A DNA stretch of 63,272 nucleotides, counting the filler, from Folioceros fuciformis (taxonomy: Eukaryota), in NCBI GenBank assembly GCA_049999805.1. It is 10 parts of 10 records of this genome, joined end to end, with 100 filler letters (N's around TTAATTAATTAA, not from the genome) between each part and the next. Parts side by side here need not be neighbours in the genome. Positions count along the whole stretch, not along the records: positions 10,142 to 17,821 come from JBNGIO010005064.1; 9 more parts are not named here. One strand, written 5' to 3'. How positions within the stretch are numbered: the first letter of the stretch is position 1; every line of letters starts with the position of its first letter. Shown here one piece after another: positions 1-63,272 of this stretch. The notes beneath the pieces are model-generated. The model did no database searches. It worked only from the letters and a program-made list of their open reading frames with translations, and was not told where the DNA came from. A program made the translations under genes and the position numbers.

Positions 1-555
1 GCAAGCCCTCAAGCTCAGGGGGAGTAAGACCCCTGGACTCTCTCAACCTGCTATGGAGCACGCGAAGACGGCGGAGAATCTCGTCTTCACTCAGGCAATC
101 TGAAGAAGGACGGCGGCGGCGTGGCGCGGAGCATGCTCTCTCGAGCTCTGCTATGATCACAGCAGCAAGCAGTAGGTAGGCCATCCTGACTCAAATCGCA
201 GAAACCTGGCCAAGATTCATCCTTCCTGCCGGCGGCTGGTGGCGGGCGTAAAGTGTCGAGTAAGTGGGAGTGTTAGAAAGGGGAACCCTAATCCCCTTAT
301 AAATACTCGAACACTTGATGGTTATTTAGCGTTTAATAAGCATGATATGAAACGGTGCCCTAACTTTATGGGCAGGTGGCAAACGGCCAACTGCCATAAC
401 GAACTCTTGTTCACGCGACCACAAAAGGTCGACGTACACAACACATTAGATACCTTTTCTTTCCTCTCACGCGCCTCGTCTCTAGCGCTAGTCGATCCTA
501 GTCTATGTCACAACAGAGATTCCCAAAAAGAGAAATCCTACCATTTTCCAAGGAC

Positions 556-2419
556 CTATTTAGTATGTGGAGTCCACACATCACAATACCTAGCCAATTT
601 GGCTTCTTGCTCCAAGTCTGGCAGTTTCAACATGGTGTTCATAAACAGCAAGTGAAACTCCTCCAACGAGCTTGTGTGCTTCAAACTGTACAAGGCTGAC
701 CAACATCGCTCTTTATGGTCTTTAGGCAAAAAGGCTTGCAGCAACTCTGCCTTCATCACCTCCCATGACATGATAGGTACTTTCTCCCCACATTTGCTGG
801 CCTCCTTTCGATTTTCCCACCAAGGTCTAGCCAAATGGCTGGTGTAGTGTGCAGCTATATCAATCTTCTCCTTCTCTGACATGCTCACAGCTTCAAAGTA
901 CAATGAGAAGGCCTTGGTCCACTCTTGCAACTTTGTTGGACTCCTGTCAGTGCAACTCAGGGTTTCAAACTTGGCCCTCTTGCGGAGATCATTGTTCTTC
1001 GTTGAATCTAGACCCTCGTCAAAAAGTAAGCCTTCTCGCATTGCCATGTCATGGACAGCATGTGCTTGAGCTCTCTCATGACGGGCTATGTGCAGCCTCC
1101 GTGATATTTCAGCAATCTTGGGATCCTCCTACTCCTCTGGAGCGAGCCCTTAAATTCTAAATTGCTTGAGAGTCGCTATTGACAAAATTGCAAGGTGTGC
1201 ACGCTAGCAGTCTTATTGGGAGTCACTATTGAGGTTGGCTACATGTTGTTAGGGACAGGTTCGTCACCTTGATTTACTTGTGGTTCTCTTGGACGGTGGC
1301 TCTCATGACCCAAGGTTGGCCTCTGGAGCGCCTCAACGAGCATGTCTCTCAAGGCTTGCTCGCGCTCAACATTCTGCGTAAGCAACTTTGCCACCATCTT
1401 GTCATGTTGGGCCTTTTGCTCTTCTAATGTGCGATGCAAAATTTCTTGGGCCTCAGCTTCCATACAAGATCGAAACTCTACCGCGCTCTGCTCTCCCCAA
1501 GGTGTCTAATTTGGAAGTGGCTCCTCGTGATAATCTCTAGAAAGAACCTCCTCCATCACGGGTGTCGGGTCTCAAGTTGGTTCAGGTTCGCTTCTTCCCT
1601 TGTTGGCAGCTCTAGACTTCCCTCCCCGTGCTCTTGTCGTGGTAGTGACACGTTCCTGCTTCATGAACGTGCTCTTCTGCTATTGTTGAGGTTTCTTGGT
1701 GCCAACTGTGGCTGCTAGTCCTCCCCTCTTCCTAACTCCACCAACTCTAATTGCAGGACTTGGCTATGAGTGTCTGGCTTCGACTATGGGCACGGTTCTT
1801 TTTCTCAATCGTGAAGAAATTCCACCAGCCTCCATGGTAACGCAATCGACCAACCAATAGATTTGTCTTGGTGCCCGCAATGAACTCGGCCTTTGTTCCA
1901 GGGCAAGAAATTTCCCTCCCACAAGTACTAAATACCCGATGCCTCACCTTCCGCTTTTGGACTCCTGCGACACTCCACTTAAGCTGAACCACCTTTCGAG
2001 CAGTGGCCAAGATTTGCAGCACTCACGAGTGCCCTCGTCGCTGACCTTTCCAAAGCTCTTTCCTCTCGATTGCTCTCATAAACAGTAGATTCCTCCTTGA
2101 CAAGGTCCATGACTTTCTAGCTTCTTGAATTTCCTCTCCAGATTCTACAAGAACTCGTATTGTGTTCGCGATGCACACTGTCCCCCCAAAATTTGAAAAG
2201 TCTATAAAGGCTGTCAAGAACCACTCTACCCCACCTACATATCTCGCATCACTGCCCCATCGCTCATCTTTGGTCCCAAAATTCCAAGATGGCAAATCTC
2301 TGCGAGCATACGCCCTTTCCCAAGCATATTGCTCCCTCTTGTCCTAGCCACGAGCTCCACCGTGGGTCTTGCCATCTCGAAATTGTCATCCCTCTCCCGA
2401 TCGCTCGGCTCTGATACCA
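556..2419 (-). mobile_element. Ty3/gypsy LTR retrotransposon 5' internal region with degenerate gag (556-1047)
   Basis: Retrotransposon-gag-like text (LQEWTKAFSLYF...ARPWW...SWEVMKAELLQAFLP) downstream of a minus-strand PBS and LTR; gag is stopped and truncated near 515. Confidence 0.85.
2408..2419 (-). promoter_or_regulatory. Primer-binding site (tRNA-iMet type)
   Basis: Reverse complement reads TGGTATCAGAGC, 2 nt after an LTR-terminal CA. Confidence 0.9.
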
Positions 2420-2421
2420 AA

Positions 2422-3020
2422 TGTAAGGAAACATCGATCTCGCCAACAAGCCCATGGCTCCCAAGGAAGAAAAAGCAAGCCCCCGCCATTCGTCCTCGTT
2501 TGGGTTCTTGACCCCAATTAGTTCAATCGCTACTTGGGTTAGTTACTATCTCGAGTTCGTCTAACTTGAGTTACGTAACCCCTAGTCCTAACCCTAACTA
2601 CCTAACTGGTTCTCTTCTAAACTCTAGGCATGCCTTAAGCTGATATAGTTGCAGCCATTGTTCGTGTGCTAGCAACTTCATTTGGGCACTGATCAGGTGC
2701 CCTATCCTAGTTCTCATCGAGCTACTCTTAGCTTGTAGGCTCTATAGAATTAGGGTATCCAGCATTTTAGGTTATTTAAGTTATTTAATTAATTAGGCCA
2801 AACTCAAATAGCAGCTGATACAAATCGCTAGAGTCGTATCGGTGCCCCTAATAGTCGCGACCTAAAAATCTAACCGACACCGTCCACGGGACACCACTCC
2901 AACGGTTGTCTTCACGCTTTTTAAGGCCCACGGCCTAATGCAAATTATCTCTTCTTCTAATCTTTCTCTTGCTCGATCCTAATCTAACCTTTAGGCTCAC
3001 GGCTATAGCTAGCCGTGACA
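2422..3020 (-). repeat. 5' LTR of the gypsy element
   Basis: Minus strand TGTCAC...TTACA; PBS on one side, abrupt start of copia RT coding sequence at 3021 on the other. Confidence 0.75.
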
Positions 3021-4424
3021 ATGAATAACATGAAGGTCATAAACCATGATGGTAAACCCAAGTACAAGGCACAATTAGTTGCTAAGGGTTTTAAGCAACA
3101 GCAAGGTATTGACTTTGATGAGATTTTCTCACCAGTTGTCAAAATGACCACTTTGCAATGTGTTCTTGCTTTGGTTGCAAGAAATGACATGGAACTTGTC
3201 CAGATGGATGTGAAGTCGGCATTTCTGCATGGTGATCTCCAAGAAGAGGTATACATGCAGCAATTAGAGGGTTTCATTGAGAAGGGCAAGGAGAATCTGG
3301 TGTGCAAGTTAAAGAAGAGCCTTTATGGTTTGAAACAGGCACCCAGAGAGTGGTATTACAAGTTCCACTCATTTATTCTTTCTCAAGGCTACAAATGTAG
3401 CGATGAGGATCATGGCCTCTATCCAAAGCAAGCTAAGGATGGAAGCTTGCTCATTTTGGTCCTCTAAGTGGATGATATGCTAATTGTTGAGAATAGCAAT
3501 AATGAGATTTCAGCGTTGAAGTCAAAGTTGAATGCTCGCTTTGACATGACAGACTTAGGAGAGGCCAACCATATTCTTGGCATGCATATTTGTTGAGACA
3601 GACAGAATCATTTGCTTTGCTTGTCTCAGACTGAATACATTAACAATGTGCTTCAACGTTTCAATATGGAGAAGGGGAAGGTATTGAGTACTCCGTGGCC
3701 TCCATATGTGAAACGTTCAAGCAAGGATTACCCAAGCTCTATAGAGGACAAAGCTGAAATGGAGAAGATTCCATACTCATCAGCTGTAGGGAGTTTGATG
3801 TATGCAATGATTGCTACACGTCCTGACATTGCTTTTGTAGTGGGAGTGGTTAGCAAGTTTATATCAAACCTTGGCAAGAAGCATTGGGAGGCAGTAAAAG
3901 GAGTTATGAGGTATTTAAATGGTACAAAAACTTTGTGCATATGTTTTGGTAGTGAAGATGTATCTGTCGTTGGATATACGGCTGTTGATTATGTAGGGGA
4001 TATGGACAAAAGGAGGTCCATATTAGGTTATGTCTTCATATGCATTGGAGGGGCAGTCTCATGGCGATCTCGTTTGCAATCGAGCATAACGCTATCTACC
4101 ACAAAGGCTAAGTATGTTCCAGCGACTGAGGCTTGCAAGGAAGCCATATGGCTTGCTCGTTTAGTTGGAGACTTGGGGATCAAGGTTGAGCTGTCATTGT
4201 TGCATTGTGATAGCCAGATTGCTATCCAATTGGCGAAGAATTCAGTGTTTCATGCAAAGACCAAACATTTGGAAGTGAAGTATCACTTCATTCGAGAGGT
4301 GTTGGAAGACAAGAGGGTGCAGATTGTCAAAGTTCATACTAGTCAGAACCTTGAAGATATTCTTACCAAGGGGCTCTCTACAGAGCAATTCGCACAAGCT
4401 CGGACACTCATGGGCATGAGGTAG
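3021..4424 (+). mobile_element. Degenerate Ty1/copia RT-RNase H
   Basis: KAQLVAKGFKQ, QMDVKSAFLHG, SLYGLKQAPR, *VDDM (YVDD motif hit by stop), HAKTKHLEVKYHFIRE; in-frame stops. Confidence 0.95.
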
Positions 4425-5196
4425 ACCGCTCTCCTATGAAGGTAAATGGTTGGCTTGCTCGTTTAGTTGGCCATCCACCATGACAAAAACCCTAGCTTGT
4501 CTAGGAACCACTTGAGATATCACCTCTTAGGCTGGACAACAAATCCCTACATATAATGTTTAGGATGACTCTCGCGCAGGTTGCAGAGACTCTAAACTGC
4601 GCTTGGAGTTGGGAGGGTGATTTCCACGACTCCTGTTCCCAATCCCATACGTCCCGTAGGAACACCATTTCCCTCAATCCAACATTCCGAAAGTGTTGGG
4701 ATCTTCTGATCTTGCATGCCTGCTCTGGTGACCACACGTGGGGGCAACCCTGTAGAGGTAACGCAAGGGCTTCTGAGCGTTTGTCTGGGAGTTGCCAGCA
4801 GGCCATAGCCAGACCCTTGCGGAAACTACTCAAAATGGAGTGCCACAACGGTGACCCTTCCCCTTGAGCCAACCGAACACGGTCCGCAAGAACATGCACT
4901 AGGCCCTGTTGACCAGCCTTGCTAAGTTGAGCGCTTTGGAGTCTAGTATTATTAAATAATGGGTTTATTATTTAAAGGGTCCAGCCCTAACTTATTAATT
5001 AAACTAGGGTTAGAGGTCAAGTTGAAACGTTGTTTTAAGTTTTTTTTTAGGGTTATGAATGGTTACGACTCTTTACACACACTTTCTTGTACCTTGCCAA
5101 CCCCTTTTTCTTATAATCATTCTCTTATGTGCTGATTGCTATGGCTTCTACCTATGCAAACTAATGAACCACAAACTAATGAACCATTCTTGTTTA

Positions 5197-5207
5197 TGGT
5201 ATCAGAG
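5197..5207 (+). promoter_or_regulatory. Orphan PBS-like site of another LTR element
   Basis: TGGTATCAGAG; no recognisable gag follows. Confidence 0.5.
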
Positions 5208-6104
5208 TAGGAATTGTTTCCATGCTTGGTGTGACGTATAATTGACCTTGTAACATCCAAATTTCATGGATACACAACAGGGCCAAATTAAAGACGTCCA
5301 CCACTTGCAATTATACATAAAATGTGTATTGGTCCTTTATAATCTCTAGCTATTTTGCTGTTCTAACCCCACAAACCTCCAAATCATGAAGAGGCGCTCT
5401 TTCTCCAGTCACTTGTGATCTCTCCAGTGACTGCACACAAGGAAACCTACCATAAATCAGTAAATGATCCTTAAATTTAATAAATTGTGTCCTTAAGTTC
5501 AGCAATTTTGCTTATTAACTAACCTAGTAGTGGAAATGACAAGGAAACATAATAAATCACAATCTTGTAGATGCCATTCACCTCAGACATCTACATGTGT
5601 CATTAGATGTTGTAATTGTCATCCAATAGCTTGTCATTTTCAATAATTCAGATCATACCTAAATACAAATAATATAGGTAAGTCAGAGACTGGAAAATAT
5701 AGCAAGTTAATCCAGAATCACCTGCACTATACAAAATTAAGTTACTACAGAAGGAAATTCTTGAATTGAAGCGCAAAACAAAATATGATACAAATATGCT
5801 ACTTTGGCAATTTGGTCAATTAGCATGTAAGCAAACCTGGCTAGAAAACAAATTTGATTTGGTAGATACGAAAACACATATTTTGCAACCTACAGCCAAG
5901 CCAGTTTACTCACGTTGTGATCCAATAGTTTCCTACATACCTAGTAGCAGTCCATATCAACCTCAACCTGAACCGGTAGGTTTGACCACTAGTAAAATGT
6001 CACAACTGCTAGAGCCAACTGACATGATACTTAGCAGCATTGCTAACCCTTTTAAACCGAATATAACCACCCTGTAGGATACCTACACAAGACAGGTCGA
6101 CTAA

Positions 6105-6296
6105 TGTGAACCTCCAAAGTTTGGGGTAGTAGTTTGTTTTGGTTGAAAAAGGGTTAATAGTGGTATGGTTTGGTTTTCTTTTTCAACTTATTTTTCCTAA
6201 TTTTCCTTGATTTTCTGGTCATTTTTCCTATTTTTCTTTGTGTTAATTGACCAGGAAATAGTTGGTTTGGTTATAAGAGTGGGTATAGGTTTGGTC
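6105..6296 (+). repeat. Dispersed repeat, probable LTR 5' end; second copy at 61766
   Basis: TGTGAACCTCCAAAGTTTGGGGTAG...GGGTATAGGTTT closely matches 61766-61971; both copies run into gaps. Confidence 0.8.
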
Positions 6297-6396
6297 NNNN
6301 NNNNNNNNNNNNNNNNNNNNNNNNNNNNNNNNNNNNNNNNTTAATTAATTAANNNNNNNNNNNNNNNNNNNNNNNNNNNNNNNNNNNNNNNNNNNN
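6297..6396. other. Artificial contig linker N44-TTAATTAATTAA-N44 (also 10042-10141, 17822-17921, 27899-27998, 40319-40418, 43786-43885, 56632-56731, 59727-59826, 62164-62263)
   Basis: Identical 12-mer with stops in all six frames centred in each 100-nt N block. Confidence 0.97.
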
Positions 6397-9266
6397 GGTG
6401 CCTGCTTCAAACCATAAAGGCTTTTCTTTAACCTGCACACTAGATTCTCTGTGCCCTTCTCAATGAAACCCTCTGGTTGCTTCATGTATACCTCTTCCTG
6501 GAGATCACCATGCAAAAATGTTGACTCCACATCCATCTGGACAAGTTCTATGTCGAGCCTCGCAACCAGACCAAGAACACATCGCAAGGTCGTCATTTTG
6601 ACAACCGGTGAGAAAATTTCATCAAAGTCAATACCTTGCTGTTGCTTAAAACCCTTCGCAACCAATCGTGCCTTGTACTTGGGTTTGCCTTAATGGGGTA
6701 TGTCCTTCATCTTATACACCCATTTGCATGGCAACGCCTTCTTACCCTTAGGCAACCGAACCAACTCCCAAGTTTGGTTCTTGTGGAGTGAATCCATCTG
6801 CGACTGCATCGCTTCCTCCCACTTGTCCTTGTCAATCACTGACATGGCCTCTTGGTAACAAGAGGGCTCCCCACAATCCGTCAGCATGATATAATCAAGA
6901 GATGCAACGTACCTGCCAGAAGGACGTGAGATCCTTCCTGACCTACGAAGCTATGGCGCCTCAACCGGAGCTGGTTGCACTCTCTCCTCTTGTACAAGTG
7001 GAGGAACTTGTTCCTTTTTATCACGACGTTCAACCTGTGCAGGACGGTCAAATCCATCTTCTTGAATTACCACCCGTCGCACCTCCACAGTTGGAGTAGG
7101 CTTCTTGTGCATCTTGGTCTCATTGAAGAACACGTCATTACTGCGAACCATTCTCTTGGCCTCTGGATCCCACAGACGGTATCCCATCTCACCAGATTCA
7201 CCATAGCCAAGAAAAATACATTTCTTGGACTTGGGTGCCAACTTGTTCCGAAACTCCTTAAGAACATGGTAGTATGCCTCGCAGCCAAACACTCGCAGAT
7301 GCTTGTATGACGGCTTCTTTCCAGACCACATCTCCTCCGGAACCTGCTCATCCACAGCTATATTAGGAGATCTGTTAATAAGATGCACCGTAGTAGCCAT
7401 TGCTTCGGCCCAAAATCCGTTAGGCAATCCAGAGTTTGACAATAAACTACGCATCCGCTCCTGGATGGTCCTGTTCATCCGTTCAGCCACACCATTTTGG
7501 GGAGGAGTATACGGCGCAGTCAATTCTCTCTTGATTCCCTTAGAATCACAGAATGACTGGAAAGCCTTTGAGACATACTCTCCCCCATTTTCTGTCCTTA
7601 GACACTTCAGTCGGAGGCCAGATTGAGTCTCCACAAGGGTGACGAATTTCTGAAAAACTGTCAGAACATCATCCTTTTTCCTCAAAGGATAAACCCACAC
7701 CTTGCATGAAAAGTCATCAATGAAAGTGACAAAATAAGATGCACCACCTAACGATACAGTGGGCATAGGTCCACAAACGTCACTGTGAACCAACTCAAGA
7801 GGTTTACTTTTGTGTTTACCTCTTGCTCCATGTGGTGACTTCGTCTGTTTCCCATACAAACAGTGCTCACACACGGAGAAATCGGAGAAGTCAAAAGCAG
7901 GGACGTAACCAAAACGAGATAAGATCTTCATTCCTTTTTGAGACATATGTCCTAACCGACTATGCCACAAGGAAACACTTGGCTGCTCCGTTACACAAAT
8001 CACATGATCCTTAACAGTGGTTACCTGAAGTGAGTACAAAGTGCCACACTTCTTTCCACGAGCTAACACAAGAGAACCTTTGGAGATCTTCCAAGAATTA
8101 TCTCCAAACCAACAGTGGTAGCCAACGTCATCCAACTAGTTGCCTTGCACTAATCATGCTTTTAGCCAACTTCGGAACATGCCTAACATCCTTCAGTATG
8201 AATGAAGATCCATTGTCGAACTTCAGCTGCACATCACCAACGCCTGCAATCTTGCATGTGTAGTTATTTCCAAGCCATACACATCCTTTCCTAGTAGCAT
8301 CATACGTGCTAAACCACTCCTTATGTGGAGTAACTGGAAAGATGCTCCAGAGTCAATTATCCAATTAGAGAATAAGTGACTCTCCACAGCTGTCAGTTGT
8401 GTAGAATCGAAGGAAGAAGAGATAAGAACATCTCCATCGTCAACATAATTCACCTCGTTAGGCTTGGTACTCGAACTTACCTTGGTGTCGGTTTGCTTCT
8501 TCTCCTTTCCTTCGTCCTTCTTGAACTTCTTGCAGTCCTTCCAGATGTGACCCTTCTTGTGACAATGGTAACACTCAACATTGTTACAACTACGAGATTT
8601 ACTACGGGAAGAACTTCGCTCCTTGTACTTCCCCTTTGAAGTGGACCTTCCTCTCACCATGAGGGCATTGGAACCTTTCGAAGGTTCCATATTCTTCCTG
8701 TTCACCTCCTCTGTTAACAGACTACCTTCTACATTTACAACGGTAAGACCACTGGCAGAAGCCGAATTACTCAGAGCTGTACGAAAGGTGTCCCAGCTCT
8801 CTGGTAATGTGACCAATAGAAACATAGCTCTCACGAAATCTGGAAACGAGATACCTTGAGATGAGAGCTGGCTGAAAATTGTATTGAACTCGTTTAGATG
8901 ATCGGACATCCTCGTCTCTTCCTTCATCTTCAAGTCCACCAGTTGTTTCAACCAGTACACCTGAGAAGCTGCACTTTGCTTCTCGTACAGGTCACACAAC
9001 TTCTGTCATAGCTCGTAGCTAGTGGTCTTGTCTTTCACGTTGAAGTAGACCGACTTCGACAATGTTAGCATGATGGTAGACCTAGCAAGCTCATCTAGAT
9101 CTTGCCACTCATCCTGAGTCATGCTAACAGGTTTCACTCCTAGCAACTTTATCGGCTTGATTTGCTTCTTCTGCACTAGAACATTGTACACTTGTTCTTT
9201 CCAGAACGGGAAGTTAATACCATCTAACTTCTCGATATTGAACATGACGTTTTCGGAGGACGTCAT
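6397..9266 (-). mobile_element. Ty1/copia gag-PR-INT-RT(5' part), lightly disrupted; same family as 3021-4424
   Basis: Gag start MTSSENVMFNIEKLDG, knuckle CYHCHKKGHIWKDC, protease WIIDSGAS, integrase LWHSRLGH/LVHSDVCGP/QNGVAER, RT VAKGFKQQQGIDFDEIFSPVVKMTT; stop at 9006 and frameshifts. Confidence 0.96.
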
Positions 9267-9449
9267 GATTCAAAAAACCAATGCAAATCAACTAAAAGGC
9301 TAGTTAGTAAACTGTCAGAATGTAATATAGATTCTCAAAGTTACCCTCATAACTTGTTCCAAATCGGATGTCCACAACTTGGGCTTCGATCGCTCACAAC
9401 TGGAATGTCTCCCATCGTCCGATCGAGATCTTGACTTCCACGGTCAAGA

Positions 9450-9593
9450 TTAGTGACGGTTCACACCAGTCAGAACCCTGCAGATGTTCTTACCAAGGAG
9501 CTCTCTTCGGAGCAATCCACACAAGCTCGGACACTCATGGGCGTGAGGTAGACTACTCCCCTATGAAGGTAAATTGGCCTTTAAGGGGGCGGT
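9450..9593 (+). mobile_element. Copia RNase H C-terminus and polypurine tract in + orientation
   Basis: HTSQNPADVLTKELSSEQSTQARTLMGVR* matches the end of ORF 3612-4424; AAGGGGGCGG directly before the LTR TG. Confidence 0.85.
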
Positions 9594-10041
9594 TGTAGGG
9601 TTATTAAAGCCCAATGTGCTTAGACTAATGTGATTAATCTAATTAGACTAATGTGATTAGTCTAATTAGACTATTGTGATTAGTCTAATTAGACTATTGT
9701 GATTAGTCTAATTAGACTATTTTGATTAGTCTAATCAAACTAATGTGATTAGTCTAATTAAACTTGTATGATAAGTTTCATTAGACTAATGTAATTAGTC
9801 TAAGATCAGTGTTTAATTAAGTATCATTAGCTTAAGCTAATTTTTAGGAAGCTTCCTACATAGCTTCCTGTGAGCTTCTTGTGAAGCTTCCTTAGGAGCT
9901 TTTCTAGAGGGCATAAATACCCTCTTGAGCTCCCTTTGCAATAGAGATGTGAGAGACACTGTGAGACCTCTCTTTCTCCTCTCCTCTCCTCCTCCCTTCT
10001 TCTCTCCTCTCCTTCACCATGCTCCTCTAATGATCCTTTCA
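9594..10041 (+). repeat. Copia 3' LTR
   Basis: TGTAGGG...CCTTTCA, preceded by PPT; homologous to solo LTR 29201-29491. Confidence 0.9.
9620..9803. repeat. Tandem array of 8 x 23-bp palindromic unit TTAGACTAAT-GTG-ATTAGTCTAA
   Basis: Units counted directly from 9620 at 23-nt period; no spacers. Confidence 0.95.
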
Positions 10042-10868
10042 NNNNNNNNNNNNNNNNNNNNNNNNNNNNNNNNNNNNNNNNNNNNTTAATTAATTAANNN
10101 NNNNNNNNNNNNNNNNNNNNNNNNNNNNNNNNNNNNNNNNNGATGTAGATAAGGAAGGGCTTAAGGTTATTTCTTTTCTTTATCTTTTAGGAAAGACTTT
10201 TACAAGAAAAAAGAGCACCTCAAGATCCAACATAGAAATGGGCTACGGCAAAAGTTGGGCAACAACTTTCATGTAAACATCACATAAACCACCATATTAA
10301 AATAATCCAAAATCATTCTAGATCAACCATGATCTATACTCGGTGTTTTGGTTTCAAAACCCGGGCACCCAGTGTTTTTTGTGGACCTATTAGTCATGAA
10401 TGTCTTCATGATTCTTATCTTATTCATGCAAAACGCTAGTTACGAGATTTACAAAAAAATTAACGTGCCATCATCCTAGGATAGGCTATCTTGCAAGACA
10501 GGTTAAGGAAGGGAGGCGAAGGAGAAGGAAAGGATGCCACCAGCAAACGAAGGAGAGCTACCTGCAGTGTCGTCTGAAAGAAAGAAAGAGAAAGAAAGAA
10601 AGACGCAGAATGGGGGCCTCAGAATTTCAGGGCTTCCATAGGATGGCACCATGCCTCGTGAGATACGTTCTTCGGTTCGCTTGGTCCAAGATATCAATCA
10701 GAAGCATATCAAGCTACTAGTACCTCTCGCTTAAGCAAATGGATATGATTCGTGACCTCTGCCAAAACAGAAGGAGGAGAACAAAACTGAATACCTTACA
10801 CCATGCTGGGCATGAAATTCAACGTCCAGCACCACGTCCAAAAAAGTGTCTGACACTAAATCTGCCTA

Positions 10869-11724
10869 TCAGTTCTCTTCTTCAGCGATGGTTCCCTTCT
10901 CGCTGACATAAATTCCGTCCAAAAATTTCCGGATGTCTTTTTTCTTCACGTGACAGATCTGCGGGCAGCAACCACACCCACGGTTACTACTACATACACC
11001 AAGCCAAGATCTGTAACAAACTACAACGGCCAGTGATGAGTGCAGAAGAGGAGAAGACTCGAACCTGGTTGATAAGGGCTGCTGATCTCGAGACGAGCTC
11101 AATATCGTTGCCCTCCAGAATCAGCTCGTCCTTGGTCTTCTCAGACCTCGTAACCGTGACACCACCGAGCATGTCCACCTTCCGCACCTGCCACACATCC
11201 ATGTCGTTAACAGCACACCACAAAACCCTCACAAACGACCAGGAACCACAGGTTTAGGTCACAAATCCTCACCTTCTTCTCCCCCAAAAAGTTCCTGATC
11301 TCGATGTTGTCCTTCTCCGCGGAGATGCTGGCGTTGATAGGGAAATGAGCATACACAAACCTCATTCTGTACCGGTAGCCCTTGGTAACCCCGGTGAACA
11401 GGTTGTTCACGTGACTGATGGCGGTGCGGATAGCAGCCGTAGTCTTCCGGTTACCGAACCACGCATCCACCTGCAGCTTTGTGCCGTTCTCAATAATCTG
11501 GAAGTCCAGATTGAGGTGCTTAAAGTCCCGCAGCAAAACGCCCCGCGGCCCTGTCACTCGGACCTGGACGCCACAACCACGACACAGTCATCACCGGAGC
11601 TCAAATTCAGCTCGCCATCTCTTCCACCACCTCACAAACGAACCCCACGCACTTTCTTAGCCCTAATCTCCAGCTTGACGCCGGGTGGGATGTCCATAGT
11701 CTGCGACGCCTTGATGGTCTTCAT
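10869..11724 (-). CDS. RPL9: 60S ribosomal protein L9 (uL6); exons 11724-11653, 11563-11273, 11187-11065, 10958-10869
   Basis: [13 protein letters not shown]...VTGPRG...[10 protein letters not shown]...[16 protein letters not shown]; three GT-AG introns keep frame. Confidence 0.97.
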
Positions 11725-12163
11725 GGCTGACTCCGCTGTGTGTCCCGGGCAACACACCTCCTCACCAGCTCAGGGTCTCCCCGCTGATGGCCGCCGGAAG
11801 AAAAGACCTCCTGACTTCAGGGCTAGGCTTTTTGAGGTGGAGACCCGAACGGCTTTAAAGCCCTAATTAAAAGTGTAGTCTGCCATTGGTATAACCATGA
11901 TAAAAGTGGTCACTATCTTTTTTGTGTACATACTGAATTTAAGCACCTGGGCCTAGTTCCCACGCAGTGAACAGAGAATCCAAGTTGTGACACTCGGCCG
12001 GTGGCGAGCGTGAAATAAGTACGGCGTGTAACGAGCTGCTTGCTGACGTCTTGAAGCACGTTGCTCGGCTGTGAAATGGAAGCCAATTGATCGGGAAGCG
12101 AAATTTCGGAGGAAAGATTGGGCCATGGAGGAGGTGTGGATGTGAAGACGGGATTGGTTTGCC

Positions 12164-14553
12164 ATGGGGCTGGAGTTGGAGATGGCTACGGAGGAGCTTG
12201 GCCTGGCGGCAGACATGGACGACGTGCCGCTGCTGAGGGTGACGAAGGAGGCGAACGGATTCTCGGATTCAACATCTGCGGGCTACCACAATTCTCATCC
12301 TCTTGCACCTGTACCTGCGGAAAGGGAACGGGAAGTGGAGGTGGAGGAGCAGGCGGATGCAGAGGAAGTGGCAGTGGCGGAGGAGCTGGATTTGTTGCGG
12401 AGGAAGGAGGACAAGTCCCCGCTTTTGATGAAGGGACACGTTCCCAGCCATGTCATTTCCTCCTCCTCCAACGGCCTGGATCAGCAGCCACATCATGCTG
12501 CGAACGCGACTCTGGCGCAGTCCGACAGCTTGGAGGAGATGGAGGTGAAGTACGCAGCGTATGTGAGGAAGGATGCGTACGGTACCTGGGGTTCGGGGTC
12601 GGTGACGATCTGGGAGGCTGCCAAGCTCTTTCTGGCGGTGCTCGTTGTGGCTCCCATTCGCGTGGTCTCGCTGCTCTTCGTACTTGTGCTCTTCTACGTT
12701 ATTTGCCGGGTCTGCACACTGTTTCGGACACCCTCGCAGCAGGTTCTAGCTCAAGCTTTTGGTTTGGGACTTGCAAGCGAGCTGTCATGTGAATTCCTGC
12801 ACACCAGCTCCTCTGGTCCCCAAGCCAGAGCTTCCTTCTTGTATCGGATGTGGAGCGGGTTCTAACCTAATGTTGCCTTGCAGGACGGACTAGAGGGCTA
12901 TGGACATCTGACAGGTGTTCGCCGCTCCATTATTTTTAACTCGGGCCGTTTCTGCGCACGGCTAATTTTGTTCATTCTCGGTTTCTACTACATCAGTGAG
13001 ACGGAGAGGGACACTGAGCTGATGGAACGGCTTCAGCTTGGCTTGGGAGAACCAGGCGAGGTATTTATTGCCATGGAGTCCGTGGGACTTGTTGCTGAAG
13101 CGTAATGCTATCTTTTGGCCCGCGAATTCTGAAGGAAGGAGCTGGATATGCCCTTGTCATTTCCTTGTTTTGCTGGGGCAGGGCAATGAGGAAGTCGACG
13201 ATTCCTCGGTTCGAGCAGGTGCTATTGTTTCGAACCACATATCGTATTTGGACATACTTTATCACATGTCCGCGTCGTTTCCAAGTTTTGTGGCGAAGGT
13301 GTGCAGTGAATTGCTAGTTTTTTGATGCCGGATTATTCTTTGTGCTACATTGACTAAGAAGCAGATGGCAGTGAGCTGGTTTTCTTACCGTCGTTGCCAC
13401 ATGTCCTTTTTCTACGGTCATGTGTTTTGGTGCGAATTTGAAGAGATCAGTGGCCCGAATACCTCTCGTGGGTTTGATCAGGTGGGTTGTTTTAGTGTCG
13501 ACGACTTGCATCTCAATTGGTACCAATCTCAATTTGGCTTTTCCAAAACTGGAGCTCGCAACTGACAAGTTCATGCGAATGGTTTGGTTTTTTCTTCCTG
13601 ATGTCCCAGCAAGTGCCTAGGATGCGTTTATGTGCAACGAGAATCGAAATCTACTGACTTCAAGGGAGTTTCAGGTTAATCCCACAAGTCAAAGTTCTCG
13701 TACATCGACTGTGTCTATGTTTGTTCAATCATTTGCAAGACCACGTGTTTACTCTGTCCTCATATGGCTTTTTTGGTTCTCTTGCAGGCGTAGTTGTCCA
13801 GCGGTTGCAGGCAGCAACGCAACATGCGGAAGCACCATCCCTGCTGCTCTTCCCAGGTGGTGACCTAAAATCGTGATGCATACTGTTGATGTTGTTGTCA
13901 GCGACAGTGGTTGAAGTGCATTGCTTAAGTAGGGAATTAATTTTCGTCTTACTTATCTGTTTCTTTGCAGAGGGCACAACCACCAATGGCGATTATGTGC
14001 TGCCTTTCAAGACTGGTGCATTTCTTGCAGGGACTCCTGTACTGCCAGTGATTTTGAGATATCCTTACGTCAGGTTCAGTCCTGCTTGGGACACCATATC
14101 AGGGGTAAGGGGCAGCATGGTTCCGTGGGTTTTGGAAGAAACCGCGAGTTGTTGTGGATGAGCTCAACCAAGTGTCTTGTCTTTGGGTTGTGCAGGTGCG
14201 ACATGTATGTTTACTGCTCTGCCAGTTTATTAACAATTTGGAAGTTATCAGACTACCACTGTATCGTCCATCGGCAAAGGAGCGTGAAGACCCAAAATTG
14301 TACGCGCAAAATGTTCGCAGGTTGATGGCTGCAGAGGTGAGTTTGAGGCCCTGGGTTTCGGCTATATTTCATTGATTATCTTGAAATTCGACGCTCAGTA
14401 GTTCTTGCGCTTCATACGGTGGTCATCGTGTTCTGGCAGGGGTGCTTAACGATGGCAGATATTGGCCTACCTGAGAAACGTATTTACCATTCCGCTCTTC
14501 GTGGTAACAGTCTTCCTAAAATCCGGGATGAGAAGCATGGGAAGTCGGACTGA
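12164..14553 (+). CDS. LPEAT1: Lysophospholipid acyltransferase, LPEAT1-like; 9 exons (approx. 12164-12742, 12884-13060, 13182-13298, 13444-13481, 13610-13674, 13788-13856, 13971-14104, 14196-14336, 14439-14553)
   Basis: NHISYLD (HxxxxD), FPEGTTTNG, FKTGAF, FSPAWDTISG motifs; GT-AG introns; start could be 12182. Confidence 0.93.
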
Positions 14554-15420
14554 ATGCTCCTGCGGAACTTCAGCCTTCTAACTCATGCTCCCGTGTGCAT
14601 ATGTTGATTTTTTCCTATAGTCGAGTAAATGTGATAACGCAATTATGAAAAAGCATATTGACCTAAGCTCTGTTGAAGAGCAAAAAAAAGTAATTATTTC
14701 TATGCGATTACTTTGCTTGCCAGAAATGAGATGCGGGAGTAGCAGCTGACGATGCGTGTGCCAGGTATGTTGTGCTGCAGCTCGATTCGGTGGTTTCATT
14801 CTTCATGTCCCACTGAAAGAGAGCCTGCTGCCTACCCTACCAACCCTTCTTGGGAATGTGTTTGTTCCATGTTACTGTCCAATCCCAGATGGACATTCTT
14901 CCTACTACCACTGGCGGTTTGATTCTCCATGTCCTTCTCTGACAGACCTTGCTGTGCTACCCCTGGCAACAAGCGGCTTTCTCTTCGTGCATAAGACCTG
15001 CTCACTCTCAGCAACAACGAAAGCATGGTTGAAAGCAACTGATTCTTGCTGTGGTCTGTGTAGGGTAGCGATCTCGGACACCAGCATCTTTCAAGTAGAA
15101 CAGTGTGTGGAATTTTCGGAGTTAGTCCCTTGTGCATGTTATTTACTGTCTCAACCAGATAGTCCTCGATTTAGCGCTAGCCTCTCCGTTCTCCCGCCTC
15201 GCTCGTCTAGTGGGTCTCTGTCTACGCAATCCCCTGTTTCTCGAGCCATAACAACTACATGCTCGTACTTTATTCTATTTTATTCGCGAGACTAACGGCC
15301 GCTTCCGTGCACCATTGGGTACGTACTTGATTCTAAAAAATGGTAAAATTGATGTACAGGATTGGGTTTACAGGGACATGTACAGGTCAGGAAAGATGGG
15401 TCCACTGACAATCCTCGCTG

Positions 15421-17065
15421 CTAGTTGGGCAGGAGATTGAGAGTAGCGGTGTGCTTGGCGGCCACCGAACCGACGGTCCGTCTGTCCAATGTGGCCACAT
15501 TTGGAGTAGAGAGCCGCTCCGCCAAGGCCAAAACGGAGGAAGCTGCATTGCCCAGCTTGGTCTGTCTCCAGAACCTGAGAAGGCGAGCGAACGAAGACCA
15601 CTCCCTCCACGACCCAGGACAAACAACCTCGAAAACTCCTGTCTCGACGCATCTGTACAGAAAGAGCTCCAATTGGGCTCCTCTCATTCCTCTGATCTTG
15701 CTCCGGATGAGCTGAGTCGCTTCTGTGATGCACTCCTGTGTGAGCACCTTTCTGGACTCCCCCATGAGCTCCACAGCCCGCAGACAGAGCGGGGAGTAGA
15801 GGTCATCGCTGTCCAGCAGGGCCACCAGGAAAGACGAGTCCAACACCCAGACTTCACTGGACTTGATGGCTGAAGCCGCTGTCTTTCCGCCTATCTGCAG
15901 CTGCGACACGAAGGGAGCATGTACAAAATCAAAGGGTGCAGGGAAGACTGCGGAAATGTGGCTGCGAAGATCAGGGATCAAAAGCGACGTGCTAACCTCT
16001 GTGCTTCCCTCCTCGGATCTGGACTGCAGGTCAGCACTATCGTTGAGTGATCGTCCTGGTTGGGGATGCCTGGCCTGGTCTGCAGGGAACCTGGAGCACA
16101 GCAGGGGATGAATTCGGTTCACGTTTTGCAGGAGGAAGGAAGGTCGAGAGAGGTGAAGTGCGCACCACAACCCGTGCTTCTTTCGGAGCTCCCAGATCCG
16201 GTCATAGCTGCTGCTGGATGCGCCTTCCAAGGAACTGAAAGTCGTCAAGGGATCTCGTCTATCTGCCCACTGAGGGCAGCAGCGGCAGTGACATCAGATA
16301 CAGATCTGAAGCACCCCGAGGTTGCCGCGAAAACAATTCCACATCCCTGGCCCCCCTTCAACACACTGTTCCTTCTTACCTGAAAATCCTCGGCCCGGAA
16401 GCTCCATTCCTCATCCTCTGCACAGCCATTCAAACAGCGTCCCGGACGTGAGCACAAGGCTCAATGTAGCTCAAGGGCAGAAGCGAATCCCGTTCCCCCT
16501 ATCACACACCTTCGTTCCCGGGCAAGGCATCCAAATCCGCTGCGATGTCCCACGGGAGCTGCACTTGTTGCAGCATAGCCAGGGTTTTCAGCCCGTCTCT
16601 CAGAGCCTGGTAGCCCGCAGAGGACGTTTCCTCCGTTGCCGCTGACAAAACTGCCCTGACCGTGTCCACATCATCACGCGGGCTCAGGGAGCCCCAATCC
16701 GCCATCCAGGAGGTGGAGGCGGTACTGGCTGTCAATCCCTGCGCCCAGCCATTCCCACTCCCCATGTTCATCGCACACAAACAGAAGCCCGAGCTGGTGC
16801 ACTAAACCACTGTCGTCCCTGCCAGCCACCCAGTCCGGGCATGGGGTGGAATCCTCACCTCGGTGGCCGACAGCGCCATATCCTGCGCATGCGCACTCCG
16901 CCGGCTGAAATGTGGGCTCTCCCGGGGCACCGAATTCGAAACGCCGCCCCGCACCTGCAAGCCAGTCCGGGAAGCGGGGGAGCCCTGAGAACGAGCCTGG
17001 TGGGCGGCCCAGTGCGGGTGACACGACACTTCACCACCCAGACATGTCTGCAGCCTGAGCGCCAT
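15421..17065 (-). CDS. Spliced gene (~383 aa) with transit-peptide-like N-terminus and C-terminal VapC-like PIN domain; exons 17065-16859, 16738-16510, 16417-16380, 16269-16166, 16090-15997, 15900-15421
   Basis: Five GT-AG introns join into one stop-free 1152-nt frame; last exon has VLDSSFLVALLDSDD...ITEA...SVLALAERL...VATLDRR...LNLLP, the pattern of prokaryotic VapC/PIN proteins. Confidence 0.8.
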
Positions 17066-17921
17066 GAGCTGATACAACGAACCAAGGAAGAAAGGCACAG
17101 GCGCAGCTCTGGAGCCGCCGCAGCTGCAGCTGCAGGAGCAAGGGCGGGTGCAGGAGAAGGAGCAGGCGTAGGAGCAGGTGCAGGTGCAGGTGCTTCAAAC
17201 ACAAGATCTCGCAGCCTGTAGAGCCTTTTCATCCGACAGGGTGCATGCTGCTCCCATCTCCGCAGCTCCGGTCCCCACAAATCCGGTACCAGAATGGGAA
17301 GCCGGGCCAGCTAGAGGCCGAGGCCTCTTCAGGATCCCAAATGTACAAATAAGATGCAGAAAGCGGGAAAGTCACATGGCAATATCACCGAAATCGTTGG
17401 CGAAGCCTCCTGTGGTTTCACCTTGCCAGGATCACACAACGTGTCTCGGGCTTCGGGATATTTGGAGGCCTAGTAAAATACCGCGGACTGAGGCCGGGCA
17501 GATGCTGTAAGGGCGTCTCCGGTATCGGACATCGCGCGGCCAGATTCTAAACTCACTGGCTGCTTATCCCAAGTCTGATCTGGCACGTCTGATCTTCAAG
17601 TTGAGGAGCATCATCCCACGCTCTCTTCAAGTTGCAGAGCAGGCACCGTGCGACGTAACGGTGTTGCCAGGCAGACTTCACGCGTGTTGGGTCTGGTTAG
17701 AACGTGACAGCCGGAGGGTGTGCCCTGGGGAATGTTGTGCACGGGCTTTGGTCAGACCCCCCCCCCCTGTCTGCCGGGATGCCTTTTCCTCCTTGGCTGC
17801 TGGAACATAACACCTCCAGGCNNNNNNNNNNNNNNNNNNNNNNNNNNNNNNNNNNNNNNNNNNNNTTAATTAATTAANNNNNNNNNNNNNNNNNNNNNNN
17901 NNNNNNNNNNNNNNNNNNNNN

Positions 17922-18675
17922 TTGATCTCATGTTTGCATTCTGATATGGCCAATTCTACGTTGCGATTCAGGTTGTCTGCCTTGTTCCTCACAGAACGGT
18001 CGAGCCAAGGTAACAGATGTGCGTTGCACACTATTACTACTACTCAATGGTGGAGAGTTTCTGTTGATGCTGTTTGCGTGTTGATGTGGCACAGGGGGTC
18101 TAAGGCAAGGTGAGGGTACTCCAGTCCTATTGCTGTAAAACAATTCTGGATTCTGTCCTCTCTTGCAGCGGCGCTCCTTATACAGGCGATCAGTCTCAAG
18201 ATTACTGTTGAGGACGTGAGCCGGTCCAGGGGGGTTGCTACGCTGTGCCACAAAACGTCTCAGCCAGAGTGCAGGGTAGTCGTGCTCGTAGAGATCCAGC
18301 AAAGTGTCAATAGGGACGCTTGCTGTCTGTCTTCGTGGGTGGAACTCCCTCCTTATATTTCTTGGGAGTGCACCACGTTGACCCCCCTACAGCCGCCCTG
18401 CCTCGGCATCCTTAAAGTTTGTAGATAGGAAACAGAGCACCATGCTCTGATACCATGTAAATTGTCGAGTGGAAGCGAGAATACTTGCTTAATCTCTTGG
18501 TAGATAAATTAAACAACAAATGTCAACAAGAAAGTCTTAATACCATTCTAGGTAACGCTTGGCTAAAGGTCACCTCCATTAACCTAAACGACCACAGTCT
18601 ACTTGACCTAATCTATAGGTTAATGTTTAATACAATATATATATATCACCTATATATGTATATCTTTATCTAACA
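17922..18675 (-). mobile_element. LTR (18675-18456), PBS (18455-18444) and 5' leader of an LTR element inserted in the neighbouring copia gag
   Basis: Minus strand TGTTAG...TTACA immediately followed by TGGTATCAGAGC. Confidence 0.8.
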
Positions 18676-21600
18676 ATACTGCTTTGTTCCCGGGACGAGA
18701 ACGAGGACGAAGTAGAAGTAGAGGACGAGGAGTCTTTGGACGTGGCAGGGGCTAGTCATCCAATTATGGAAACAACACCTCTCTTCAAGGTGGGAAGAAG
18801 CCCGGTAATTGCAATTACTGCAATAAGCCAGGGCATTGGATTAAAGATTGCAGGAAACGAAAAGCGGATGAGGCAGCAAAGGGAAAGCAACCTGAAGGAC
18901 ATACTGCGAGAGCCTTGATTCTGGGGTTACTTGTAGCTTGCCTCAATTCAGTTGCTTGTGATACACATCGATGGTTTCTTGACAGTGGAGCGTCGAATCA
19001 CATGTGCTCATCTCGAAAGCAGTTTGTTACATATGAACGTGTTCCAACCTGCCACAAATCAGTAGTCTCGCTAGGAGATAATTCAAAAGTCCCCATTAAG
19101 GGTGTTGGAAAAGTCCAAATCCCCTTGAAGTATGGAGGGACTTTGAGGCTAGAGAATACCTTACACGTACCTTTGCTTGCTAAAAACTTGGTGAGCACAA
19201 TGGCACTTGGTAAGACTGGCCTCTACAGAATCACCTTCGAGGGTACGTCGCGTGTGATCTCTACATTGGACTCTCCCACTAGGGTCATATCTAGGAGGGT
19301 TCTCCCTTGTATGATCTATATCTACTGGATTTCGTTTCCCTGACTTCATCCAAGCCTGCAGCACACGCAGCCGGAGTGAAGTCAACCGCAAGTAAGGCCT
19401 TTCATTGGCATTGCCGGCTTGGTCACCCCAACATTAAGGCTATGCGAAGGCTACTCTAAGAAAAAATGGTAACAGGATTTATGGAATCCGAATTATTTGA
19501 CTTGGATTTGTGCGTGGTTTGTGTACATGGGAAACAATCTAAGTCCCATTTTGGTAGTGGTAAGCCACGCAAGCCCATAGATATTCTTGATCTTATCCAT
19601 ACAGACATCTATGGTCCATGTCTGTGGCCTCATGGGGAGGAGCTCGTTACTTTGTTGTGTTTGAAGATGATATGTCTCATTTCACTGTAATGGAGGTCCT
19701 GCAGTATAAGAGCGAGCTATTTGAGAGTTTTAAAGATACTTAGCATATGCTGAACGACAAACAGGCAAGCAATTGAAGTGCATCTGTTCAGACAATGTTA
19801 AAGAGTATCTTTCTACAGCCTTCCAACAGTTCTGTCTGGATAAGGGGATTACTTGACAGTTGACAATTCCCTATCACTCTGACATGAATGGAAGGGCTGA
19901 GAGGAGACATTGTACTATACAGGATACAGCTCGCTCCTTTCTGTTTCAAGGGAGGCTATCAATACGTTTTTTGGGCAGAAGCAGTTCAAGTTGCTACTTA
20001 TCTTCAAAACAGGATTGCCGTCTCTTCTCTTCATGGGGTAACACCGTTTGAGGAGTGGATAGGTCACAAGCCTGACTTATCTCATCTTTGCATTTTTGGT
20101 AGTGTAGCCTATGCCCACATTCTTGACAAGCTGCGACATAAGTTTGCCTACAAGTCTAGAAGGCATATCTTCATTGGGTACACTACTGGAATTCATGGGT
20201 ACAAGCTCTTCGACCCTACCTCACGCAAAGTCAGTCATGCTAGGACTGTTGTATTTGATGAGCACCCTATCTTGAAGCCTTCAGCAGTGGTTGATCCTGT
20301 AGACTATGAATATCCAGACTTAGTACCTGAGACAGACGAGAACTTATCCTCAGAGGTAGATTTAGATGTTGTTGAATTTCCTATCTCTGACCCTTCTTTT
20401 ACTGATGTCACTCTCTCCGCTCTGGACACACCTCTACCAACTCACACCTTTGAATCTCATACTAATGATTACAACTTGTCTAATTCAAACTCAGCCACAG
20501 GTTTCGAATAGCCTGCAGAAATAGTTCATGTTCCTCCTGCTCCCATCGACTTACCTGTTTCAAACCTTGAGGTTGATGACCCAATGCAGTTTGTATTACC
20601 TCTCCCTGATCCCCCTGAACATCCAGTTCCCCTCTTCTCGACCCCATAGGACTCGAGAGGAATGGTTAGAGAAACCATACAGACCGGAGGCTTGGGCTGG
20701 ACGCCAGGAGCCACAACTTGTTTCACGCTCGGTTGCCACTGGATCTAGAGAGACGATTAGAGATACAGCTCATGTTGCAGTCAACCCTGGTCATGAGCCT
20801 CAGTCCTATCATGAGGCCCTTACCAGTCCTGAATCCAAGCAATGGAAAGATGCTATCAAGTCTGAATGACTCTCTTATTTCCAATAAAACCTGGGAGCTT
20901 TGTAGAGCCCCTCAGGGGAGGAAAATTATGATGAGTAAGTGGGTCTTCAAGCTGAAGTATCAAGATGATGGTTCCATTGCCCATTATAAGGCTAGGCTGG
21001 TTGCTTGTGGCTTCTCACAAGTCCCTGGGCTGGACTATCATGATACATTCTCCCCTGTGGTCAAGGCTCAGTCTCTTCGAGTTTTGTTTGCCATGTCAGC
21101 CTTCTTCTCTCTCTTTATACATCAGATGGATGTCAAGACACCGTTTCTTCATGGCAAGCTGGAGGAGAAGATCTACATGCAACAGCCCGAAGGTCATGAG
21201 ATTGCTGGCAAGGAGGACTGGGTATGCAAGTTGCTCAAGACTATTTATGGTCTAAAGCAAAGTCCAAGAGCTTGGTATGAGTGCATAGATGAGTTCTTAT
21301 GAGATTTGGGCTTCATGAAGTCTTCAGCAGACTCTAATGTGTATCTGCTTCATGATGACATTGGCTATGTCATCTTGGCCTTGTACGTTGATGACTGTAT
21401 TCTCCTAGGTACTGACCTGCCAAACATTGAATGTGTCAAGTCCTTACTCTCAGGAAGGTTTGACATGGTGGACGTTGGTGAGTTGTCCTACTATTTGGGG
21501 ACACAGCTCCTACGAGATCCTCAAGAAGGCAATTTAGCTATACACCAAGAAAAATATATATTTGATATGCTGCATAAGTACAAGCTCCTAGATGCTAAAC

Positions 21601-24099
21601 CTTCCTTAACCCCTATGGAGGCCGGCAGTATCTATTGAAAGAGCAGTCACCTCAAACTGCTTTAGAGAAAGACCAAATGATGAGCGTACCGTATTCTCAG
21701 GCTGTTGGCTCCTTGATCTTTTGCTCTAACCATACAAGACCTGATATCTCCCTTCTAGTGAGTATGGCCTCTCAATTCTTGAAGGATCCTGGACAGATAC
21801 ATTGGTCAGCAGCAAAACGTATTTTGAGATACCTGAAAGGTACCAGTAAACATGGGATATACTACTCAAAACTAAAGTCATCCAAGGACTCTCTTACACT
21901 GACTGGTTATTGTGATGCTGGTTGGGCATCAGACCCAGACACAAGAAAGTCGATGTCAGCTTATGTCTTCTTATTAGCTGGTGGCATAATTACCTGGTCA
22001 TCTAAGAAACAATCCACAGTATCTCTGTCCTCTATAGAGGCAGAATACTCTGCTCTCACTAAAGCCCTTCCTAAGGTAAAGCACAACCTATTTAAGGAGA
22101 TGCTAGGAGTCTTAGACTCCAGCAGTATTGAAATGTCTATTTGAGGAGTGACTGACTGTTGTGTGTTACCAGTAGGGTAATTGTGCTCACAGTTCTTAGG
22201 GAGTCTCAGATCCTGAGCTTGTGCCGTCAAAGAACAGGGATCTCCTTTCTTCCCCCCTTGCTTTTAGTATCCCGAGGTAATTGGAGTCGAAATCATGTTC
22301 TGGTTCCTCTTCAGTGTCCTCGTCCTCAGTTGCAGAGGGTATCACTACTTCCTCATTTGGTATGTCCCTGGAAACTGCAAGTAACACACACGCACAATTA
22401 GTATTTCAAAGTAAGCCCTTCAGTCCTTCTCTAAACCACAACAAGAGTGGGAGGCCTTAGAGTTCTGAAGTTGCTTACCATTAAAGGATATAAAGCTCCC
22501 ACTAGAACCTCCCCACCTGTACCACTCCTCCCTTTTCATGGCTATTCCTGTCTCAGTACAGATATACATCTCTGGAGTTAGAGGGTTGTTTACACCGTCA
22601 CCGTCAGAGATCAGCCTCACCGTCTTGTTAGGGGGGTCTCTTGGCAAGGAAAAAGTTCTCCCTCGATATCTCATCGGCAACACAATCTTTGTCTCTCTTC
22701 CCTGAGGTAGAACAGCGCTATTGAGGGGACCACAAGATGAAATGAAATTAGGCAGGACAGGAGTCTCAGGTTTAGGAATTTGATCTGCAGAGTGAGCAGT
22801 TGGGTTGTGACGCATTCTTGACTACTCTGGTTCCCTCTTGAGCTCAGACTCTCGCTGCTCCAGCTTTGTTTACCTGGTCCTCCTAGTATCTGTTCATTCG
22901 GCGGCTCTCTTGTCTGCACATGTGAAGCCACTTGGGTGTTTGCCCGTGCCGAGGATAGTGTGGTGGACGCTCGGGGCAGATGCACATAGCTTGGTTTTCT
23001 TCTAGAGTTGGATATCTTGGTGCAGGAACTGGCGGAGGGTGCTCGCAGAACTCGTTAGAGGCAGTGGGAGCAGCACCCATGTCTTCAACCTAACTCCCCT
23101 CCAACACCTGGTGTCTCTCATCTAGGAGCTGGATCTACTGGTTGAAGAGAGTCGCTAGTCTCTTAGTCTAAGATATGAATCGGGGCGCTTATGGTCGCTC
23201 CTACTGCACCTCTATTCGCCATAGCTGATTCTTCTGGCTACAGGGTTCTGAGGTTGGAGATGCAAGCCTCAAGGAGCGTCTCTTCTTGGTACTTGAAGGC
23301 TCTATCAGCGCAACTGCACGAGTGAAGGAGCTTTGATAAACCCTATGTAGACTCAGGGTTTTGGGTTCTGGCTAGTTGTTAATTCGATAAACTTATAAAT
23401 GCCTACACCTCACTAAGCTGGTTAGCAATGAGTGGGAGTGTTAAAGGTATTATTTAGACCTAAGTATACATTGCTACCACTTAGGGTTAGTGATGGTTAC
23501 ATACCGTTTCAGGTTCTTAGACTATATACTTTATTTGCTTTCATGTTTTTCCTTAATGCAAGCCTACATGCTTTGTGGTCAGATGCGACTAAGGTTGTGT
23601 GCCAGTTGATCACAAATATCAACAAGTACTTGCAAGGAGTGTGACTTCCTCAAACTCCACTCACTCGTTACTACTCCTTCCCTTGCACAACTAGCGATTC
23701 CCTTGGCAAAGCTATTGAGTATCGTCTGGATGACACTTAGCTTGATGATGTTCAGGCTCAACCCCCTATCTTGGCAAACCCTAAGGATATAGTCAACCCT
23801 AAAGCTGTTTTAGATCCAATTCAACTCGTCCCTCCTGTTGTCCCTATCCCCCAAGCTACTGATGATCACCTCAACCTCAGAAAGCAAGCTCTCTAGTAAG
23901 GTTATGTATGCATTAGTATATCTAGTTGCATATCTAGTAGTACAAAGATACATATCAAGTTGATGTCTATACTTATTAAGGTATTGCCATTCATGAAGTT
24001 TATATATATAAGCATGAGCTACCTATTCTAATGTATGGTCCTAAAGGTATTCAATGATCTGGATTACAGTTGATCCTTGACTTTCTATTGTTTCTAACA
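18676..24099 (+). mobile_element. Degenerate Ty1/copia: gag end, PR, INT, RT, deleted RNase H, 1.3-kb 3' region, PPT and LTR (23439-24099)
   Basis: CNYCNKPGHWIKDC, WFLDSGASNHM, LIHTDIYGP, HQMDVKT, IYGLKQSPR, LYVDDC, ITWSSKKQ; GAGTGGGAG before TGTTAAAGG; many stops and frameshifts. Confidence 0.9.
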
Positions 24100-24151
24100 T
24101 GGTATTGGAGCAAGGGGAGCCAAGTTCTTGGCGCTATGTGACGTGGTAATT

Positions 24152-24333
24152 TGTTGGAGTATTTATTGGTTTAACCTGCTTAGGTTACTTATGTATATAT
24201 CCATACTTTACCCTGCTTAGGGTTTACCGTACATTTGAGTATTTAAACACTGTTTGTTTGACATTCAATATATCAATTGCTACTTTGAGCAAAATGCCCA
24301 GTCTACCTCTAGACCTTTACATGGTATCAGAGC
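24152..24333 (+). mobile_element. Short LTR (24152-24321) plus PBS (24322-24333)
   Basis: TGTTGG...TTTACA followed directly by TGGTATCAGAGC. Confidence 0.7.
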
Positions 24334-24854
24334 GGTCGATTGCTAGAAGGCCTTCCGCTACAATACACTAATCTCTCTTCATGCACATGTAGAGGCCAAG
24401 CAAAGAAGAATGGGTTGTTGGCCCACCCCACTTTCATGTAACATGAAAGTCACGCCAATTGACAACCTGTTTCTGCTCAGCCTACACATAGCATGTTAGA
24501 GTTCGCTACTTCTATGTTTTAAATTATTTTGAGCAGCAACAATTTTCTGTCACCTTGAAATGCCTCGTAAGTCTAGAAATTGGTATCATGTATCGGATGT
24601 AGGGGAATCAATTCCATGTCTAGATGATGCTAGGCCCAGGTGTTAAGATGCTTCAACGAGCTGGATTGCAGCATTTCCTCTTCTTTAGATCAGTCTTGTA
24701 TGTGCAATGTCTATACCTGCAATTGCCACACAAGAACCCGACAGTCTGCTTGCAAGGAGGAACGTGCTGCACCAACTGAAAACCTTGACAGAAAATTGGA
24801 CGAGAGATTGAAAGTCACAGAAGCACTTTTGGTGAAGATTTGAACCAATTCAAG

Positions 24855-27800
24855 TGTTGGAATGTATCTCATCAATGAAGTAAAGGTTAAGAATAATAGT
24901 TATTTATCCAGCATTACTTAATTACATAATAATTAGGGCAGATAGTAAACGGGTAGATTACAATCGACACAACTAAAGGGTTTTGACTCAAAACACAACA
25001 GTCATGCACTTTCGCGGCCACGGGACACCACAATGGTTGGTCTCATGACTATTTAAGGAGCCACACGGCTCTTCCTTAATCTATCCTCCTATTCTCTAAT
25101 CTAGCTTGCCTGCTCTCTCGATCCTACAAGCTTTATGGTATCAAAGCTATGGAGGGTGCGTCGCCACCACGCATCTGTGCGACCTGCAAGAGCCTGAACT
25201 ATATAAAGAACCTGTCTATTGTAGATTTCAGGGTGGCAACTTTAGCACTCAGAGTATCTCTTACCAGGTTTGGCGCGATGGCCGACGCATTCCTTGCAAA
25301 CGCCGTGAGCCACTATTACGAGTGACTCTGCGCTATGCCAAGAGCACAAGGTAGAGGCAAGAACCTGCCGAGAGATCCTTTCTTTGGCGGTCGTGGCGCG
25401 TTGAAGGATATCCACCTGCAGAATCTGCATTGCTTCTTTGACACGCATTGCAATCTCTATCCTCCGCACACGCACAAAGTCAAGAAGAGTCAGTATAGGC
25501 GTCACACAACGTAAGTCTGTTAGCGACACCAGAAATCTGACTCTCCTGTCTCACCTAGAAGCCGGATTAGGCAAAGGTTTCACGAATCACACGATTTTTC
25601 TGAACAAAGAAGACATCACTTTGCACATCCTAGGACTGAAGCATCACCCGCACTGTTCGATAGGTCGCTGATAGAGGTGCTCCATTTGATTAGGTCACAG
25701 ACAGCTCAAGTCCACAATCTACTTGCGACTCACGCTGCACAGGCGTGGCAGCGATCCGTAAACCTGTCCAATGAGATTAACAACATTAATACTCACATTA
25801 GAACACTGACAGGACAGATTAAGAATCTTACAGTGTTATCCTTGAAAAATTCTGCACTTGAGTCTTCTTCACTTGCACCGGTTCATATCACAAGCGCACC
25901 GGTTCACATCTCGCAGCAAGAAGAAGAACGACCAATCATGAAGATGATCAAGGTTATTCAGAAATATTATCCAAGCCGCGTGGAGCAGCTGGCAGCCCTT
26001 GAAGCTAAGGCTGCACTACCTTTGTGAACCCCTGTACATGTCATACAACGCCCAAGGACGTGGAAGTAAGGTTCCGAAAGGTACTAGAAAAGTCAGAGGC
26101 ACAGGCAGGGGTGTCATACTTGTATCTAACACATTACCTGAAGATCCACTCTCACTTTACTCCCAGTCCTCATCACAAGGTAGTTCAGATACTGTAGATC
26201 CAACACTAGCTGCCATTCAAAGAGCACGTCTTGCGAAAGCCTTAGCAGATACACGTAGAGACCAAGCAGCATTGGTCGCACAAACACTTGCGTCACAAGT
26301 AATCAATACAATGGCCAGTCAAGTACCTATTGTCACTACCTTGAAAGTAGACTTTAAGGAGAAGGACCGCTTCTCTGGCACTCAGTTCGACATCTGGTCT
26401 CTTAAAGTACAAACTATTCTCAAGGAAAATGGGCTGTGGCGGGGGTAGTCAATGGTGCTCTACCCAAACCTCTTGCTGCCACTTCTACTCCTGCTGCAAT
26501 TGAGGCTTGGGAGAAGCTCGATCTTCGAGCTCTTGCTGTTATCCAGTCCGCACTGGATGGATCTATGATGTCACATACACAAGATGTGGCCACCACCAAG
26601 GAAGCATGGGACTCTCTCACGCATACCTATCAAGTTAACAATGGCTCTTCAATGGTTGGCGCCACAAGAGCATTCTACAACTGCAAGATGCGTGAACATG
26701 AATCAGTCGAGCAACATGTGGTGAAGTTTAGACAACTGAGGTCTAAGCTTACCTCAAGCGGAACGAAGACCACGGAGATGCAAGCGGTAGTTGCTCTTCT
26801 TCTCTCTCTTCCTCCCAGCTATCGGACTTTTGTAAGCAACCAGAGTTCTGCACTGCGTGTTGCAGCCCAGAATACACCAGCAGGACAGGCTCCTGCTGTC
26901 ACGTTATCTGATGTGATTGGAGCTCTTCTCAAGGAGGAGTCCACCAAAACTGTCAATCAAGGCGGCACCTCCTCCCGAGGAGAGTCATCCACAAGGGCGC
27001 TATACGCAAACAAGGGGCCCAGGAGACAACCACCAAGGCAGTCCTGGACACCAAACAACAACAACGCTGCTTACAAGAAACGTTCACCTCAAGCTCCAGC
27101 TAAAAAGAAGGGGCCTTGCAACTGGTGTCTCATTCCTAGACACTAGGAAGCCGACTGCAGAAAGAAGAAGGCCGGCGAAGCCATAAGATCGGCACCACCT
27201 GAATCTAATGTGGTACAGCGTAAGGCAAACACTCTGCTAGTTGTATGCATGGTCTCCACCGCATCCAATAAGCATGTATGGTTTATAGATTCTGGTGCGT
27301 CTTCTCACATCTGTCACTGCAAAAAGTCTTTCATAGAGTACAAGCCATTGCCACCTGGACAATTCGTATTGCTTGGAGATGACAGTGGTTTGCAAATAGA
27401 GGGGATAGAGTTAGTCCTTGTCACTCTATTTGACAAAACTACCTTGGTCTTAGAGGATGTTCTTCACGTACCTTTAATGGTCAAGAACCTAGTGTCAGTC
27501 CGCAAGTTCACTACCCAGCATTTGTTGAATGTGTCCTTTATAGGGGTACAATGTACAGTTACTGATCCACAGTATAAAAATAAGTTAGTAGCAACTGGGG
27601 CACCATTCCACGACCTGTATCAATTAATGTCACCTCTAAGCTAGGTCTACCTCCTACACGTGCACAAGTCAACATGAGTCAGGACACCAAGCAGAAAGAC
27701 AAGGATGCAGCTATGTTGTGGCATTGCCGTCTAGGCCATGCTAATTTCGAGAAGATCAAACAAATGGTGGCCAGCACAACTCTGTACAGAGAAAAATTCA

Positions 27801-27898
27801 TGCTTCAGTTTGTGGACAAGCAATTCTGTGAGGCATGTGTGTTCGGGAAGCATCAGCGACTTCCCTATACGGATGACAATCCTACACGAGCCACCAAG
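24855..27898 (+). mobile_element. Ty1/copia 5' part: LTR, PBS (25136-25147), long leader, gag, PR, INT start
   Basis: TGGTATCAAAGC; DRFSGTQFDIWSLKV, LLLSLPPSY, degenerate CNWC knuckle, WFIDSGASSH, LWHCRLGH; ends at gap. Confidence 0.92.
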
Positions 27899-27998
27899 NN
27901 NNNNNNNNNNNNNNNNNNNNNNNNNNNNNNNNNNNNNNNNNNTTAATTAATTAANNNNNNNNNNNNNNNNNNNNNNNNNNNNNNNNNNNNNNNNNNNN

Positions 27999-30900
27999 GG
28001 GGACACACTTTGCTGGGAGGGGGCCCATTGGACTAGCAGCCACTATCCCTGGGCAATCCGAGGGATCTGACCCACATATACATGCGAGCAGGGAACAAAT
28101 AGGAGGGAAACGAAACGATAGAGTGCAACGGGATGCTGGAACTGAAGTAGATGGAATTAGCCAAAAGAAACCAAAGGCATGAAGGGTGAGGGGGGGCCCT
28201 GGATCTTTAGAGGCCATAAGGACAGTACGTGTAACAACGGATGAGGAGCGCTTAGAGGAAGCTGAACAAGAAGAGGATCTACCTACTTGCCTACGAGATT
28301 GCGTGTATGAGAAGAAGGTAGTCCCATAAACTACGTGGGTGAAGTTGGAGAACCTCAGGATCGTAGCGTACCTCACACCGGATGCGCAAATAAGAAAAGT
28401 GGATGAAGCTTGGACAAACAATCTCACAAGGGTGATAGCGAAAGAGCGCATCGAAGAGGGAGTGCTACCTCTATTATGCATGATAGACCCGACTGAGAGT
28501 GCGACGTTGAAGGAACTGGATCTGGTGAAATCTCAGGCGCATCAGTATGTTATGGGTGTTCTCAGGGGGAATCACATATTTGCGGCTATGAAGCACTTAG
28601 TGGATACCTCACCAAGGAAAAAAATGGTTTCAATATGTTGAAGCCCATGTGTACTATGGACCTACACTGAAGGAGATGCGAGTGCTTGCGATGGACCACA
28701 ATATTATGTCAGACAAAAGGAGGAAAATGTCGTTCATCGAGAAGGTTTGGTATCTCAGAGACGAGCTTATTATAGCCAAAAGAGATGGTGTGCATATGAC
28801 CATGGCATGGAAGTTCAGCTTGTACAAGGTCTTGGGACTAATCGAAGATGACCAGGGTCAGGAAGATGATGTTTACAAGGTGGATAATCGGACACACATA
28901 TTGTGCATAGCCAAGCAGGAAGGGAAGGTCTAAGAAAACATAGACAAGATATTCAGCAAATGGGAAGCTTGTGAATTGCCGAAACAACGGAAACATACAG
29001 CAATAGGCATGAACAAGAAAGGAAAAGGCAAGAGCAAAGCATCTAATGATGTGAAAAGGGTTGATGCTGGCTATGTGAAGTCAAAGGATATGCTCGCAAA
29101 GCCATGGAAGTCGTTCCAAGGGATACCACCAGGGGAGTGTGGCTAGCAAATCCTCATATCGACAACAGAGAAAGTTCTTGTTGGTTTGCTGGACCTGAAA
29201 TGTAGGGTTATTAAAGCCCAATGTGCTTAGACTAATGTGCTTAGTCTAATATTAGTGTCTAGTTAAGTATCATTTCTTTTAGATTAGCTTAAGCTAATTT
29301 GTAGGAAGCTTCTTGCACAGCTTCCTGTGCTCTTCTTGTGAAGCTTCCTTGGGAGCTCTTCTAGAGGGGTATAAATACCCCTTTGAGCTCCCTTGCAATA
29401 TTGAGACATAGAGCGTGAGACCTCTCTTTCTCCTCTCCTTCTTGCTTCCTCCTCTCCTCCTTCACCATGTGGCTCCCCTAGCGATCCTTCATGAAAGGCA
29501 TGGACGATGACATAAGCCTAAGGAAGAAGTTCCATATTATCAAGGTGGCGATGGCGAAGCAACTTGGTTGTTCTTCATTTGATGAGGTGCGAAACAAGTA
29601 TCCGCAACACTCAACAAATGCCATGCTCGCGAAGTTTCAAACAGTGTTCACATGGAAGGTAAGACATCCTTTATATTTCATGGAAAACTATCCGTTTGCC
29701 TTATTGTCTTGTTCATCTGCCAAGGAGGGCGCCGGCCAGCTGGCGCCCTTGAGTGCAAAGCGTGATTGAGAGTGGTCCTCGTGGGGACATGTCACTCAAG
29801 TCTAACAAATTTTTTATGTTGAATATGTTTCCAGCAATTAAAGGATGTGGAGAACCTTACGAAGCTCCCTCAAGAGTTTCAAAACTACATTTTTGAAGTC
29901 AACAATTGGAAGGTCTTAGATAACAAGCAAAGAACCATCGCCGAACAAAGGACTTGCATGACGGCTTATTCAGTTTCAACGTTCCTTCGACAGATATGCA
30001 AGTGTAGTATATGGTTGAGGCATGGATTGTACAAGACATGAGGGGCTTTATGCGTAGACGCAATTATGGGTTGTTGCTTATGGATGTTCCTCGTGGGTTT
30101 GACATTGGTCCCATAGACGATCGATTGGATGGAAGCATTCTAGAAAATGTATTCGCCAACTTTGCGGAGAAGACAACTAACGAAGATTTCCAGTGGTGGT
30201 CATACATGGTGTAGAAGATGCACACACGGTTAGGGAGGACATGAAAAAGTGGTGCACCCGAGGTGAGCTCATTTCATTTGTTTGGGATAAAATGAATCTG
30301 TCCAAGGACCGCGGAGGCTTTGAAGCTGTGGAGTACATTACTATTGGATGGCCTTTGAAGGATGGGAGCAGCAAACAGTGCACGTCAATGATGCCATGGC
30401 ATAAGGGTGCTATCTTCAACAATAGAAGATCTATTATTGCACATGATACAATTGTGAAGAAACATGTGTACCTTTCCCATGACAAATGGGTTGTGTGCCC
30501 CATATCAGAGACCAATGGGGTTAATGGACAAGCTAATTTGCAGCTTCAACAAAGAGGGTGAGTGGGTCATGAATGCATGTTCTGGAAGCGGGACAACACT
30601 GTTGGCATCATTGCTAGCTAGAAGAAATTGCGTGGCCATTGAAGGGGACAAATGATGTGCAGCATACACTGCCCAGCAAGTGCATGGTTATGAAGTGCTC
30701 CCTGATGCAGTGGAGGAGCTAATGTTCGACCCGCTTCAAAGAGGACCATCACAATACTGGGCAAAGGAGGTATGCATCAGCAAGAAGGACTACTCTTGAG
30801 CACATGTTGTCTCTTTGACATCGAAGAGGAGGAGCTGCAAGAAGAGCCCGACAGTGGTGCCAGGACAGCAAACTTTGGACAGGATGTGGGAAGGGCCAAC

Positions 30901-31120
30901 AGTAGACAACGAGGAAGATGGAGATGCGCAAAGGGAGGACAAGGCACTGGAGGAAGTGGACAACTTTGATCTTGAAGATGAAGTGCGATCGTAGAATGTA
31001 ACCACAGTGTTTGACTCGAAGGCAACAGAAGATCATCCTGTGGACTAGAGTAGCCGTAGAGTGTATGCTTTTGTGGGTAGATGTTGAATTCTGTGCCCAG
31101 ACACTGTACACTGACAGACA
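27999..31120 (+). pseudogene. ParB-like domain fused to beta-class N6A/N4C-type DNA methyltransferase, copy A; intron 29659-29834; interrupted by solo LTR
   Basis: ParB-like QIRKVD...VL(R)GNHIFAAMKHL...DHN...MSFIEK; MTase motifs in beta order: YGLLLMDVPRG (IV), FVWDK, EYITIG, PYQRPMGLMDKLI (X), GEWVMNACSGSGTTLLA (I), RNCVAIEGD (II); stops and frameshifts. Confidence 0.8.
29201..29491 (+). mobile_element. Copia solo LTR with 5-bp target-site duplication TGAAA
   Basis: TG...CA ends; TGAAA at 29196-29200 and 29492-29496; homologous to LTR 9594-10041. Confidence 0.95.
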
Positions 31121-31929
31121 ATATCGAAGGTGATGAGTAAAAAGTTTTATACCCACCCTTCATTTTCATAGTAACTTGAGTTGGAGGGAGAGGGCGAGGG
31201 CGCCATCCAGCCGGCGCCTTCGGCTTGTAACTCATCTAACCTTCACCGTGTAATCCATGTTTCAAACTTGTCGCAAGCGAGGAAGAGGGTGTGTGATAAA
31301 CAAGCACATTTGATTTTGTGTGTTTAAAGAAGGGTGTCTTTATTGTCAAGAAGGTCTACCCTCCTTCTAAGAGGGTCACAACATTCACCCCCTTGCAAGT
31401 TTGTGTTGTTGAATGTCCATTCATACTCTTTGTTCTTAGAAACCCTTGTTTTCTGCCCGTATGTGATTAATTTCAAACTGTGGGTTTCAAGGATATTAAA
31501 CCTATAGGCTTTCGTGACGCACACAAGTATGCACCCACCACGAGACCTAGTGTGCCCAAGTGTGCGCCATGCACCTAAGACCATCATAACAGGCTATAGA
31601 ATCAAGGCAATTCCAAGACACGCTAGTCAGGCACTCCCTTCTTCCTCTTCAACATTGAGTGTTGAAGAGATGTTATAACGATGTTCAAGATGTTGAAGCA
31701 ACCTTAAACGCCTCCAAAAACGGCTGATCAACTGGCTAAGGATTTGAATCCTAAGGTTTCATTATCGTTTTACTCTCCCCACATTTAGGAGCCTTTAAAT
31801 CAATCTATTGGTATCTAGAAGTGCGATTTGGAAGCTTAGTGGCATTTTCAAGTCCTTGCTAAGAGCTAGTTATCGCACAAAAAATTGCATTCGGAGCAAA
31901 CCATTTCACACAAGTTCTTGCTCTGAGCG

Positions 31930-32130
31930 GGCCCGTGCTCACGAATGTGCACCATGACCTAGTTGCTATGAATTTATGCATGTCATAACTCAGTTGGCGC
32001 ACACAAGTGTGTGCCATGACCTCGCAAGCACACACTTGTGCACGCCATGACCACGCTAGTACGCACAAGTGTGCACCATGACCAAGCTGGCACGCACAAG
32101 TGCACTCCATAAAATAGCTAGCACACATGT
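31930..32130. repeat. Degenerate ~30-bp tandem repeats with GCACACAAGTGTGC-like palindromic core
   Basis: Cores at about 31999, 32028, 32061, 32091, mostly followed by CCATGACC; outliers at 31519-31570 and 32643. Confidence 0.75.
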
Positions 32131-32903
32131 TCAGCGCATAATGGTAAAAAAAAACATTAAAAATAGCAAAAAAAATCCAAAAAAAACCCAATTTTTAGTC
32201 ACTGGTGCGCACTTGGGCGCGTCATGGCTTCAAAGTTTTATAGTTTTCCTTTTTTTGGATTTTTTGTATAAAAAATCCGTTTTTATCGTTTTTAACCCCT
32301 TTTTGCACAGTTTTGTTTTGCAGTGAGACTTGACTCGTACCCATCTTTCTTTTGATGATCTAAGCTTTAAGTAAAGTAGTGAGTGAGGACTTAAAGCGTG
32401 CTTTGCATCCTTGGATGTTTAAATGCCTTTTACAACAAATGTGTTTAGAAACATTCTCCAACGCGACTTTGCCAATAGACAAACCTGACGAACCCAGCAG
32501 ACAAACCTAAAGAGCCAATTCTATTGGCAACCCAACAAGAGACAACCCTACATTATTATCCCTAGGCCTGAAAGGCCAGAATCTACACGATTCGAAAAAT
32601 AAGACCTTTCGCTAGATAGGCTACATGCCTGAAAGTAGGCAGGCGCACACTTGTGCACGCCTTGATACTGTAGTTTACTAGAAAAACAACTGATTTGGAA
32701 ACAAGTTTCTTGTGTGCCTTATATCAATGTCTGCTTTCAACATAAAATAGAAGTGTGTAAATTCGCATAGTAATAGCCGCTGGCCTTCTCAAACCCTCGA
32801 CTTGCAATAGATGGCATTTTTGGAGGGTGGTGCGATGTCATATGACTAAAGCAAAAGGCAAAAGAAGGGTTTGAGGACAGACCCGATTTATTTTAGGCAT
32901 TGT

Positions 32904-33545
32904 TCTTTCCCATGACAAATGAGTAGTTTGCCCATATCAAAGACCATTGGGGTTAATGGACACACTGATTTATAACTTCAACAGAGAGCGTGAGTGGGTT
33001 GTTGATGTGTGTACCGGCAGCGGGACTACACTACTAGTGTCATTGCTTGTTGGGAGAAACTATGTAGCCATCGAAGGAGACAAGCGATGCGCAACATACA
33101 TTCCTTAGTGAGTCCATGGGTATGAAGTGCTCCCAGATGTTGAGGAGGAGCTAACATTTGACCTGCTCCGGAGAGGGCCATCCCAGTTTTGGGCGAAGGA
33201 GGTTTGTATCAAGGAGAATGATTGCTCTTGAGCACAAGTAGTTTCTTTGACCTCAAAGAGGAGGAGCTGCAAGATGAGTGAGGCATTGGAGGCGAGACAA
33301 CAACCTTGGAGAGGGTATGGAAGGGATTGCAAAGGACAATGAGGACCTTGGAGACTCACGAATGGAGGACAAAGGAGCTAGAGGAATTGGACAACCTTGA
33401 TGTTGAAGATGAAGTGCGATTGCAGAACATCGTTGTTGTGTTTGACTTCGAGGCTACACAAGATCCTCCTGTGGACTAGTGTAGATGTAGAGTGTATGCT
33501 TCTTTGGTTAGATGTTATGTTTTGTGAGCGTGAAATGTACACCCA
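32904..33545 (+). pseudogene. Methyltransferase family copy B (3' fragment)
   Basis: CPYQRPLGLMDTLI...EWVVDVCTGSGTTLL...RNYVAIEGDK; colinear at DNA level with 30472-31100. Confidence 0.85.
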
Positions 33546-33889
33546 AAGACATTCTCCAATGGACTTAATAAACATTCATAAAGAACGTTGTTTGAAATAA
33601 TTCGGGTCTGTCCGTTGACCCTTCTTTCCTTTTTTTTCTGCACATGGTTTCCCCTCTTCCCACCCTCCTTGATCTCTCAGTTTTGTTGTTTCCGAGTTGG
33701 GCTCGCTAGACACATAGTACATCATGGGTTTAAAAGTAGACATTTTTTGAAGCTAAGATTACAGACATGTCAAGCTGATTGTATTACCGTCAAACATGAG
33801 CATGTATTACAATGATCATAGCCATCCATGGCACGCACATGGGCGTGCCAAAGCTCTTTCACATTTGCATTGCTAACATAGGCCACAAT

Positions 33890-34920
33890 CTACCCTTCAT
33901 GGGGTGGAGAGTCTTGTTGCTCCGTCATGGGGACAATTATGTCATCTCTCATTGGCGCATAGCTCACTAACAAACAACGGTCTGGGTGGTCTTCTTCCAC
34001 AAACACGAATGATGGGTTGGACGTGAAAGTCTCTAGCTGCTCAGGGTCCCAGGTCTTGTCATCAGAGTGTCGTGGCGCTGGCTTTCCCAAATCCTCTACA
34101 AGTGCATTATCATATTTCCTTCCCTTCCTTTCATTCTCTTCTTTGCATGCCCTTGCGTTTGACTGAGTTCTTGGAGGTCCATTGGTGAAGTCTTTCCTTC
34201 AACCATTTGCATTATGTGCGCTCTCGGTTTCACCCACCTTCCACTGGAAAGCTCTCGAGCAAAAAAAAGTGAATGCACTCATGTGTGAGGCTTCGTCGTC
34301 AATTCTTCCTCATCGAATGTAAATACTTCATGCCCCATGATTCTCTGCTCGATGAAGATGGTATGTCGTTGGTCTTGGTCAATGACAATACCATTCCACC
34401 TTTCCATAAATACAGCAAGCACACCACTTCCGCTCCCAGCGCATCCATCTATAATCCACTCTCCTCGATCGCTAAATAGCTCACATAAGAGAACTATCAA
34501 CCCCAAGGGCTTCTAATATGGATTTACAACTCGGCCGTCATTCGACAAGTTGACCAATTTTTTGATGATAGCGTTGTGCTTGATGATCCAAGGCATCGCT
34601 CCAATCTCCTTTGCTGCACTGTTGCTCAGTGCACTGCTCTTTTTGATATCTTCATTCAACGGATGAACCCCAAATTCTACTGCCATGTACGTGCAAATTT
34701 CGTACAGACCCTCATATGCTACGACATAGTCTTTTTCCTAGACCATAGTTTGAACGCCTCCCTTTGCGCACCACTTCCGTAAGTCGTCTCTCACATCCTG
34801 CATCTGATTTGGTCCATGCATGCACACAACTTTGAATTTTGGCACTCAGTGAATTTGAAAAATCCTTATGTGGAACATAGAATTTCACGCCAATGTTCCA
34901 ATTTTGGTACAATATGTACA
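33890..34920 (-). pseudogene. Methyltransferase family copy C, 3' part (divergent)
   Basis: FKVVCMHG...VRDDLRKWC...VVNPY*KPLGL...GEWIIDGCAGSGSG...IVIDQD aligns by eye with copy A. Confidence 0.8.
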
Positions 34921-34922
34921 AA

Positions 34923-37401
34923 TGAGGCTAGTATAGGGAAGGTTGGTTCCTTCCTATTTGGTTTTGTNNNNNNNNNNNNNNNNNNNNNNNNNNNNNNNNN
35001 NNNNNNNNNNNNNNNNNNNNNNNNNNNNNNNNNNNNNNNNNNNNNNNNNNNNNNNNNNNNNNNNNNNAGGGAAGGTTGGTTCCTTCCTATTTGGTTTTGT
35101 TTCTATTTTCTATTGTTATTTTTTAGTGGCTATATATGTGAGTGGGGTTTTCACGCATAGTAAGGAGAAGCATTTGTCCGAGGGACATGAGTCTGATGGG
35201 TCTGTCCGGGAGACAGAATTGACGAGGATCCGTCTGAGGGATAGAAGTGGGATGGATCTGTTAGGGGGGCTGAGGTGGTCTGGTACCAAACCATCAGGTT
35301 TGGCAAGAGGTCCGAGCAGGGGACCTGCTAAACCAAGCTACATGCAAGCACTCCAAGTCACTAGATTGCATCTAGGCACTCCAAGTAACCAAGTTGCATG
35401 CAAGCACTCTAAGTTCCCATGAGACATGCAACCACTCTAAGTCCTCAGGTGCTTGGGAGCTTAGGGAAAGCAGCCATTTGTGAGCAAACGGGTGGGCAGC
35501 AAAAGATCATGAGAGGAAGTGGCAATGCTGCCAGAGTGAAAAGGCAATGAGGTTGCCACAGCGTGGCAACCTCGTCCAGCGTGGCAACCCCTTGTGGCTC
35601 TCGTCCTCCTGTCCTTTTCTTTTTACCCTTCTTAGGGTGCAGGTGATTGAGCAGTTGCAAGAATAGGAGCAAAGGGTTGAGAGCTCGCAGGAGGAAGAGG
35701 AGACTGCTGTAGGGGCATTTGATCCTAAGCCAGAAGATTTGGGGGAGAGAGAAGAGGAAGCTCGGACCGGCAAATGTGGAATGCACATCCGACAGATAGG
35801 AGATCTTGGGGACACTTGACCCCAGGACAGAAGCTAACGTGGATCTATCACTTGTGTTGCCTACAAGACAGGAGGACTCTCCTTCTCCTATGCCTTTGGA
35901 GAGCAGCCCAGCAACTGCACCCTAATCATCAACAAGAGACTAGCTGATGAGGTGACAACACCAAAGGACAAGGAGGATAATTGCAGCAAGCAAAAGATCA
36001 TAAGGTTCCCTCCCAAGGACATAGCTGGCGGAGGAGTGTGAGGAGTGGGATTGGGCCCCACTGTTTAGACTTAGTTTATGTTGGCTCGTGGTGGATTGGG
36101 CCTAATTGGTAGGCTCATTAAGACTTCTGACACCAGGTCATTTTCTAGGCAAGCCTAGATTAGTGAGCCAAGAGGTTCATTAATTTAGTTGACTTTTCAT
36201 AGTATTGACCTAAAGAGAGAGAGAGAGCGTGAAGAAGGAGGGGACCTCCTATAAGGCTAGGAGAGTCCCATGAGCTCTCGCTTCATGAGCTCTAGATGTT
36301 TCTTGTTTCAACTGGCTGATGTGGTTGAGACCTCATCTCCCTTTCCAATCGGATGTTGCTAAGTTTTAGCTGTTGGATGTGGATGAGGTTAGGGATTACT
36401 GGCTGATGGTGCAAGTGTCCATGGTTGTTGTTCTTATTGTTCCCGCATGTTGGTCTTGCTAGTGTGTTGTCGGCCAAGGAGACTTGGTGCCTGGTAGAAG
36501 GTAAGGGTAGGTTTAATCAATTTGTGGGGTAGCGTAGGAGAGTTCTAACCCATGGAGGGAAGAACAAGTAGAGGAGTAGGTGTGGAAGAATAGAGGAGTA
36601 GAGGTGAAGGTCCTTGTAGTGTTTAGAGTTACAAGGCACCGAAAGTGCTCATGGCTTGGCAAGGAGCATGAGGTTGTGTTTCCTCAAATCCGCCCTAATT
36701 GGTATGTGTTTCTGACGTGGTGCTGGCAGGATCTGAAGGAGGGGGGTTGCAACCTGGCTGTACCTTCCTTTTGCAGGTTCTGACTTGTGGTTTCCAGCAC
36801 ATAGAGTGAGAGGACTATAGGCAATAACAGCTACAGCAGTTGTGAGTGCGAAGATCTGTCCACGAGTCGGCAGTGGCAACCTAAACCGTTGGCAGGGTAG
36901 GAGTGATATTCCTAACCTGTCTGCAGTTGGCAGGTATGTCGGAAGTTGAGTAGTACCTCTGACCGGAGGTAGCAAGGTCAGAAGTGATTTGGATGGAAGT
37001 TGGTTGTGAGACGTGAGAAGGGTGAAGTAAAAGGTTGTGGGAAATGAGAAGGGTGAAATAAAAAGTTGTGAGACGTGAGAAGGGTGAAGTAAAAGGTTGT
37101 GAGACGTGAGAAGGGTGAAGTTGGAGGTTGTGTGGTCAGGTCAGGGGTGACAGACCTAATCTGTATGCAACTAGATGAGTCCTGATTAGGGGTTGCGAGG
37201 TCAAGAGTAGAGGGTCAGCAGTTGGGAGGACATGATTTGTTGGGTTGGATGTAAGAGTTGTGAAGTTGTGGAGTCCAGAGAAGTCATCTCATATACTACA
37301 GATTGGGAACACTAGCCACTCTTTGGTGGGATCGAAACCCATTCTATACTAACGATAGTGGGATAAGTGTGGCCACTACAGGACAGAGCTCATGGAGTCC
37401 C
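34923..37401. mobile_element. Unclassified repeat-like insertion separating the two parts of methyltransferase copy C
   Basis: Lies between two colinear halves of copy C; internal tandem repeats; no recognisable domain; plain N gaps near both ends. Confidence 0.45.
37002..37131. repeat. 4 x 31-bp tandem repeat GGTTGTGAGACGTGAGAAGGGTGAAGTAAAA
   Basis: Read directly. Confidence 0.9.
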
Positions 37402-37501
37402 NNNNNNNNNNNNNNNNNNNNNNNNNNNNNNNNNNNNNNNNNNNNNNNNNNNNNNNNNNNNNNNNNNNNNNNNNNNNNNNNNNNNNNNNNNNNNNNNNNN
37501 N

Positions 37502-37791
37502 TTGTCCCATGGTTCTGCGTAGTTTCCTCTTGGCATATCCAATATGAGCAACTTATACTCTCGATTACTCAAGTATGCATCCATTTCTCTGAGATCACCG
37601 CTTCTCACCTGATATTTCACTTTCTGTTTATTGCTAGGGACTTGGAAGGTTGAGAGTTTTGCATCATTGTCCTCATCCGCTTATTTTCGTTGCAAATCCT
37701 CTACTCACTTCCAATTCTAAGCGGCATTGATGTGCTCTTTAAAAGAATCCAGAATGACTTTCTCCTTGTATTCCTTTGCCTAGTAGAGTGT
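37502..37791 (-). pseudogene. Methyltransferase family copy C, motif IV exon fragment
   Basis: After a TGCAG acceptor: SFKEHINAA*NWK*VEDLQRK...GDLREMDAYLSNREYKLLILDMPRG, homologous to copy A exon 2. Confidence 0.75.
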
Positions 37792-38149
37792 CTGCATAAA
37801 GTACCGACTTTCGCGTGATGGATTAGTGTGAAAGTTAGAGCATGGGCATGAGAGCGTGAGAACGCAAGGGGCAAGTGAGCAAAGACAAAAGCAGTTATAA
37901 TTCATTTCACAAGAAAGTGTAAATATATAATTAGGTATTTAATAAAGTATATTTCTGATTATAAAACTAACCTAAACTAACATAATTTCCTTTACTCCCT
38001 CTTAGTTGAAATAATCAAGATAAGGAAAATATGAAAAATAGGCTAATGTAAACCATAACACTAAAACCAAAACAAACAACTAGCTCCCTCTTAAGCTCCA
38101 AAAGAGGGTAAGGCCTTAGTGTTGTTGTTGTTGAGCAACACACGACTAG

Positions 38150-40318
38150 CACAAAACGTTGTGGCTTCATCCACTGCGCTGATCAACATACCACATTAAT
38201 GTGCAGTGCCAATCTTGGCCANNNNNNNNNNNNNNNNNNNNNNNNNNNNNNNNNNNNNNNNNNNNNNNNNNNNNNNNNNNNNNNNNNNNNNNNNNNNNNN
38301 NNNNNNNNNNNNNNNNNNNNNAGCCTTGGTAAGCAAATCTGCAATGTTGTCACTTGTTGGAATATAACGAACTTCCAACTCGCCTGTATCAGCAGCTTGT
38401 CTTATAAAATGATGAGTAATTTCTATATGCTTCGACCTCGCATGGAAAATTGGGTTCTTCGAGAGTGCCATAGCAGATTGGTTTATCACACCATAATACT
38501 GTAGCACCTGATGGTAGTTGCTGTATGCCTCTCAAGAAAGAACGTATCCAAATTACTTCTCTTGCTGCTTGTAATAAAGCTCCATATTCGGCCTCTGTAG
38601 ATGATAAGCAAATAGTAGCCAACTTCTTGCTTGACCAAGAATCTTGCACCAGTTGCACGTGAAAGTATGTCTTTGAAGGTTGGGCTGCCGAGAGGTTGAA
38701 GATCCTCCTCGTGTTGAGCCCCCACCTCCTCTGCCACGATTGCCTCCACATCCTTTTGAACCAAACAAAACTCTGCTGCCTTGCTACATAGTAGGCTTTG
38801 ACTTGTGAAGGCTCCTCCGGCGTTCTTCAGCAATCAAAGCTCCAAATACCTGCTCCAATGTTACATCGGCACCAGGTCCAACTGCTTGAAGAGTAGCATT
38901 CTGAGAACTGATAAACTGAAAATAACTATCAGGCAGAGATGCTAAAAAGGAAACAGCTGCTTGAAACTCAGTGAAAGTTGTCCCACAATATGCAAGGGTC
39001 GCACGAGCTATGCGAAACTTATTGATATAAGACTCAACAGTCTCATTATCCTTCATACAAATATTGAAAAAATCCCGATGCGCAAAAACAAGGGAAATAG
39101 AACTCTTATCTCTATAGATGAGTTGGAAGTTGTTCCAAACTGCAGCTGAGGTGTCAGCGTCCATGGTATGCGGCATCATGTTCCTGTCAAGGGATGCCAA
39201 CAGGATTGACCGGGCTCTCCTGTCCTTCCTTTGCCATGCAAGAATATCAGCAGCATTTGCATTGTTGGGCTGTGCTGCTGGTTTTGGTTATGTTCCGTCC
39301 ACAACGGACATGAGCTCATGCTCCTCCAAAATCTGGGTCAGCCTCATGGCCCATATGTGGTAATCATTACCATTGAAGCGATCCTTGTCCTTGAACTCAA
39401 TCTTCAAGGAACCTGGGGTGATTGCCATAGCTTGCGCAAGGGTGTTGACAGGAGGCACTGGTTGTTGAAATGTGCTGGCTCCTAAATGTGCAGCTTGTGC
39501 AGTGGAAATTCCAACTCCACCAGCAGGATAGCCTGCCGTGCTTGCAAGGGTGCTTGCAAAACCAGTAGGGTTGCCTGCTGCAGGAGAGGGAACACCAGAT
39601 GGGTTGCCCCAAAAACTTCTCAAAAGCTCAAAAGGAGACGCCTCTTGCTGCTCATCGGTGCCAGTTGTGGAATCGACAACAGGGGAAGCGGGTTCCTCCT
39701 GCAAATCCAATCTGCCAAGTCCACATCTTCGCCTTCATTAAATTTGCCAGACGCTGATGATGGCGAACCTGGCTGCATGTCCAATTTTCAAACATTAAGA
39801 ACAGGGCACACGTGGGCGTCCCGGTGAAAACAGCCTAGCCAAATGCACATGCTTCTCCTCTTCAGTTGGAGTAGACAGAAAAAATAATTGTTGAATTCCA
39901 GTTAGAAGAATAGAGAGAAAATCTTGTAAATCATAGATCTGGTGAGATGCTTCCCTCAAATCAGCTTCAAGTTGTCGTTGTAGAAAGTTACGAGGAAATG
40001 AAGAAGGTGTATGCTGAGTAGGGCCTCGATTGGAAATACGTCTCACAAAAGGTTGTGGCTGGCTGCTTGCAAAATGTCCGGATTCTAGCTTCCGGCAAGA
40101 TGAACAAACAAAAAACCTTGCTGGTTTAGGTGACGGTTGAGGGCAAACACTTCTCCACTGTGTGTGAGAAGCTGCCTTGCACCTCGGCATCTTCACCAGT
40201 GTTGCAGCATCCTCATTGTTCTTGAGAGAATTTCAAGAGAAGACGAAATCACAAGTTGGCACCTCAGCGCTTCACTGTTCCTCTGATGAAGCCCGCTGCC
40301 CGTGCATCAGCTGCGCGC
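38150..40318 (-). mobile_element. Internally deleted Ty1/copia (gag followed almost directly by RNase H)
   Basis: Gag LKIEFKDKDRFNGNDYHIW, FLASLPDSY; then SWSSKKL...SSTEAEY and HARSKHIEITHHFIR; PR, INT and RT absent. Confidence 0.9.
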
Positions 40319-40418
40319 NNNNNNNNNNNNNNNNNNNNNNNNNNNNNNNNNNNNNNNNNNNNTTAATTAATTAANNNNNNNNNNNNNNNNNNNNNNNNNN
40401 NNNNNNNNNNNNNNNNNN

Positions 40419-41700
40419 AATAAGTACTCTTGGCAAAGTTATTACCCTGCTTCCATGAGCTATCATGTTCTACTCCATTTTTATCATGTGCAAACACCTC
40501 TTCCAATCCAATTTTGCTCCAAGCATTGTACAACTTAAACTTCTTGTCAAAATTGGGTCTTTTCAACAAAGGTTTGCTCATCAAAATGTTTTTATCTCCT
40601 CAGATGCCTTCTGTTGATCTTCTCCCCAAGTCCACACCAAATCCTTTTTCAACAACATTGTTTAGGTTTCACCACCACACTATGGTTTGCTACAAAATTG
40701 TGATAACAATTCACTAATCCCAAGAATGACCGCAAGGTCCCAACATATGAAGGCGAAGTCATCCTTGCTATTGCTTCCACCTTGACATCCCAAGACGTTG
40801 TACCACTAAGGATTATTAAATGGCCTAAATATGCTATCTTAGAGGATCCAAATTTGCACTTCTAAGGGTGACACGTCAAACCCGCCTCCATCAACCTTCC
40901 ATCCTCTAGAATCTTTGCAAAGTCTTCCCTATCATTAATACTCATTTCCTCGTACGCATCCTCTTAGAAATCCGCATGCATCCTCTTGTTTTTCACAAGT
41001 GTTCACTCCATCAACCAAACTGGAACTGAATCTTCTCCCTCCTCTAACTTCTACAATCTTTCCACCAGCCTTCATTTGCTTACTTTTTTTTCAAACCACC
41101 ACTGAAAGTGTTATCACTTCCTCTCATCCTCTTGGTCTCGCCCCCAACTTGTAGAGCACAGCTATTACTTGCTTCACACAAACTTCTCTTTCTTATTCTT
41201 GTATTCAAAATAATTTTCCATTTCCGTTTTCACTCCTGATAAACTTTTATTGATAGTATAATCCAGTTAATGGTATTCAAATCCATAGCTTGCCCAAGCT
41301 ACTTTTTCCTCTACTCAAATGTTATGCCCTTTGCATAAGTGGTGTCCATGTCAAAACCCATAGCCCTTTCCCTCTCCATGGGTGACGAAACATCCCATAT
41401 ATTTCTTCTGATATCAAATACCATTCCAGGTCCAATTCCTTTAAATGCATTAGCATTTTCACAGCTAAGCAATGTTAGTCATGTCCTTCTAAGCTCACCC
41501 TTTTTTCACACAATAAAAGGGTTGTCTATCATATGAGACTACTTGCCCACTTACTTGCCCCTCATCTAAAATCTAATCAACTATCAACTCCTCATTCATA
41601 TGCCAATTATCTATGTGCCTTTGCAACAAATACTTGCGCATCAAGTTATTTTAAAGACATTGAAGTCATTGAGCCCTTTATCTAAATTGCACCGCATCCA
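40419..41700 (-). mobile_element. Heavily decayed gypsy-type pol remnant
   Basis: PLLKRPNFDKKFKLYNAWSKIGL resembles the gypsy RT/RNase H junction; remainder AT-rich and fragmented. Confidence 0.5.
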
Positions 41701-42372
41701 ACTCTATAGGTTCTCTCAAATAATACTTGATTTCTTCAAAATCTTGTCTTAGTGCTAGCATTTTGTTATTTCTTACACAGCTGAAACAACCTAGCCTTTG
41801 CAATGTTATGGAGGCGTGGATCTTGAAGTCCTCTTTAAGATTCTTATCCAGGTTCCGAATCCAGACCATCTTTCGTCATGACCGAAGTATGCTTGTGCCT
41901 TGCAGGCAGACAGAAAACAAGGACCTAACTAAGATACCTCTAGTTGGCGGAAGGCAGATGCGGAAGAAGTTGTGGCGTGTTCGTCAGAGACATTGAGAGA
42001 CAGTGGGGTGAGCACAACCAAAACGAGGCTCCGTACGGGCCTTTGCTGCCTTCCTTCTGTGCTTAGCGGAGGTTGGCTTCTAACCTTGCAGCATGTGCGA
42101 TTGTGAACAGCTGGAAGCTAAAATCGTCTACGATTAGGGTTTAGCCCTAATCGTCCACAATTGATAAGGGCTAAACCCTTAATCTGGAAGTGTTGGCAGC
42201 AGCAGCGGTGAAAGGAGAGGCCCTGGCTTACCTTGTTCGCAGGTAAGCCAGGGCCCACTGATTACAATCCCCTCGTACGTGGTGATTCTGAAAGTGATGC
42301 GGAACTTTTCAGTGTGCCAGGCGTTCATGGGGTCATGGTAAGACTTGATCAAACTATGATGCATGAGAAGCT

Positions 42373-43290
42373 TCAAACATTCTCTGTCCAAACGGTGCGG
42401 CTCACGGCAGTCTCTTGGCTACACTCAAGGAGGAGTTGCTGCAATGGCATGACCTGAATGCCAAAAAACAATCCCACTGCAAAACTCATCTTCCTTATGC
42501 TTGCCTTGTCGTCCAGCCTGCCAGCAGCACCATGGTTGTCTCCCATGATGACATATGATGCAGCGATGGTTGGGTCTAGCTTTAAGATGGCCTCTATGAG
42601 AATTTTCGTATATCCACGTTTCTGTGGATCCGGCTCGCTCCCAGCAAAGACATCCACAGACTGCTGTCCGCCTCCACAGGCAGACTGGTGATGAAGTGGT
42701 GAGCTTCGTCTAGGCGACCTGACGGGCCTAACATGTCAGTCATGCATAAATAGTGGTCCATGCCAGCAGCCACACCGCATTGCTCATACATGGCCTGGAA
42801 GAGGCGGGTTCCTTCCTCTAACAGGCTACTGTGACTGTAGGCAGACAGTAAACAGACGTATGTGACCTTGTTGGGATGTCCGCCCTCCCTCCGCATTTTG
42901 ATAGAAGAGCTGAAGGGCCATCTCACCATCTCGGTACTGGGCATATCCACCCATCATCGCATTCCAAGACACCAGATCCTTCTTTCCCAGTCCTTGGAAC
43001 AAGGTTCTTGCATCTTCCAAACTCCCACATTTTCCATACATGTCAGTCAGAGTGTTGCCCACATACACATCAGTGTCAAGTCCAGTCTCCACTGCGGGAC
43101 TGACGTTCACTTCTGATGATAACGGAGTGAACTCGTCTGCTCACATCCAAATCTTTCTTTTCAATGCACCTTTGCAGGAGACTGTACAGGATGTTTGTCG
43201 AAAGACGAATGCCTTGCTGTTGCAAAGCTTCCACAGCCTGGATTTCATGTTCGAGCTGCAGCCAATCCTGGTCTTTCCAACTCCACAACT
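42373..43290 (-). pseudogene. PLS-class PPR (E-type) pseudogene
   Basis: VGNTLTDMYGKCGSLEDA, DLVSWNAMMGGYAQ, TYVCLLSAYSH, HYLCMTDMLG.SGRLDEA, LWMSLLGASRIH spread over several frames. Confidence 0.9.
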
Positions 43291-43885
43291 GTCATCCCGT
43301 CCCAATCTGCAACATTGCATGCAGAAGGTGGGGCCCTGGTCAGTAACTGAGCACACAGGAAGATGCACATCCAGGAATGCACTTGCCCCAAACCAATTGC
43401 TCCTTGGGAAACTCCTGAAGCTGCGGTTTGCTGACCTCTAACTGCTTTTCTGCCATTCCATAGCGAACCCTTTGCTCGGTGTTGCAAAAGGTTGAAGACT
43501 TCTGATGCTGCCTGTCAGTGACGTATCCGCAGGGTCAATTCTTCGTATACAGCTCCTATTGCACGGAAAGAGAGGAAGAGGCAGATGTCCAGCTTGCACA
43601 GTTTTGCATAACCAAGGACCAGGGAAGGAAGTATTACCATATAGCTCCCGCAGACATCGCCTGCCTATACTTGCGTCCGGCAGGTTCCGGAGCTGTTTCG
43701 CTGCAGCTCATGGTTGCTCTGATGGCACCCCACGTCTGGGTGGCAGGGATCGTTCAAACAGCCTTCTTGGCTGCAAGTTTTAGGGNNNNNNNNNNNNNNN
43801 NNNNNNNNNNNNNNNNNNNNNNNNNNNNNTTAATTAATTAANNNNNNNNNNNNNNNNNNNNNNNNNNNNNNNNNNNNNNNNNNNN

Positions 43886-45855
43886 GCCCTGGCGCACGAC
43901 GGCGGGAATGGCTTGGGAGGCTTTTTCGGTGAAGGCGGCTGGGGGGGAGGGGACGGAGGTAAGGGCGGTTGGGGAGTTGGTCCGACCGCCTCGCTCACGT
44001 CTGGGCTTCAGAATCGGCCCAAGAAGCCAGTGGCGGTAACGCTCGTCTCGTTTGCGGTGACCAAGGTTCTGTATGAGAAGGTTGGTGGCTCGGATTTCGG
44101 TGGTGGCGACTCTACGACTGTCTTGCATGCGTGTTTTTCATTCTGTTGTCGTTACTTCCTGGAGTGCAGTGTGTATAACGAGTCCTTGCGTTTGTGCAGC
44201 TGACCAAGCAGTTCATCCAGAAATGGCAGCAGGAGACAGGCCAGGTCGTGCGATTCCGGCTGAGTTTTGGTAAATTTCGATGACTGGGTTGCATGGATGG
44301 CTTCGTCTTTTCGTGTTTGTTTGTGGACGAGAAGTGACGTGTTCTCTGTGGTATCTTGCAGGCGGGAGTGGCTCCCAAGCTCGAGCTGTGATCGATGGAC
44401 TTCCTGCTGATATTGTGGCGCTGGCCCTACCTCTTGATGTGATTAAGATTCAGGAGGCAGGCCTCATAGCACCAGATTGGCGAACGCGGGTAATTGCTGA
44501 CAATCGAGTCACTGTTCCTTTTTCCTGCTGCCTTTCGCACAATTGTTGCAGGGTCTCGTCTGTGTTGCTGAGTTAGTGGCTTTTACTCACAGGTGCCAAA
44601 CAACGCTGTCAACGCGGAGTCTGTCGTGTGCATCATGACGCTTCCAGGCAACCCGAAGCAGGTTGCAGGTTGGGAAGATCTACCCAGGGATGACATCACG
44701 GTCCTTACTGCAAACCCGAAGACTGCCGGAGTTGCAAGATGGAACTTTGTCGGCCTATGGGGATCTGTGACAACCAATGCTGGGTGTAAGCAACATTCCC
44801 GTATCTTGTTTGGAGTGCATATACCATGCGTCTGTCTACAGGTGTAGCTTAATTTTGCGAGAGAGGATCAGAGGAGAAACAGTCATTGGGCTTCGCATTG
44901 AACCTGACGTCGTGTTACTTCTTATCCCAGCAGTAGAAGAGGATGCCAAAACTTTTGTGGAACGAGTGTTTGCTCGTGTACCAGTGCAGCCACGAGATGC
45001 GCGCGAGGTTTGTATGGCCTTGCACCAAATCATCTTTCCAAGAAATCAAACAAACAGGATTGTCACAACGTGTGCTGACGTATCTGCTTGTCGCTGGTAA
45101 CAGGCGTCGGATGTTTTCTTTCATCAACAATTAACGGATGTGCTATTAACTTACGAGAACGAGGCCATCGTTGCAAATGAAGTTGCAGCCAGGGTGAGTA
45201 TGCAAATGTGCATCAGCACTAATTTCCTGTGGTGTGTAACTACCTGGATCAAGACTGATCTGCGGGTGTACCTTTCCTTGACACAGCAAGGAAAACTTGG
45301 ACTTCCTTACGTTCTACCAGAGCCAAATGTCATCATCGAGAATGTGGTCTGTATTCTGCTCTGCTTGCTTTCTCATGTTATGTCTATCTTAAAATGGTTT
45401 GGGGTATTTAGCAGTCGGCGTTGCGTTGTGCAGGTGTCTATTGTGGACAGAAATGTGGATAAGAGTGGCACTAGGGAAGTCTGCGAAGCATTTGTTCAAT
45501 ATCTGTTCACACCAACTGCTCAGAGAGTCGTGGCTGAATGCGGATTTCGCCCAATTCTGCCAGAGGTAGTCTTTGAACTATCAGTTGGGGCTGTCATTTT
45601 TTAATTACTTGGCTCAGCTTTTGGTATCATCGTCAGGGAGAGCAGGCGCTTGAGATAACTGATATCCTCCTCTGAATATCTCAGGTATTGGAAGAGTATA
45701 GATGGAAGTATCCTGCCATGGAGAGGTTGTGGAGAGTGGAAGACCATTTAGGCACCTGGGATGTCGTGCACGAAAAATTCTTCAATCGAGAAGGTGTCTT
45801 CGATCAGATAGAAAACGATCTGCGCACGTCTTATGTACGACCACTACTCGGGTGA
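43886..45855 (+). CDS. sbp: Sulfate-binding protein of a bacterial-type (plastid) sulfate ABC transporter, 5' partial; exons <43886-44080, 44200-44269, 44362-44489, 44593-44785, 44931-45007, 45104-45193, 45287-45346, 45434-45565, 45685-45855
   Basis: [79 protein letters not shown] introns keep frame. Confidence 0.93.
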
Positions 45856-46610
45856 TGCAGAGCTAGTCCACATGGAAAGTGATGAACAGGGTAATCAGTT
45901 TCGAGAGTCGAGGAGAGTGTGGGATTCCAATTGGTTCCCCTGTCCCGTTTGTACATTACTTAATCACAACTAGACGGCCTGCAATTCTTTCAGAATTTTA
46001 GAGTTCTGCCCATCATAGAAATCACGAACTGCTGGAAATCTCGCATTGCCTTCGGATGAGGTTGTATCCTGAAACATCGATTACTCAACACGAAATGACT
46101 TACTGCAGGGGAACAAGCTGCATCTCCGGATGAGACCGCAACTTGCATCGATTACCAGTTTCTGTAAACGAACGTTCCCAACCATCTCCTTCAGCAAAAC
46201 GAAACAACCGGGGTTTAGCGTCCCACTGCAACTTATCACAACGGCTGACACTGCCTACCCACAGGACAAAAACGTAGAAGGGACTTGCATCCCGTCTGAT
46301 GAACGTTCAGGGCAGAAAAAAAGTCCTAAATTGGAGTACTGGAGAGGAAGGCAAACGGTCCACCAACTGAAAACCTGAAGGTTGTGTTGACATCAACCAA
46401 CAACCTTGGTTGATGATCCAAGTTCGCATACCGAGGTTCCAACACGGGCGCGATGTAACCTGGACAAGCCGTCGTCAAGGGCAAGACAGGCCAGGAGGGC
46501 CGCCAACATAGTGGAAGGATGGTCCGCTGCACAGTGAATAGATGGGGCAAGCTGGTAACGTTGCACAGGCACACATTCACCAACAAGGCATCTTGAACCG
46601 TGTCCCAAAG

Positions 46611-47446
46611 TTATGTGGCGTCCTTCTTCAACATTTGAATCGCATCTCCTACGGCTGGAAATCCTTTCTTCAACTCATTCCACTGATCACGCGTGAGACT
46701 GATGCCTGCAAGCACAGTTTTGCAGGTCATTAGTACCACACAACCAAGCGCCACCGAGCAGATAATGGGTGATGGAACTTTTGCCAAGTAATCCGCCACC
46801 TTTCCCAGGTAAGATCTGGCCGTCCTTCTCGTAGAACTCTCGAACAGACACTAATTTCATCCCCTTCCAGTCGGAGACAGTGAGATTGCGCTTCGACGTC
46901 AGCTGCCAACGGTAAGACGGCGCAAGTAAGTGACCTATCGCACACAACAAGCCCCCGCACCCATTGCCCATAATTCAACAGTTCTACGCCGCAGAGACAG
47001 AAGCCAAATACCTGGCAGATGAGCAATGCTCCATCGTCCATCCTAGTTCTCTCCTGCATTTCACCCTTCCCGCCCTTCCTGTCTTCTTCTTCTTCTTCTT
47101 CGGTAGGATTACGCTTGGCCCTCTTTCCCAGTGGCTGGGCGTCCGCCTCCTCGTCATTCTCACTTTCCTCTTCCCGGGCTTCCGCAGGCGCGTGCTGCGC
47201 TTCACTCTCCCCTTCCGAGTCCCCTCCAGCATCCTCAGACACCAGGAACTCCTCAATCAGCTCTTGCACCCGTTGCCTGTACCGCTTCTGAGAAAGGTCA
47301 ATTCCCGTCTCCTCTGAAGCCTGCTTCCGCACCTTTGCCTCCGTCATGACATCCATGTCAGCCGATTTCAAGATGCTGCGCACAACAGCCGCGATTCTCT
47401 CGTCCTCGTCCTTGCCCATGGTTCTCTCCACCTCGTCCTTGCGCAT
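46611..47446 (-). CDS. KELP: Transcriptional coactivator KELP (DEK-C plus PC4 domain); exons 47446(or 47419)-47012, 46902-46800, 46705-46611
   Basis: VRSILKSADMDVMTEAKVRKQAS; LTSKRNLTVSDWKG.KLVSVREFYEKDG..LPGKGISLT.DQW. Confidence 0.93.
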
Positions 47447-47919
47447 GTTGGTGCCTCGGCTTGTGCCCAAAGTCTTTCGCACCAGAAATTGCCTACAATC
47501 TACTCTTGCCTGACTGCCAGCAACCTATCGAGCAGACCTATGTCGAAATTCCTCCAGAGCAGAGTTAGGCCGCAATTCAATCCCGCAAGACCACTCAGCT
47601 TCCCTCTCGAACCTGAGACGCCGGCTTTCCTAAACCCCAGAGCCCTTAAAGCAGACGACGGGCAGAGTTATATATGTCTAGTCCAAATTATAAACCCAGA
47701 GCCCATTCAACTTCATAGAATTAGGCCCTTTTATCATCCCTGAATGATCTCGGTCTGTTTACGGCAAAAGTATCAAGCAGTAATGGCACAAGTAAAATAA
47801 GATGAAAGTTAAAAATAAAAGAGATGAAAAATTAAATCTAGAGCATAAGCAAGTATGCTTCTTGCTACCTTTAGAAACAAGATGTGTGTTCCACGCAATG
47901 AATAAGCCAATGCTAAAAT

Positions 47920-48248
47920 CTTGAGATAAAAGAGAGAGGTAGACAGTGAGAAGTCTAGTGTTAAGAGATAGTTATGGAGGGCTTGAAGAGCAAGTTTGTC
48001 ATATTGAGTCAAGGGCAATAGCCAGTGGGTGTAGATCACCAGACTCCTTAGTAAGTATCTTGAATAAAGAACAGCACCTAGAGGAGGTGGTTTGTGAGTC
48101 GTCAGTGGACAGTGGGCTACTTGGAACCTAGTGCCAAGTTGTGTGAGAGGGAGTTGAGTGATTTGTAAGTGGAGCACTATGAAGTGAATAGAAGAGATCC
48201 GAGGTTGTTGCTTCCTTTTACCTTGTGAAAGAAGGGGGGTGTTACTCG
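47920..48248 (+). repeat. Gypsy LTR remnant (probable solo LTR)
   Basis: Colinear with 62380-62705, which is followed by PBS and gag; no PBS here. Confidence 0.85.
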
Positions 48249-50325
48249 AGGGGCCTCATTCCATTTTTATTTGGATTCAGGGATAGATGGGATTTCCCTA
48301 TCTTGTCGTTCAATAAATTTTATTCATCCAATTTCCATGGTCTGTTAATCTTACAATATGAGCACCTAACAGAAAATTCTCCACCTTAAACAATAAACCC
48401 AACTCTAGCGCTTTCCCTCACATTTCGATTAATTGAGTAAAGGGCCAAGCCCAACCTACATAATGCTCCTCTACCATCCACTCTTCGGGACTCTCCACAT
48501 TCACGTTCAACGTTGTTGCTGTAGCTCATACACCTTTGTTTTAATAAGCTGCTACGTCCTTAGTTCTACAGCGTGCTATCCCAAGTAAGACAAAATGCAT
48601 AAACTAACGTATATGTTTTGAAAAGAGTCAACTTATCCATCTTTGGGGAATGGTGATTTTGGGCCTGTTTTCTACCTCTTCTTGGTAGCTTGGAGGGGCA
48701 TATCTCCTCTAGCAAATATCTTCCCTTAAACGCATTAACACTTTCTGTAATCCACCATTGTATGAGAAGGAAGGGGTCAACTAATGTGGCATCAACCTCT
48801 TGAACCTGGGCAACATGGCCTTCCAGCCCTGCTCCCTCCATTATCGTAGTTCTAGTAGGCCTATAGGGTCCGATGTACATATGTCTTGGCTCGGTAGTCC
48901 TATCTACTACATTCACTTCTTCCAACACTTGATATGCCTCCCCCTCCACAATGGCGGATGTCGTTGCCTCCATGCTATACCACACTGCACCTACGATGCA
49001 CTCAATTTCCTATCTTCTCCACTTAGAATTCTATGTGCGATAACTTTTGGGGACAACCAAAACAAGCACCACCACTTCTTGTCTTAGGTGCTTAAATATT
49101 TTTCCATAGGTTCTTCGAGCAACTTCCTAATTTGTGCCAAACTATGTAAAGGATTGGGATCCTATTCCTTTCCATGAATCTGCAAGCCAAGTAGCGGCGC
49201 ACCAACAATGGGAGTTGCGGGAATCTTGCGTAACAAATTCCAGGCCCTCCTATGGCTCTTAATAGCTAGATGTGAGGATAGTAATCATCACGCCTCCACA
49301 TTGCTTCTTTGGGTTATTTTGAACTAGTGTAACTATGATTCTTTAAGTTGCAAACTGTTGCATCATTCATCCCTCGCTTTCCTGTCCCCTTTGACCATAC
49401 GTAGGCTTGATAGTTAGCCACCTCTATCACCAATCTGCACTTTCTAATTGGGCATGTACACCTGCGTGATTAGCTTCAACATGGTCTCCAATAATAGGAT
49501 CTTCTTGCGTTTCAGTGTCCTTGAAAAACATGAGAAGGTGGAAGAGAATCAGGCCGTGGAATCTCCAATAATAGGACCTTCTTGTAAGGAGGCTCTAAAG
49601 GCTTGTACAAGAAGGCGTCCTACCCTTGTTGTGCATGATCCATCAATAGGGAGTGCCCAACATCCGGACATTAATTTTGACCATGAGAAACTGAAAAAAC
49701 ATAAGTATACCACATGAGTATTACTCAGCAACCATAGTTTTTATGCATTTCAACAACTTTATGTAGAGGACCTGGAAAAGGAAATGAGGTGTTTGTAATG
49801 TGAAGGCTAATTTTCGCAAAAAAGTGTCTTTCATTGAAAGGTTTTGACTCTTTCAATAAATTCACAATGACAAAGCCAATAAATTCACAATATTGCAAGC
49901 AATAAATTCACAATATTGCAAGCAAGGACTCCAATAACAATGACATGGAAGTATGTATGATTTATGCAAGATGCTAGGAGTCGTTGGGATGCAAATGATA
50001 GAGATGACCTATTGATGAAAGTCATCCGGGACGCAAATGACATGGACGACAAACAGAAGTTATCAGTGTGTCTAGTCAACCAAAAACTTGTCCATGTACG
50101 GGCAAGTGTGCCCCAACATATTTGGCAAAGGTGGTGAGGAACGTGGGAGAAATGGAGGGCGTCCCATCGTTGTGAAGTAAATACATGAAGAAAAGAAAAC
50201 CCTACCTACGTAGGCATAGCAATGGATCAGATACTTCTTTCGAGGAAAATGACGCGCAGGCACCGACCAGCGCCTTAACGAGTCTCTGCCACAACTGGTG
50301 GCTCAAAAAAAGTGAGTGGCATAAT

Positions 50326-51205
50326 TTATCGCTTGCCACCACCGCCACCAACCTTAGGACCCTTGGGTATGGCTGCCCTCGCGGTAGCAGACTTTCCAGA
50401 GCCCTTCTGGACCTTGGCGACAGCCTCAGCCTTCTTGGCCTTTTTCTCGTCTTTAGTTTTCTTAATGCGCTCCTTGATCTCTCTGTCCAGTGTGCACCTC
50501 GGACCTCAGACATCTGAGAGCACTGTGCAGAGCGAAGACGGTACACGAATTGACGACGAGACAATACCTGAGCGCAGCTTCCCGAGCAGCCGCTCGTACT
50601 TCGGTCTTCTCCGCCCGCTTCTTCTGAATAACTTCCAGCGACGCACCAACAATAGACCTGGAATAGGGCTTACTGGTTGTCCGCCTCTTCTTTTTCACGG
50701 CCTCTGCATGAATATCCTGACGGGGCACACGGATCCCACCATCGTTAGGGTGTCGTCCGCGAGCCAAGAACATAGCCTAACCCTAAATTTCTGGAACCGA
50801 CGGAAACAGGAGCACCCGAGCACGAAGTGCATCAACGGCTCACCTTCTTGTGCTGTTTCCTGAACAGCTGTGTCCATGTCAGCTTGGATGGTTTAAGCCT
50901 GTTATGAAAGTACCTCTTGCACTTAGAATTCAAGAACAGAAACACCTGGCATAGATGAAACACGCCGCAGGGTGAGACAAGATGAGCATCCCAAACACAG
51001 CACTTAATCTCAGCAGCCTTGTGTCCCACCTGCGAGTCACTGCGGATGAACCTGATACCACGACCCGGGTATATCTTAGCGCCGCTGAACCGGCAGACCT
51101 CTGTCCTGCAGGGCACAAACGGAACAAACTTGCATTTCAGAGGGAAACGAGACACAGCGTGAGACGATCAGATCCGGCGTTACGCCAAGCTTACTTGAGC
51201 ACCAT
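50326..51205 (-). CDS. RPL24: 60S ribosomal protein L24 (eL24), 5 exons
   Basis: [20 protein letters not shown]...|[13 protein letters not shown]...|DIHAEAVKK...|EIKERIKK...GGGGGKR*. Confidence 0.97.
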
Positions 51206-52683
51206 CGTGAGCGCCCCAGCGAGTGAGTCTACACGCGGTAGAGACAAGAGTCAGTGCCCTTCGGTAGGGCAACACCAACAGGGAGCGGGACAGGAGCCTC
51301 TTTTTATGAACACGGTTTAGGTCTCACAAGTATGCCTGCCTAACTCTACAGACGCCTCATTAAAATATTCATAGAAACCGATTTTATGAAGGCCGAAGCG
51401 AGTTGGATAGACCGTGACAAGCATCGTCCGCGTCTCATCACAACGCCTTTCGATAGCAGCGCGGATGGCAGATCAAACGGGGACTTGTGAGCGGGAACTC
51501 TGACGACTTTCGTGGTGTTTTTCGGTTGAACAGTTGATACAGCTCCCGTGCCCTGAAGCCAGCCCTAATGGAACACCGTATGAACCCTAAGAGACAGTTC
51601 TCCATCCCTGCGAGAGTTTGGGCCCCCAATGCTTGCCTGTTTCGTTCTGTAAGATAGTACGACATGTTCCATCCTGCCTACGAATTGGTGGATTTAGAGT
51701 TCTTGTTGGGAGACTTCCTGCTGACCTGTTTCTATGCAATCGAACAACGTAGCCGCAAGATGCAGCAGAGCAACGGCAGCTCGTTGCTTCCTTGTTTGAT
51801 TCTGTACTTGGTTTGGTTGGATTGAAATCCCACTCCGTGTAATCAGAGAAGGGTCTTCCACCATGCTCTGCTGAGGATGACAGGCATGGCATACCGCAGC
51901 GGATAGAGGGGAGGTGTCAGAATTTTAGCACTATCTCCCTGGGGATCTCGTTGGATAAACCTATTTTCGTCACTGTGGAGAGCTGTCCGCTGCGGGCCTT
52001 CCCTGAAGTGGTCAGTACACCCACAGCGGCCATGCTTTCAGAATTGTGCGCGTTTCATCTAAGAGAAGATAAAAGGGTTCCAGTGTTTGGCACACTTCAC
52101 GGTTTCTTCTCCATGGTCTCACCCCCTCGCAGCTCATGCTCTCATTTCCTCTGAATTAGACCATGAGCCTGTGAGACCGGCACGCACCTAATACCCCTAG
52201 CCGTCTTCCTCCTCTTGGTTCAACATGCCCCCAGATGAGGGATGCGATTACTGAGTATACACAGAGAGTTTAACATGCACACTGTCACAAACTTGACCTG
52301 AGGAATCTGAAAGAGAGACACGATTACTGTAAGAATCCCTGTTCGCGGGGCCGCGGAAAGGCAAAAACAGGCCTCTAGTAACGGCAGGCTTTCTTCTTTA
52401 GGATTTCGAGAACGTTCTGAGAAGTACAAGGGTTCGGGGGATCCGCACGGCTCGAATCCAGACAAGACGGCCGCCAACTCTTCGTACAAAACGTGGCCAG
52501 GCCTCTAATATTAATATACTCTAGGCAACGGATGGGCTAAGGTGGATGCATGGGATGGGCTGGGGGCGGAAAAAGTGTTGCCTCCTACTTCAACCGTTAA
52601 GTCGGACTCGGGCGCATCTGCAAACCACAACCTTGGGCGGCAGGAAGCACTCTCAACTACGTCCCGAGACACTAAAAATGTCT

Positions 52684-54081
52684 CTAAGACCCTACTTCTT
52701 CCTCGGCCGGCTCTGCCTCAGGGGCAGAGGCAGAGGCGGCGGCAGGGGCAGGGGGTGGGGTTGCGTTTGATGGCCCTGGACCTGCTGATACCTTCACCAT
52801 AGCAGGTCGCAGAAGTTTGGATCCAATTCGGAAACCTCTTCTGAACTCTTGCGTAATTATGCCGTCCGGATATTCAGAAGAGTCTTCACGCATGATAGCC
52901 TCGTGAACCTGCACCAACCAGTGGAAACGCAAGTGCTCTGAGACACGACACCAAAGCTTCTATACGAAGATACGGAGTGGAGTGAGTGGCCAATAAAAGA
53001 CAACATACCTCTGGGTTGAACTCTTTCCCCACAGTTTCCACCACAGACACTCCCAAGGATCTCATCACCTCCACAAACTGCTTGTAGATGCTTTGATAAC
53101 TGTTGTCTATCTTTTGTTCTGCGTCCGTCTCAGTTTTAATAGCTCCCTTCGCCCTCTCAAAGTTGTCGATCATGGGCAGCAGGGTTTCAATCACATCCCC
53201 CTTAGCAGAATCAGACAAGGACACCTTCTCCCGCTCTGACCTTTTCCTGTAGTTGTCAAAGTCGGCATTCAGTCGAAGGAACCGTTGATTCGCTAGGGAG
53301 ATGTCCTCCGTGAGAGATGCAACTTGCTGGAACAGAGATTCCCTCTCTTGCTCCAAAAGCCGCAGTTGGCCCTCTAGGTTTGCCACAGCATCTTCGTCCT
53401 CAGCGGCTAAAGCCTCCTTAAGTTCCTTCAGTATGGTGTCGATCAGAGTAGCACCGGAAACAGTAGCTTCAGCTGAGCTCGCGGATTCAGGAACCTCGTC
53501 ACTCTCGGATTCCGTTTCGTCTTCCTCCTCATCTTGCTGTTTGCCGATTCACAAAAACAGTCAGCAACAGAGTGTATCACGGAACTCCTCGTCGTTCAAG
53601 ACACATTCCAAAACTCTATCATACGGCAACATCACGCTCCCACATTTGACGCTTCCACGCCTGACCGACCAGCCGCCACGGACGAGACAACCGACGTCCA
53701 GATACGCACTCTAGGTCACAACACAGCAGCCGTGCACAAGACAACAAAAATCCAGCTCCGCATTCTAGGTCACAACACAGCAGCCATGGACGTTGCTCGA
53801 GACCTAACTGTACCACGCAGTCCGACGCGACATCTGACCTTGGCTTCCGCCTGAGCAGCGCGCTGAGCCACCAAGAAGGGCCTGAGCCTGCGGACGACAC
53901 GTGACGATAGCCTGCCTCCGCCCAGGCGCAGCGACAGGCACGGCAACAACGCGGCTCTGGTGCAGCAGGAGAGTCCACCGCTCACGCATGGGCGCACAGA
54001 CCTTGAGGCTTCCGAGGGTGACGCATTTCTGGCCCCTGCCACAGCTGCTACAGAAGTTGTTGCAGCCGCCAGCGCCGCCAT
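52684..54081 (-). CDS. grpE: Plastid GrpE co-chaperone; exons 54081-53839, 53536-53009, 52908-52684
   Basis: Ala/Ser/Arg-rich leader; RLNADFDNYRKR, LLPMIDNFERA, FNPEVHEAI, LLRPAMVKVS. Confidence 0.95.
53674..53791. repeat. Two-plus copies of a 54-bp unit in GrpE intron 1
   Basis: CTAGGTCACAACACAGCAGCC recurs at 54-nt spacing. Confidence 0.85.
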
Positions 54082-54680
54082 GACCCTTTCAATGGCGCAA
54101 ATTCTTGGACGCTCCCGGCACCAGAATGCAGGAACCCGAAGATTCCTGCAACCCGTCACTCCAACGGCACACCCTGGAGGGACGCAGGATACGAAGAGAT
54201 CGACGCCCGCTATTCTCCACCAGCTTCGAATCCCCGAGAACGAGTGACGTAACAAGCAGAGTCGGTATGCCTGATCGGATTCAACAAGGTTTCGCCAAAC
54301 TATCCCAAATACCGCAAGATCTTGAGGCCCCACGCCTCGGCTATCCAACTTGTTGCTGCGGAAATTGCACAAATGGGGCTAAATTTCGCCCGAAATGTTT
54401 AGCCGGAAGATTCTGGACGTTCTTTCCGAGCCTTTATTTTCGCACCTGCCTACTTTTCGAACACTCTAGAGGATAGCATGTGAAAGCCTATGGTAAAAGC
54501 AAAACACATATGGCCATTGCCTAAGCCTATGGCATTTGGTCTGCTGGGCACTCTCGGTTGAAAAGTAAGACATATCCAAGTACAAGGGGAAAGCCCCCTC
54601 CACTATGCCTTGTAAGAGATAAGTGATTTGAAGATAGTAGGATCGTGCATTAAGAAGCCTTGAGTGTTATCTCAAGGTCC

Positions 54681-54842
54681 AGCCTAGTGCATGAAGTTAG
54701 AGTTAATAGTTGGAACTTAGTGCATGTTGGAGCCTAGTGCATGAAGTTAGAGTTAATAGTTGGAACTTAATGCATGTTGGAGCCTAGTGCATGAAGTTAG
54801 AGTTAATAGTTGGAACTTAGTGCATGTTGGAGCCTAGTGCAT
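54681..54842. repeat. 3 x 50-bp near-perfect tandem repeat plus partial copy
   Basis: AGCCTAGTGCATGAAGTTAGAGTTAATAGTTGGAACTTAGTGCATGTTGG at 54681, 54731, 54781. Confidence 0.95.
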
Positions 54843-56731
54843 AACGGGAGAGCTGTCAATTAAAAGTTCCTTGGATAGATCCTTAGCAAGTGTTGTGAAA
54901 GTTGAGCCCTCAAGGTTGAGGGCACGAGAATTGTTGGGTCCATAAGAGATTTAGTGTTGTGTTGCAAAGACTTGAGGGCATGAGAATTCTGAGGTGCATC
55001 TCAGTTGAGAGCATGAGGCTTATGCGTTGTGGAGTGAATGGGCAAGGTGGAGCCTTGTGGATTAGGGTTTCTCACGGAGTCAATGGTTGGAGAAGAAACC
55101 TTTTTCCAAATTTCTCTTGTACAGTGAATGGACGGGGACGAGGTGCTAGGTCCAATGAGATTCAGTGAAAGGGTGACATGCTAGGCTAGTGGCATGGAGC
55201 TAAGGGACAAGATATGTATATATTTGGTAACTTAATTTGAAAAAGATCTACTATCTATGATGATATCCTAAAAAAACTCTCATTAGTTAAGCAATTTTTG
55301 TAAACTCTCTTAAATTAGAAGATTTTAGTGAAGGCTCTAAGATTGTACTCATACATAGTCTTGGTATGCCTCTAGGACTCTCTTATAAACCTATCTTCAT
55401 AAACAACCATGGGTTTTTGGGGAATATGGTGTTGTGTGTGTGGCTCTATCCCAAAGCGTGACGAGGCAATGCAATTAACTCCAACGTTGTCTACATGCAG
55501 CAATCTTTCGCCTGACCATGGCACAAACATAATGACTGGAACACAAGAAGTACTTTGTTCCATGGAGGCTAGTTCTTCAAGACATAGAAATCCTTTGCTC
55601 ACTTGCAGGAAGAAAAATTGGAAGAAAACCTTTAGCAACATCAAAAGACATGTGTGGGTGCCATTGTTACGATTTTGTACTTGCAAAGCTGTGAATGAAG
55701 AATCTCTCACTTATAGAGTCACGAATGAGGAATCTCTTACTTGTAGAGTCATGAATGAAGAATCTCTTACTTGTGGACCCGCGGCTAAAGAAACCATAGA
55801 TTATAACTTTCTTTTTGAAGATGTAAGTAAAGTAACATCATGTGTTGTTAAGAAAAGGATGACCTTGCCTAATCATGACCTTAAAAATATTTTGTCATAT
55901 GGACCTCTATCAACCATTGAAGAAGAGTTAAGAGGCGAATTCATATTAGAAAATGAACCTGACTATCTGAAGAAGAAAATATCTCCAAGCATTATGAAGT
56001 TAGAAAAACGTTTTGAGGCTGCGTATATTAAACGTTATTTACCGACTAGCAATATACAACATCCTCGTTTCATACAAGAGCTTTAGAAAACAATTGCTCA
56101 AAATGTCTCATAAAAGTTTTCTTATAAGGCTGGTAGTTTTGAATATATGGTACTTGCCATAATTTGTGTTGTAAATAAGGCTTTGTTAAGAGGAATTATC
56201 ATAGGTAGGAATTTTCTCTTCTTAAGCTGCAGTTGGTAGTTTCAAAATTGGCACCCATGGGGCTAGGCTTCTTTGTTTTTTTTCGCAACGAAAAGGATTT
56301 GGATTAAATTAGTCAAAAACATCTTTCAAGATGGGAAGAGTTCATGACGTTTGAAGGTAAAGAACTTCAAAACCACGACACTTTTCACTCGTATTTTCGA
56401 ACTCTTCAAAGCATCATCCTATAGAGCACATTCTAGCTTGGCTTTGATGATTTTGGCTTTAGTAGATAAGATTGTAATTTTTAATGCTTTGAAATGCTTT
56501 TGAGTTATGTAATCTATGTACAGTCCACCCTCCCTAAATGTTACCTGTTGGGAATAGGGCATTGGGTAACATTTAAGGACGTGTAACATATAGAGAATTT
56601 AAGTATTTATAATAAAATAAAATAATTAAATNNNNNNNNNNNNNNNNNNNNNNNNNNNNNNNNNNNNNNNNNNNNTTAATTAATTAANNNNNNNNNNNNN
56701 NNNNNNNNNNNNNNNNNNNNNNNNNNNNNNN

Positions 56732-59726
56732 AGACGACGGGGCGACGGTAGCCGGCAGGGCAACCGTCGCCGGAGGAACGACTGGTGGTAGCCCAATGGG
56801 CGGAGAAAGCAGGCAGGGTATAAAAACCCTAGAGAAAGGGGAGCTTTGTCCAGTATCCGGAAGCGTGGGGAGCGGGAGTAACGTGAAGCGTAAAGTGGCC
56901 GAGGAAGGCGAAAGCGCCAGGACGACGGGACAGACGGCGCAGGGTGTAAGGGTCGAGCAAGCGCAGGGGAGTGGAAGACCTCCAAGGCGCGAGCGGTGGA
57001 GGGATCTGGGCGAACAGAGGAAGGGCCAGAGCGCGACCAGGACAGAAGAGTTCAAAGTCCGAGCGCGAGAGGGGGGGGCAGGCAGGATTAGGTCGCGGCC
57101 TGAACTGATCCCTGGAGCAGCAGCCTCTAGACAGGAGAGGGGACCTCCTGTCCCCTAAATCGACCTGCTTCTGTGGCCCAACATGGAGCATTGGAGAGTC
57201 AGGGCAGGAAAATTGGTGGCAGAGCTGGATCTGACTTTTATGACCCAGAAGTGGAACCATGCAGCACCTCAGCTGGTCAGGGAGTGCGCCCTGAGGCTGA
57301 TAGAGCCCGTATGCGAGGAGGGGATCAGAGGCAGACCCCAGGAATGGAACTTGGAGTTGGTCAGGAGGGTCTACGGGCGCAGCCAACAGGAGGAAGGGGG
57401 GCTGGTGCTGGAGTCCCTAAAGAGGCGTGGCGGAACGAGAGCGGCGGAAACACTGCTCAAGGCAGGCACGAGAAAGGAAGCGAACGGGTGGCTGGTGCGC
57501 GACATGGCAAGTCCCCAGCTGTTGGGATTGGCCAGGTGGGTCCTGAGCTTCTTCCGGGTACGCAAACAGGATTATTTGTCCGATCAGATGCTCCTGTTTG
57601 TGCATGAAGTAGTGAAGGGCACCAAGATCGACTGGGGAAGGATTTTATACACCCGGATGGATGAGGAGAGGCAAAACCTGATCTGACCCACCCCTGAACC
57701 TTCTATGATTTCCCCGTTTCTAATCCACGTGTACAGTTACGCTAACGTGGTCACTGAGCTAGAAAGGCTGGCCTCGCTGCACGTGTGGAAGCCAGTTCGT
57801 GATGTGAAGTGGAAGCCCGCTGAGCCAGTAAGGGCTGCCTCTAGCAGTTGGGAAGCTGACAGTGGGGATAGCTCGCAGGAGGAAACCCCAACCAAGCCCA
57901 GGAAGAGGATGGCCCCACAAAAGAAGGCTCCCACCAGGAGGAAAAGGATCAGAGGACCAAGTGTGAGCATGGGGGCTGATCAGGAGGAAGGGGGGACAGC
58001 CCTGGAGCAGATAGGCTAGCAAGAGGAAGAACGTGAACCAGCTGTCCAGGGAATCGAGGACCGAAGGTTGGAGGAACAAGGCCAGGGTGAGACAAGACCC
58101 GAGGAGCCACGGGATCAGGTGATGACAGCCGACACAGTTTCCTCCAGACAGGAGGATAAGTTAGGGCGCGTTACAGCATAGGAGGGTTTTTCAGGGTGGG
58201 AGGACATTTTCAGGTGCAGGCCTCAAAGAGACAGGTTGTAGGTGGGGGACCTGGACAAGTTGCGAGAACTCCTGGGCAGACAAATCACGGCGAGAGGAAT
58301 GGGCACTGGAGGGGTGCAGGAGGTGGACTTGCCCGGATTGACTGCTGCAATGGTACAAGCCCAAGCAAACCTCCTGGATTAGGCTGCTAGGGCCCTGACC
58401 TGGTTAAGTGTACAAGCCGAGCGAGAAACCAAGGCTCAGGTGAAGGAAGAGGAGGCTCGTGAGCGAGAGGTTGAAGTAAGAAGGCAACTGGCGGAGTCGG
58501 AGACAGCGCGGCAACTGCTGGAGGGGAAGCAGTGGGTTCTGGACAGGGAGAAGGCTCAAGCCGAGGAAGAGGCGCGCGAGGCGAGGGCGGAAGTGCAGGC
58601 GCTGAAAGAGCAATAGGGGGCCCTGCTAGCTCAGGTGAGGGAGGCTCATGAGACTAACCTGGAGTTGCAACAGGAAATGGCCAAGGCACAGGAGATGGAG
58701 ATAGCCGCTGTGAAGCAGGCTCAGAAGTTAGCAGACAGATACAAGTGGGAGCGGGATGAGGCCAGAGAGAGAGTGAAGAGGAAGAGCAAGGCTGGGCGCC
58801 TGAGTCAAACGACGACCCCGGTAGCCGACGGGGCTACCGGTAGCCGAACCAAGGGAACAGTAGTCGAGGGGGCTACCGGTAGTCCGGTAGTCCACGGGAC
58901 TACCAGTAGTCGGGTAGCCGACGGGGCTACCGGTGGCCCAGCAAGGCCCAGGATAGCTGAAGAACCAACCATGGATAAGGAGGAAGTAGTAGGGGCGCCT
59001 GCCCCTAAGCGCTCCAGGAGGGTGACCCGTACCAGGAGAACAGAACCGGAGGAGACAACAACTGGGCAGGCAGAGAACCTTCAGGTACCCCATCAGGAGA
59101 GGGAGTAGGCAACCCGAGGTAGCCCAAGGGAGGACGGGGTAAGCACCTCTGTGATGACAGAAGGTCGGATTGTGCTGCAGTATGAGAAGGAGGCCTCCTA
59201 TGTGCCAGGTCTGTATGTAGAAGGGGCCAGGGTTCTGAAGCTGTTTTTGTATGTACGTATGGGCACAGGAGGGACGCGGGGCTACGTCCTGCAGGTGAGG
59301 ACGCGCCTGGGACTCTACCACTACAGATGGTGGGTGACAGGACTGCCCCACTGCTATGCGGAGGCAGTTCTCGAGGAACTGACGGAAGAGGAGGCCCAGC
59401 ACTGGGTAGAACGGGGGCATGTGGCTGTCCTCAGTAACCAGAGAAGGAGGAGGGGTGGTGGACCACAGCTGCGGGACCCACCTGCACCGCCAGCCAGGCC
59501 CAGCAGCAGCAGCAGTGATGTGGAGATCCTCTGGGAAGACCTGCCGGATCAACGGAGGGGCAGAAGAGCGAGAGGAGGAGCAGCAAGGGGTGACGTGCGA
59601 AGGCCAGGAGGAAGCCGCCAGCAGCGCAGGACAAGGCGATAGTAAATGCAGGCTAGAATAGTTTTTTTTAGCGTGCTTTATTTGGACCCAAGTCGCTCAG
59701 AATTTAAGAGCGCAGCCCCCTTGCCT
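56732..59726 (+). mobile_element. GC-rich retrotransposon accessory-ORF region (gypsy-like), degenerate
   Basis: One interrupted frame with KGTKIDWGRILY...ISPFLIHVY, then basic/acidic and coiled-coil tracts and internal repeats; no RT or INT on this contig. Confidence 0.55.
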
Positions 59727-59951
59727 NNNNNNNNNNNNNNNNNNNNNNNNNNNNNNNNNNNNNNNNNNNNTTAATTAATTAANNNNNNNNNNNNNNNNNN
59801 NNNNNNNNNNNNNNNNNNNNNNNNNNCTCTTGTCCAGCAGCAGAAGGTGCATTAGATCCAGCATCAGGAGGATGCTCTTAGGCGCCATGCCAGCTTTGGT
59901 GGTCGAAAGTTGGCACCCCACAAATAATCGCAGCTACTGCGGCCATGGCCG

Positions 59952-60475
59952 TTGCAAATGTCCGCTTACACTGATGCTGATTGGGGGGGAGACATAGACT
60001 CGAAGAAATCAACATCAAGCTTCGCTTTAATGCTCTGCGGTGCAGCTATTGACTGGGGATCTAAGAGGCAGATAGCCATTGCCCTCTCCTCCACTGAGTC
60101 GGACTACATGGCCGCTACCCTTGCTACCAAGCGTGTCGTGGACAAAGTTCGGCTTCTTGATGAATTAGGGATGAAGCAACAAAAGCCGAACATCATCAAG
60201 ATCGACAACCAATTTGCTCTGGCTCTTGCAGGCAACCCCAAGTTCAGATCTAGGTCCAAGCACATAGATCTCCAATACCACTACGTACGTGAGAAATCCG
60301 CAACGGGAGAGATCAGATTGGAATACTGTCATACTGAGCAAATGGCTGGCAATATTCTCACCAAGAGCCTACCACGCAATAAACATTTAGCTTGTGTTTC
60401 CCTACTAGGAGTTTGTTCTCTCCCAAGACTGGATGATGTATCTATCCCACATATCTAGTCTGAGGGGGAGTATTA
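59952..60475 (+). mobile_element. Ty1/copia RNase H fragment with PPT
   Basis: AYTDADWGGD, IALSSTESDY, RSKHIDLQYHYVRE, ILTKSL; GAGGGGGAG after the stop. Confidence 0.92.
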
Positions 60476-60749
60476 GAATATAGATAATCATCTTAGTTAT
60501 TAGGTAGTAGATAGGCGAAGGGACGCACCCGTTCACCTTGACACCTTTATATGAAGAGAGTCATATTTTCTATGATTGAGAAAGAGATGGAAAGTCCCAT
60601 CTACTCCAAAGATTGGAGGAACAACCCCATTAGAGCCAAAGGCAAAAAGATGTCCTCTCTCCTGCGAATGTCATTTTCAAAAACTACCTACTGCTCCCAA
60701 AATGTCATGATGTGGAATAACAAAAGGCCTACCTACCACCGGTGCTGAA

Positions 60750-61760
60750 GAAGCCACTTGACCTTCGCTTGTTGTTGTTCTAAAAATTGCATTGGCCAAT
60801 GCACGTTGCAAAGCAATGGATACATGTTGTCGAAAGAAGGCCATCATAGAGGAAAGAGGGAGAACACCATTCCTATTGCTATGATAAACCTTGGCGCACT
60901 CCTTGATAACCTTGAAAAGTCCTTGCCCATAGCTCCATGAGTCTCAAGAGCAAGGGGGATGAAAGTATGCCCATCTTGCAAGGGAGAATACTTATGGATT
61001 TTGGCACTTGCACAACCCTCTGCCACCCAACTAGGGGAGTTGATGATGACGTGCTCACAAATCGAATCCCTAGTGGAATCCGTAACAACCACATCAGCAA
61101 CACAAACCTAGTGAAGAAAAGATCGACTCTAAGTGAAACCCCATTGCGCAAAGTATATGGGCGCTCCCTATACGAAAGAAACCCACACTCCCTAGCCATT
61201 GAGAACATCACGTCCCGAACTGCATCATGAGTGATAATGCAATGCCCCCCAATGGGACAATGTGCCAAATGGGACCTTGTATCGACAATGGCAACCCCAC
61301 AACTGCATGTAGAGAGAGAAAAATATAAGGGGTGGGCCAAACCTAAGCGAAATCTCATCGCGGTGGCAAAAGTTGCTGGTGCGATTCGAAACGCCTGGAT
61401 GCAAGGTCGAGCTAAAAGCCAAGAGCCCGCTCCTTTACCTGAACAAGATCGAATACGAGCTCGAGAAGACCTAGGGATGGATGAGTCTAAAAGAAGGGCT
61501 CTTAGTGCTTGGCCATATTGGTTTTCTAGGAGGGAGGCTTGGAGACCCTTCAACCCATCCCTAGAAAAGGAGATAGAGCCTCATGAGCTTCCAAAGGTAG
61601 AGAATCCCTCGCTTCCTTAAAAGACACCTGTAAAGGGAAAACGCCTTCCTCAACACCTGAAATAAAACTTTCAAGAACAGGGGAATCTTGTAGCAAAAAC
61701 CGAAAGGCCAAAATTAGAGTTGAGAGGGCCGAGTTGCCGAGAAAGGCAGTTGGGGCAGAG
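60750..61760 (-). mobile_element. CRE-like non-LTR retrotransposon C-terminal fragment (CCHC knuckle plus restriction-like endonuclease)
   Basis: GAGSWL..P, AMRFRLGL, CSCG...HLAHC..GG, HDAVRD, RVDL, DVVVTD, AKIHKY, FIPLALETHGAMG; frameshifted. Confidence 0.8.
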
Positions 61761-61765
61761 GCCTC

Positions 61766-62163
61766 TATGAACCTCCAAAGTTTGGGGTAGTGGTTTGTTT
61801 TGGTTGAAAAAGGGGTAATAGTGGTATGCTATGGTTTGGTTTTCTTTTTCTACTTATTTTCCCTAATTTTTATTTATTTTCTGGTTATTTTTCCTATTTT
61901 TCTTTGTGCTAATTAGGTTAATTGACAAGGAAATATTTGGTTTGGTTATAAGAGTGGGTATAGGTTTTGTCCCAGATCCGGGAAAGTTTAGGTCCAGTAC
62001 CGGACCATAGGGTCAGGAAAGTTTGAGTCTAGGTCTGGTGATTAGTTTAATATTAATTAAAGGTATATGATATTAAATGATTAAATAGTAATTAGAATAA
62101 TATAAAATAATAAAATAATAAGAGGAACCTAGGAACGGGAATATGTGGGGTATGGTATGTCAG
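61766..62163 (+). repeat. Dispersed repeat, probable LTR 5' end, abutting the non-LTR fragment
   Basis: Matches 6105-6296. Confidence 0.8.
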
Positions 62164-62263
62164 NNNNNNNNNNNNNNNNNNNNNNNNNNNNNNNNNNNNN
62201 NNNNNNNTTAATTAATTAANNNNNNNNNNNNNNNNNNNNNNNNNNNNNNNNNNNNNNNNNNNN

Positions 62264-63272
62264 GAGTTGTAATGACCACTAGTATTCTAGGATGAGTGGT
62301 GTGTATCATTCCCAGTTTTAGCAGTGGCTTAGCTGTGGAGTATAAATAGGCCAGTGTTAGGGTCTTAAGGATACGGTGATACACTGATACAAAAAGAGGC
62401 AGACAGTGAGAAGTCTAGCCTGGAGGCATAGCTGTGGAGGGCTTGAAGAGCAAGCTTGTCAGATAGAGTCGAGGGCAGTAGCCAGTGAGGCGTAGATCGC
62501 CAGACTCTTTGTAAGTATCTGGAATAAAGAGCAGCACCTAGAGGAGGTGGTCTGCGAGTCGTCAGTGGACGGCGGGCTACTTGGAGCCTAGTGCTGAGTC
62601 GTGTGAGAGAGAGTGAGTGAATTGCAAGTGGAGCGCTGCGGAGTGTTTAGACGAGATTCGAGGCCGTTGCTTCCTTTTACGCTGCGTAAGGAAGGGGGCG
62701 TTACTTAGTTGGTATCAGAGCATAGTCTATTCCTCCAAGATGGCTAAGCGCCAGAGGATGCAAATACGAGAGGTTTTCCCCTAATCCCCCCCCTCACCAA
62801 CTCCAGGAAAACCAAGGCAAGGAGATGTCGAAAACCGACACAGCAGGACCATCCGGAGACAAATCTGAAGATTGGAAGACGCAGATGATGGTCGCTTTAC
62901 GACAAATTCTCCCCGAAATATTGCCGGAAGTTCTCCAAGATTTGACAGCATCTGGGAAAAAGGCAAGGAAGGATCCACAGCCTATAGCTCTACAAAATGA
63001 GGAAGCGGAAGACAATCAAGATCCTTTTCATATCTTCGAAGCAGTTCCGAGGGCAAATCTGAAGTTGACCGTGCCAGATAAGTATGAGGGAGTAAGGGAT
63101 CTACAAGCTATTGATTCCTGGATTTACTCTATTGAAAGCTATCTTGCTTCATCTGGCTTGGAGCCTAAGCATTACTTAGGAACTGTGGGCAACTTTCTCA
63201 AAGGGTATGCTTTGGTGTGGTGGCGAAGTTATTGTGCTAATGTAGCCCAGGGAAATCGAGCACACACCATCA
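62264..63272 (+). mobile_element. Ty3/gypsy 5' LTR, PBS (62710-62721) and degenerate gag start
   Basis: TGGTATCAGAGC; VPDKYEG.RD...IDSWIYSIESYL...LKGYALVWW. Confidence 0.9.

Follow-up and report, generated by a model that had tools for sequence, protein, structure and literature searches.

An Intron-Bearing Nuclear Gene of Folioceros fuciformis with a Predicted VapC-Type PIN Domain

To our knowledge, plants rarely have working nuclear genes that derive from the toxins of bacterial toxin-antitoxin pairs. A locus of Folioceros fuciformis, in which the last exon of a six-exon frame resembles a VapC toxin, raises the question of whether such a gene truly belongs to the plant and, if it does, where it came from and what has become of its activity. 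We analyzed it within a 63,272-nucleotide stretch of joined parts of assembly GCA_049999805.1 (here, the window), starting from an initial annotation that had proposed a domesticated toxin, gained by endosymbiotic or horizontal transfer, that may act on plastid RNA or ribosomes.

Gene structure and genomic setting

The minus strand from 17065 to 15421 holds an intact frame of six exons, with 1,152 joined nucleotides (383 codons) and no internal stop (Table 1). The coordinates given in the initial annotation are exact. The five introns are all GT..AG, and each is skipped by contigs of the public run X1 without letters that differ from the window, X1 being a presumed RNA run from one study with strandless contigs. 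Intron 3 has the weakest support since the shorter side of its joint is so short, and an unspliced contig of 166 nucleotides (16244 to 16409) covers it as well. Intron 4 is supported independently by P0002, the only other eukaryote-like copy of the protein (see below), which lacks exactly the 25 residues that this intron would encode. Upstream, an X1 contig runs unspliced from 16858 to at least 17500, past the ATG of the gene, with an in-frame stop at 17195 to 17197 and 8 ATGs between 17066 and 17821. Downstream, the loose end of the contig piece at 15062 to 15900 joins position 14762. Two further runs, X2 and X3, covered only the low-complexity stretch 17162 to 17193.

Table 1. Positions of the gene, its parts, and its neighbors in the window
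Feature	Position	Strand	Remarks
uL6/RPL9 exons	10993-11587	-	same window
Acyltransferase exon	13877-14158	+	same window
3′ untranslated stretch	15062..15420	-	same X1 contig (piece 15062-15900); overlaps end of convergent acyltransferase gene
Stop codon	15423-15421	-	
Exon 6, coding part	15421..15900	-	159 codons plus stop; whole bacterial-type domain, intron-free inside
Predicted VapC-type PIN domain	15427..15855	-	residues 16-158 of exon-6 translation
Retained Asp (VapC26 Asp116 equivalent)	15484..15486	-	D in 36/38 bacterial rows and both eukaryotic copies
Ala codon GCT at third catalytic Asp (VapC26 Asp97)	15541..15543	-	from alignment; no other letters in X1 contigs
Retained Glu (VapC26 Glu42 equivalent)	15721..15723	-	E in 38/38 bacterial rows and both eukaryotic copies
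Retained Asp (VapC26 Asp4 equivalent)	15838..15840	-	D in 38/38 bacterial rows and both eukaryotic copies
Intron 5	15901..15996	-	96 nt, GT..AG; shorter side of joint 92 letters
Exon 5	15997..16090	-	closes conserved mid-segment, then acidic/Ser-rich linker
Intron 4	16091..16165	-	75 nt, GT..AG, in frame, stop-free; shorter side 92 letters
Exon 4	16166..16269	-	opens mid-segment conserved with P0002 (DRRD...LRKKH.LW)
Intron 3	16270..16379	-	110 nt, GT..AG; shorter side 26 letters, weakest read support
Exon 3	16380..16417	-	38 nt
Intron 2	16418..16509	-	92 nt, GT..AG; shorter side of joint 38 letters
Exon 2	16510..16738	-	residues 70-145; acidic, orphan region
Intron 1	16739..16858	-	120 nt, GT..AG; skipped by X1 contig, shorter side 228 letters
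Exon 1	16859..17065	-	CDS start; residues 1-69; Ser/Thr/Ala/Arg-rich, acid-poor; possible organellar presequence (by composition)
Start codon (ATG)	17065-17063	-	
Transcribed stretch upstream of ATG	17066..17500	-	5′ leader or overlapping neighbor transcript

All relatives of the encoded PIN domain are bacterial, as might be expected if the sequence were a bacterial contaminant or part of a chimeric assembly. However, the same reading frame has spliceosomal introns bridged by contigs, a single contig links the PIN gene with the adjacent acyltransferase gene, and eukaryotic genes and copia elements flank it on both sides (GrpE, DEK_C, and Ty1/copia pieces also lie on the window). The initial annotation had discounted contamination, and the uL6/RPL9 and acyltransferase exons on the window, together with the in-frame spliced introns, agree; as far as present data go, contamination is refuted, and we give it a negligible chance. 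The codon GC3 of the gene (0.69) lies between the values of the uL6 exons (0.64 to 0.73) and is host-like. This is a genuine intron-bearing eukaryotic nuclear gene.

Fold and bacterial kinship of the last exon

The initial annotation had read the motif pattern of VapC toxins in the last exon, and all of the motifs that it quoted are present in the translation. Against Pfam PIN (PF01850), the exon-6 domain scored 16.7 bits (E = 0.012), below the gathering cutoff of 23.6 bits; P0002 gave no match to this family at E ≤ 0.01, and NCBIfam had no family for exon 6 or for five bacterial relatives. The link to PIN is transitive: all five bacterial relatives that we checked pass Pfam PIN (43 to 59.5 bits), and a profile of 38 bacterial relatives matched exon 6 at 98.0 bits (E = 4.3e-29), its sole match among 1,611 six-frame segments. 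An AF2 model of the domain (pLDDT 89.5, pTM 0.83) has the three-layer alpha/beta/alpha fold with a parallel beta-sheet that characterizes the PIN superfamily. Its best Foldseek match was Mycobacterium tuberculosis VapC26 (5x3t_B; E = 2.8e-8, TM 0.86), and all 9 Foldseek matches at E ≤ 0.001 were prokaryotic PIN/VapC chains. VapC26 also topped the 104 chains at Z ≥ 8 in VIA (Z = 18.0, rmsd 2.3, 136 aligned), followed by VapC20 (Z = 16.9), and was the only PDB sequence match of the domain (phmmer E = 0.0015).

The resemblance to VapC26 proposed in the initial annotation is borne out by these sequence and structure searches, and the eukaryotic NOB1 and UTP24 families appear more distant, as had also been proposed. 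Both share the superfamily fold with the exon-6 model, but the fit is far weaker than that of VapC26 for human NOB1 (7wtw_y; Z = 9.3) and for the 90S pre-ribosome chain 5jpq_d, which we take to be UTP24/Fcf1-like (Z = 9.0). SMG6 was absent among the fold matches listed for the model, and a distant kinship within the superfamily may still exist. Judged from sequence and model together, the last exon is a predicted VapC-type PIN domain, closest to VapC26 and VapC20. It shares with VapC26 the first Asp and a following Ser/Thr, the Glu, the last Asp, and a C-terminal T-L-D-R-R, at only 21 to 22% identity; unlike VapC26, it is encoded by a eukaryotic nuclear gene without a VapB partner and follows ~225 extra N-terminal residues from five further exons.

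A library search with the last exon returned 53 matches at E ≤ 1e-3, mostly of 130 to 155 amino acids, and the nearest bacterial relatives were 33 to 40% identical (E down to 3.7e-9 singly). These relatives are toxin genes of RHH-PIN pairs, located behind ribbon-helix-helix (RHH) antitoxin genes: an open reading frame ends at the PIN start in 80 of 80 bacterial loci, and the upstream frames of two loci that we checked pass RHH_1. These were the best 80 named loci by likeness to the bacterial protein P0004, not to the plant protein; they belong to Actinomycetota, Chloroflexota, Acidobacteriota, Myxococcota, and others, and none is cyanobacterial. RHH-PIN pairs of the P0004 and P0008 kind, found in soil and groundwater metagenome-assembled genomes (Solirubrobacterales, Gaiellales, Chloroflexota, Acidobacteriota, Myxococcota, and others), have a C-terminal ...LLP end in common with the plant gene. 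They differ from it in their length (135 to 155 amino acids), in the antitoxin gene upstream, and in the third acidic Asp, present in 38/38 rows. We know of no bacterial relative of this kind that has been tested by experiment. One further library match, the 1,499-residue repeat protein P0003, aligned 16 times but never beyond residues 110 to 136, and we left it out as the match of a short motif.

Narrow distribution and origin

P0002, which is 52% identical to the window copy, was the only eukaryote-like match among 1.84 billion representatives. It is open over 252 residues, with its PIN domain at 104 to 252, and stands alone in its own 90% cluster; a search of P0002 against proteins of similar length matched only itself, and a search of the last exon against longer proteins found no homologue. 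The narrow distribution refers to protein libraries that do not contain the window's own protein. In a phylogeny of the domain, the window copy groups with P0002 (100/99), and this clade sits inside the bacterial family with a long stem (1.5). Their sister is the metagenomic protein P0008 (98/87), for which a metagenome scan recovered relatives at 41 to 43% only.

The initial annotation had allowed for endosymbiotic or horizontal transfer; the horizontal part fits the nesting of this clade in the bacterial family, while the endosymbiotic part fits poorly with so narrow a distribution. Since there is one other eukaryote-like copy and the pair is nested inside the bacterial family, the sequences favor lineage-restricted horizontal transfer over inheritance from the plastid. 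An ancient cyanobacterial gene, kept in few lineages and lost elsewhere, would be consistent with the abundance of VapBC pairs in cyanobacteria described in passages of PMC3834315, and the nearest bacterial row, P0008, is a metagenome protein without a phylum assignment. Even so, cyanobacteria are missing from the 80 named bacterial loci, a single other eukaryote-like sequence occurs in the libraries, and the entire bacterial part sits in one intron-free exon, so that we consider an endosymbiotic origin very unlikely. The literature consulted, including passages of a PIN-superfamily catalogue (PMC5499597), contained no report of a VapC-type plant gene.

Active-site residues, N-terminal extension, and possible function

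Does the domain still cut RNA? Three of the four acidic residues typical of PIN domains (Asp, Glu, Asp, Asp/Glu) are present in both eukaryotic copies, and the first Asp is followed by Ser-Ser in both. The residue aligned with VapC26 Asp97 is D in all 38 bacterial rows, A in the window copy, and V in P0002. The neighboring positions, whose His and Phe support that Asp, have changed as well: His119 is H in 27/38 bacterial rows, T in the window copy, and N in P0002, while Phe120 is F in 32/38 rows and V and M, respectively, in the two eukaryotic copies. According to the portion of PMC5737657 from which we took the residue numbering, Asp97 of VapC26 is one of two direct Mg ligands, and both VapC26 and VapC20 cut the sarcin-ricin loop. 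The loss of the Asp97 equivalent had been overlooked in the initial annotation. Among 38 well-conserved bacterial columns, 21 are kept in the window copy and 15 in P0002. Continued constraint is suggested by domain positions 21 to 40, where the two copies share 19/20 residues against 52% overall, and by the conserved mid-segment described below.

The five upstream exons appear to add three kinds of sequence. The translation of exon 1 (69 residues) begins with MA and, as counted over residues 1 to 69, is rich in Ser, Arg, and Ala as had been described (13 S+T, 9 A, 7 R+K, 4 D+E), with one acidic residue in positions 1 to 40; by this composition it is possibly an organellar transit peptide. Exon 2 has no Pfam family, no homologue among longer proteins, and no Atlas lead (best score 0.87, recognition below mark). 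Further on, a mid-segment outside the PIN domain is conserved between the window protein and P0002 (P0002 residues 27 to 80), and the P0002 model places a matching helix at residues 47 to 56, in a block of mean pLDDT 89. On sequence grounds we rejected the idea that the N-terminal extension is a fused antitoxin: a start-motif filter picked RHH antitoxins at 60 of the 80 bacterial loci, and the profile built from these 60 scored 0.0 and -0.8 bits with the N-terminal parts of the two eukaryotic proteins. The same profile found no antitoxin remnant among the 1,611 six-frame segments of the window (best 7.7 bits, E = 0.53).

On balance, and with slightly better than even confidence, we favor a horizontally gained, VapC-derived nuclear gene whose product is no longer a classical endonuclease. 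The last exon would descend from the toxin gene in a bacterial RHH-VapB/PIN-VapC pair; a narrow lineage probably took up its reading frame by horizontal transfer. The antitoxin partner would have been lost and ~225 codons of new 5′ sequence gained in five intron-separated exons, adding the acid-poor, Ser/Ala/Arg-rich N terminus, the orphan acidic region, and the conserved, putatively helical mid-segment. The domain keeps a predicted VapC26-like fold and three of the four acidic active-site residues and has lost the Mg-binding Asp and the neighboring His/Phe, as has P0002. Such a protein would more likely be a pseudo-nuclease that binds RNA or ribosomes, or at most a nuclease of weakened or altered activity, possibly in an organelle. 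Some observations sit less well with this explanation: the three acids and Ser-Ser are kept in both copies despite the long stem, a hint of a pocket that remains in use, perhaps in a modified nuclease; the run behind the splicing is one strandless, presumed RNA study; and the named loci on the donor side, chosen by likeness to P0004, span several phyla.

Alternatively, in line with the initial proposal, the protein may be a domesticated, still active VapC-type endoribonuclease that is taken up by the plastid or mitochondrion, where it would cut tRNA or, at the sarcin-ricin loop, organellar rRNA. The structures closest to the model are the sarcin-ricin-loop cutters VapC26 and VapC20, as described in the part of PMC5737657 cited above, three of four acids are present in both copies, the nearly identical 20-residue stretch lies close to the active site, and the N terminus is Ser/Ala/Arg-rich and acid-poor. 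However, a direct Mg ligand is replaced by Ala or Val, the His and Phe beside it are lost, and there is no antitoxin or remnant to restrain an active toxin. On these grounds an active toxin-like RNase is doubtful, and the initial proposal of a toxin acting on plastid RNA does not sit well with the change of the Asp97 equivalent to Ala and of His/Phe to Thr/Val, the same positions being lost in P0002; we regard continued activity as possible but distinctly less probable than its loss. A further alternative is a relic: a bacterial sequence that was inserted recently, is transcribed without any function, and is on its way to becoming a pseudogene. Loss of an invariant catalytic residue, a subthreshold Pfam score, the incomplete retention of well-conserved bacterial columns in both copies, the rarity of the gene, and, if the leader is really long, the many upstream ATGs are all compatible with a relic. 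Yet the six-exon frame is open with canonical splice sites, the other copy, about 50% identical, has an open frame too (252 residues), one block is 19/20 identical, the nonbacterial mid-segment is conserved, and GC3 is host-like, all of which make a relic improbable. It seems about equally improbable that a VapC26/VapC20-type toxin that cuts ribosomes or tRNA was domesticated in a narrow plant lineage as a nucleus-encoded regulator of organellar translation, imported into the organelle, with the mid-segment acting as a cis antitoxin or supplying the missing active-site group.

In the preferred reading, a VapC-derived protein with lost or altered activity, the gene shows one way of taming a toxin: it has no antitoxin left, holds the bacterial frame whole in one exon, has five new N-terminal exons, and carries another residue in place of the metal-binding Asp. 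It would make a compact example of lost or changed activity in toxins gained by horizontal transfer or, if the protein is still active, a candidate regulator of organellar translation; from sequence and model alone, it is a well-documented curiosity of limited range. Two eukaryotic PIN proteins offer partial parallels. The PIN domain of SMG5 lacks catalytic residues and stands beside the active SMG6; like the exon-6 domain, it has a PIN fold whose catalytic acidic residues have been lost and which is kept under selection. A composite SMG5-SMG6 PIN was reported in 2026 (passages of PMC12923823). SMG5 nevertheless belongs to another PIN lineage and lies outside the best 50 entries listed for the exon-6 model, and no partner PIN is known for the plant gene. 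In the passages of PMC5499597 available to us, the C-terminal domain of DUF1308 (PF07000) is described as a eukaryotic, VapC-group PIN-like domain without active-site acids, "probably of chloroplast-origin." Pfam searches of the gene described here did not match PF07000. Animals, plants, and fungi widely carry DUF1308, which has an N-terminal PD-(D/E)XK-like part, whereas the present gene is very rare and its N terminus is an orphan.

Gene model and transcript support

The intact six-exon frame proposed in the initial annotation was confirmed. Joined, the exons give 1152 nt (383 codons plus a stop) with no interruption, and introns 1 to 5 (120, 92, 110, 75, and 96 nt) are all bounded by GT..AG on the coding strand. 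Upstream of the ATG at 17065, an in-frame stop lies at 17197-17195 with no further in-frame ATG in between. Among stop-to-stop frames, a 290-codon open stretch occupies 16293-15424 on the minus strand; its last 159 codons (15900-15424; P0001, the exon-6 translation) contain all the VapC motifs quoted in that annotation. The bacterial part is wholly within exon 6 and intron-free, and all five introns fall in the added 5′ part.

Splicing was assessed with X1, a public sequencing run from a single study whose RNA nature is a guess and whose contigs carry no strand information. X1 contains 75% of the words sampled from 15200-17400, and its contigs skip all five proposed introns without a single letter differing from the window. 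At the five joints, in intron order, the shorter side measures 228, 38, 26, 92, and 92 letters. Intron 3, with the weakest joint (26 letters), is also spanned by one unspliced 166-nt contig. The simplest reading of this set of contigs (49 million letters), with GT..AG-bounded segments skipped, is that it is a transcriptome. The only other eukaryote-like copy, P0002, gives independent support for the splice model, since its alignment to the unspliced 290-codon frame has a 25-residue gap exactly over the intron 4 codons.

One X1 contig is unspliced from 16858 to past 17500, implying either a transcribed stretch of at least 435 nt 5′ of the ATG or the transcript of an overlapping neighbor. A leader reaching as far as 17821 could include as many as 8 upstream ATGs. 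Immediately 5′ of the ATG, 17100-17232 is a GCA/GCT-rich low-complexity stretch, the sole place where short contigs from two further runs (X2 and others) match, with mismatches. An ATG at 17232 begins a 124-codon Ala/Pro-rich frame overlapping the main start. The pair of N runs beginning at 17822, ~760 nt upstream of the ATG, limits statements on the promoter.

Features of the PIN gene and its surroundings in the window
Feature	Position	Strand	Remark
Exon 1	17065-16859	minus	joined frame
Exon 2	16738-16510	minus	joined frame
Exon 3	16417-16380	minus	joined frame
Exon 4	16269-16166	minus	joined frame
Exon 5	16090-15997	minus	joined frame
Exon 6, coding part	15900-15421	minus	joined frame
uL6/RPL9 exons	10993-11587	minus	beside PIN gene
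Acyltransferase exon	13877-14158	plus	beside PIN gene
DEK_C exon	46733-47524	minus	45.9 bits; host gene
GrpE exon	52889-53548	minus	80.4 bits; host gene
Ty1/copia pieces	559-9269, 18756-22141, 25948-27641, 38787-39287	both	gag, integrase, RT, Pol_BBD
Pairs of 44-N runs (n = 9)	6297-6396, 10042-10141, 17822-17921, 27899-27998, 40319-40418, 43786-43885, 56632-56731, 59727-59826, 62164-62263		12 bases between runs
100-N runs (n = 3)	34968-35067, 37402-37501, 38222-38321		N total in window 1092

Genomic neighborhood

By content, the window is eukaryotic and plant-like. Bacterial contamination is excluded by this content, by the uL6 and acyltransferase neighbors, by a shared X1 contig, and by a host-range GC3 (0.69 for the PIN gene coding sequence and 0.64 to 0.73 for the uL6 exons), in agreement with the original judgment that the gene is no contaminant. 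The acyltransferase gene is convergent on the 3′ end of the PIN gene, and the X1 contig that spans exons 4 to 6 extends into the acyltransferase region, with 15062 joined directly to 14762. The 299 nt omitted here are bounded by AG..GA in plus-strand orientation, noncanonical on either strand, and a good GT donor lies 2 nt farther along, at 14765. In plus-strand reading, the joined form meets a stop soon after the joint. The skip could reflect either the final intron of this convergent gene or an indel by which sample and assembly differ.

In window order, the uL6/acyltransferase/PIN-gene island is flanked by copia pieces, which lie on other records. The copia domains found were RVT_2, rve, gag_pre-integrs, Retrotran_gag_2, and Pol_BBD, with a weak DUF4219 under Pfam's cutoff, a set that we take to be typical of plant copia elements.

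Descent and fold of the PIN domain

In Pfam, exon 6 matched PIN (PF01850) alone, at 16.7 bits against a threshold of 23.6 (E = 0.012), and NCBIfam returned no family for it. Among all PDB sequences, its sole match was Mycobacterium tuberculosis VapC26 (5x3t_B; E = 0.0015). A library of 1.84 billion representatives gave 53 matches at E ≤ 1e-3, of which 2 reached 1e-10 and 1 reached 1e-30. P0002 (252 amino acids) is 52% identical to the exon-6 protein (E = 4.6e-39); apart from P0002 and P0003, matches were mostly 130 to 155 amino acids long and 26 to 40% identical. P0003, a highly repetitive protein of 1499 amino acids, was rejected as a relative: its 16 short matches all fall at query residues 110-136 (summed E = 8.2e-24) and are taken as a short-motif artifact. 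P0009 (371 amino acids) and P0052 (363 amino acids) carry two tandem PIN domains followed by a basic tail, unlike single-domain toxins.

We aligned P0001 and P0002 with 38 of the other 52 matches, dropping 14 (short or partial ones, the two tandem-PIN proteins, and P0003). A profile built from the 38 bacterial rows alone matched the window frame at 98.0 bits (E = 4.3e-29), its single match among the window's 1611 six-frame segments. An AlphaFold2 model on this alignment (pLDDT 89.5, pTM 0.83) was closest in Foldseek to VapC26 (E = 2.8e-8, TM 0.86), followed by PAE0151, VapC20, VapC15, and VapC30. VIA-align gave Z scores of 18.0 for VapC26 (rmsd 2.3, 136 aligned), 16.9 for VapC20, and 14.8 for VapC30, and far lower ones for human NOB1 (9.3) and a 90S preribosome chain (9.0). 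The P0002 model ranked fold matches in the same way, and all 30 Atlas matches were bacterial members of PF01850. Since VapC26 is both the sole PDB sequence match and the top fold match, the proposed likeness to VapC26 was correct, and exon 6 is confirmed as a VapC-type PIN by descent and fold.

In a maximum likelihood tree of 59 rows (excluding P0003, the two tandem-PIN proteins, and 7 representatives below 120 amino acids), the window protein groups with P0002 as its sister (100/99), and the stem leading to this pair measures 1.5 changes per column. Their clade lies inside a bacterial group typified by P0004, adjoining the metagenomic P0008 at 98/87, and a quick tree concurs. P0002, from Logan contigs, is the single member of its 90% cluster, and the window's own protein was absent from the protein libraries searched. 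The initial annotation had allowed endosymbiotic or horizontal transfer. Nesting in the bacterial tree and the narrow distribution in the libraries searched favor the horizontal route. Ancient plastid inheritance would require loss nearly everywhere; the best fit is a single acquisition, after which the gene changed rapidly within a narrow lineage. A species-genome scan with a closer alignment around P0004 yielded 422 relatives from 437 pattern matches. The best 80 of the 422, ranked by likeness to P0004 and not to the plant protein, came from metagenome-assembled genomes of Solirubrobacterales, Gaiellales, Thermoleophilia, Chloroflexota, Acidobacteriota, Myxococcota, Nitrospirota, and others, with no cyanobacterial locus among them.

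In all of these best 80 loci, an open reading frame ends at the PIN start; at the two loci checked it is RHH_1, over Pfam's cutoff (30.4 and 34.7 bits), and five bacterial relatives scored 43 to 59.5 bits against PF01850. By architecture, the bacterial relatives are toxin-antitoxin pairs. VapB26 is likewise described as an RHH protein (PMC5737657). Full-text literature searches turned up no description of a VapC-type gene in the nuclear genome of a plant. For plants, a catalogue of the PIN superfamily describes DUF1308, NYN, YacP, and PRORP; its plant and chloroplast passages name no classical VapC, and its supplements may list rare eukaryotic members (PMC5499597). We regard the gene as a horizontally acquired bacterial domain remodeled within a eukaryotic gene.

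Active site and N-terminal extension

The VapC26 site is described as Asp4, Glu42, Asp97, and Asp116, with Mg touched by Asp4 and Asp97, His119 bonding Asp97, and Phe120 conserved (PMC5737657).

Active-site columns, numbered on the exon-6 translation, with counts among the 38 aligned bacterial rows
VapC26 residue	Position	Bacteria	Window	P0002
Asp4	21	D 38/38	D	D
Glu42	60	E 38/38	E	E
Asp97	120	D 38/38	A	V
Asp116	139	D 36/38	D	D
His119	142	H 27/38	T	N
Phe120	143	F 32/38	V	M

The Ala in the Asp97 column is encoded by GCT (15543-15541), and X1 contigs show no other letter there; we read the classical two-Asp metal site as probably lost. Of 38 columns with at least 70% bacterial agreement, the window copy keeps 21 and P0002 keeps 15. 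Loss of the Asp in the Asp97 column and retention of only 21 of 38 columns, yet 19 of 20 identical residues between the two copies at 21-40, indicate a pocket partly dismantled in a domain still constrained. An antitoxin profile found no antitoxin remnant in any six-frame segment of the window. With an incomplete acidic set and no antitoxin, the proposed domesticated toxin does not qualify as a working VapC toxin on these two features. Judged from sequence, a pseudo-nuclease is somewhat favored, an altered or weaker enzyme would be a serious but less probable alternative, and a mere relic seems improbable. Cleavage of plastid RNA may be possible, though it would be less likely than a noncleaving or altered role.

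Exon 1 (69 amino acids, starting MA) is rich in Ser, Thr, Ala, and Arg and has few acids, compatible by composition alone with a candidate transit peptide. Exon 2 returned no family, homologue, or Atlas lead. Derivation of the N-terminal part from an antitoxin was ruled out by sequence with an RHH antitoxin profile. The segment encoded by exons 4 and 5 is conserved with P0002 and corresponds to helices 47-56 and 62-67 of the P0002 model; block 51-60 (10 residues) has a mean pLDDT of 89, and elsewhere in the extension values stay below 50-70.

Follow-up and report, generated by a model that had tools for sequence, protein, structure and literature searches.

The question raised by this locus is whether ParB-like and methyltransferase motifs that follow each other on one contig of Folioceros fuciformis belong to a single gene, what that gene encoded and what carried it. 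The stretch analysed, referred to as the window, is 63,272 nucleotides long and consists of contigs chained by N44-TTAATTAATTAA-N44 linkers. One contig starts at position 27999; therefore, the Copia genes upstream of it are not neighbours of the gene (copy 1), whose 5′ end is cut off by the contig start. The reading that best accommodates the evidence, to which we give a probability of roughly 70%, takes 28183-31135 for a pseudogene belonging to a eukaryotic family that combines a ParB/Srx-patterned N-terminal module (N-module), a helical basic linker, a beta-class amino-methyltransferase and an acidic tail, with the gene serving in relatives as accessory cargo of a DNA transposon.

Copy 1 runs on the plus strand. 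The N-terminal 'ParB-like' module (28183-28930) was delimited with the family HMM, tblastn and reading frames, and ORF translations place in it the motifs R..D (28393-28404), GNH..AA (from 28567 on; RGNHIFAA in the window) and N...MSFIEK (28700-28744). It is followed by the first part of the helical and basic linker (28934-29200), which was recognised by the HMM and aligns with the linkers of Ginkgo and Riccia proteins, and by its second part (29497-29658), assigned by frame continuity and alignment with P0152, where the exon ends in ...FQTVFTWK. The methyltransferase domain and acidic tail extend from 29835 to 30994, as defined by Pfam N6_N4_Mtase, the HMM, frames and alignment. ORF translations and frames reveal in this part motif IV as DVPRG (30083-30097), W.K (30283-30291), EYI (30331-30339), PYQRP (30500-30514) and SGSGTT (30581-30598), the last followed by RRNCVAIEGD, and the terminal stop lies at 30992-30994. 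The motif strings and features listed in the initial annotation are all present where it had placed them. Beyond the stop, a 3′ untranslated tail common to copies 1 and 2 (30995-31135) was identified by blastn and MAFFT, with which the homology between the two copies ends near 31135 and 33565, respectively.

A family HMM built without any row from the window was run on the 1551 six-frame pieces of the window. The pieces of copy 1 matched it in collinear order, which is more than expected by chance, at 28330-28638 (E 2.7e-6), 28601-28930 (E 4e-14), 28934-29143 (E 3.5e-6), 30008-30211 (E 1.9e-4), 30181-30558 (E 0.021) and 30458-30652 (E 1.4e-22). Using tblastn, residues 350-529 of Ginkgo P0151 aligned to 28628-29197 (E 1.3e-9) and residues 402-454 of P0152 to the linker part 29497-29658 (E 0.02). 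One of nine window fragments exceeded a Pfam gathering score, namely 30458-30652 with N6_N4_Mtase (PF01555; 29.1 bits versus a cut-off of 26.7, E 1.2e-6). In a word-index protein search with a 126-aa window fragment, none of the 48 candidates scored. The reading frame of copy 1 is interrupted by six in-frame stops, starting at 28327, 28931, 29144, 30005, 30653 and 30797, and by four frame changes, at 28618-28624 and near 29950, 30190 and 30495. Within the N-terminal module the damage comprises the stop at 28327-28329 and the frame change, which falls in a run of seven A (28618-28624), and of the stops around the first linker part one lies ahead of its start (28931-28933) and one inside it (29144-29146).

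The linker is interrupted by a 291-bp sequence with TG..CA ends (29201-29491, plus strand), which aligns to 9594-10038 on another contig and is 79-96% identical to sequence beside a Copia element on another contig. It is flanked by a 5-bp target-site duplication, TGAAA (29196-29200 and 29492-29496), and when it is taken out together with one copy of the duplication, 29147-29200 is in frame with 29497-29658. In DNA contigs from two runs of one sample, 29195 adjoins 29492, which gives the empty site. With these ends, the duplication, homologous LTRs and an empty site, 29201-29491 is a solo LTR, as had been proposed; its word depth is very high, and a PBS-like loose end follows 29491. Between linker and methyltransferase lies a predicted spliceosomal-type intron (29659-29834, plus strand, GT..AG, 176 nt) that splices in frame, at the position of intron 2 of L010, L017 and L075, which represent three metagenome subfamilies. 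It is this conserved intron that bears out the earlier description of the gene as eukaryotised.

Two more copies are located on the same contig. Copy 2 (32905-33565, plus strand) retains the tail and, of the gene itself, no more than the 3′ third, beginning at ...VVCPYQRP; it is 75.5% identical to copy 1 and matches the family HMM with an E of 1.6e-20. An inverted repeat surrounds it (32861-33627), with arms of 48 nt at 32861-32908 and 33580-33627 that are 79% complementary. Its core motif was found twice against 0.03 expected, no target duplication was seen, and the repeat with the gene fragment inside possibly represents a small element of TIR or foldback type. Copy 3 is a divergent paralogue on the minus strand, with 30-39% amino acid identity to copy 1. 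The C-terminal two thirds of its methyltransferase (34279-34839; HMM E 1.5e-17) contain an in-frame stop inside the YQKP motif (34513-34515) and a frame change near 34737. The N-terminal methyltransferase part, with DMPRG as motif IV, lies at 37510-37749 (ORF 37390-37680) and aligns in tblastn to residues 26-107 of P0018 (E 4e-5); about 2.6 kb, with assembly gaps and a tandem repeat, separate the two parts. All three copies are dead, owing to stops, frame changes, the LTR insertion and truncation, in agreement with the initial annotation, and dead copies are all that the window itself contributes. Further variants, with about 90% identity, are present in DNA contigs from the same sample.

Intact relatives provide the gene structure. 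The fusion is real as judged from protein and gene sequences: its two parts, assigned to one gene from the outset, are collinear in the window, in Ginkgo, Riccia, Chara and Holothuria and in intact genes on many metagenome contigs, where they form single genes. The family comprises Ginkgo models P0012 and P0151-P0154, Riccia sorocarpa models (11 of 13 rows and P0004), Chara braunii P0046 and P0093, and P0168 of the sea cucumber Holothuria leucospilota, whose protein was matched by the plant profile of N-module and linker with a probability of 99 and an E of 8e-18 over 273 columns (hhalign). In the protein searches that yielded the Ginkgo and Riccia models, no Marchantia protein was among the family matches. 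A metagenome scan matched 176 stretches, of which 86 were confirmed and 80 kept. The metagenome genes have five exons, the N-module and linker being encoded by exon 1 and the methyltransferase by exons 3-5. The exon-1 motif occurs in 30 loci, and exon 1 is uninterrupted over at least 470 aa in 21 of them. Between paralogues dN is 0.04-0.25 with saturated dS, and omega is 0.03 for L010 versus L040; by these estimates, the intact metagenome copies are under strong purifying selection.

On profile and permuted motif order, the C-terminal part classifies as a beta-class N6_N4 amino-methyltransferase, as had been recognised from the window. Relatives score 65.7-68.9 bits with N6_N4_Mtase in Pfam, and the alignment with phage-like enzymes shows the permuted order in copy 1, where motif IV precedes PYQRP (motif X), followed by SGSGTT and motif II. 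The canonical form of motif IV is (D/N/S)-P-P-(Y/F/W). The DVPRG and DMPRG of the window depart from it, and the 51 family matches read DIPYG (35), DIPHG (14) and DPPFG (2). Because the nearest phage-like enzymes share D[LI]PYG in the alignment, the first change in motif IV counts as ancestral to the subfamily, and the loss of Y as derived. In the window subfamily, an arginine takes the place of the aromatic residue (D-x-P-R-G), so that catalysis may have been altered or absent even in its live ancestors. Lack of the second proline across the family, DPPFG aside, together with this loss of the aromatic residue, makes activity uncertain. A quick maximum-likelihood tree places the 31 family rows on one branch (SH-aLRT 99), long and apart from the phage-like enzymes, and groups the window copies with the DLPRG rows (SH-aLRT 89); for unnamed rows of this tree the 'prokaryote' and 'eukaryote' labels were guessed, and four guessed-prokaryotic rows fell within the family.

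As to the mark, the initial annotation had drawn an analogy with the 4mC enzymes N4CMT and DN4MT1. This analogy is doubtful, since the named near relatives (P0026 and P0085, called adenine-specific by JGI) and the solved enzymes nearest in sequence (M.RsrI, MboIIA, CcrM and DpnA) are adenine methyltransferases. A motif IV starting with D goes with adenine enzymes, and that of the family does so, a feature set against N4CMT and DN4MT1 by description only. The mark made by live copies would most likely be N6-methyladenine.

The nature of the N-module is less clear-cut. A profile match had been expected for both parts; it was obtained for the methyltransferase, and ParB yielded only sub-threshold DUF6551 matches and language-model neighbours. 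Pfam ParB was not matched by any of the nine window fragments, nor ParB_N (PF02195) by window fragments and family members at E up to 1. Searches for a ParB relation in PHROGs, NCBIfam and PADLOC, for N-module matches among PDB sequences (hmmsearch) and among phages and plasmids (tblastn), and for ParB_N family loci in two virus records returned nothing, and hhalign gave a probability of 1 against P1 ParB, a single distant template. A pattern scan of 185,579 species genomes found no prokaryotic relative of the N-module and two weak methylase matches. The alignment defines a family motif GG-[SNC]-H-[SN]...A with arginines 4-5 residues further on. In ParB, the phosphate-binding motif of box II is G-x-x-R; the histidine of the family motif presumably resembles Srx/DndB-type motifs. 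These results leave room for the N-module to be an unrelated, eukaryote-specific DNA- or chromatin-binding domain, its likeness to phage ParB-methyltransferase proteins being superficial and the methyltransferase alone coming from a phage-like donor. Besides the failed profile, PDB and BLAST searches and the genome scan, Pfam found a ParB domain in none of ten longer proteins from the HMMER match list, and the phage records matching P0085 carry methylase annotations and are close to it in length. We regard this as possible but on balance unlikely. Against it, DUF6551 matches in six of 20 members fall on the GG-x-H-S stretch (best E 0.015, below the cut-off), and DUF6551 proteins are counted among ParB-CTPase-fold proteins in a recent preprint (bioRxiv 10.1101/2025.10.10.680097). 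Moreover, the language-model neighbours are the ParB_N (0.93) and DUF6551 (0.90) clusters, which serve as leads only, the three conserved blocks, compared by eye, are arranged like the ParB boxes, and palindrome arrays like parS sites adjoin the gene.

The gene had also been called probably transposon-borne. This is true of relatives, as seen in the metagenome contig L025, which contains a complete 7.6-kb element. Its terminal inverted repeats (TIRs), 37 nt long and 97% complementary, occupy 180-216 and 7737-7773, and between them lie a DUF7869 ORF (E 1.7e-52) and, on the opposite strand, the fusion gene; no target-site duplication was found at this element. The same 3′ terminus recurs, with a sharp boundary, in 11 loci, and in L008 a nested copy occupies a site that is empty in L009 and L010, an insertion polymorphism. 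A DUF7869 gene stands beside the fusion gene in only three loci: L025, L027 (nearly identical to L025) and, in a different orientation, L004, at its end. The DUF7869 ORF had no match among PDB sequences or solved transposases; its position and acidic motifs read by eye suggest that it encodes the transposase. One palindrome type is present in nine of the 80 metagenome loci, in up to 12 copies per locus, and related palindromes of other types are located upstream of the fusion gene in L010 (at least seven), L024 (three) and L021. Neither TIRs nor palindromes nor shared termini turned up around the window copies, copy 1 being cut on its 5′ side by the contig start, and for the Folioceros fuciformis genome we infer transposon carriage from the relatives. 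A candidate C-terminus of DUF7869 in the window (48566-49009, minus strand), matched by the L025 ORF with an E of 0.002, was unsupported by Pfam.

The missing ends around copies 1 and 3, and the fact that copy 2 is a bare gene fragment within an unrelated inverted repeat, would also suit a host gene family of the usual multi-copy kind, one that may have been domesticated from a mobile element in the distant past, whose pseudogenes were scattered by duplication and capture into repeats. Members are annotated as genes in Ginkgo and Riccia, and the paralogues in relatives are very old, with saturated dS, yet conserved, as host genes are. Such an origin is nevertheless improbable given the TIR-bounded unit, the terminus common to 11 loci and the insertion polymorphism in one relative. 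The window copies, in addition, lie in unplaced repeat contigs and have the variants of about 90% identity in the same sample, and the Ginkgo and Riccia gene models are fragmentary, each in different ways. An origin of the copies from an integrated large DNA virus or a prokaryotic contaminant was considered as well, for phages and algal viruses often encode beta-class methyltransferases and P0085 matches 714 phage records. However, an IMG/VR scan reduced 45 pattern matches to only two generic phage methylases, the intron is conserved and of spliceosomal type, and the plant-type LTR insertion has its empty-site form in DNA runs. The metagenome relatives adjoin plant-type genes and Copia elements, and the family branch is long and distinct from phage-like enzymes; this last origin is very hard to credit.

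On the favoured reading, relatives carry the fusion gene in a cut-and-paste type DNA transposon with TIRs, the large DUF7869 gene on the opposite strand being the putative transposase. In live copies the N-module, or another part of the protein, might bind the subfamily-specific palindromes upstream of the fusion gene, and the methyltransferase could then mark the element's own or nearby DNA.

The module had been thought possibly undescribed. No report of such accessory genes in land plants was found; land-plant homologues may already be listed in the supplementary data of PMC12477816 and the Bostrychia paper. The kind of gene has already been described, from brown, green and red algae, in PMC12477816. 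There, the Ectocarpus element Sola1-1_Ec32 has a ParB-like and methyltransferase gene on the strand opposite the transposase, and its authors propose that the accessory protein binds and modifies its own element (PMC12477816). By description, on which the comparison depends, L025 shares with it such a gene, ParB-like plus amino-methyltransferase, opposite the transposase (in L025 a putative one) in a TIR element; the Ectocarpus protein has 1104 aa and its element 21.5 kb (PMC12477816), against 7.6 kb in L025, and the present hosts comprise land plants, a charophyte and an echinoderm. In red algae, Plavaka accessory genes combine PF01555 with SET (PAG2) and a ParB-like module with a 2OG oxygenase (PAG3), likewise methylase and ParB-like modules as transposon cargo, and the ParB-like gene is adjoined by tandem inverted-repeat arrays comparable to the palindrome arrays here; unlike here, the modules are in separate genes with other partner domains, on EnSpm/Plavaka, Zisupton or Mutator carriers (bioRxiv 10.1101/2025.02.11.637652). 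ParB-N6_N4 methyltransferase fusions of phages and prophages have the same order of parts (bioRxiv 10.1101/2025.10.10.680097), and stand-alone phage adenine methylases share the D[LI]PYG signature and the permuted order IV...X-I-II. The eukaryotic family differs from the phage enzymes in its own long branch, introns, a linker of about 200 aa and the acidic tail, and from the phage fusions in an N-module with no prokaryotic relative detected in the genome scan. N4CMT of bdelloid rotifers (PMC8885841) and DN4MT1 of Marchantia (bioRxiv 10.1101/2021.02.12.428880) are likewise PF01555-type enzymes of prokaryotic origin in eukaryote genomes, but are described as single host genes without a ParB-like module, N4CMT having a chromodomain.

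Land plants are said to have few DNA amino-methyltransferases (PMC4738411), and the rotifer PF01555 enzyme is stated in PMC8885841 to have no eukaryotic homologues; the PF01555 fusion family reported here occurs in a gymnosperm, a liverwort, a charophyte, an echinoderm and Folioceros fuciformis. One can go further and picture a still-mobile DUF7869/TIR lineage of streptophytes, from Chara to Ginkgo, and an echinoderm, in which a ParB-like loader with an adenine methyltransferase docks on its own palindromes and deposits 6mA (or 4mC) on the DNA of the transposon, and of which sperm-specific enzymes such as Marchantia DN4MT1 might be domesticated offshoots. This larger picture is quite improbable as a whole; if true, it would amount to a DNA transposon self-marking system in land plants. 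In some hosts, the intact, selected, transposon-borne and palindrome-flanked copies are candidates for transposon self-marking by 6mA or 4mC in plants.

The remains of the fusion gene lie on a single contig (27999-40318) with three 100-N gaps inside. The window itself is made of separate contigs chained by linkers of N44, TTAATTAATTAA and N44 (6297-6396, 10042-10141, 17822-17921, 27899-27998, 40319-40418 and further sites), which indicates an artificial chain of unplaced contigs where adjacency across junctions is meaningless. For this reason, the start at 27999 proposed by the initial annotation marks the edge of a contig, and the Copia genes immediately before it belong to another one. Stop-to-stop open reading frames and three-frame reads resolved copy 1 as one collinear gene on the + strand, in which the N-terminal module (28183-28930) is followed by the helical/basic linker (28934-29200 and 29497-29658) and by the methyltransferase with its acidic tail (29835-30994). 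In-frame stops occur at 28327, 28931, 29144, 30005, 30653 and 30797, and the frame changes near 28618-28624 (a run of seven A) and at about 29950, 30190 and 30495. Pfam recognised one of nine fragments, as N6_N4_Mtase (29.1 bits; cut-off 26.7). A family HMM that left out all window rows was searched against 1551 six-frame window pieces; six copy 1 pieces matched collinearly (E 0.021 to 1.4e-22), and copies 2 and 3 matched too. The observation made in the initial annotation is confirmed.

The linker of copy 1 is split by a 291-bp insertion (29201-29491) that starts with TG, ends with CA and has TGAAA on either side. The reading frame continues once this solo LTR and one TGAAA are deleted. The insertion is 79-96% identical to sequence adjoining a Copia element on another contig. 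That element (6345-9005, - strand) comprises gag (9005-8223), integrase (8135-6951) and the start of reverse transcriptase (6689-6345), and an LTR-like block that belongs to the family of the solo LTR, and includes tandem repeats of about 20 nt, lies beside it at 9594-10038. DNA contigs from two runs of one sample, a possible source of the assembly and not independent of it, gave word depths of at least 10^4 over the LTR bins, other copies in which a tRNA-primer-site-like sequence follows 29491, and an empty site in which 29195 is joined directly to 29492 (one plus two contigs). The same runs also include variants, about 90% identical, of parts of the gene, indicating that the genome has further copies. 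Removal of the putative intron at 29659-29834 (GT..AG, 176 nt) likewise restores the frame (...FQTVFTWK / QLKDVENLTKLPQEF...). An intron interrupts metagenome relatives of three subfamilies at the same point, in L010 (...FIAFKDW / KPCRSKK...), in L017 (...FYLAFKK / MRKNDNGVPDSF...) and, at that position, in L075; the other three introns of these genes are absent from copy 1.

Copy 2 (32905-33565) retains the 3′ third of the gene plus the tail, is 75.5% identical to copy 1 and is bracketed by 48-nt inverted repeats. Copy 3 (37749-37510 and 34839-34279, - strand) is a divergent paralogue (protein identity 30-39%) with motif IV DMPRG and a stop within its YQKP motif. The 2.6-kb stretch splitting it contains tandem repeats of 31 nt (four units, 36900-37160) and 28 nt (three units, 35331-35442), and a Copia-type gag with the end of pol, interrupted by a 100-N gap, lies just past its upstream end (38196-39734, - strand). 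All window copies are dead relics, as had been claimed, owing to stops, frame changes, the LTR insertion and truncation. Another contig carries likely host genes for a DEK_C-domain protein (46733-47524, - strand, Pfam E 5e-12) and ribosomal protein L24e (50835-51167, - strand, E 3e-22, apparently intron-split).

An exhaustive HMMER search with a 65-aa fragment spanning motifs X and I returned 182 proteins at E <=0.001, the best 38% identical. In 33 among the 150 matches listed, x-x-Y-Q-K-[PSA] replaces the bacterial H-P-T-Q-K-P, and 32 of these 33 look like family members. Named members come from Ginkgo biloba (five models), Riccia sorocarpa (many models on several chromosome-size contigs), Chara braunii (two proteins) and the sea cucumber Holothuria leucospilota (one protein); the same searches returned no Marchantia protein among the family matches. 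All inspected Ginkgo and Riccia models are partial, each differently. The family crosses kingdoms, with P0168 in H. leucospilota, whose motif IV is degenerate (DMPQD), and P0093 in C. braunii (1825 aa), which apparently has two methyltransferase-like parts. Profile alignment (hhalign) of the N-terminal module and linker between plants and sea cucumber (probability 99, E 8e-18) identifies them as homologous. A literature search, with supplementary files outside its coverage, found no report of the family in land plants or animals.

The ParB likeness of the N-terminal module is a weak part of the reading: no ParB profile matched in Pfam (ParB_N), PHROGs, NCBIfam or PADLOC. PDB sequences gave no match to the module, tblastn in phages and plasmids returned nothing, a pattern scan of 185,579 species genomes found no prokaryotic relative, and hhalign against P1 ParB, as one sequence only, gave probability 1. 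In favour of ParB are sub-threshold DUF6551 matches that coincide on one stretch in 6 of 20 members (best E 0.015), language-model neighbours that include ParB_N (0.93) and DUF6551 (0.90), conserved blocks that follow the ParB box pattern by eye, and palindrome arrays resembling ParB binding sites. A published description also calls similar algal cargo proteins ParB-like. A ParB fold is probable (about 0.7). In 9 of 80 loci the region upstream of the fusion gene contains a 23-bp palindrome, as up to 12 tandem units; related but distinct palindromes occupy the same place in other subfamilies (at least seven in L010, repeating about every 41 bp, three in L024, one in L021), and none occurs within the window. 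Inverted-repeat arrays are reported to adjoin ParB-like cargo genes in red-algal Plavaka elements too (bioRxiv 10.1101/2025.02.11.637652). The Ectocarpus Sola1-1 element, as described in PMC12477816, carries a gene for a ParB-like domain joined to a methyltransferase, on the other strand from the transposase. PMC4738411 lists ParB-linked methylases in chlorophytes and says that land plants have few such enzymes. The interpretation initially offered is largely right; the ParB assignment is unproven, and algae are already known to carry genes of this kind.

The motifs follow the beta-class order, and the nearest enzymes of solved structure, by sequence, are M.RsrI, MboIIA, CcrM and DpnA. Among 51 motif IV matches from the metagenome loci, 35 read D-I-P-Y-G, 14 D-I-P-H-G and two D-P-P-F-G. 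At this motif Riccia has D-V-P-Y-G and Holothuria D-M-P-Q-D, and the window shares D-[LVM]-P-R-G with a set of other contigs. D-[LI]-P-Y-G is also the motif of the nearest phage-like enzymes; JGI names two of them adenine-specific, and many phage matches of one are annotated as adenine methylases. A quick maximum-likelihood tree of 61 rows, in which 'prokaryote' labels on rows without an organism name are guesses, placed 31 family rows on one long branch (SH-aLRT 99) and clustered the window copies with D-L-P-R-G rows (SH-aLRT 89, not decisive). Adenine enzymes typically open motif IV with aspartate, and N4-cytosine enzymes with serine. Because motif IV starts with aspartate here, members that retain the tyrosine would more likely make 6mA; those with arginine, histidine or glutamine in its place may have changed or lost their activity.

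The scan of metagenome contigs matched 176 stretches, of which 86 were confirmed and 80 kept, many with the whole five-exon gene. The exon-1 motif is present in 30 loci, 21 of them with an uninterrupted exon 1 of at least 470 aa. Plant-like neighbours indicate that these contigs are eukaryotic DNA within metagenomes: a short-chain dehydrogenase (L020 1253-2074, - strand, E 1e-55), an ORF with a CCHC zinc knuckle at its end (L003 3922-4494, - strand, Pfam zf-CCHC E 0.009, under the cut-off) and, by eye only, Copia-type integrase and reverse-transcriptase pieces (L065 6272-6802; L021 5582-5884). Within subfamilies, paralogues share 63-93% of amino acids with synonymous sites saturated (L010 versus L040: dN 0.043, dS 1.45, omega 0.03). 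A sharp 3′ boundary, roughly 0.5 kb past the stop codon, is common to six paralogues; this terminus was found in 11 loci and its inverted form in two. Both ends are present in L025, as 37-nt arms 97% complementary (180-216 and 7737-7773) that enclose the fusion gene (+ strand) and an 897-aa DUF7869 ORF (- strand, Pfam E 1.7e-52), the presumed transposase. Judged by language-model neighbours, DUF7869 proteins occur in Streptophyta, Oomycota and Echinodermata. This ORF matched no solved structure by sequence, and no target duplication was seen at the L025 ends. In the window, 48566-49009 and 49447-49548 (both - strand) weakly and collinearly match the C-terminal part of this ORF (phmmer E 0.002 and 0.05); Pfam did not confirm the likeness, and they may be a decayed DUF7869-type element. 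In L008, a nested element copy occupies intron 4 of another family gene; it lacks the DUF7869 gene, carries a 12-copy array of the 23-bp palindrome (4752-5668) and resembles a non-autonomous derivative whose array has expanded. At this insertion point the site is empty in L009 and L010, with flanks otherwise identical, and the comparison points to recent mobility of the element.

Follow-up and report, generated by a model that had tools for sequence, protein, structure and literature searches.

The locus raises two questions: whether an arginine in the catalytic loop of a methyltransferase is a product of decay or a trait of a protein family, and whether the proteins that carry it still work. 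The canonical motif IV is (D/N/S)PP(Y/F/W), and its aromatic residue stacks the flipped base. By contrast, two divergent copies in the window, which is the whole 63,272-nucleotide stretch of Folioceros fuciformis DNA that was analysed, read D(V/M)PRG at this place. The features of the locus are listed by position along the window:

28339-31128, + strand: copy A, a full-length broken long-form gene with N-terminal domain, linker, PF01555-like methyltransferase domain, and acidic tail
29201-29491, + strand: 291-bp very high-copy insert in the coding region of copy A, with TG..CA ends
30083-30097, + strand: motif IV of copy A, D-V-P-R-G, with the Arg codon CGT at 30092-30094
30191-30192, + strand: frameshift of copy A, two bases left of the codon before VVVIHG
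30498-30501, + strand: run of four C in copy A, with a frame shift between ...HDKWVVC and PYQRPMGL
30500-30514, + strand: PYQRP box of copy A
30581-30598, + strand: SAM-binding motif I of copy A, SGSGTT, aligned to motif I of CcrM and M.MboIIA via the family profile
32905-33572, + strand: copy B, a 5'-truncated fragment with PYQRP box, motif I, tail, and three in-frame stops
34845-34288, - strand: copy D, methyltransferase domain that runs from the strand following motif IV through the tail, in a single frame interrupted by two TAG stops
37749-37510, - strand: copy C, the N-terminal portion of the methyltransferase region, with three in-frame stops, matched in tblastn by P0005, P0003, and P0011
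37539-37525, - strand: motif IV of copy C, D-M-P-R-G, with the Arg codon AGA at 37530-37528

Four broken copies and the reading of their motif

The codons ttg ttg ctt atg gat gtt cct cgt ggg of copy A encode LLLMDVPRG, and gat atg cca aga gga of copy C encode DMPRG, which is contained in KLLILDMPRGNYAEPWD; the N gap 37402-37501 ends copy C 12 codons past this motif. Translation confirms the coordinates and the reading of both motifs given in the preliminary description. The two motifs occupy the equivalent position in a homologous stretch, for which a count on the alignment gives approximately 18 identities in 44 residues and a separate computation gives 36% over 44 columns; the upstream pattern L-x-x-F-x-VPS and V-x-Y-x-V is common to both. 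Database relatives searched against the window by tblastn match copy C with E values of 4e-5 to 6e-5 and copy A with E values of 1e-5 to 7e-11. Together with the aligned stretch, these values indicate homology rather than a chance pentapeptide. Among the four copies, A and C are the only ones that retain the motif IV site.

Four paralogues, old and diverged, are clustered in the window; all of them are pseudogenes or fragments, with no activity at the locus. The lesions comprise frameshifts, stops, an LTR insert, and a truncation, and the earlier treatment of the copies as genes has therefore been abandoned. Because all four local copies are dead, selection no longer acts at the locus. The N-terminal domain of copy A (28465-29176) is homologous to the Ginkgo gene model P0011 and to P0025, its methyltransferase domain covers 29963-30760, and its similarity to copy B extends to 31128. 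The reading phase of copy A changes near 28620, 29770-29830, 29950, 30191, and 30499, and its in-frame stops include those at 30005-30007 and 30653-30655. The two leftover bases before VVVIHG point to a 1-bp loss; across this region, X1 and X2 contigs, which may derive from the source sample, match 29566-30296 and 29566-30265 with 0 differences. At the run of four C, a three-C variant would give VVCPYQRP in frame, and one base is absent at 30499 in one X1 contig (7.18 of 18.2 depth) and in one X2 contig (16.1 of 27.2 depth).

The DNA of copy B is 74-76% identical to that of copy A at 30472-31141, and the fragment is flanked by 48-nt inverted repeats (32861-32908 and 33580-33627) that are 79% complementary. 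In copy D, the stops replace the invariant Trp of the family (TAG at 34740-34738) and the Gln of YQKP (TAG at 34515-34513), and homology ends upstream of the strand after motif IV, near the N gap 34968-35067. The sequence NLPYT upstream of copy D lies near the distance expected for motif IV but is not preceded by a hydrophobic strand; it is part of a sequence repeated on either side of the N gap and has been rejected as a chance likeness.

The insert in copy A looks like a solo LTR. It is bounded by a 5-bp duplication, TGAAA, at 29196-29200 and 29492-29496, has a word depth of approximately 40,000 compared with approximately 15 alongside, and shows loose ends at 29200/29201 and 29491. Empty-site contigs, in which 29195 is joined to 29492, are present in the same sample as the insert, and a related repeat occupies 9594-10038 of the window. 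The window also contains copia-type domains, which are parts of separate elements and lie in ORFs other than those of the methyltransferase copies. In X4, presumed to be an RNA run, the high-copy insert alone is covered, which has no bearing on expression.

Placement of the motif in a beta-class methyltransferase

The explanation favoured here, held as a whole to be likely, is that D(V/M)PRG is the true motif IV, the catalytic loop after strand beta-4, in broken copies of a eukaryotic gene family. In a profile built from 13 family members, the segment ytLliaDiPyGlnak aligns with vdLIFADPPYNLQLG of CcrM (whole-sequence E 2.3e-18) and with VQLAVIDPPYNLSKA of M.MboIIA (whole-sequence E 7.3e-16), and DVPRG of copy A aligns with DLPRG, DIPYG, and DLPYG of relatives. 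The fold has been checked on the relative P0004 rather than on a window copy. In the AlphaFold model of P0004 (mean pLDDT 76.9, pTM 0.79), the strand formed by residues 44-50 ends at D50 and is followed by L51-P52-R53, and residues 54-61, right after the motif, have pLDDT below 50. The best Foldseek matches of the model are CcrM, M1.HpyAVI, M.BceJIV, M.MboIIA, and M.RsrI, with E values from 2e-12 to 1e-10 and a probability of 1.00; the match to CcrM has an E value of 2e-12 and TM scores of 0.59/0.52. The profile alignment, the model, and the Foldseek matches uphold the original assignment of the segment to motif IV. The motifs follow the permuted order, with motif IV (30083-30097 in copy A) before motif I (30581-30598), and the same order is found in all aligned relatives.

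The C-terminal half of the family is probably an amino-methyltransferase domain of the beta class (PF01555), of phage or bacterial type. All seven homologs searched against Pfam pass the PF01555 gathering cut-off of 26.7 bits (P0003 50.1, P0004 47.3, P0005 30.0, P0007 33.2, P0010 30.5, P0011 65.7, and P0025 39.9 bits), and the broken window copies remain under it (15.8 bits, E 0.014, for a piece of copy A and 13.4 bits for copy D). It is highly improbable that the segment is something other than motif IV with a coincidental D-x-P-x-G likeness: the PF01555 matches in the homologs start past the motif (at profile positions 47-76 or beyond), so that Pfam alone cannot place the segment, but the alignment to CcrM and M.MboIIA spans it, the P0004 model has a strand and then a loop there, the GD box upstream, a typical element of beta-class enzymes, is in register with bacterial DLPYG proteins, and motif IV is ahead of motif I as expected.

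The family shares the permuted order, the GD box, the Q-K-P box, and motif I, GSG(T/S), with the beta-class PF01555 enzymes (CcrM 6pbd, M.MboIIA 1g60, M.RsrI 1eg2, M1.HpyAVI 5hfj, and M.PvuII 1boo). By contrast, its motif IV has the form D-hydrophobic-P-(Y/H/R)-G where theirs is (D/S/N)PP(Y/F), and its N-P-Y-Q-K-P box corresponds to H-P-T-Q-K-P of these enzymes. The canonical pattern is matched neither by copy A (D-V-P-R) nor by copy C (D-M-P-R) nor by their close relatives (D-L-P-R), all of which preserve the Asp and the second Pro. Unlike the solved beta-class enzymes, the family consists of genes of eukaryotes that encode a large additional N-terminal domain.

The family looks eukaryotic and apparently plant-borne. 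Dozens of environmental loci belong to it, as does the Ginkgo gene model P0011; its architecture is a large N-terminal domain fused to the PF01555 domain, with intron-like gaps in some members. A search of largely open-access literature has found no published account of the family and none of Arg at this place in the motif. The first impression from the sequence, that the N-terminal domain is ParB-like, has weak leads: P0011 matches DUF6551 with an E value of 0.019, below the cut-off, and an Atlas cluster with ParB_N appears at rank 12 with a score of 0.93. The profile search of the PDB returned no ParB match, and Pfam had no match in eight N-terminal or upstream ORFs from six metagenome loci. 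The AlphaFold model of P0025, based on a six-row alignment, has a pLDDT of 44.6, too low for use. A scan of viral contigs yielded one locus with a match to motif I alone, which neither supports nor opposes a viral origin.

Tyrosine, histidine, and arginine branches of the family

Alignments and trees indicate that the Arg is an inherited trait of one clade, which includes the window copies and four DLPRG relatives, and not a result of local decay, because unbroken relatives share it, the trees recover the clade, and the Arg codons of copies A and C differ. With copy D as the query against 1.84 billion representatives, HMMER returned 45 matches, the top three of which, P0003, P0004, and P0005, read DLPRG. 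With P0170, DLPRG is found in 4/4 nearest-clade database relatives covering the site; these are gene calls on contigs and could stem from few, related species. The clade with Arg has eight rows in tree 1 (SH-aLRT 94) and six rows in tree 2, from which the motif region was removed (SH-aLRT 90), and tree 2 also contains a clade of 14 rows with His (SH-aLRT 98); the supports come from quick searches, and the window rows are on long branches. Row L049_R of tree 2, a pattern match on a 384-kb contig with a branch of 3.91, odd composition, and no QKP pairing, is treated as spurious and has not been counted. The change from CGT in copy A to AGA in copy C takes two steps, both of which preserve Arg. 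Conservation through this change of codon family indicates that the residue mattered, but not for what. The claim that an Arg shared by such diverged copies is a family trait thus holds, more exactly for a clade, and the unbroken close homologs contain neither DPPY nor SPPY. Damaged relatives in the clade are P0051, with a deletion within motif I, and the fragments P0006 and P0014.

The absence of the first Pro is older than the Arg. Motif IV is DLPYG in 118/118 phage or bacterial relatives among the matches listed, a baseline from a protein profile search that is dominated by bacterial DLPYG proteins and whose query alignment contained one. The loss of the first Pro is therefore ancestral, and comparison across the family indicates that its ancestral motif is D-hydrophobic-P-Y-G rather than DPPY. 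The oddity noted at the outset relative to xPPY accordingly shrinks to the exchange of Tyr for Arg, whereas the change of the first Pro to Leu, Ile, Val, or Met is not special to these copies. Eukaryotic relatives mostly read D(I/V/A/F)PYG, and the clade containing the Ginkgo model reads DIPHG. The distribution of residues indicates that Tyr has been replaced twice, by Arg in one clade and by His in another that includes the Ginkgo gene model. Eukaryote-type representatives covering the site carry Arg in four cases, Tyr in nine, and His in one; motif IV is paired with a QKP box in 36/62 metagenome loci (Tyr 23, His 13, Arg 0).

Among non-eukaryotic sequences, the phage and bacterial DLPYG subfamily (for example P0038 and P0052-P0169; phrog_67, phrog_498) came closest in the searches, and it resembles the family in the absence of the first Pro. 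Its members differ in keeping Tyr and an HPTQKP box and are stand-alone, intronless, and approximately 250-280 residues long. In both trees, a long branch with SH-aLRT of 96-100 separates them from the eukaryote-type group.

Possible roles of the Arg-type proteins

In unbroken Arg-type proteins, motif IV retains its Asp and Pro, and the YQKP box, the GSG of motif I, and the acidic residue that follows strand beta-2 are preserved as well. Their end branches in tree 1 are 0.41-0.80 long, and those of Tyr-type proteins 0.26-0.49. The kept boxes, and branch lengths like those of the Tyr-type, suggest that the pocket is still used. The Arg-type protein would most likely bind SAM and accept a flipped base, and the planar guanidinium of Arg might take over a stacking or hydrogen-bonding role in the pocket. 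Retention of methyl transfer with an altered target preference is given slightly under even odds. That the protein only binds is a plausible reading, held with less confidence, and it is doubtful that the Arg-type proteins, within a phage-derived family split into Tyr, His, and Arg branches, work as enzymes or as dedicated readers whose target or chemistry is unseen in known amino-methyltransferases.

The bdelloid rotifer N4CMT (8s9m/8s9n/8s9o) resembles the family in being a PF01555 enzyme that resides in a eukaryote and has an additional domain fused to it, which in N4CMT is a C-terminal chromodomain and in the family the N-terminal domain; N4CMT is found at ranks 34-39 among the Foldseek neighbours of the P0004 model. 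According to its description, N4CMT was acquired from bacteria, carries SPPY, and has proven 4mC activity that is lost in the APPA mutant, and its authors report no eukaryotic homologs (PMC8885841). Since the replacement of Ser and Tyr by Ala in the motif abolished that activity, it is quite possible that catalysis has been lost in Arg-type proteins. A positive charge beside the SAM sulfonium may also disfavour catalysis.

It is less likely than not that the Arg-type proteins are catalytically dead pseudo-enzymes whose fold, SAM binding, or base pocket is kept for binding or regulation. The APPA mutant argues for this explanation, as the base-stacking aromatic residue is required in studied enzymes (PMC8885841), and the large extra N-terminal domain could provide another function. 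The independent loss of Tyr in the Arg and His clades hints that canonical catalysis is dispensable or that the need for it has relaxed. However, at 32-49% overall identity the Arg clade shows little or no variation in the YQKP box, in motif I, or in the Asp and Pro of motif IV, and the conservation of Arg across codon families speaks for a residue that mattered, in an unspecified role. METTL14, of the MT-A70 family, has EPPL as motif IV and has lost the catalytic Asp. It is a precedent for a paralogue with degenerate motif IV that retains its fold and functions by binding; however, this dead paralogue is without the Asp, whereas the Arg clade has kept both Asp and Pro. METTL3 and METTL14 are at ranks 40-50 among the Foldseek neighbours of the P0004 model.

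It is still less probable that the Arg is functionless, having drifted to fixation in the founding member of a multi-copy lineage that is decaying and perhaps selfish or horizontally acquired, and has simply been passed on to the descendants. All four window copies being pseudogenes, the truncated or internally deleted database relatives P0040, P0046, and P0051, and the position of copy B between inverted repeats, which resembles that of a captured fragment, would fit such a history. Against it, L/M-D-x-P-R-G is kept in six sequences at 30-50% identity with variable flanks, the passage from CGT to AGA requires two Arg-keeping steps, and the clade has uninterrupted ORFs of 288-446 residues. Copy D has two stops in 186 codons, yet only 33% identity to copy A, which indicates that most of the divergence arose under constraint.

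The DAM domains of DIRS and LTR retrotransposons are likewise prokaryote-derived, adenine-methyltransferase-like, and multiplied in eukaryotic genomes; they are reported to be inactive in heterologous assays, and the DAM-LTR class as missing from Streptophyta (bioRxiv 10.64898/2026.05.21.726589). They belong to a different family, with an Asn-Pro-Pro-aromatic pocket and linkage to a reverse transcriptase (RT) or tyrosine recombinase (bioRxiv 10.64898/2026.05.21.726589). An identity of the window copies with these domains has been rejected because the pocket motif differs and no RT or recombinase adjoins the copies. TE domains are absent from six related metagenome loci.

For the locus itself, the practical meaning is a cluster of dead copies. 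To our knowledge, PF01555 enzymes are considered to belong essentially to prokaryotes and viruses, with the rotifer N4CMT as the one well-studied eukaryotic case. The family described here is a eukaryotic PF01555 family with natural exchanges of Tyr for His and of Tyr for Arg in an otherwise conserved pocket. If the Arg-type proteins only bind, they would be a natural case of an enzyme turned reader. If they act, they would provide a test of the variability of motif IV and might reveal a new modification; a novel target or chemistry, if real, would mean a new nucleic-acid modification activity in eukaryotes.

Broken methyltransferase copies in the window

The motif DVPRG occupies positions 30083–30097 (+) in methyltransferase copy A, where the translation reads LLLMDVPRG, and DMPRG occupies positions 37539–37525 (−) in copy C, where it reads KLLILDMPRG. 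Both motifs lie at the equivalent place of a homologous stretch, where a manual count gives approximately 18 identities in 44 aligned residues and computation gives 36% over 44 columns. Database relatives compared with the window by tblastn match the copy A site with E values of 1e-5 to 7e-11 and the copy C site with 4e-5 to 6e-5. The D(V/M)PRG reported for two diverged copies in the preliminary description is confirmed. The window DNA is eukaryotic; besides assembly gaps, it contains several fragments of copia-type LTR retrotransposons and two genes, one with a GrpE and one with a DEK_C domain. Four copies of the methyltransferase family are located at approximately 28.3–37.8 kb, between copia fragments.

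Features of the window
28339–31128 (+), copy A, full length, broken
28465–29176 (+), N-terminal domain of copy A, homologous to the Ginkgo gene model P0011 and the database protein P0025
29963–30760 (+), methyltransferase region of copy A
near 28620, 29770–29830, and near 29950 (+), reading-frame phase changes in copy A
30191–30192 (+), frameshift in copy A, one base lost ahead of VVVIHG
30498–30501 (+), C run with a frameshift in copy A, extra C between HDKWVVC and PYQRP
30005–30007 and 30653–30655 (+), in-frame stops of copy A, among others
29201–29491, 291-bp insert in copy A, bounded by TG..CA and by a 5-bp target duplication TGAAA (site 29196–29496)
32905–33572 (+), copy B, 3' fragment, DNA 74–76% identical to copy A
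34845–34288 (−), copy D, single frame kept, two TAG stops
37749–37510 (−), copy C, three stops, ending at the gap 37402–37501
6954–9005, 18756–21635, 25948–27943, and 38787–39287, examples of copia-type retrotransposon fragments
46733–47524 (−) and 52889–53548 (−), open reading frames with DEK_C and GrpE domains, respectively

None of the four copies in the window can give rise to an active protein. The DEK_C and GrpE reading frames look like ordinary host genes amid the copia-type fragments. One TAG of copy D stands in place of an invariant Trp and the other in place of the Gln of the YQKP box; no motif IV region is recognisable in this copy beside the gap 34968–35067. A short sequence read as KTK*EGTNLP is present on both sides of that 100-N gap (window 34940–35110); either duplication of the gap flank or a tandem repeat may account for it. 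Copy B is flanked exactly by 48-nt inverted repeats (32861–32908 and 33580–33627, 79% complementary), and the whole looks like a terminal-inverted-repeat element with a captured gene piece. Contig joints also connect 32896 and 32929 to the high-copy insert.

The word depth of the 291-bp insert in copy A is approximately 40,000 versus about 15 in its flanks, which points to a solo LTR whose family is very abundant; a related repeat is located at 9594–10038. Contigs of X1 and X2, sequencing runs possibly from the source sample, agree fully with copy A around 30191. Among these contigs is a variant that lacks one C at 30499; this would restore the frame VVCPYQRP and may reflect heterozygosity or a closely related paralogue. 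Contigs with an empty insertion site are present in the same sample. Given these contig variants, copy A may have an allele or close paralogue with less damage, though not a demonstrably unbroken one. Nearly all differences between run X3 of this sample and window positions 28300–34900 are C>T or G>A changes, which gives the run the look of a bisulfite-type library, one that might reveal the methylation state of the window pseudogenes. Unlike the three plain 100-N gaps, nine places with the pattern 44 N, 12 bases, 44 N (6297–6396, 10042–10141, 17822–17921, 27899–27998, 40319–40418, 43786–43885, 56632–56731, 59727–59826, and 62164–62263) look like masking and not assembly gaps.

Identity and inheritance of the motif

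The assignment of the segment to motif IV is borne out by several lines of evidence. In the family, the elements downstream of the motif are a W-x-K-x-N box, then an (N/S/C)-P-Y-Q-(K/R)-P box, and finally motif I, GSG(T/S); beta-class enzymes have this same permuted order. Seven of seven homologs tested pass the PF01555 cut-off of Pfam, whereas the broken window copies score below it. A 13-member family profile matches the solved beta-class enzymes CcrM, M1.HpyAVI, M.MboIIA, M.BceJIV, and M.RsrI with E values of 2e-18 to 5e-14, and its D-i-P-y-G is aligned onto the DPPY of CcrM and M.MboIIA. In the AlphaFold model of P0004, an Arg-type relative (pLDDT 76.9), D50-L51-P52-R53 directly follows strand 44–50, and the best Foldseek matches of the model are the same five enzymes (E 2e-12 to 1e-10). 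The motif is real and is motif IV; the window copies are dead.

An exhaustive HMMER search with copy D gave 45 matches with E values of 1e-3 or less. P0003, P0004, and P0005 ranked highest; they are 29–37% identical to the query and all read DLPRG, as does a further member, P0170. Eukaryote-type representatives covering the site comprise four with Arg, nine with Tyr, and one with His (Ginkgo P0011); the remaining matches, outside this count, either are fragments that lack the region or are of bacterial type. In a tree of 30 rows (28 proteins and copies A and D, with short fragments and most bacterial matches excluded), a single clade of eight rows (SH-aLRT 94) unites the window copies with the DLPRG proteins, and within it copies A and D are sisters (support 96). 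A second tree, of 60 rows, used the exon that bears the motif after deletion of the motif region itself; it contains an Arg clade (support 90) in which all six rows have Arg, and a His clade of Ginkgo and 13 metagenome loci (support 98). The row of locus L049 in this tree was a spurious regex match and was excluded from counts. The Arg codon is CGT in copy A and AGA in copy C, and Arg has therefore been retained through a change of codon family. The Arg motif is thus inherited and not a product of local decay; the earlier view of it as a family trait holds for one clade, whereas other members of the family have Tyr or His.

Gene architecture and ancestral state

In long forms of the gene, the methyltransferase domain is preceded by an N-terminal region several hundred residues long. 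No Pfam family was found for the N-terminal domain; an early impression of a ParB-like domain yielded weak leads only and was not confirmed. The Ginkgo protein matches metagenome locus L037 (2266–4545) in query-contiguous pieces with 94 and 131 nt between them, and its match to L008 (2310–4548) is split, with GTAAG after the first piece. These splits are intron-like, splicing in L037 being predicted from match spacing, and suggest that members of the family are eukaryotic genes that undergo splicing. Neither transposon nor viral domains turned up on six related loci, one of which adjoins an ordinary dehydrogenase gene, and a scan of viral contigs gave a single partial match only.

All 118 phage or bacterial relatives among the matches listed have DLPYG, although they represent a single subfamily because they were recruited through one DLPYG protein. 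Motif IV is paired with a QKP box in 36 of 62 metagenome loci; among these, Tyr occurs in 23 (mostly as DIPYG), His in 13 (as DIPHG), and Arg in none. The departure from canonical (D/N/S)PP(Y/F/W) stressed in the preliminary description is therefore reduced to one unusual step, Tyr to Arg, whereas loss of the first proline, common to those 118 relatives, is ancestral and not special. The DIPHG clade (SH-aLRT 98) includes L024, L026, L033, L035, L037, L038, L042, L043, L045, L047, L050, L053, L054, and protein P0011. Its change from Tyr to His is a parallel event in a separate clade, so that the tyrosine of motif IV has been lost twice independently.

Candidate role of the Arg-type proteins

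At an overall identity of 32–49%, Arg-type proteins retain the Asp and Pro of motif IV, the YQKP box, motif I, and the acidic residue that follows strand beta-2, and their end branches in the first tree (0.41–0.80) are similar to those of Tyr-type proteins (0.26–0.49), which argues that the pocket is still used. We tentatively favor, with a probability of about 45%, that methyl transfer would continue, with Arg stacking on or hydrogen-bonding to the flipped base. Binding without methyl transfer is a plausible alternative of somewhat lower probability; retained catalysis is opposed by the twofold abandonment of Tyr in the family and by the inactivity of the related bdelloid rotifer enzyme N4CMT when its SPPY is mutated to APPA, as described in PMC8885841. 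The same paper lists known motif variants and states that N4CMT is without eukaryotic homologs. A family in bioRxiv 10.64898/2026.05.21.726589 differs from that of the window, being retrotransposon-borne with an Asn-Pro-Pro pocket. In openly accessible papers and the main texts of preprints, no description was found of the window gene family or of Arg at this position of motif IV. Transfer and binding are candidate roles for the Arg variant, which belongs to a eukaryotic and apparently undescribed branch of a known enzyme family.
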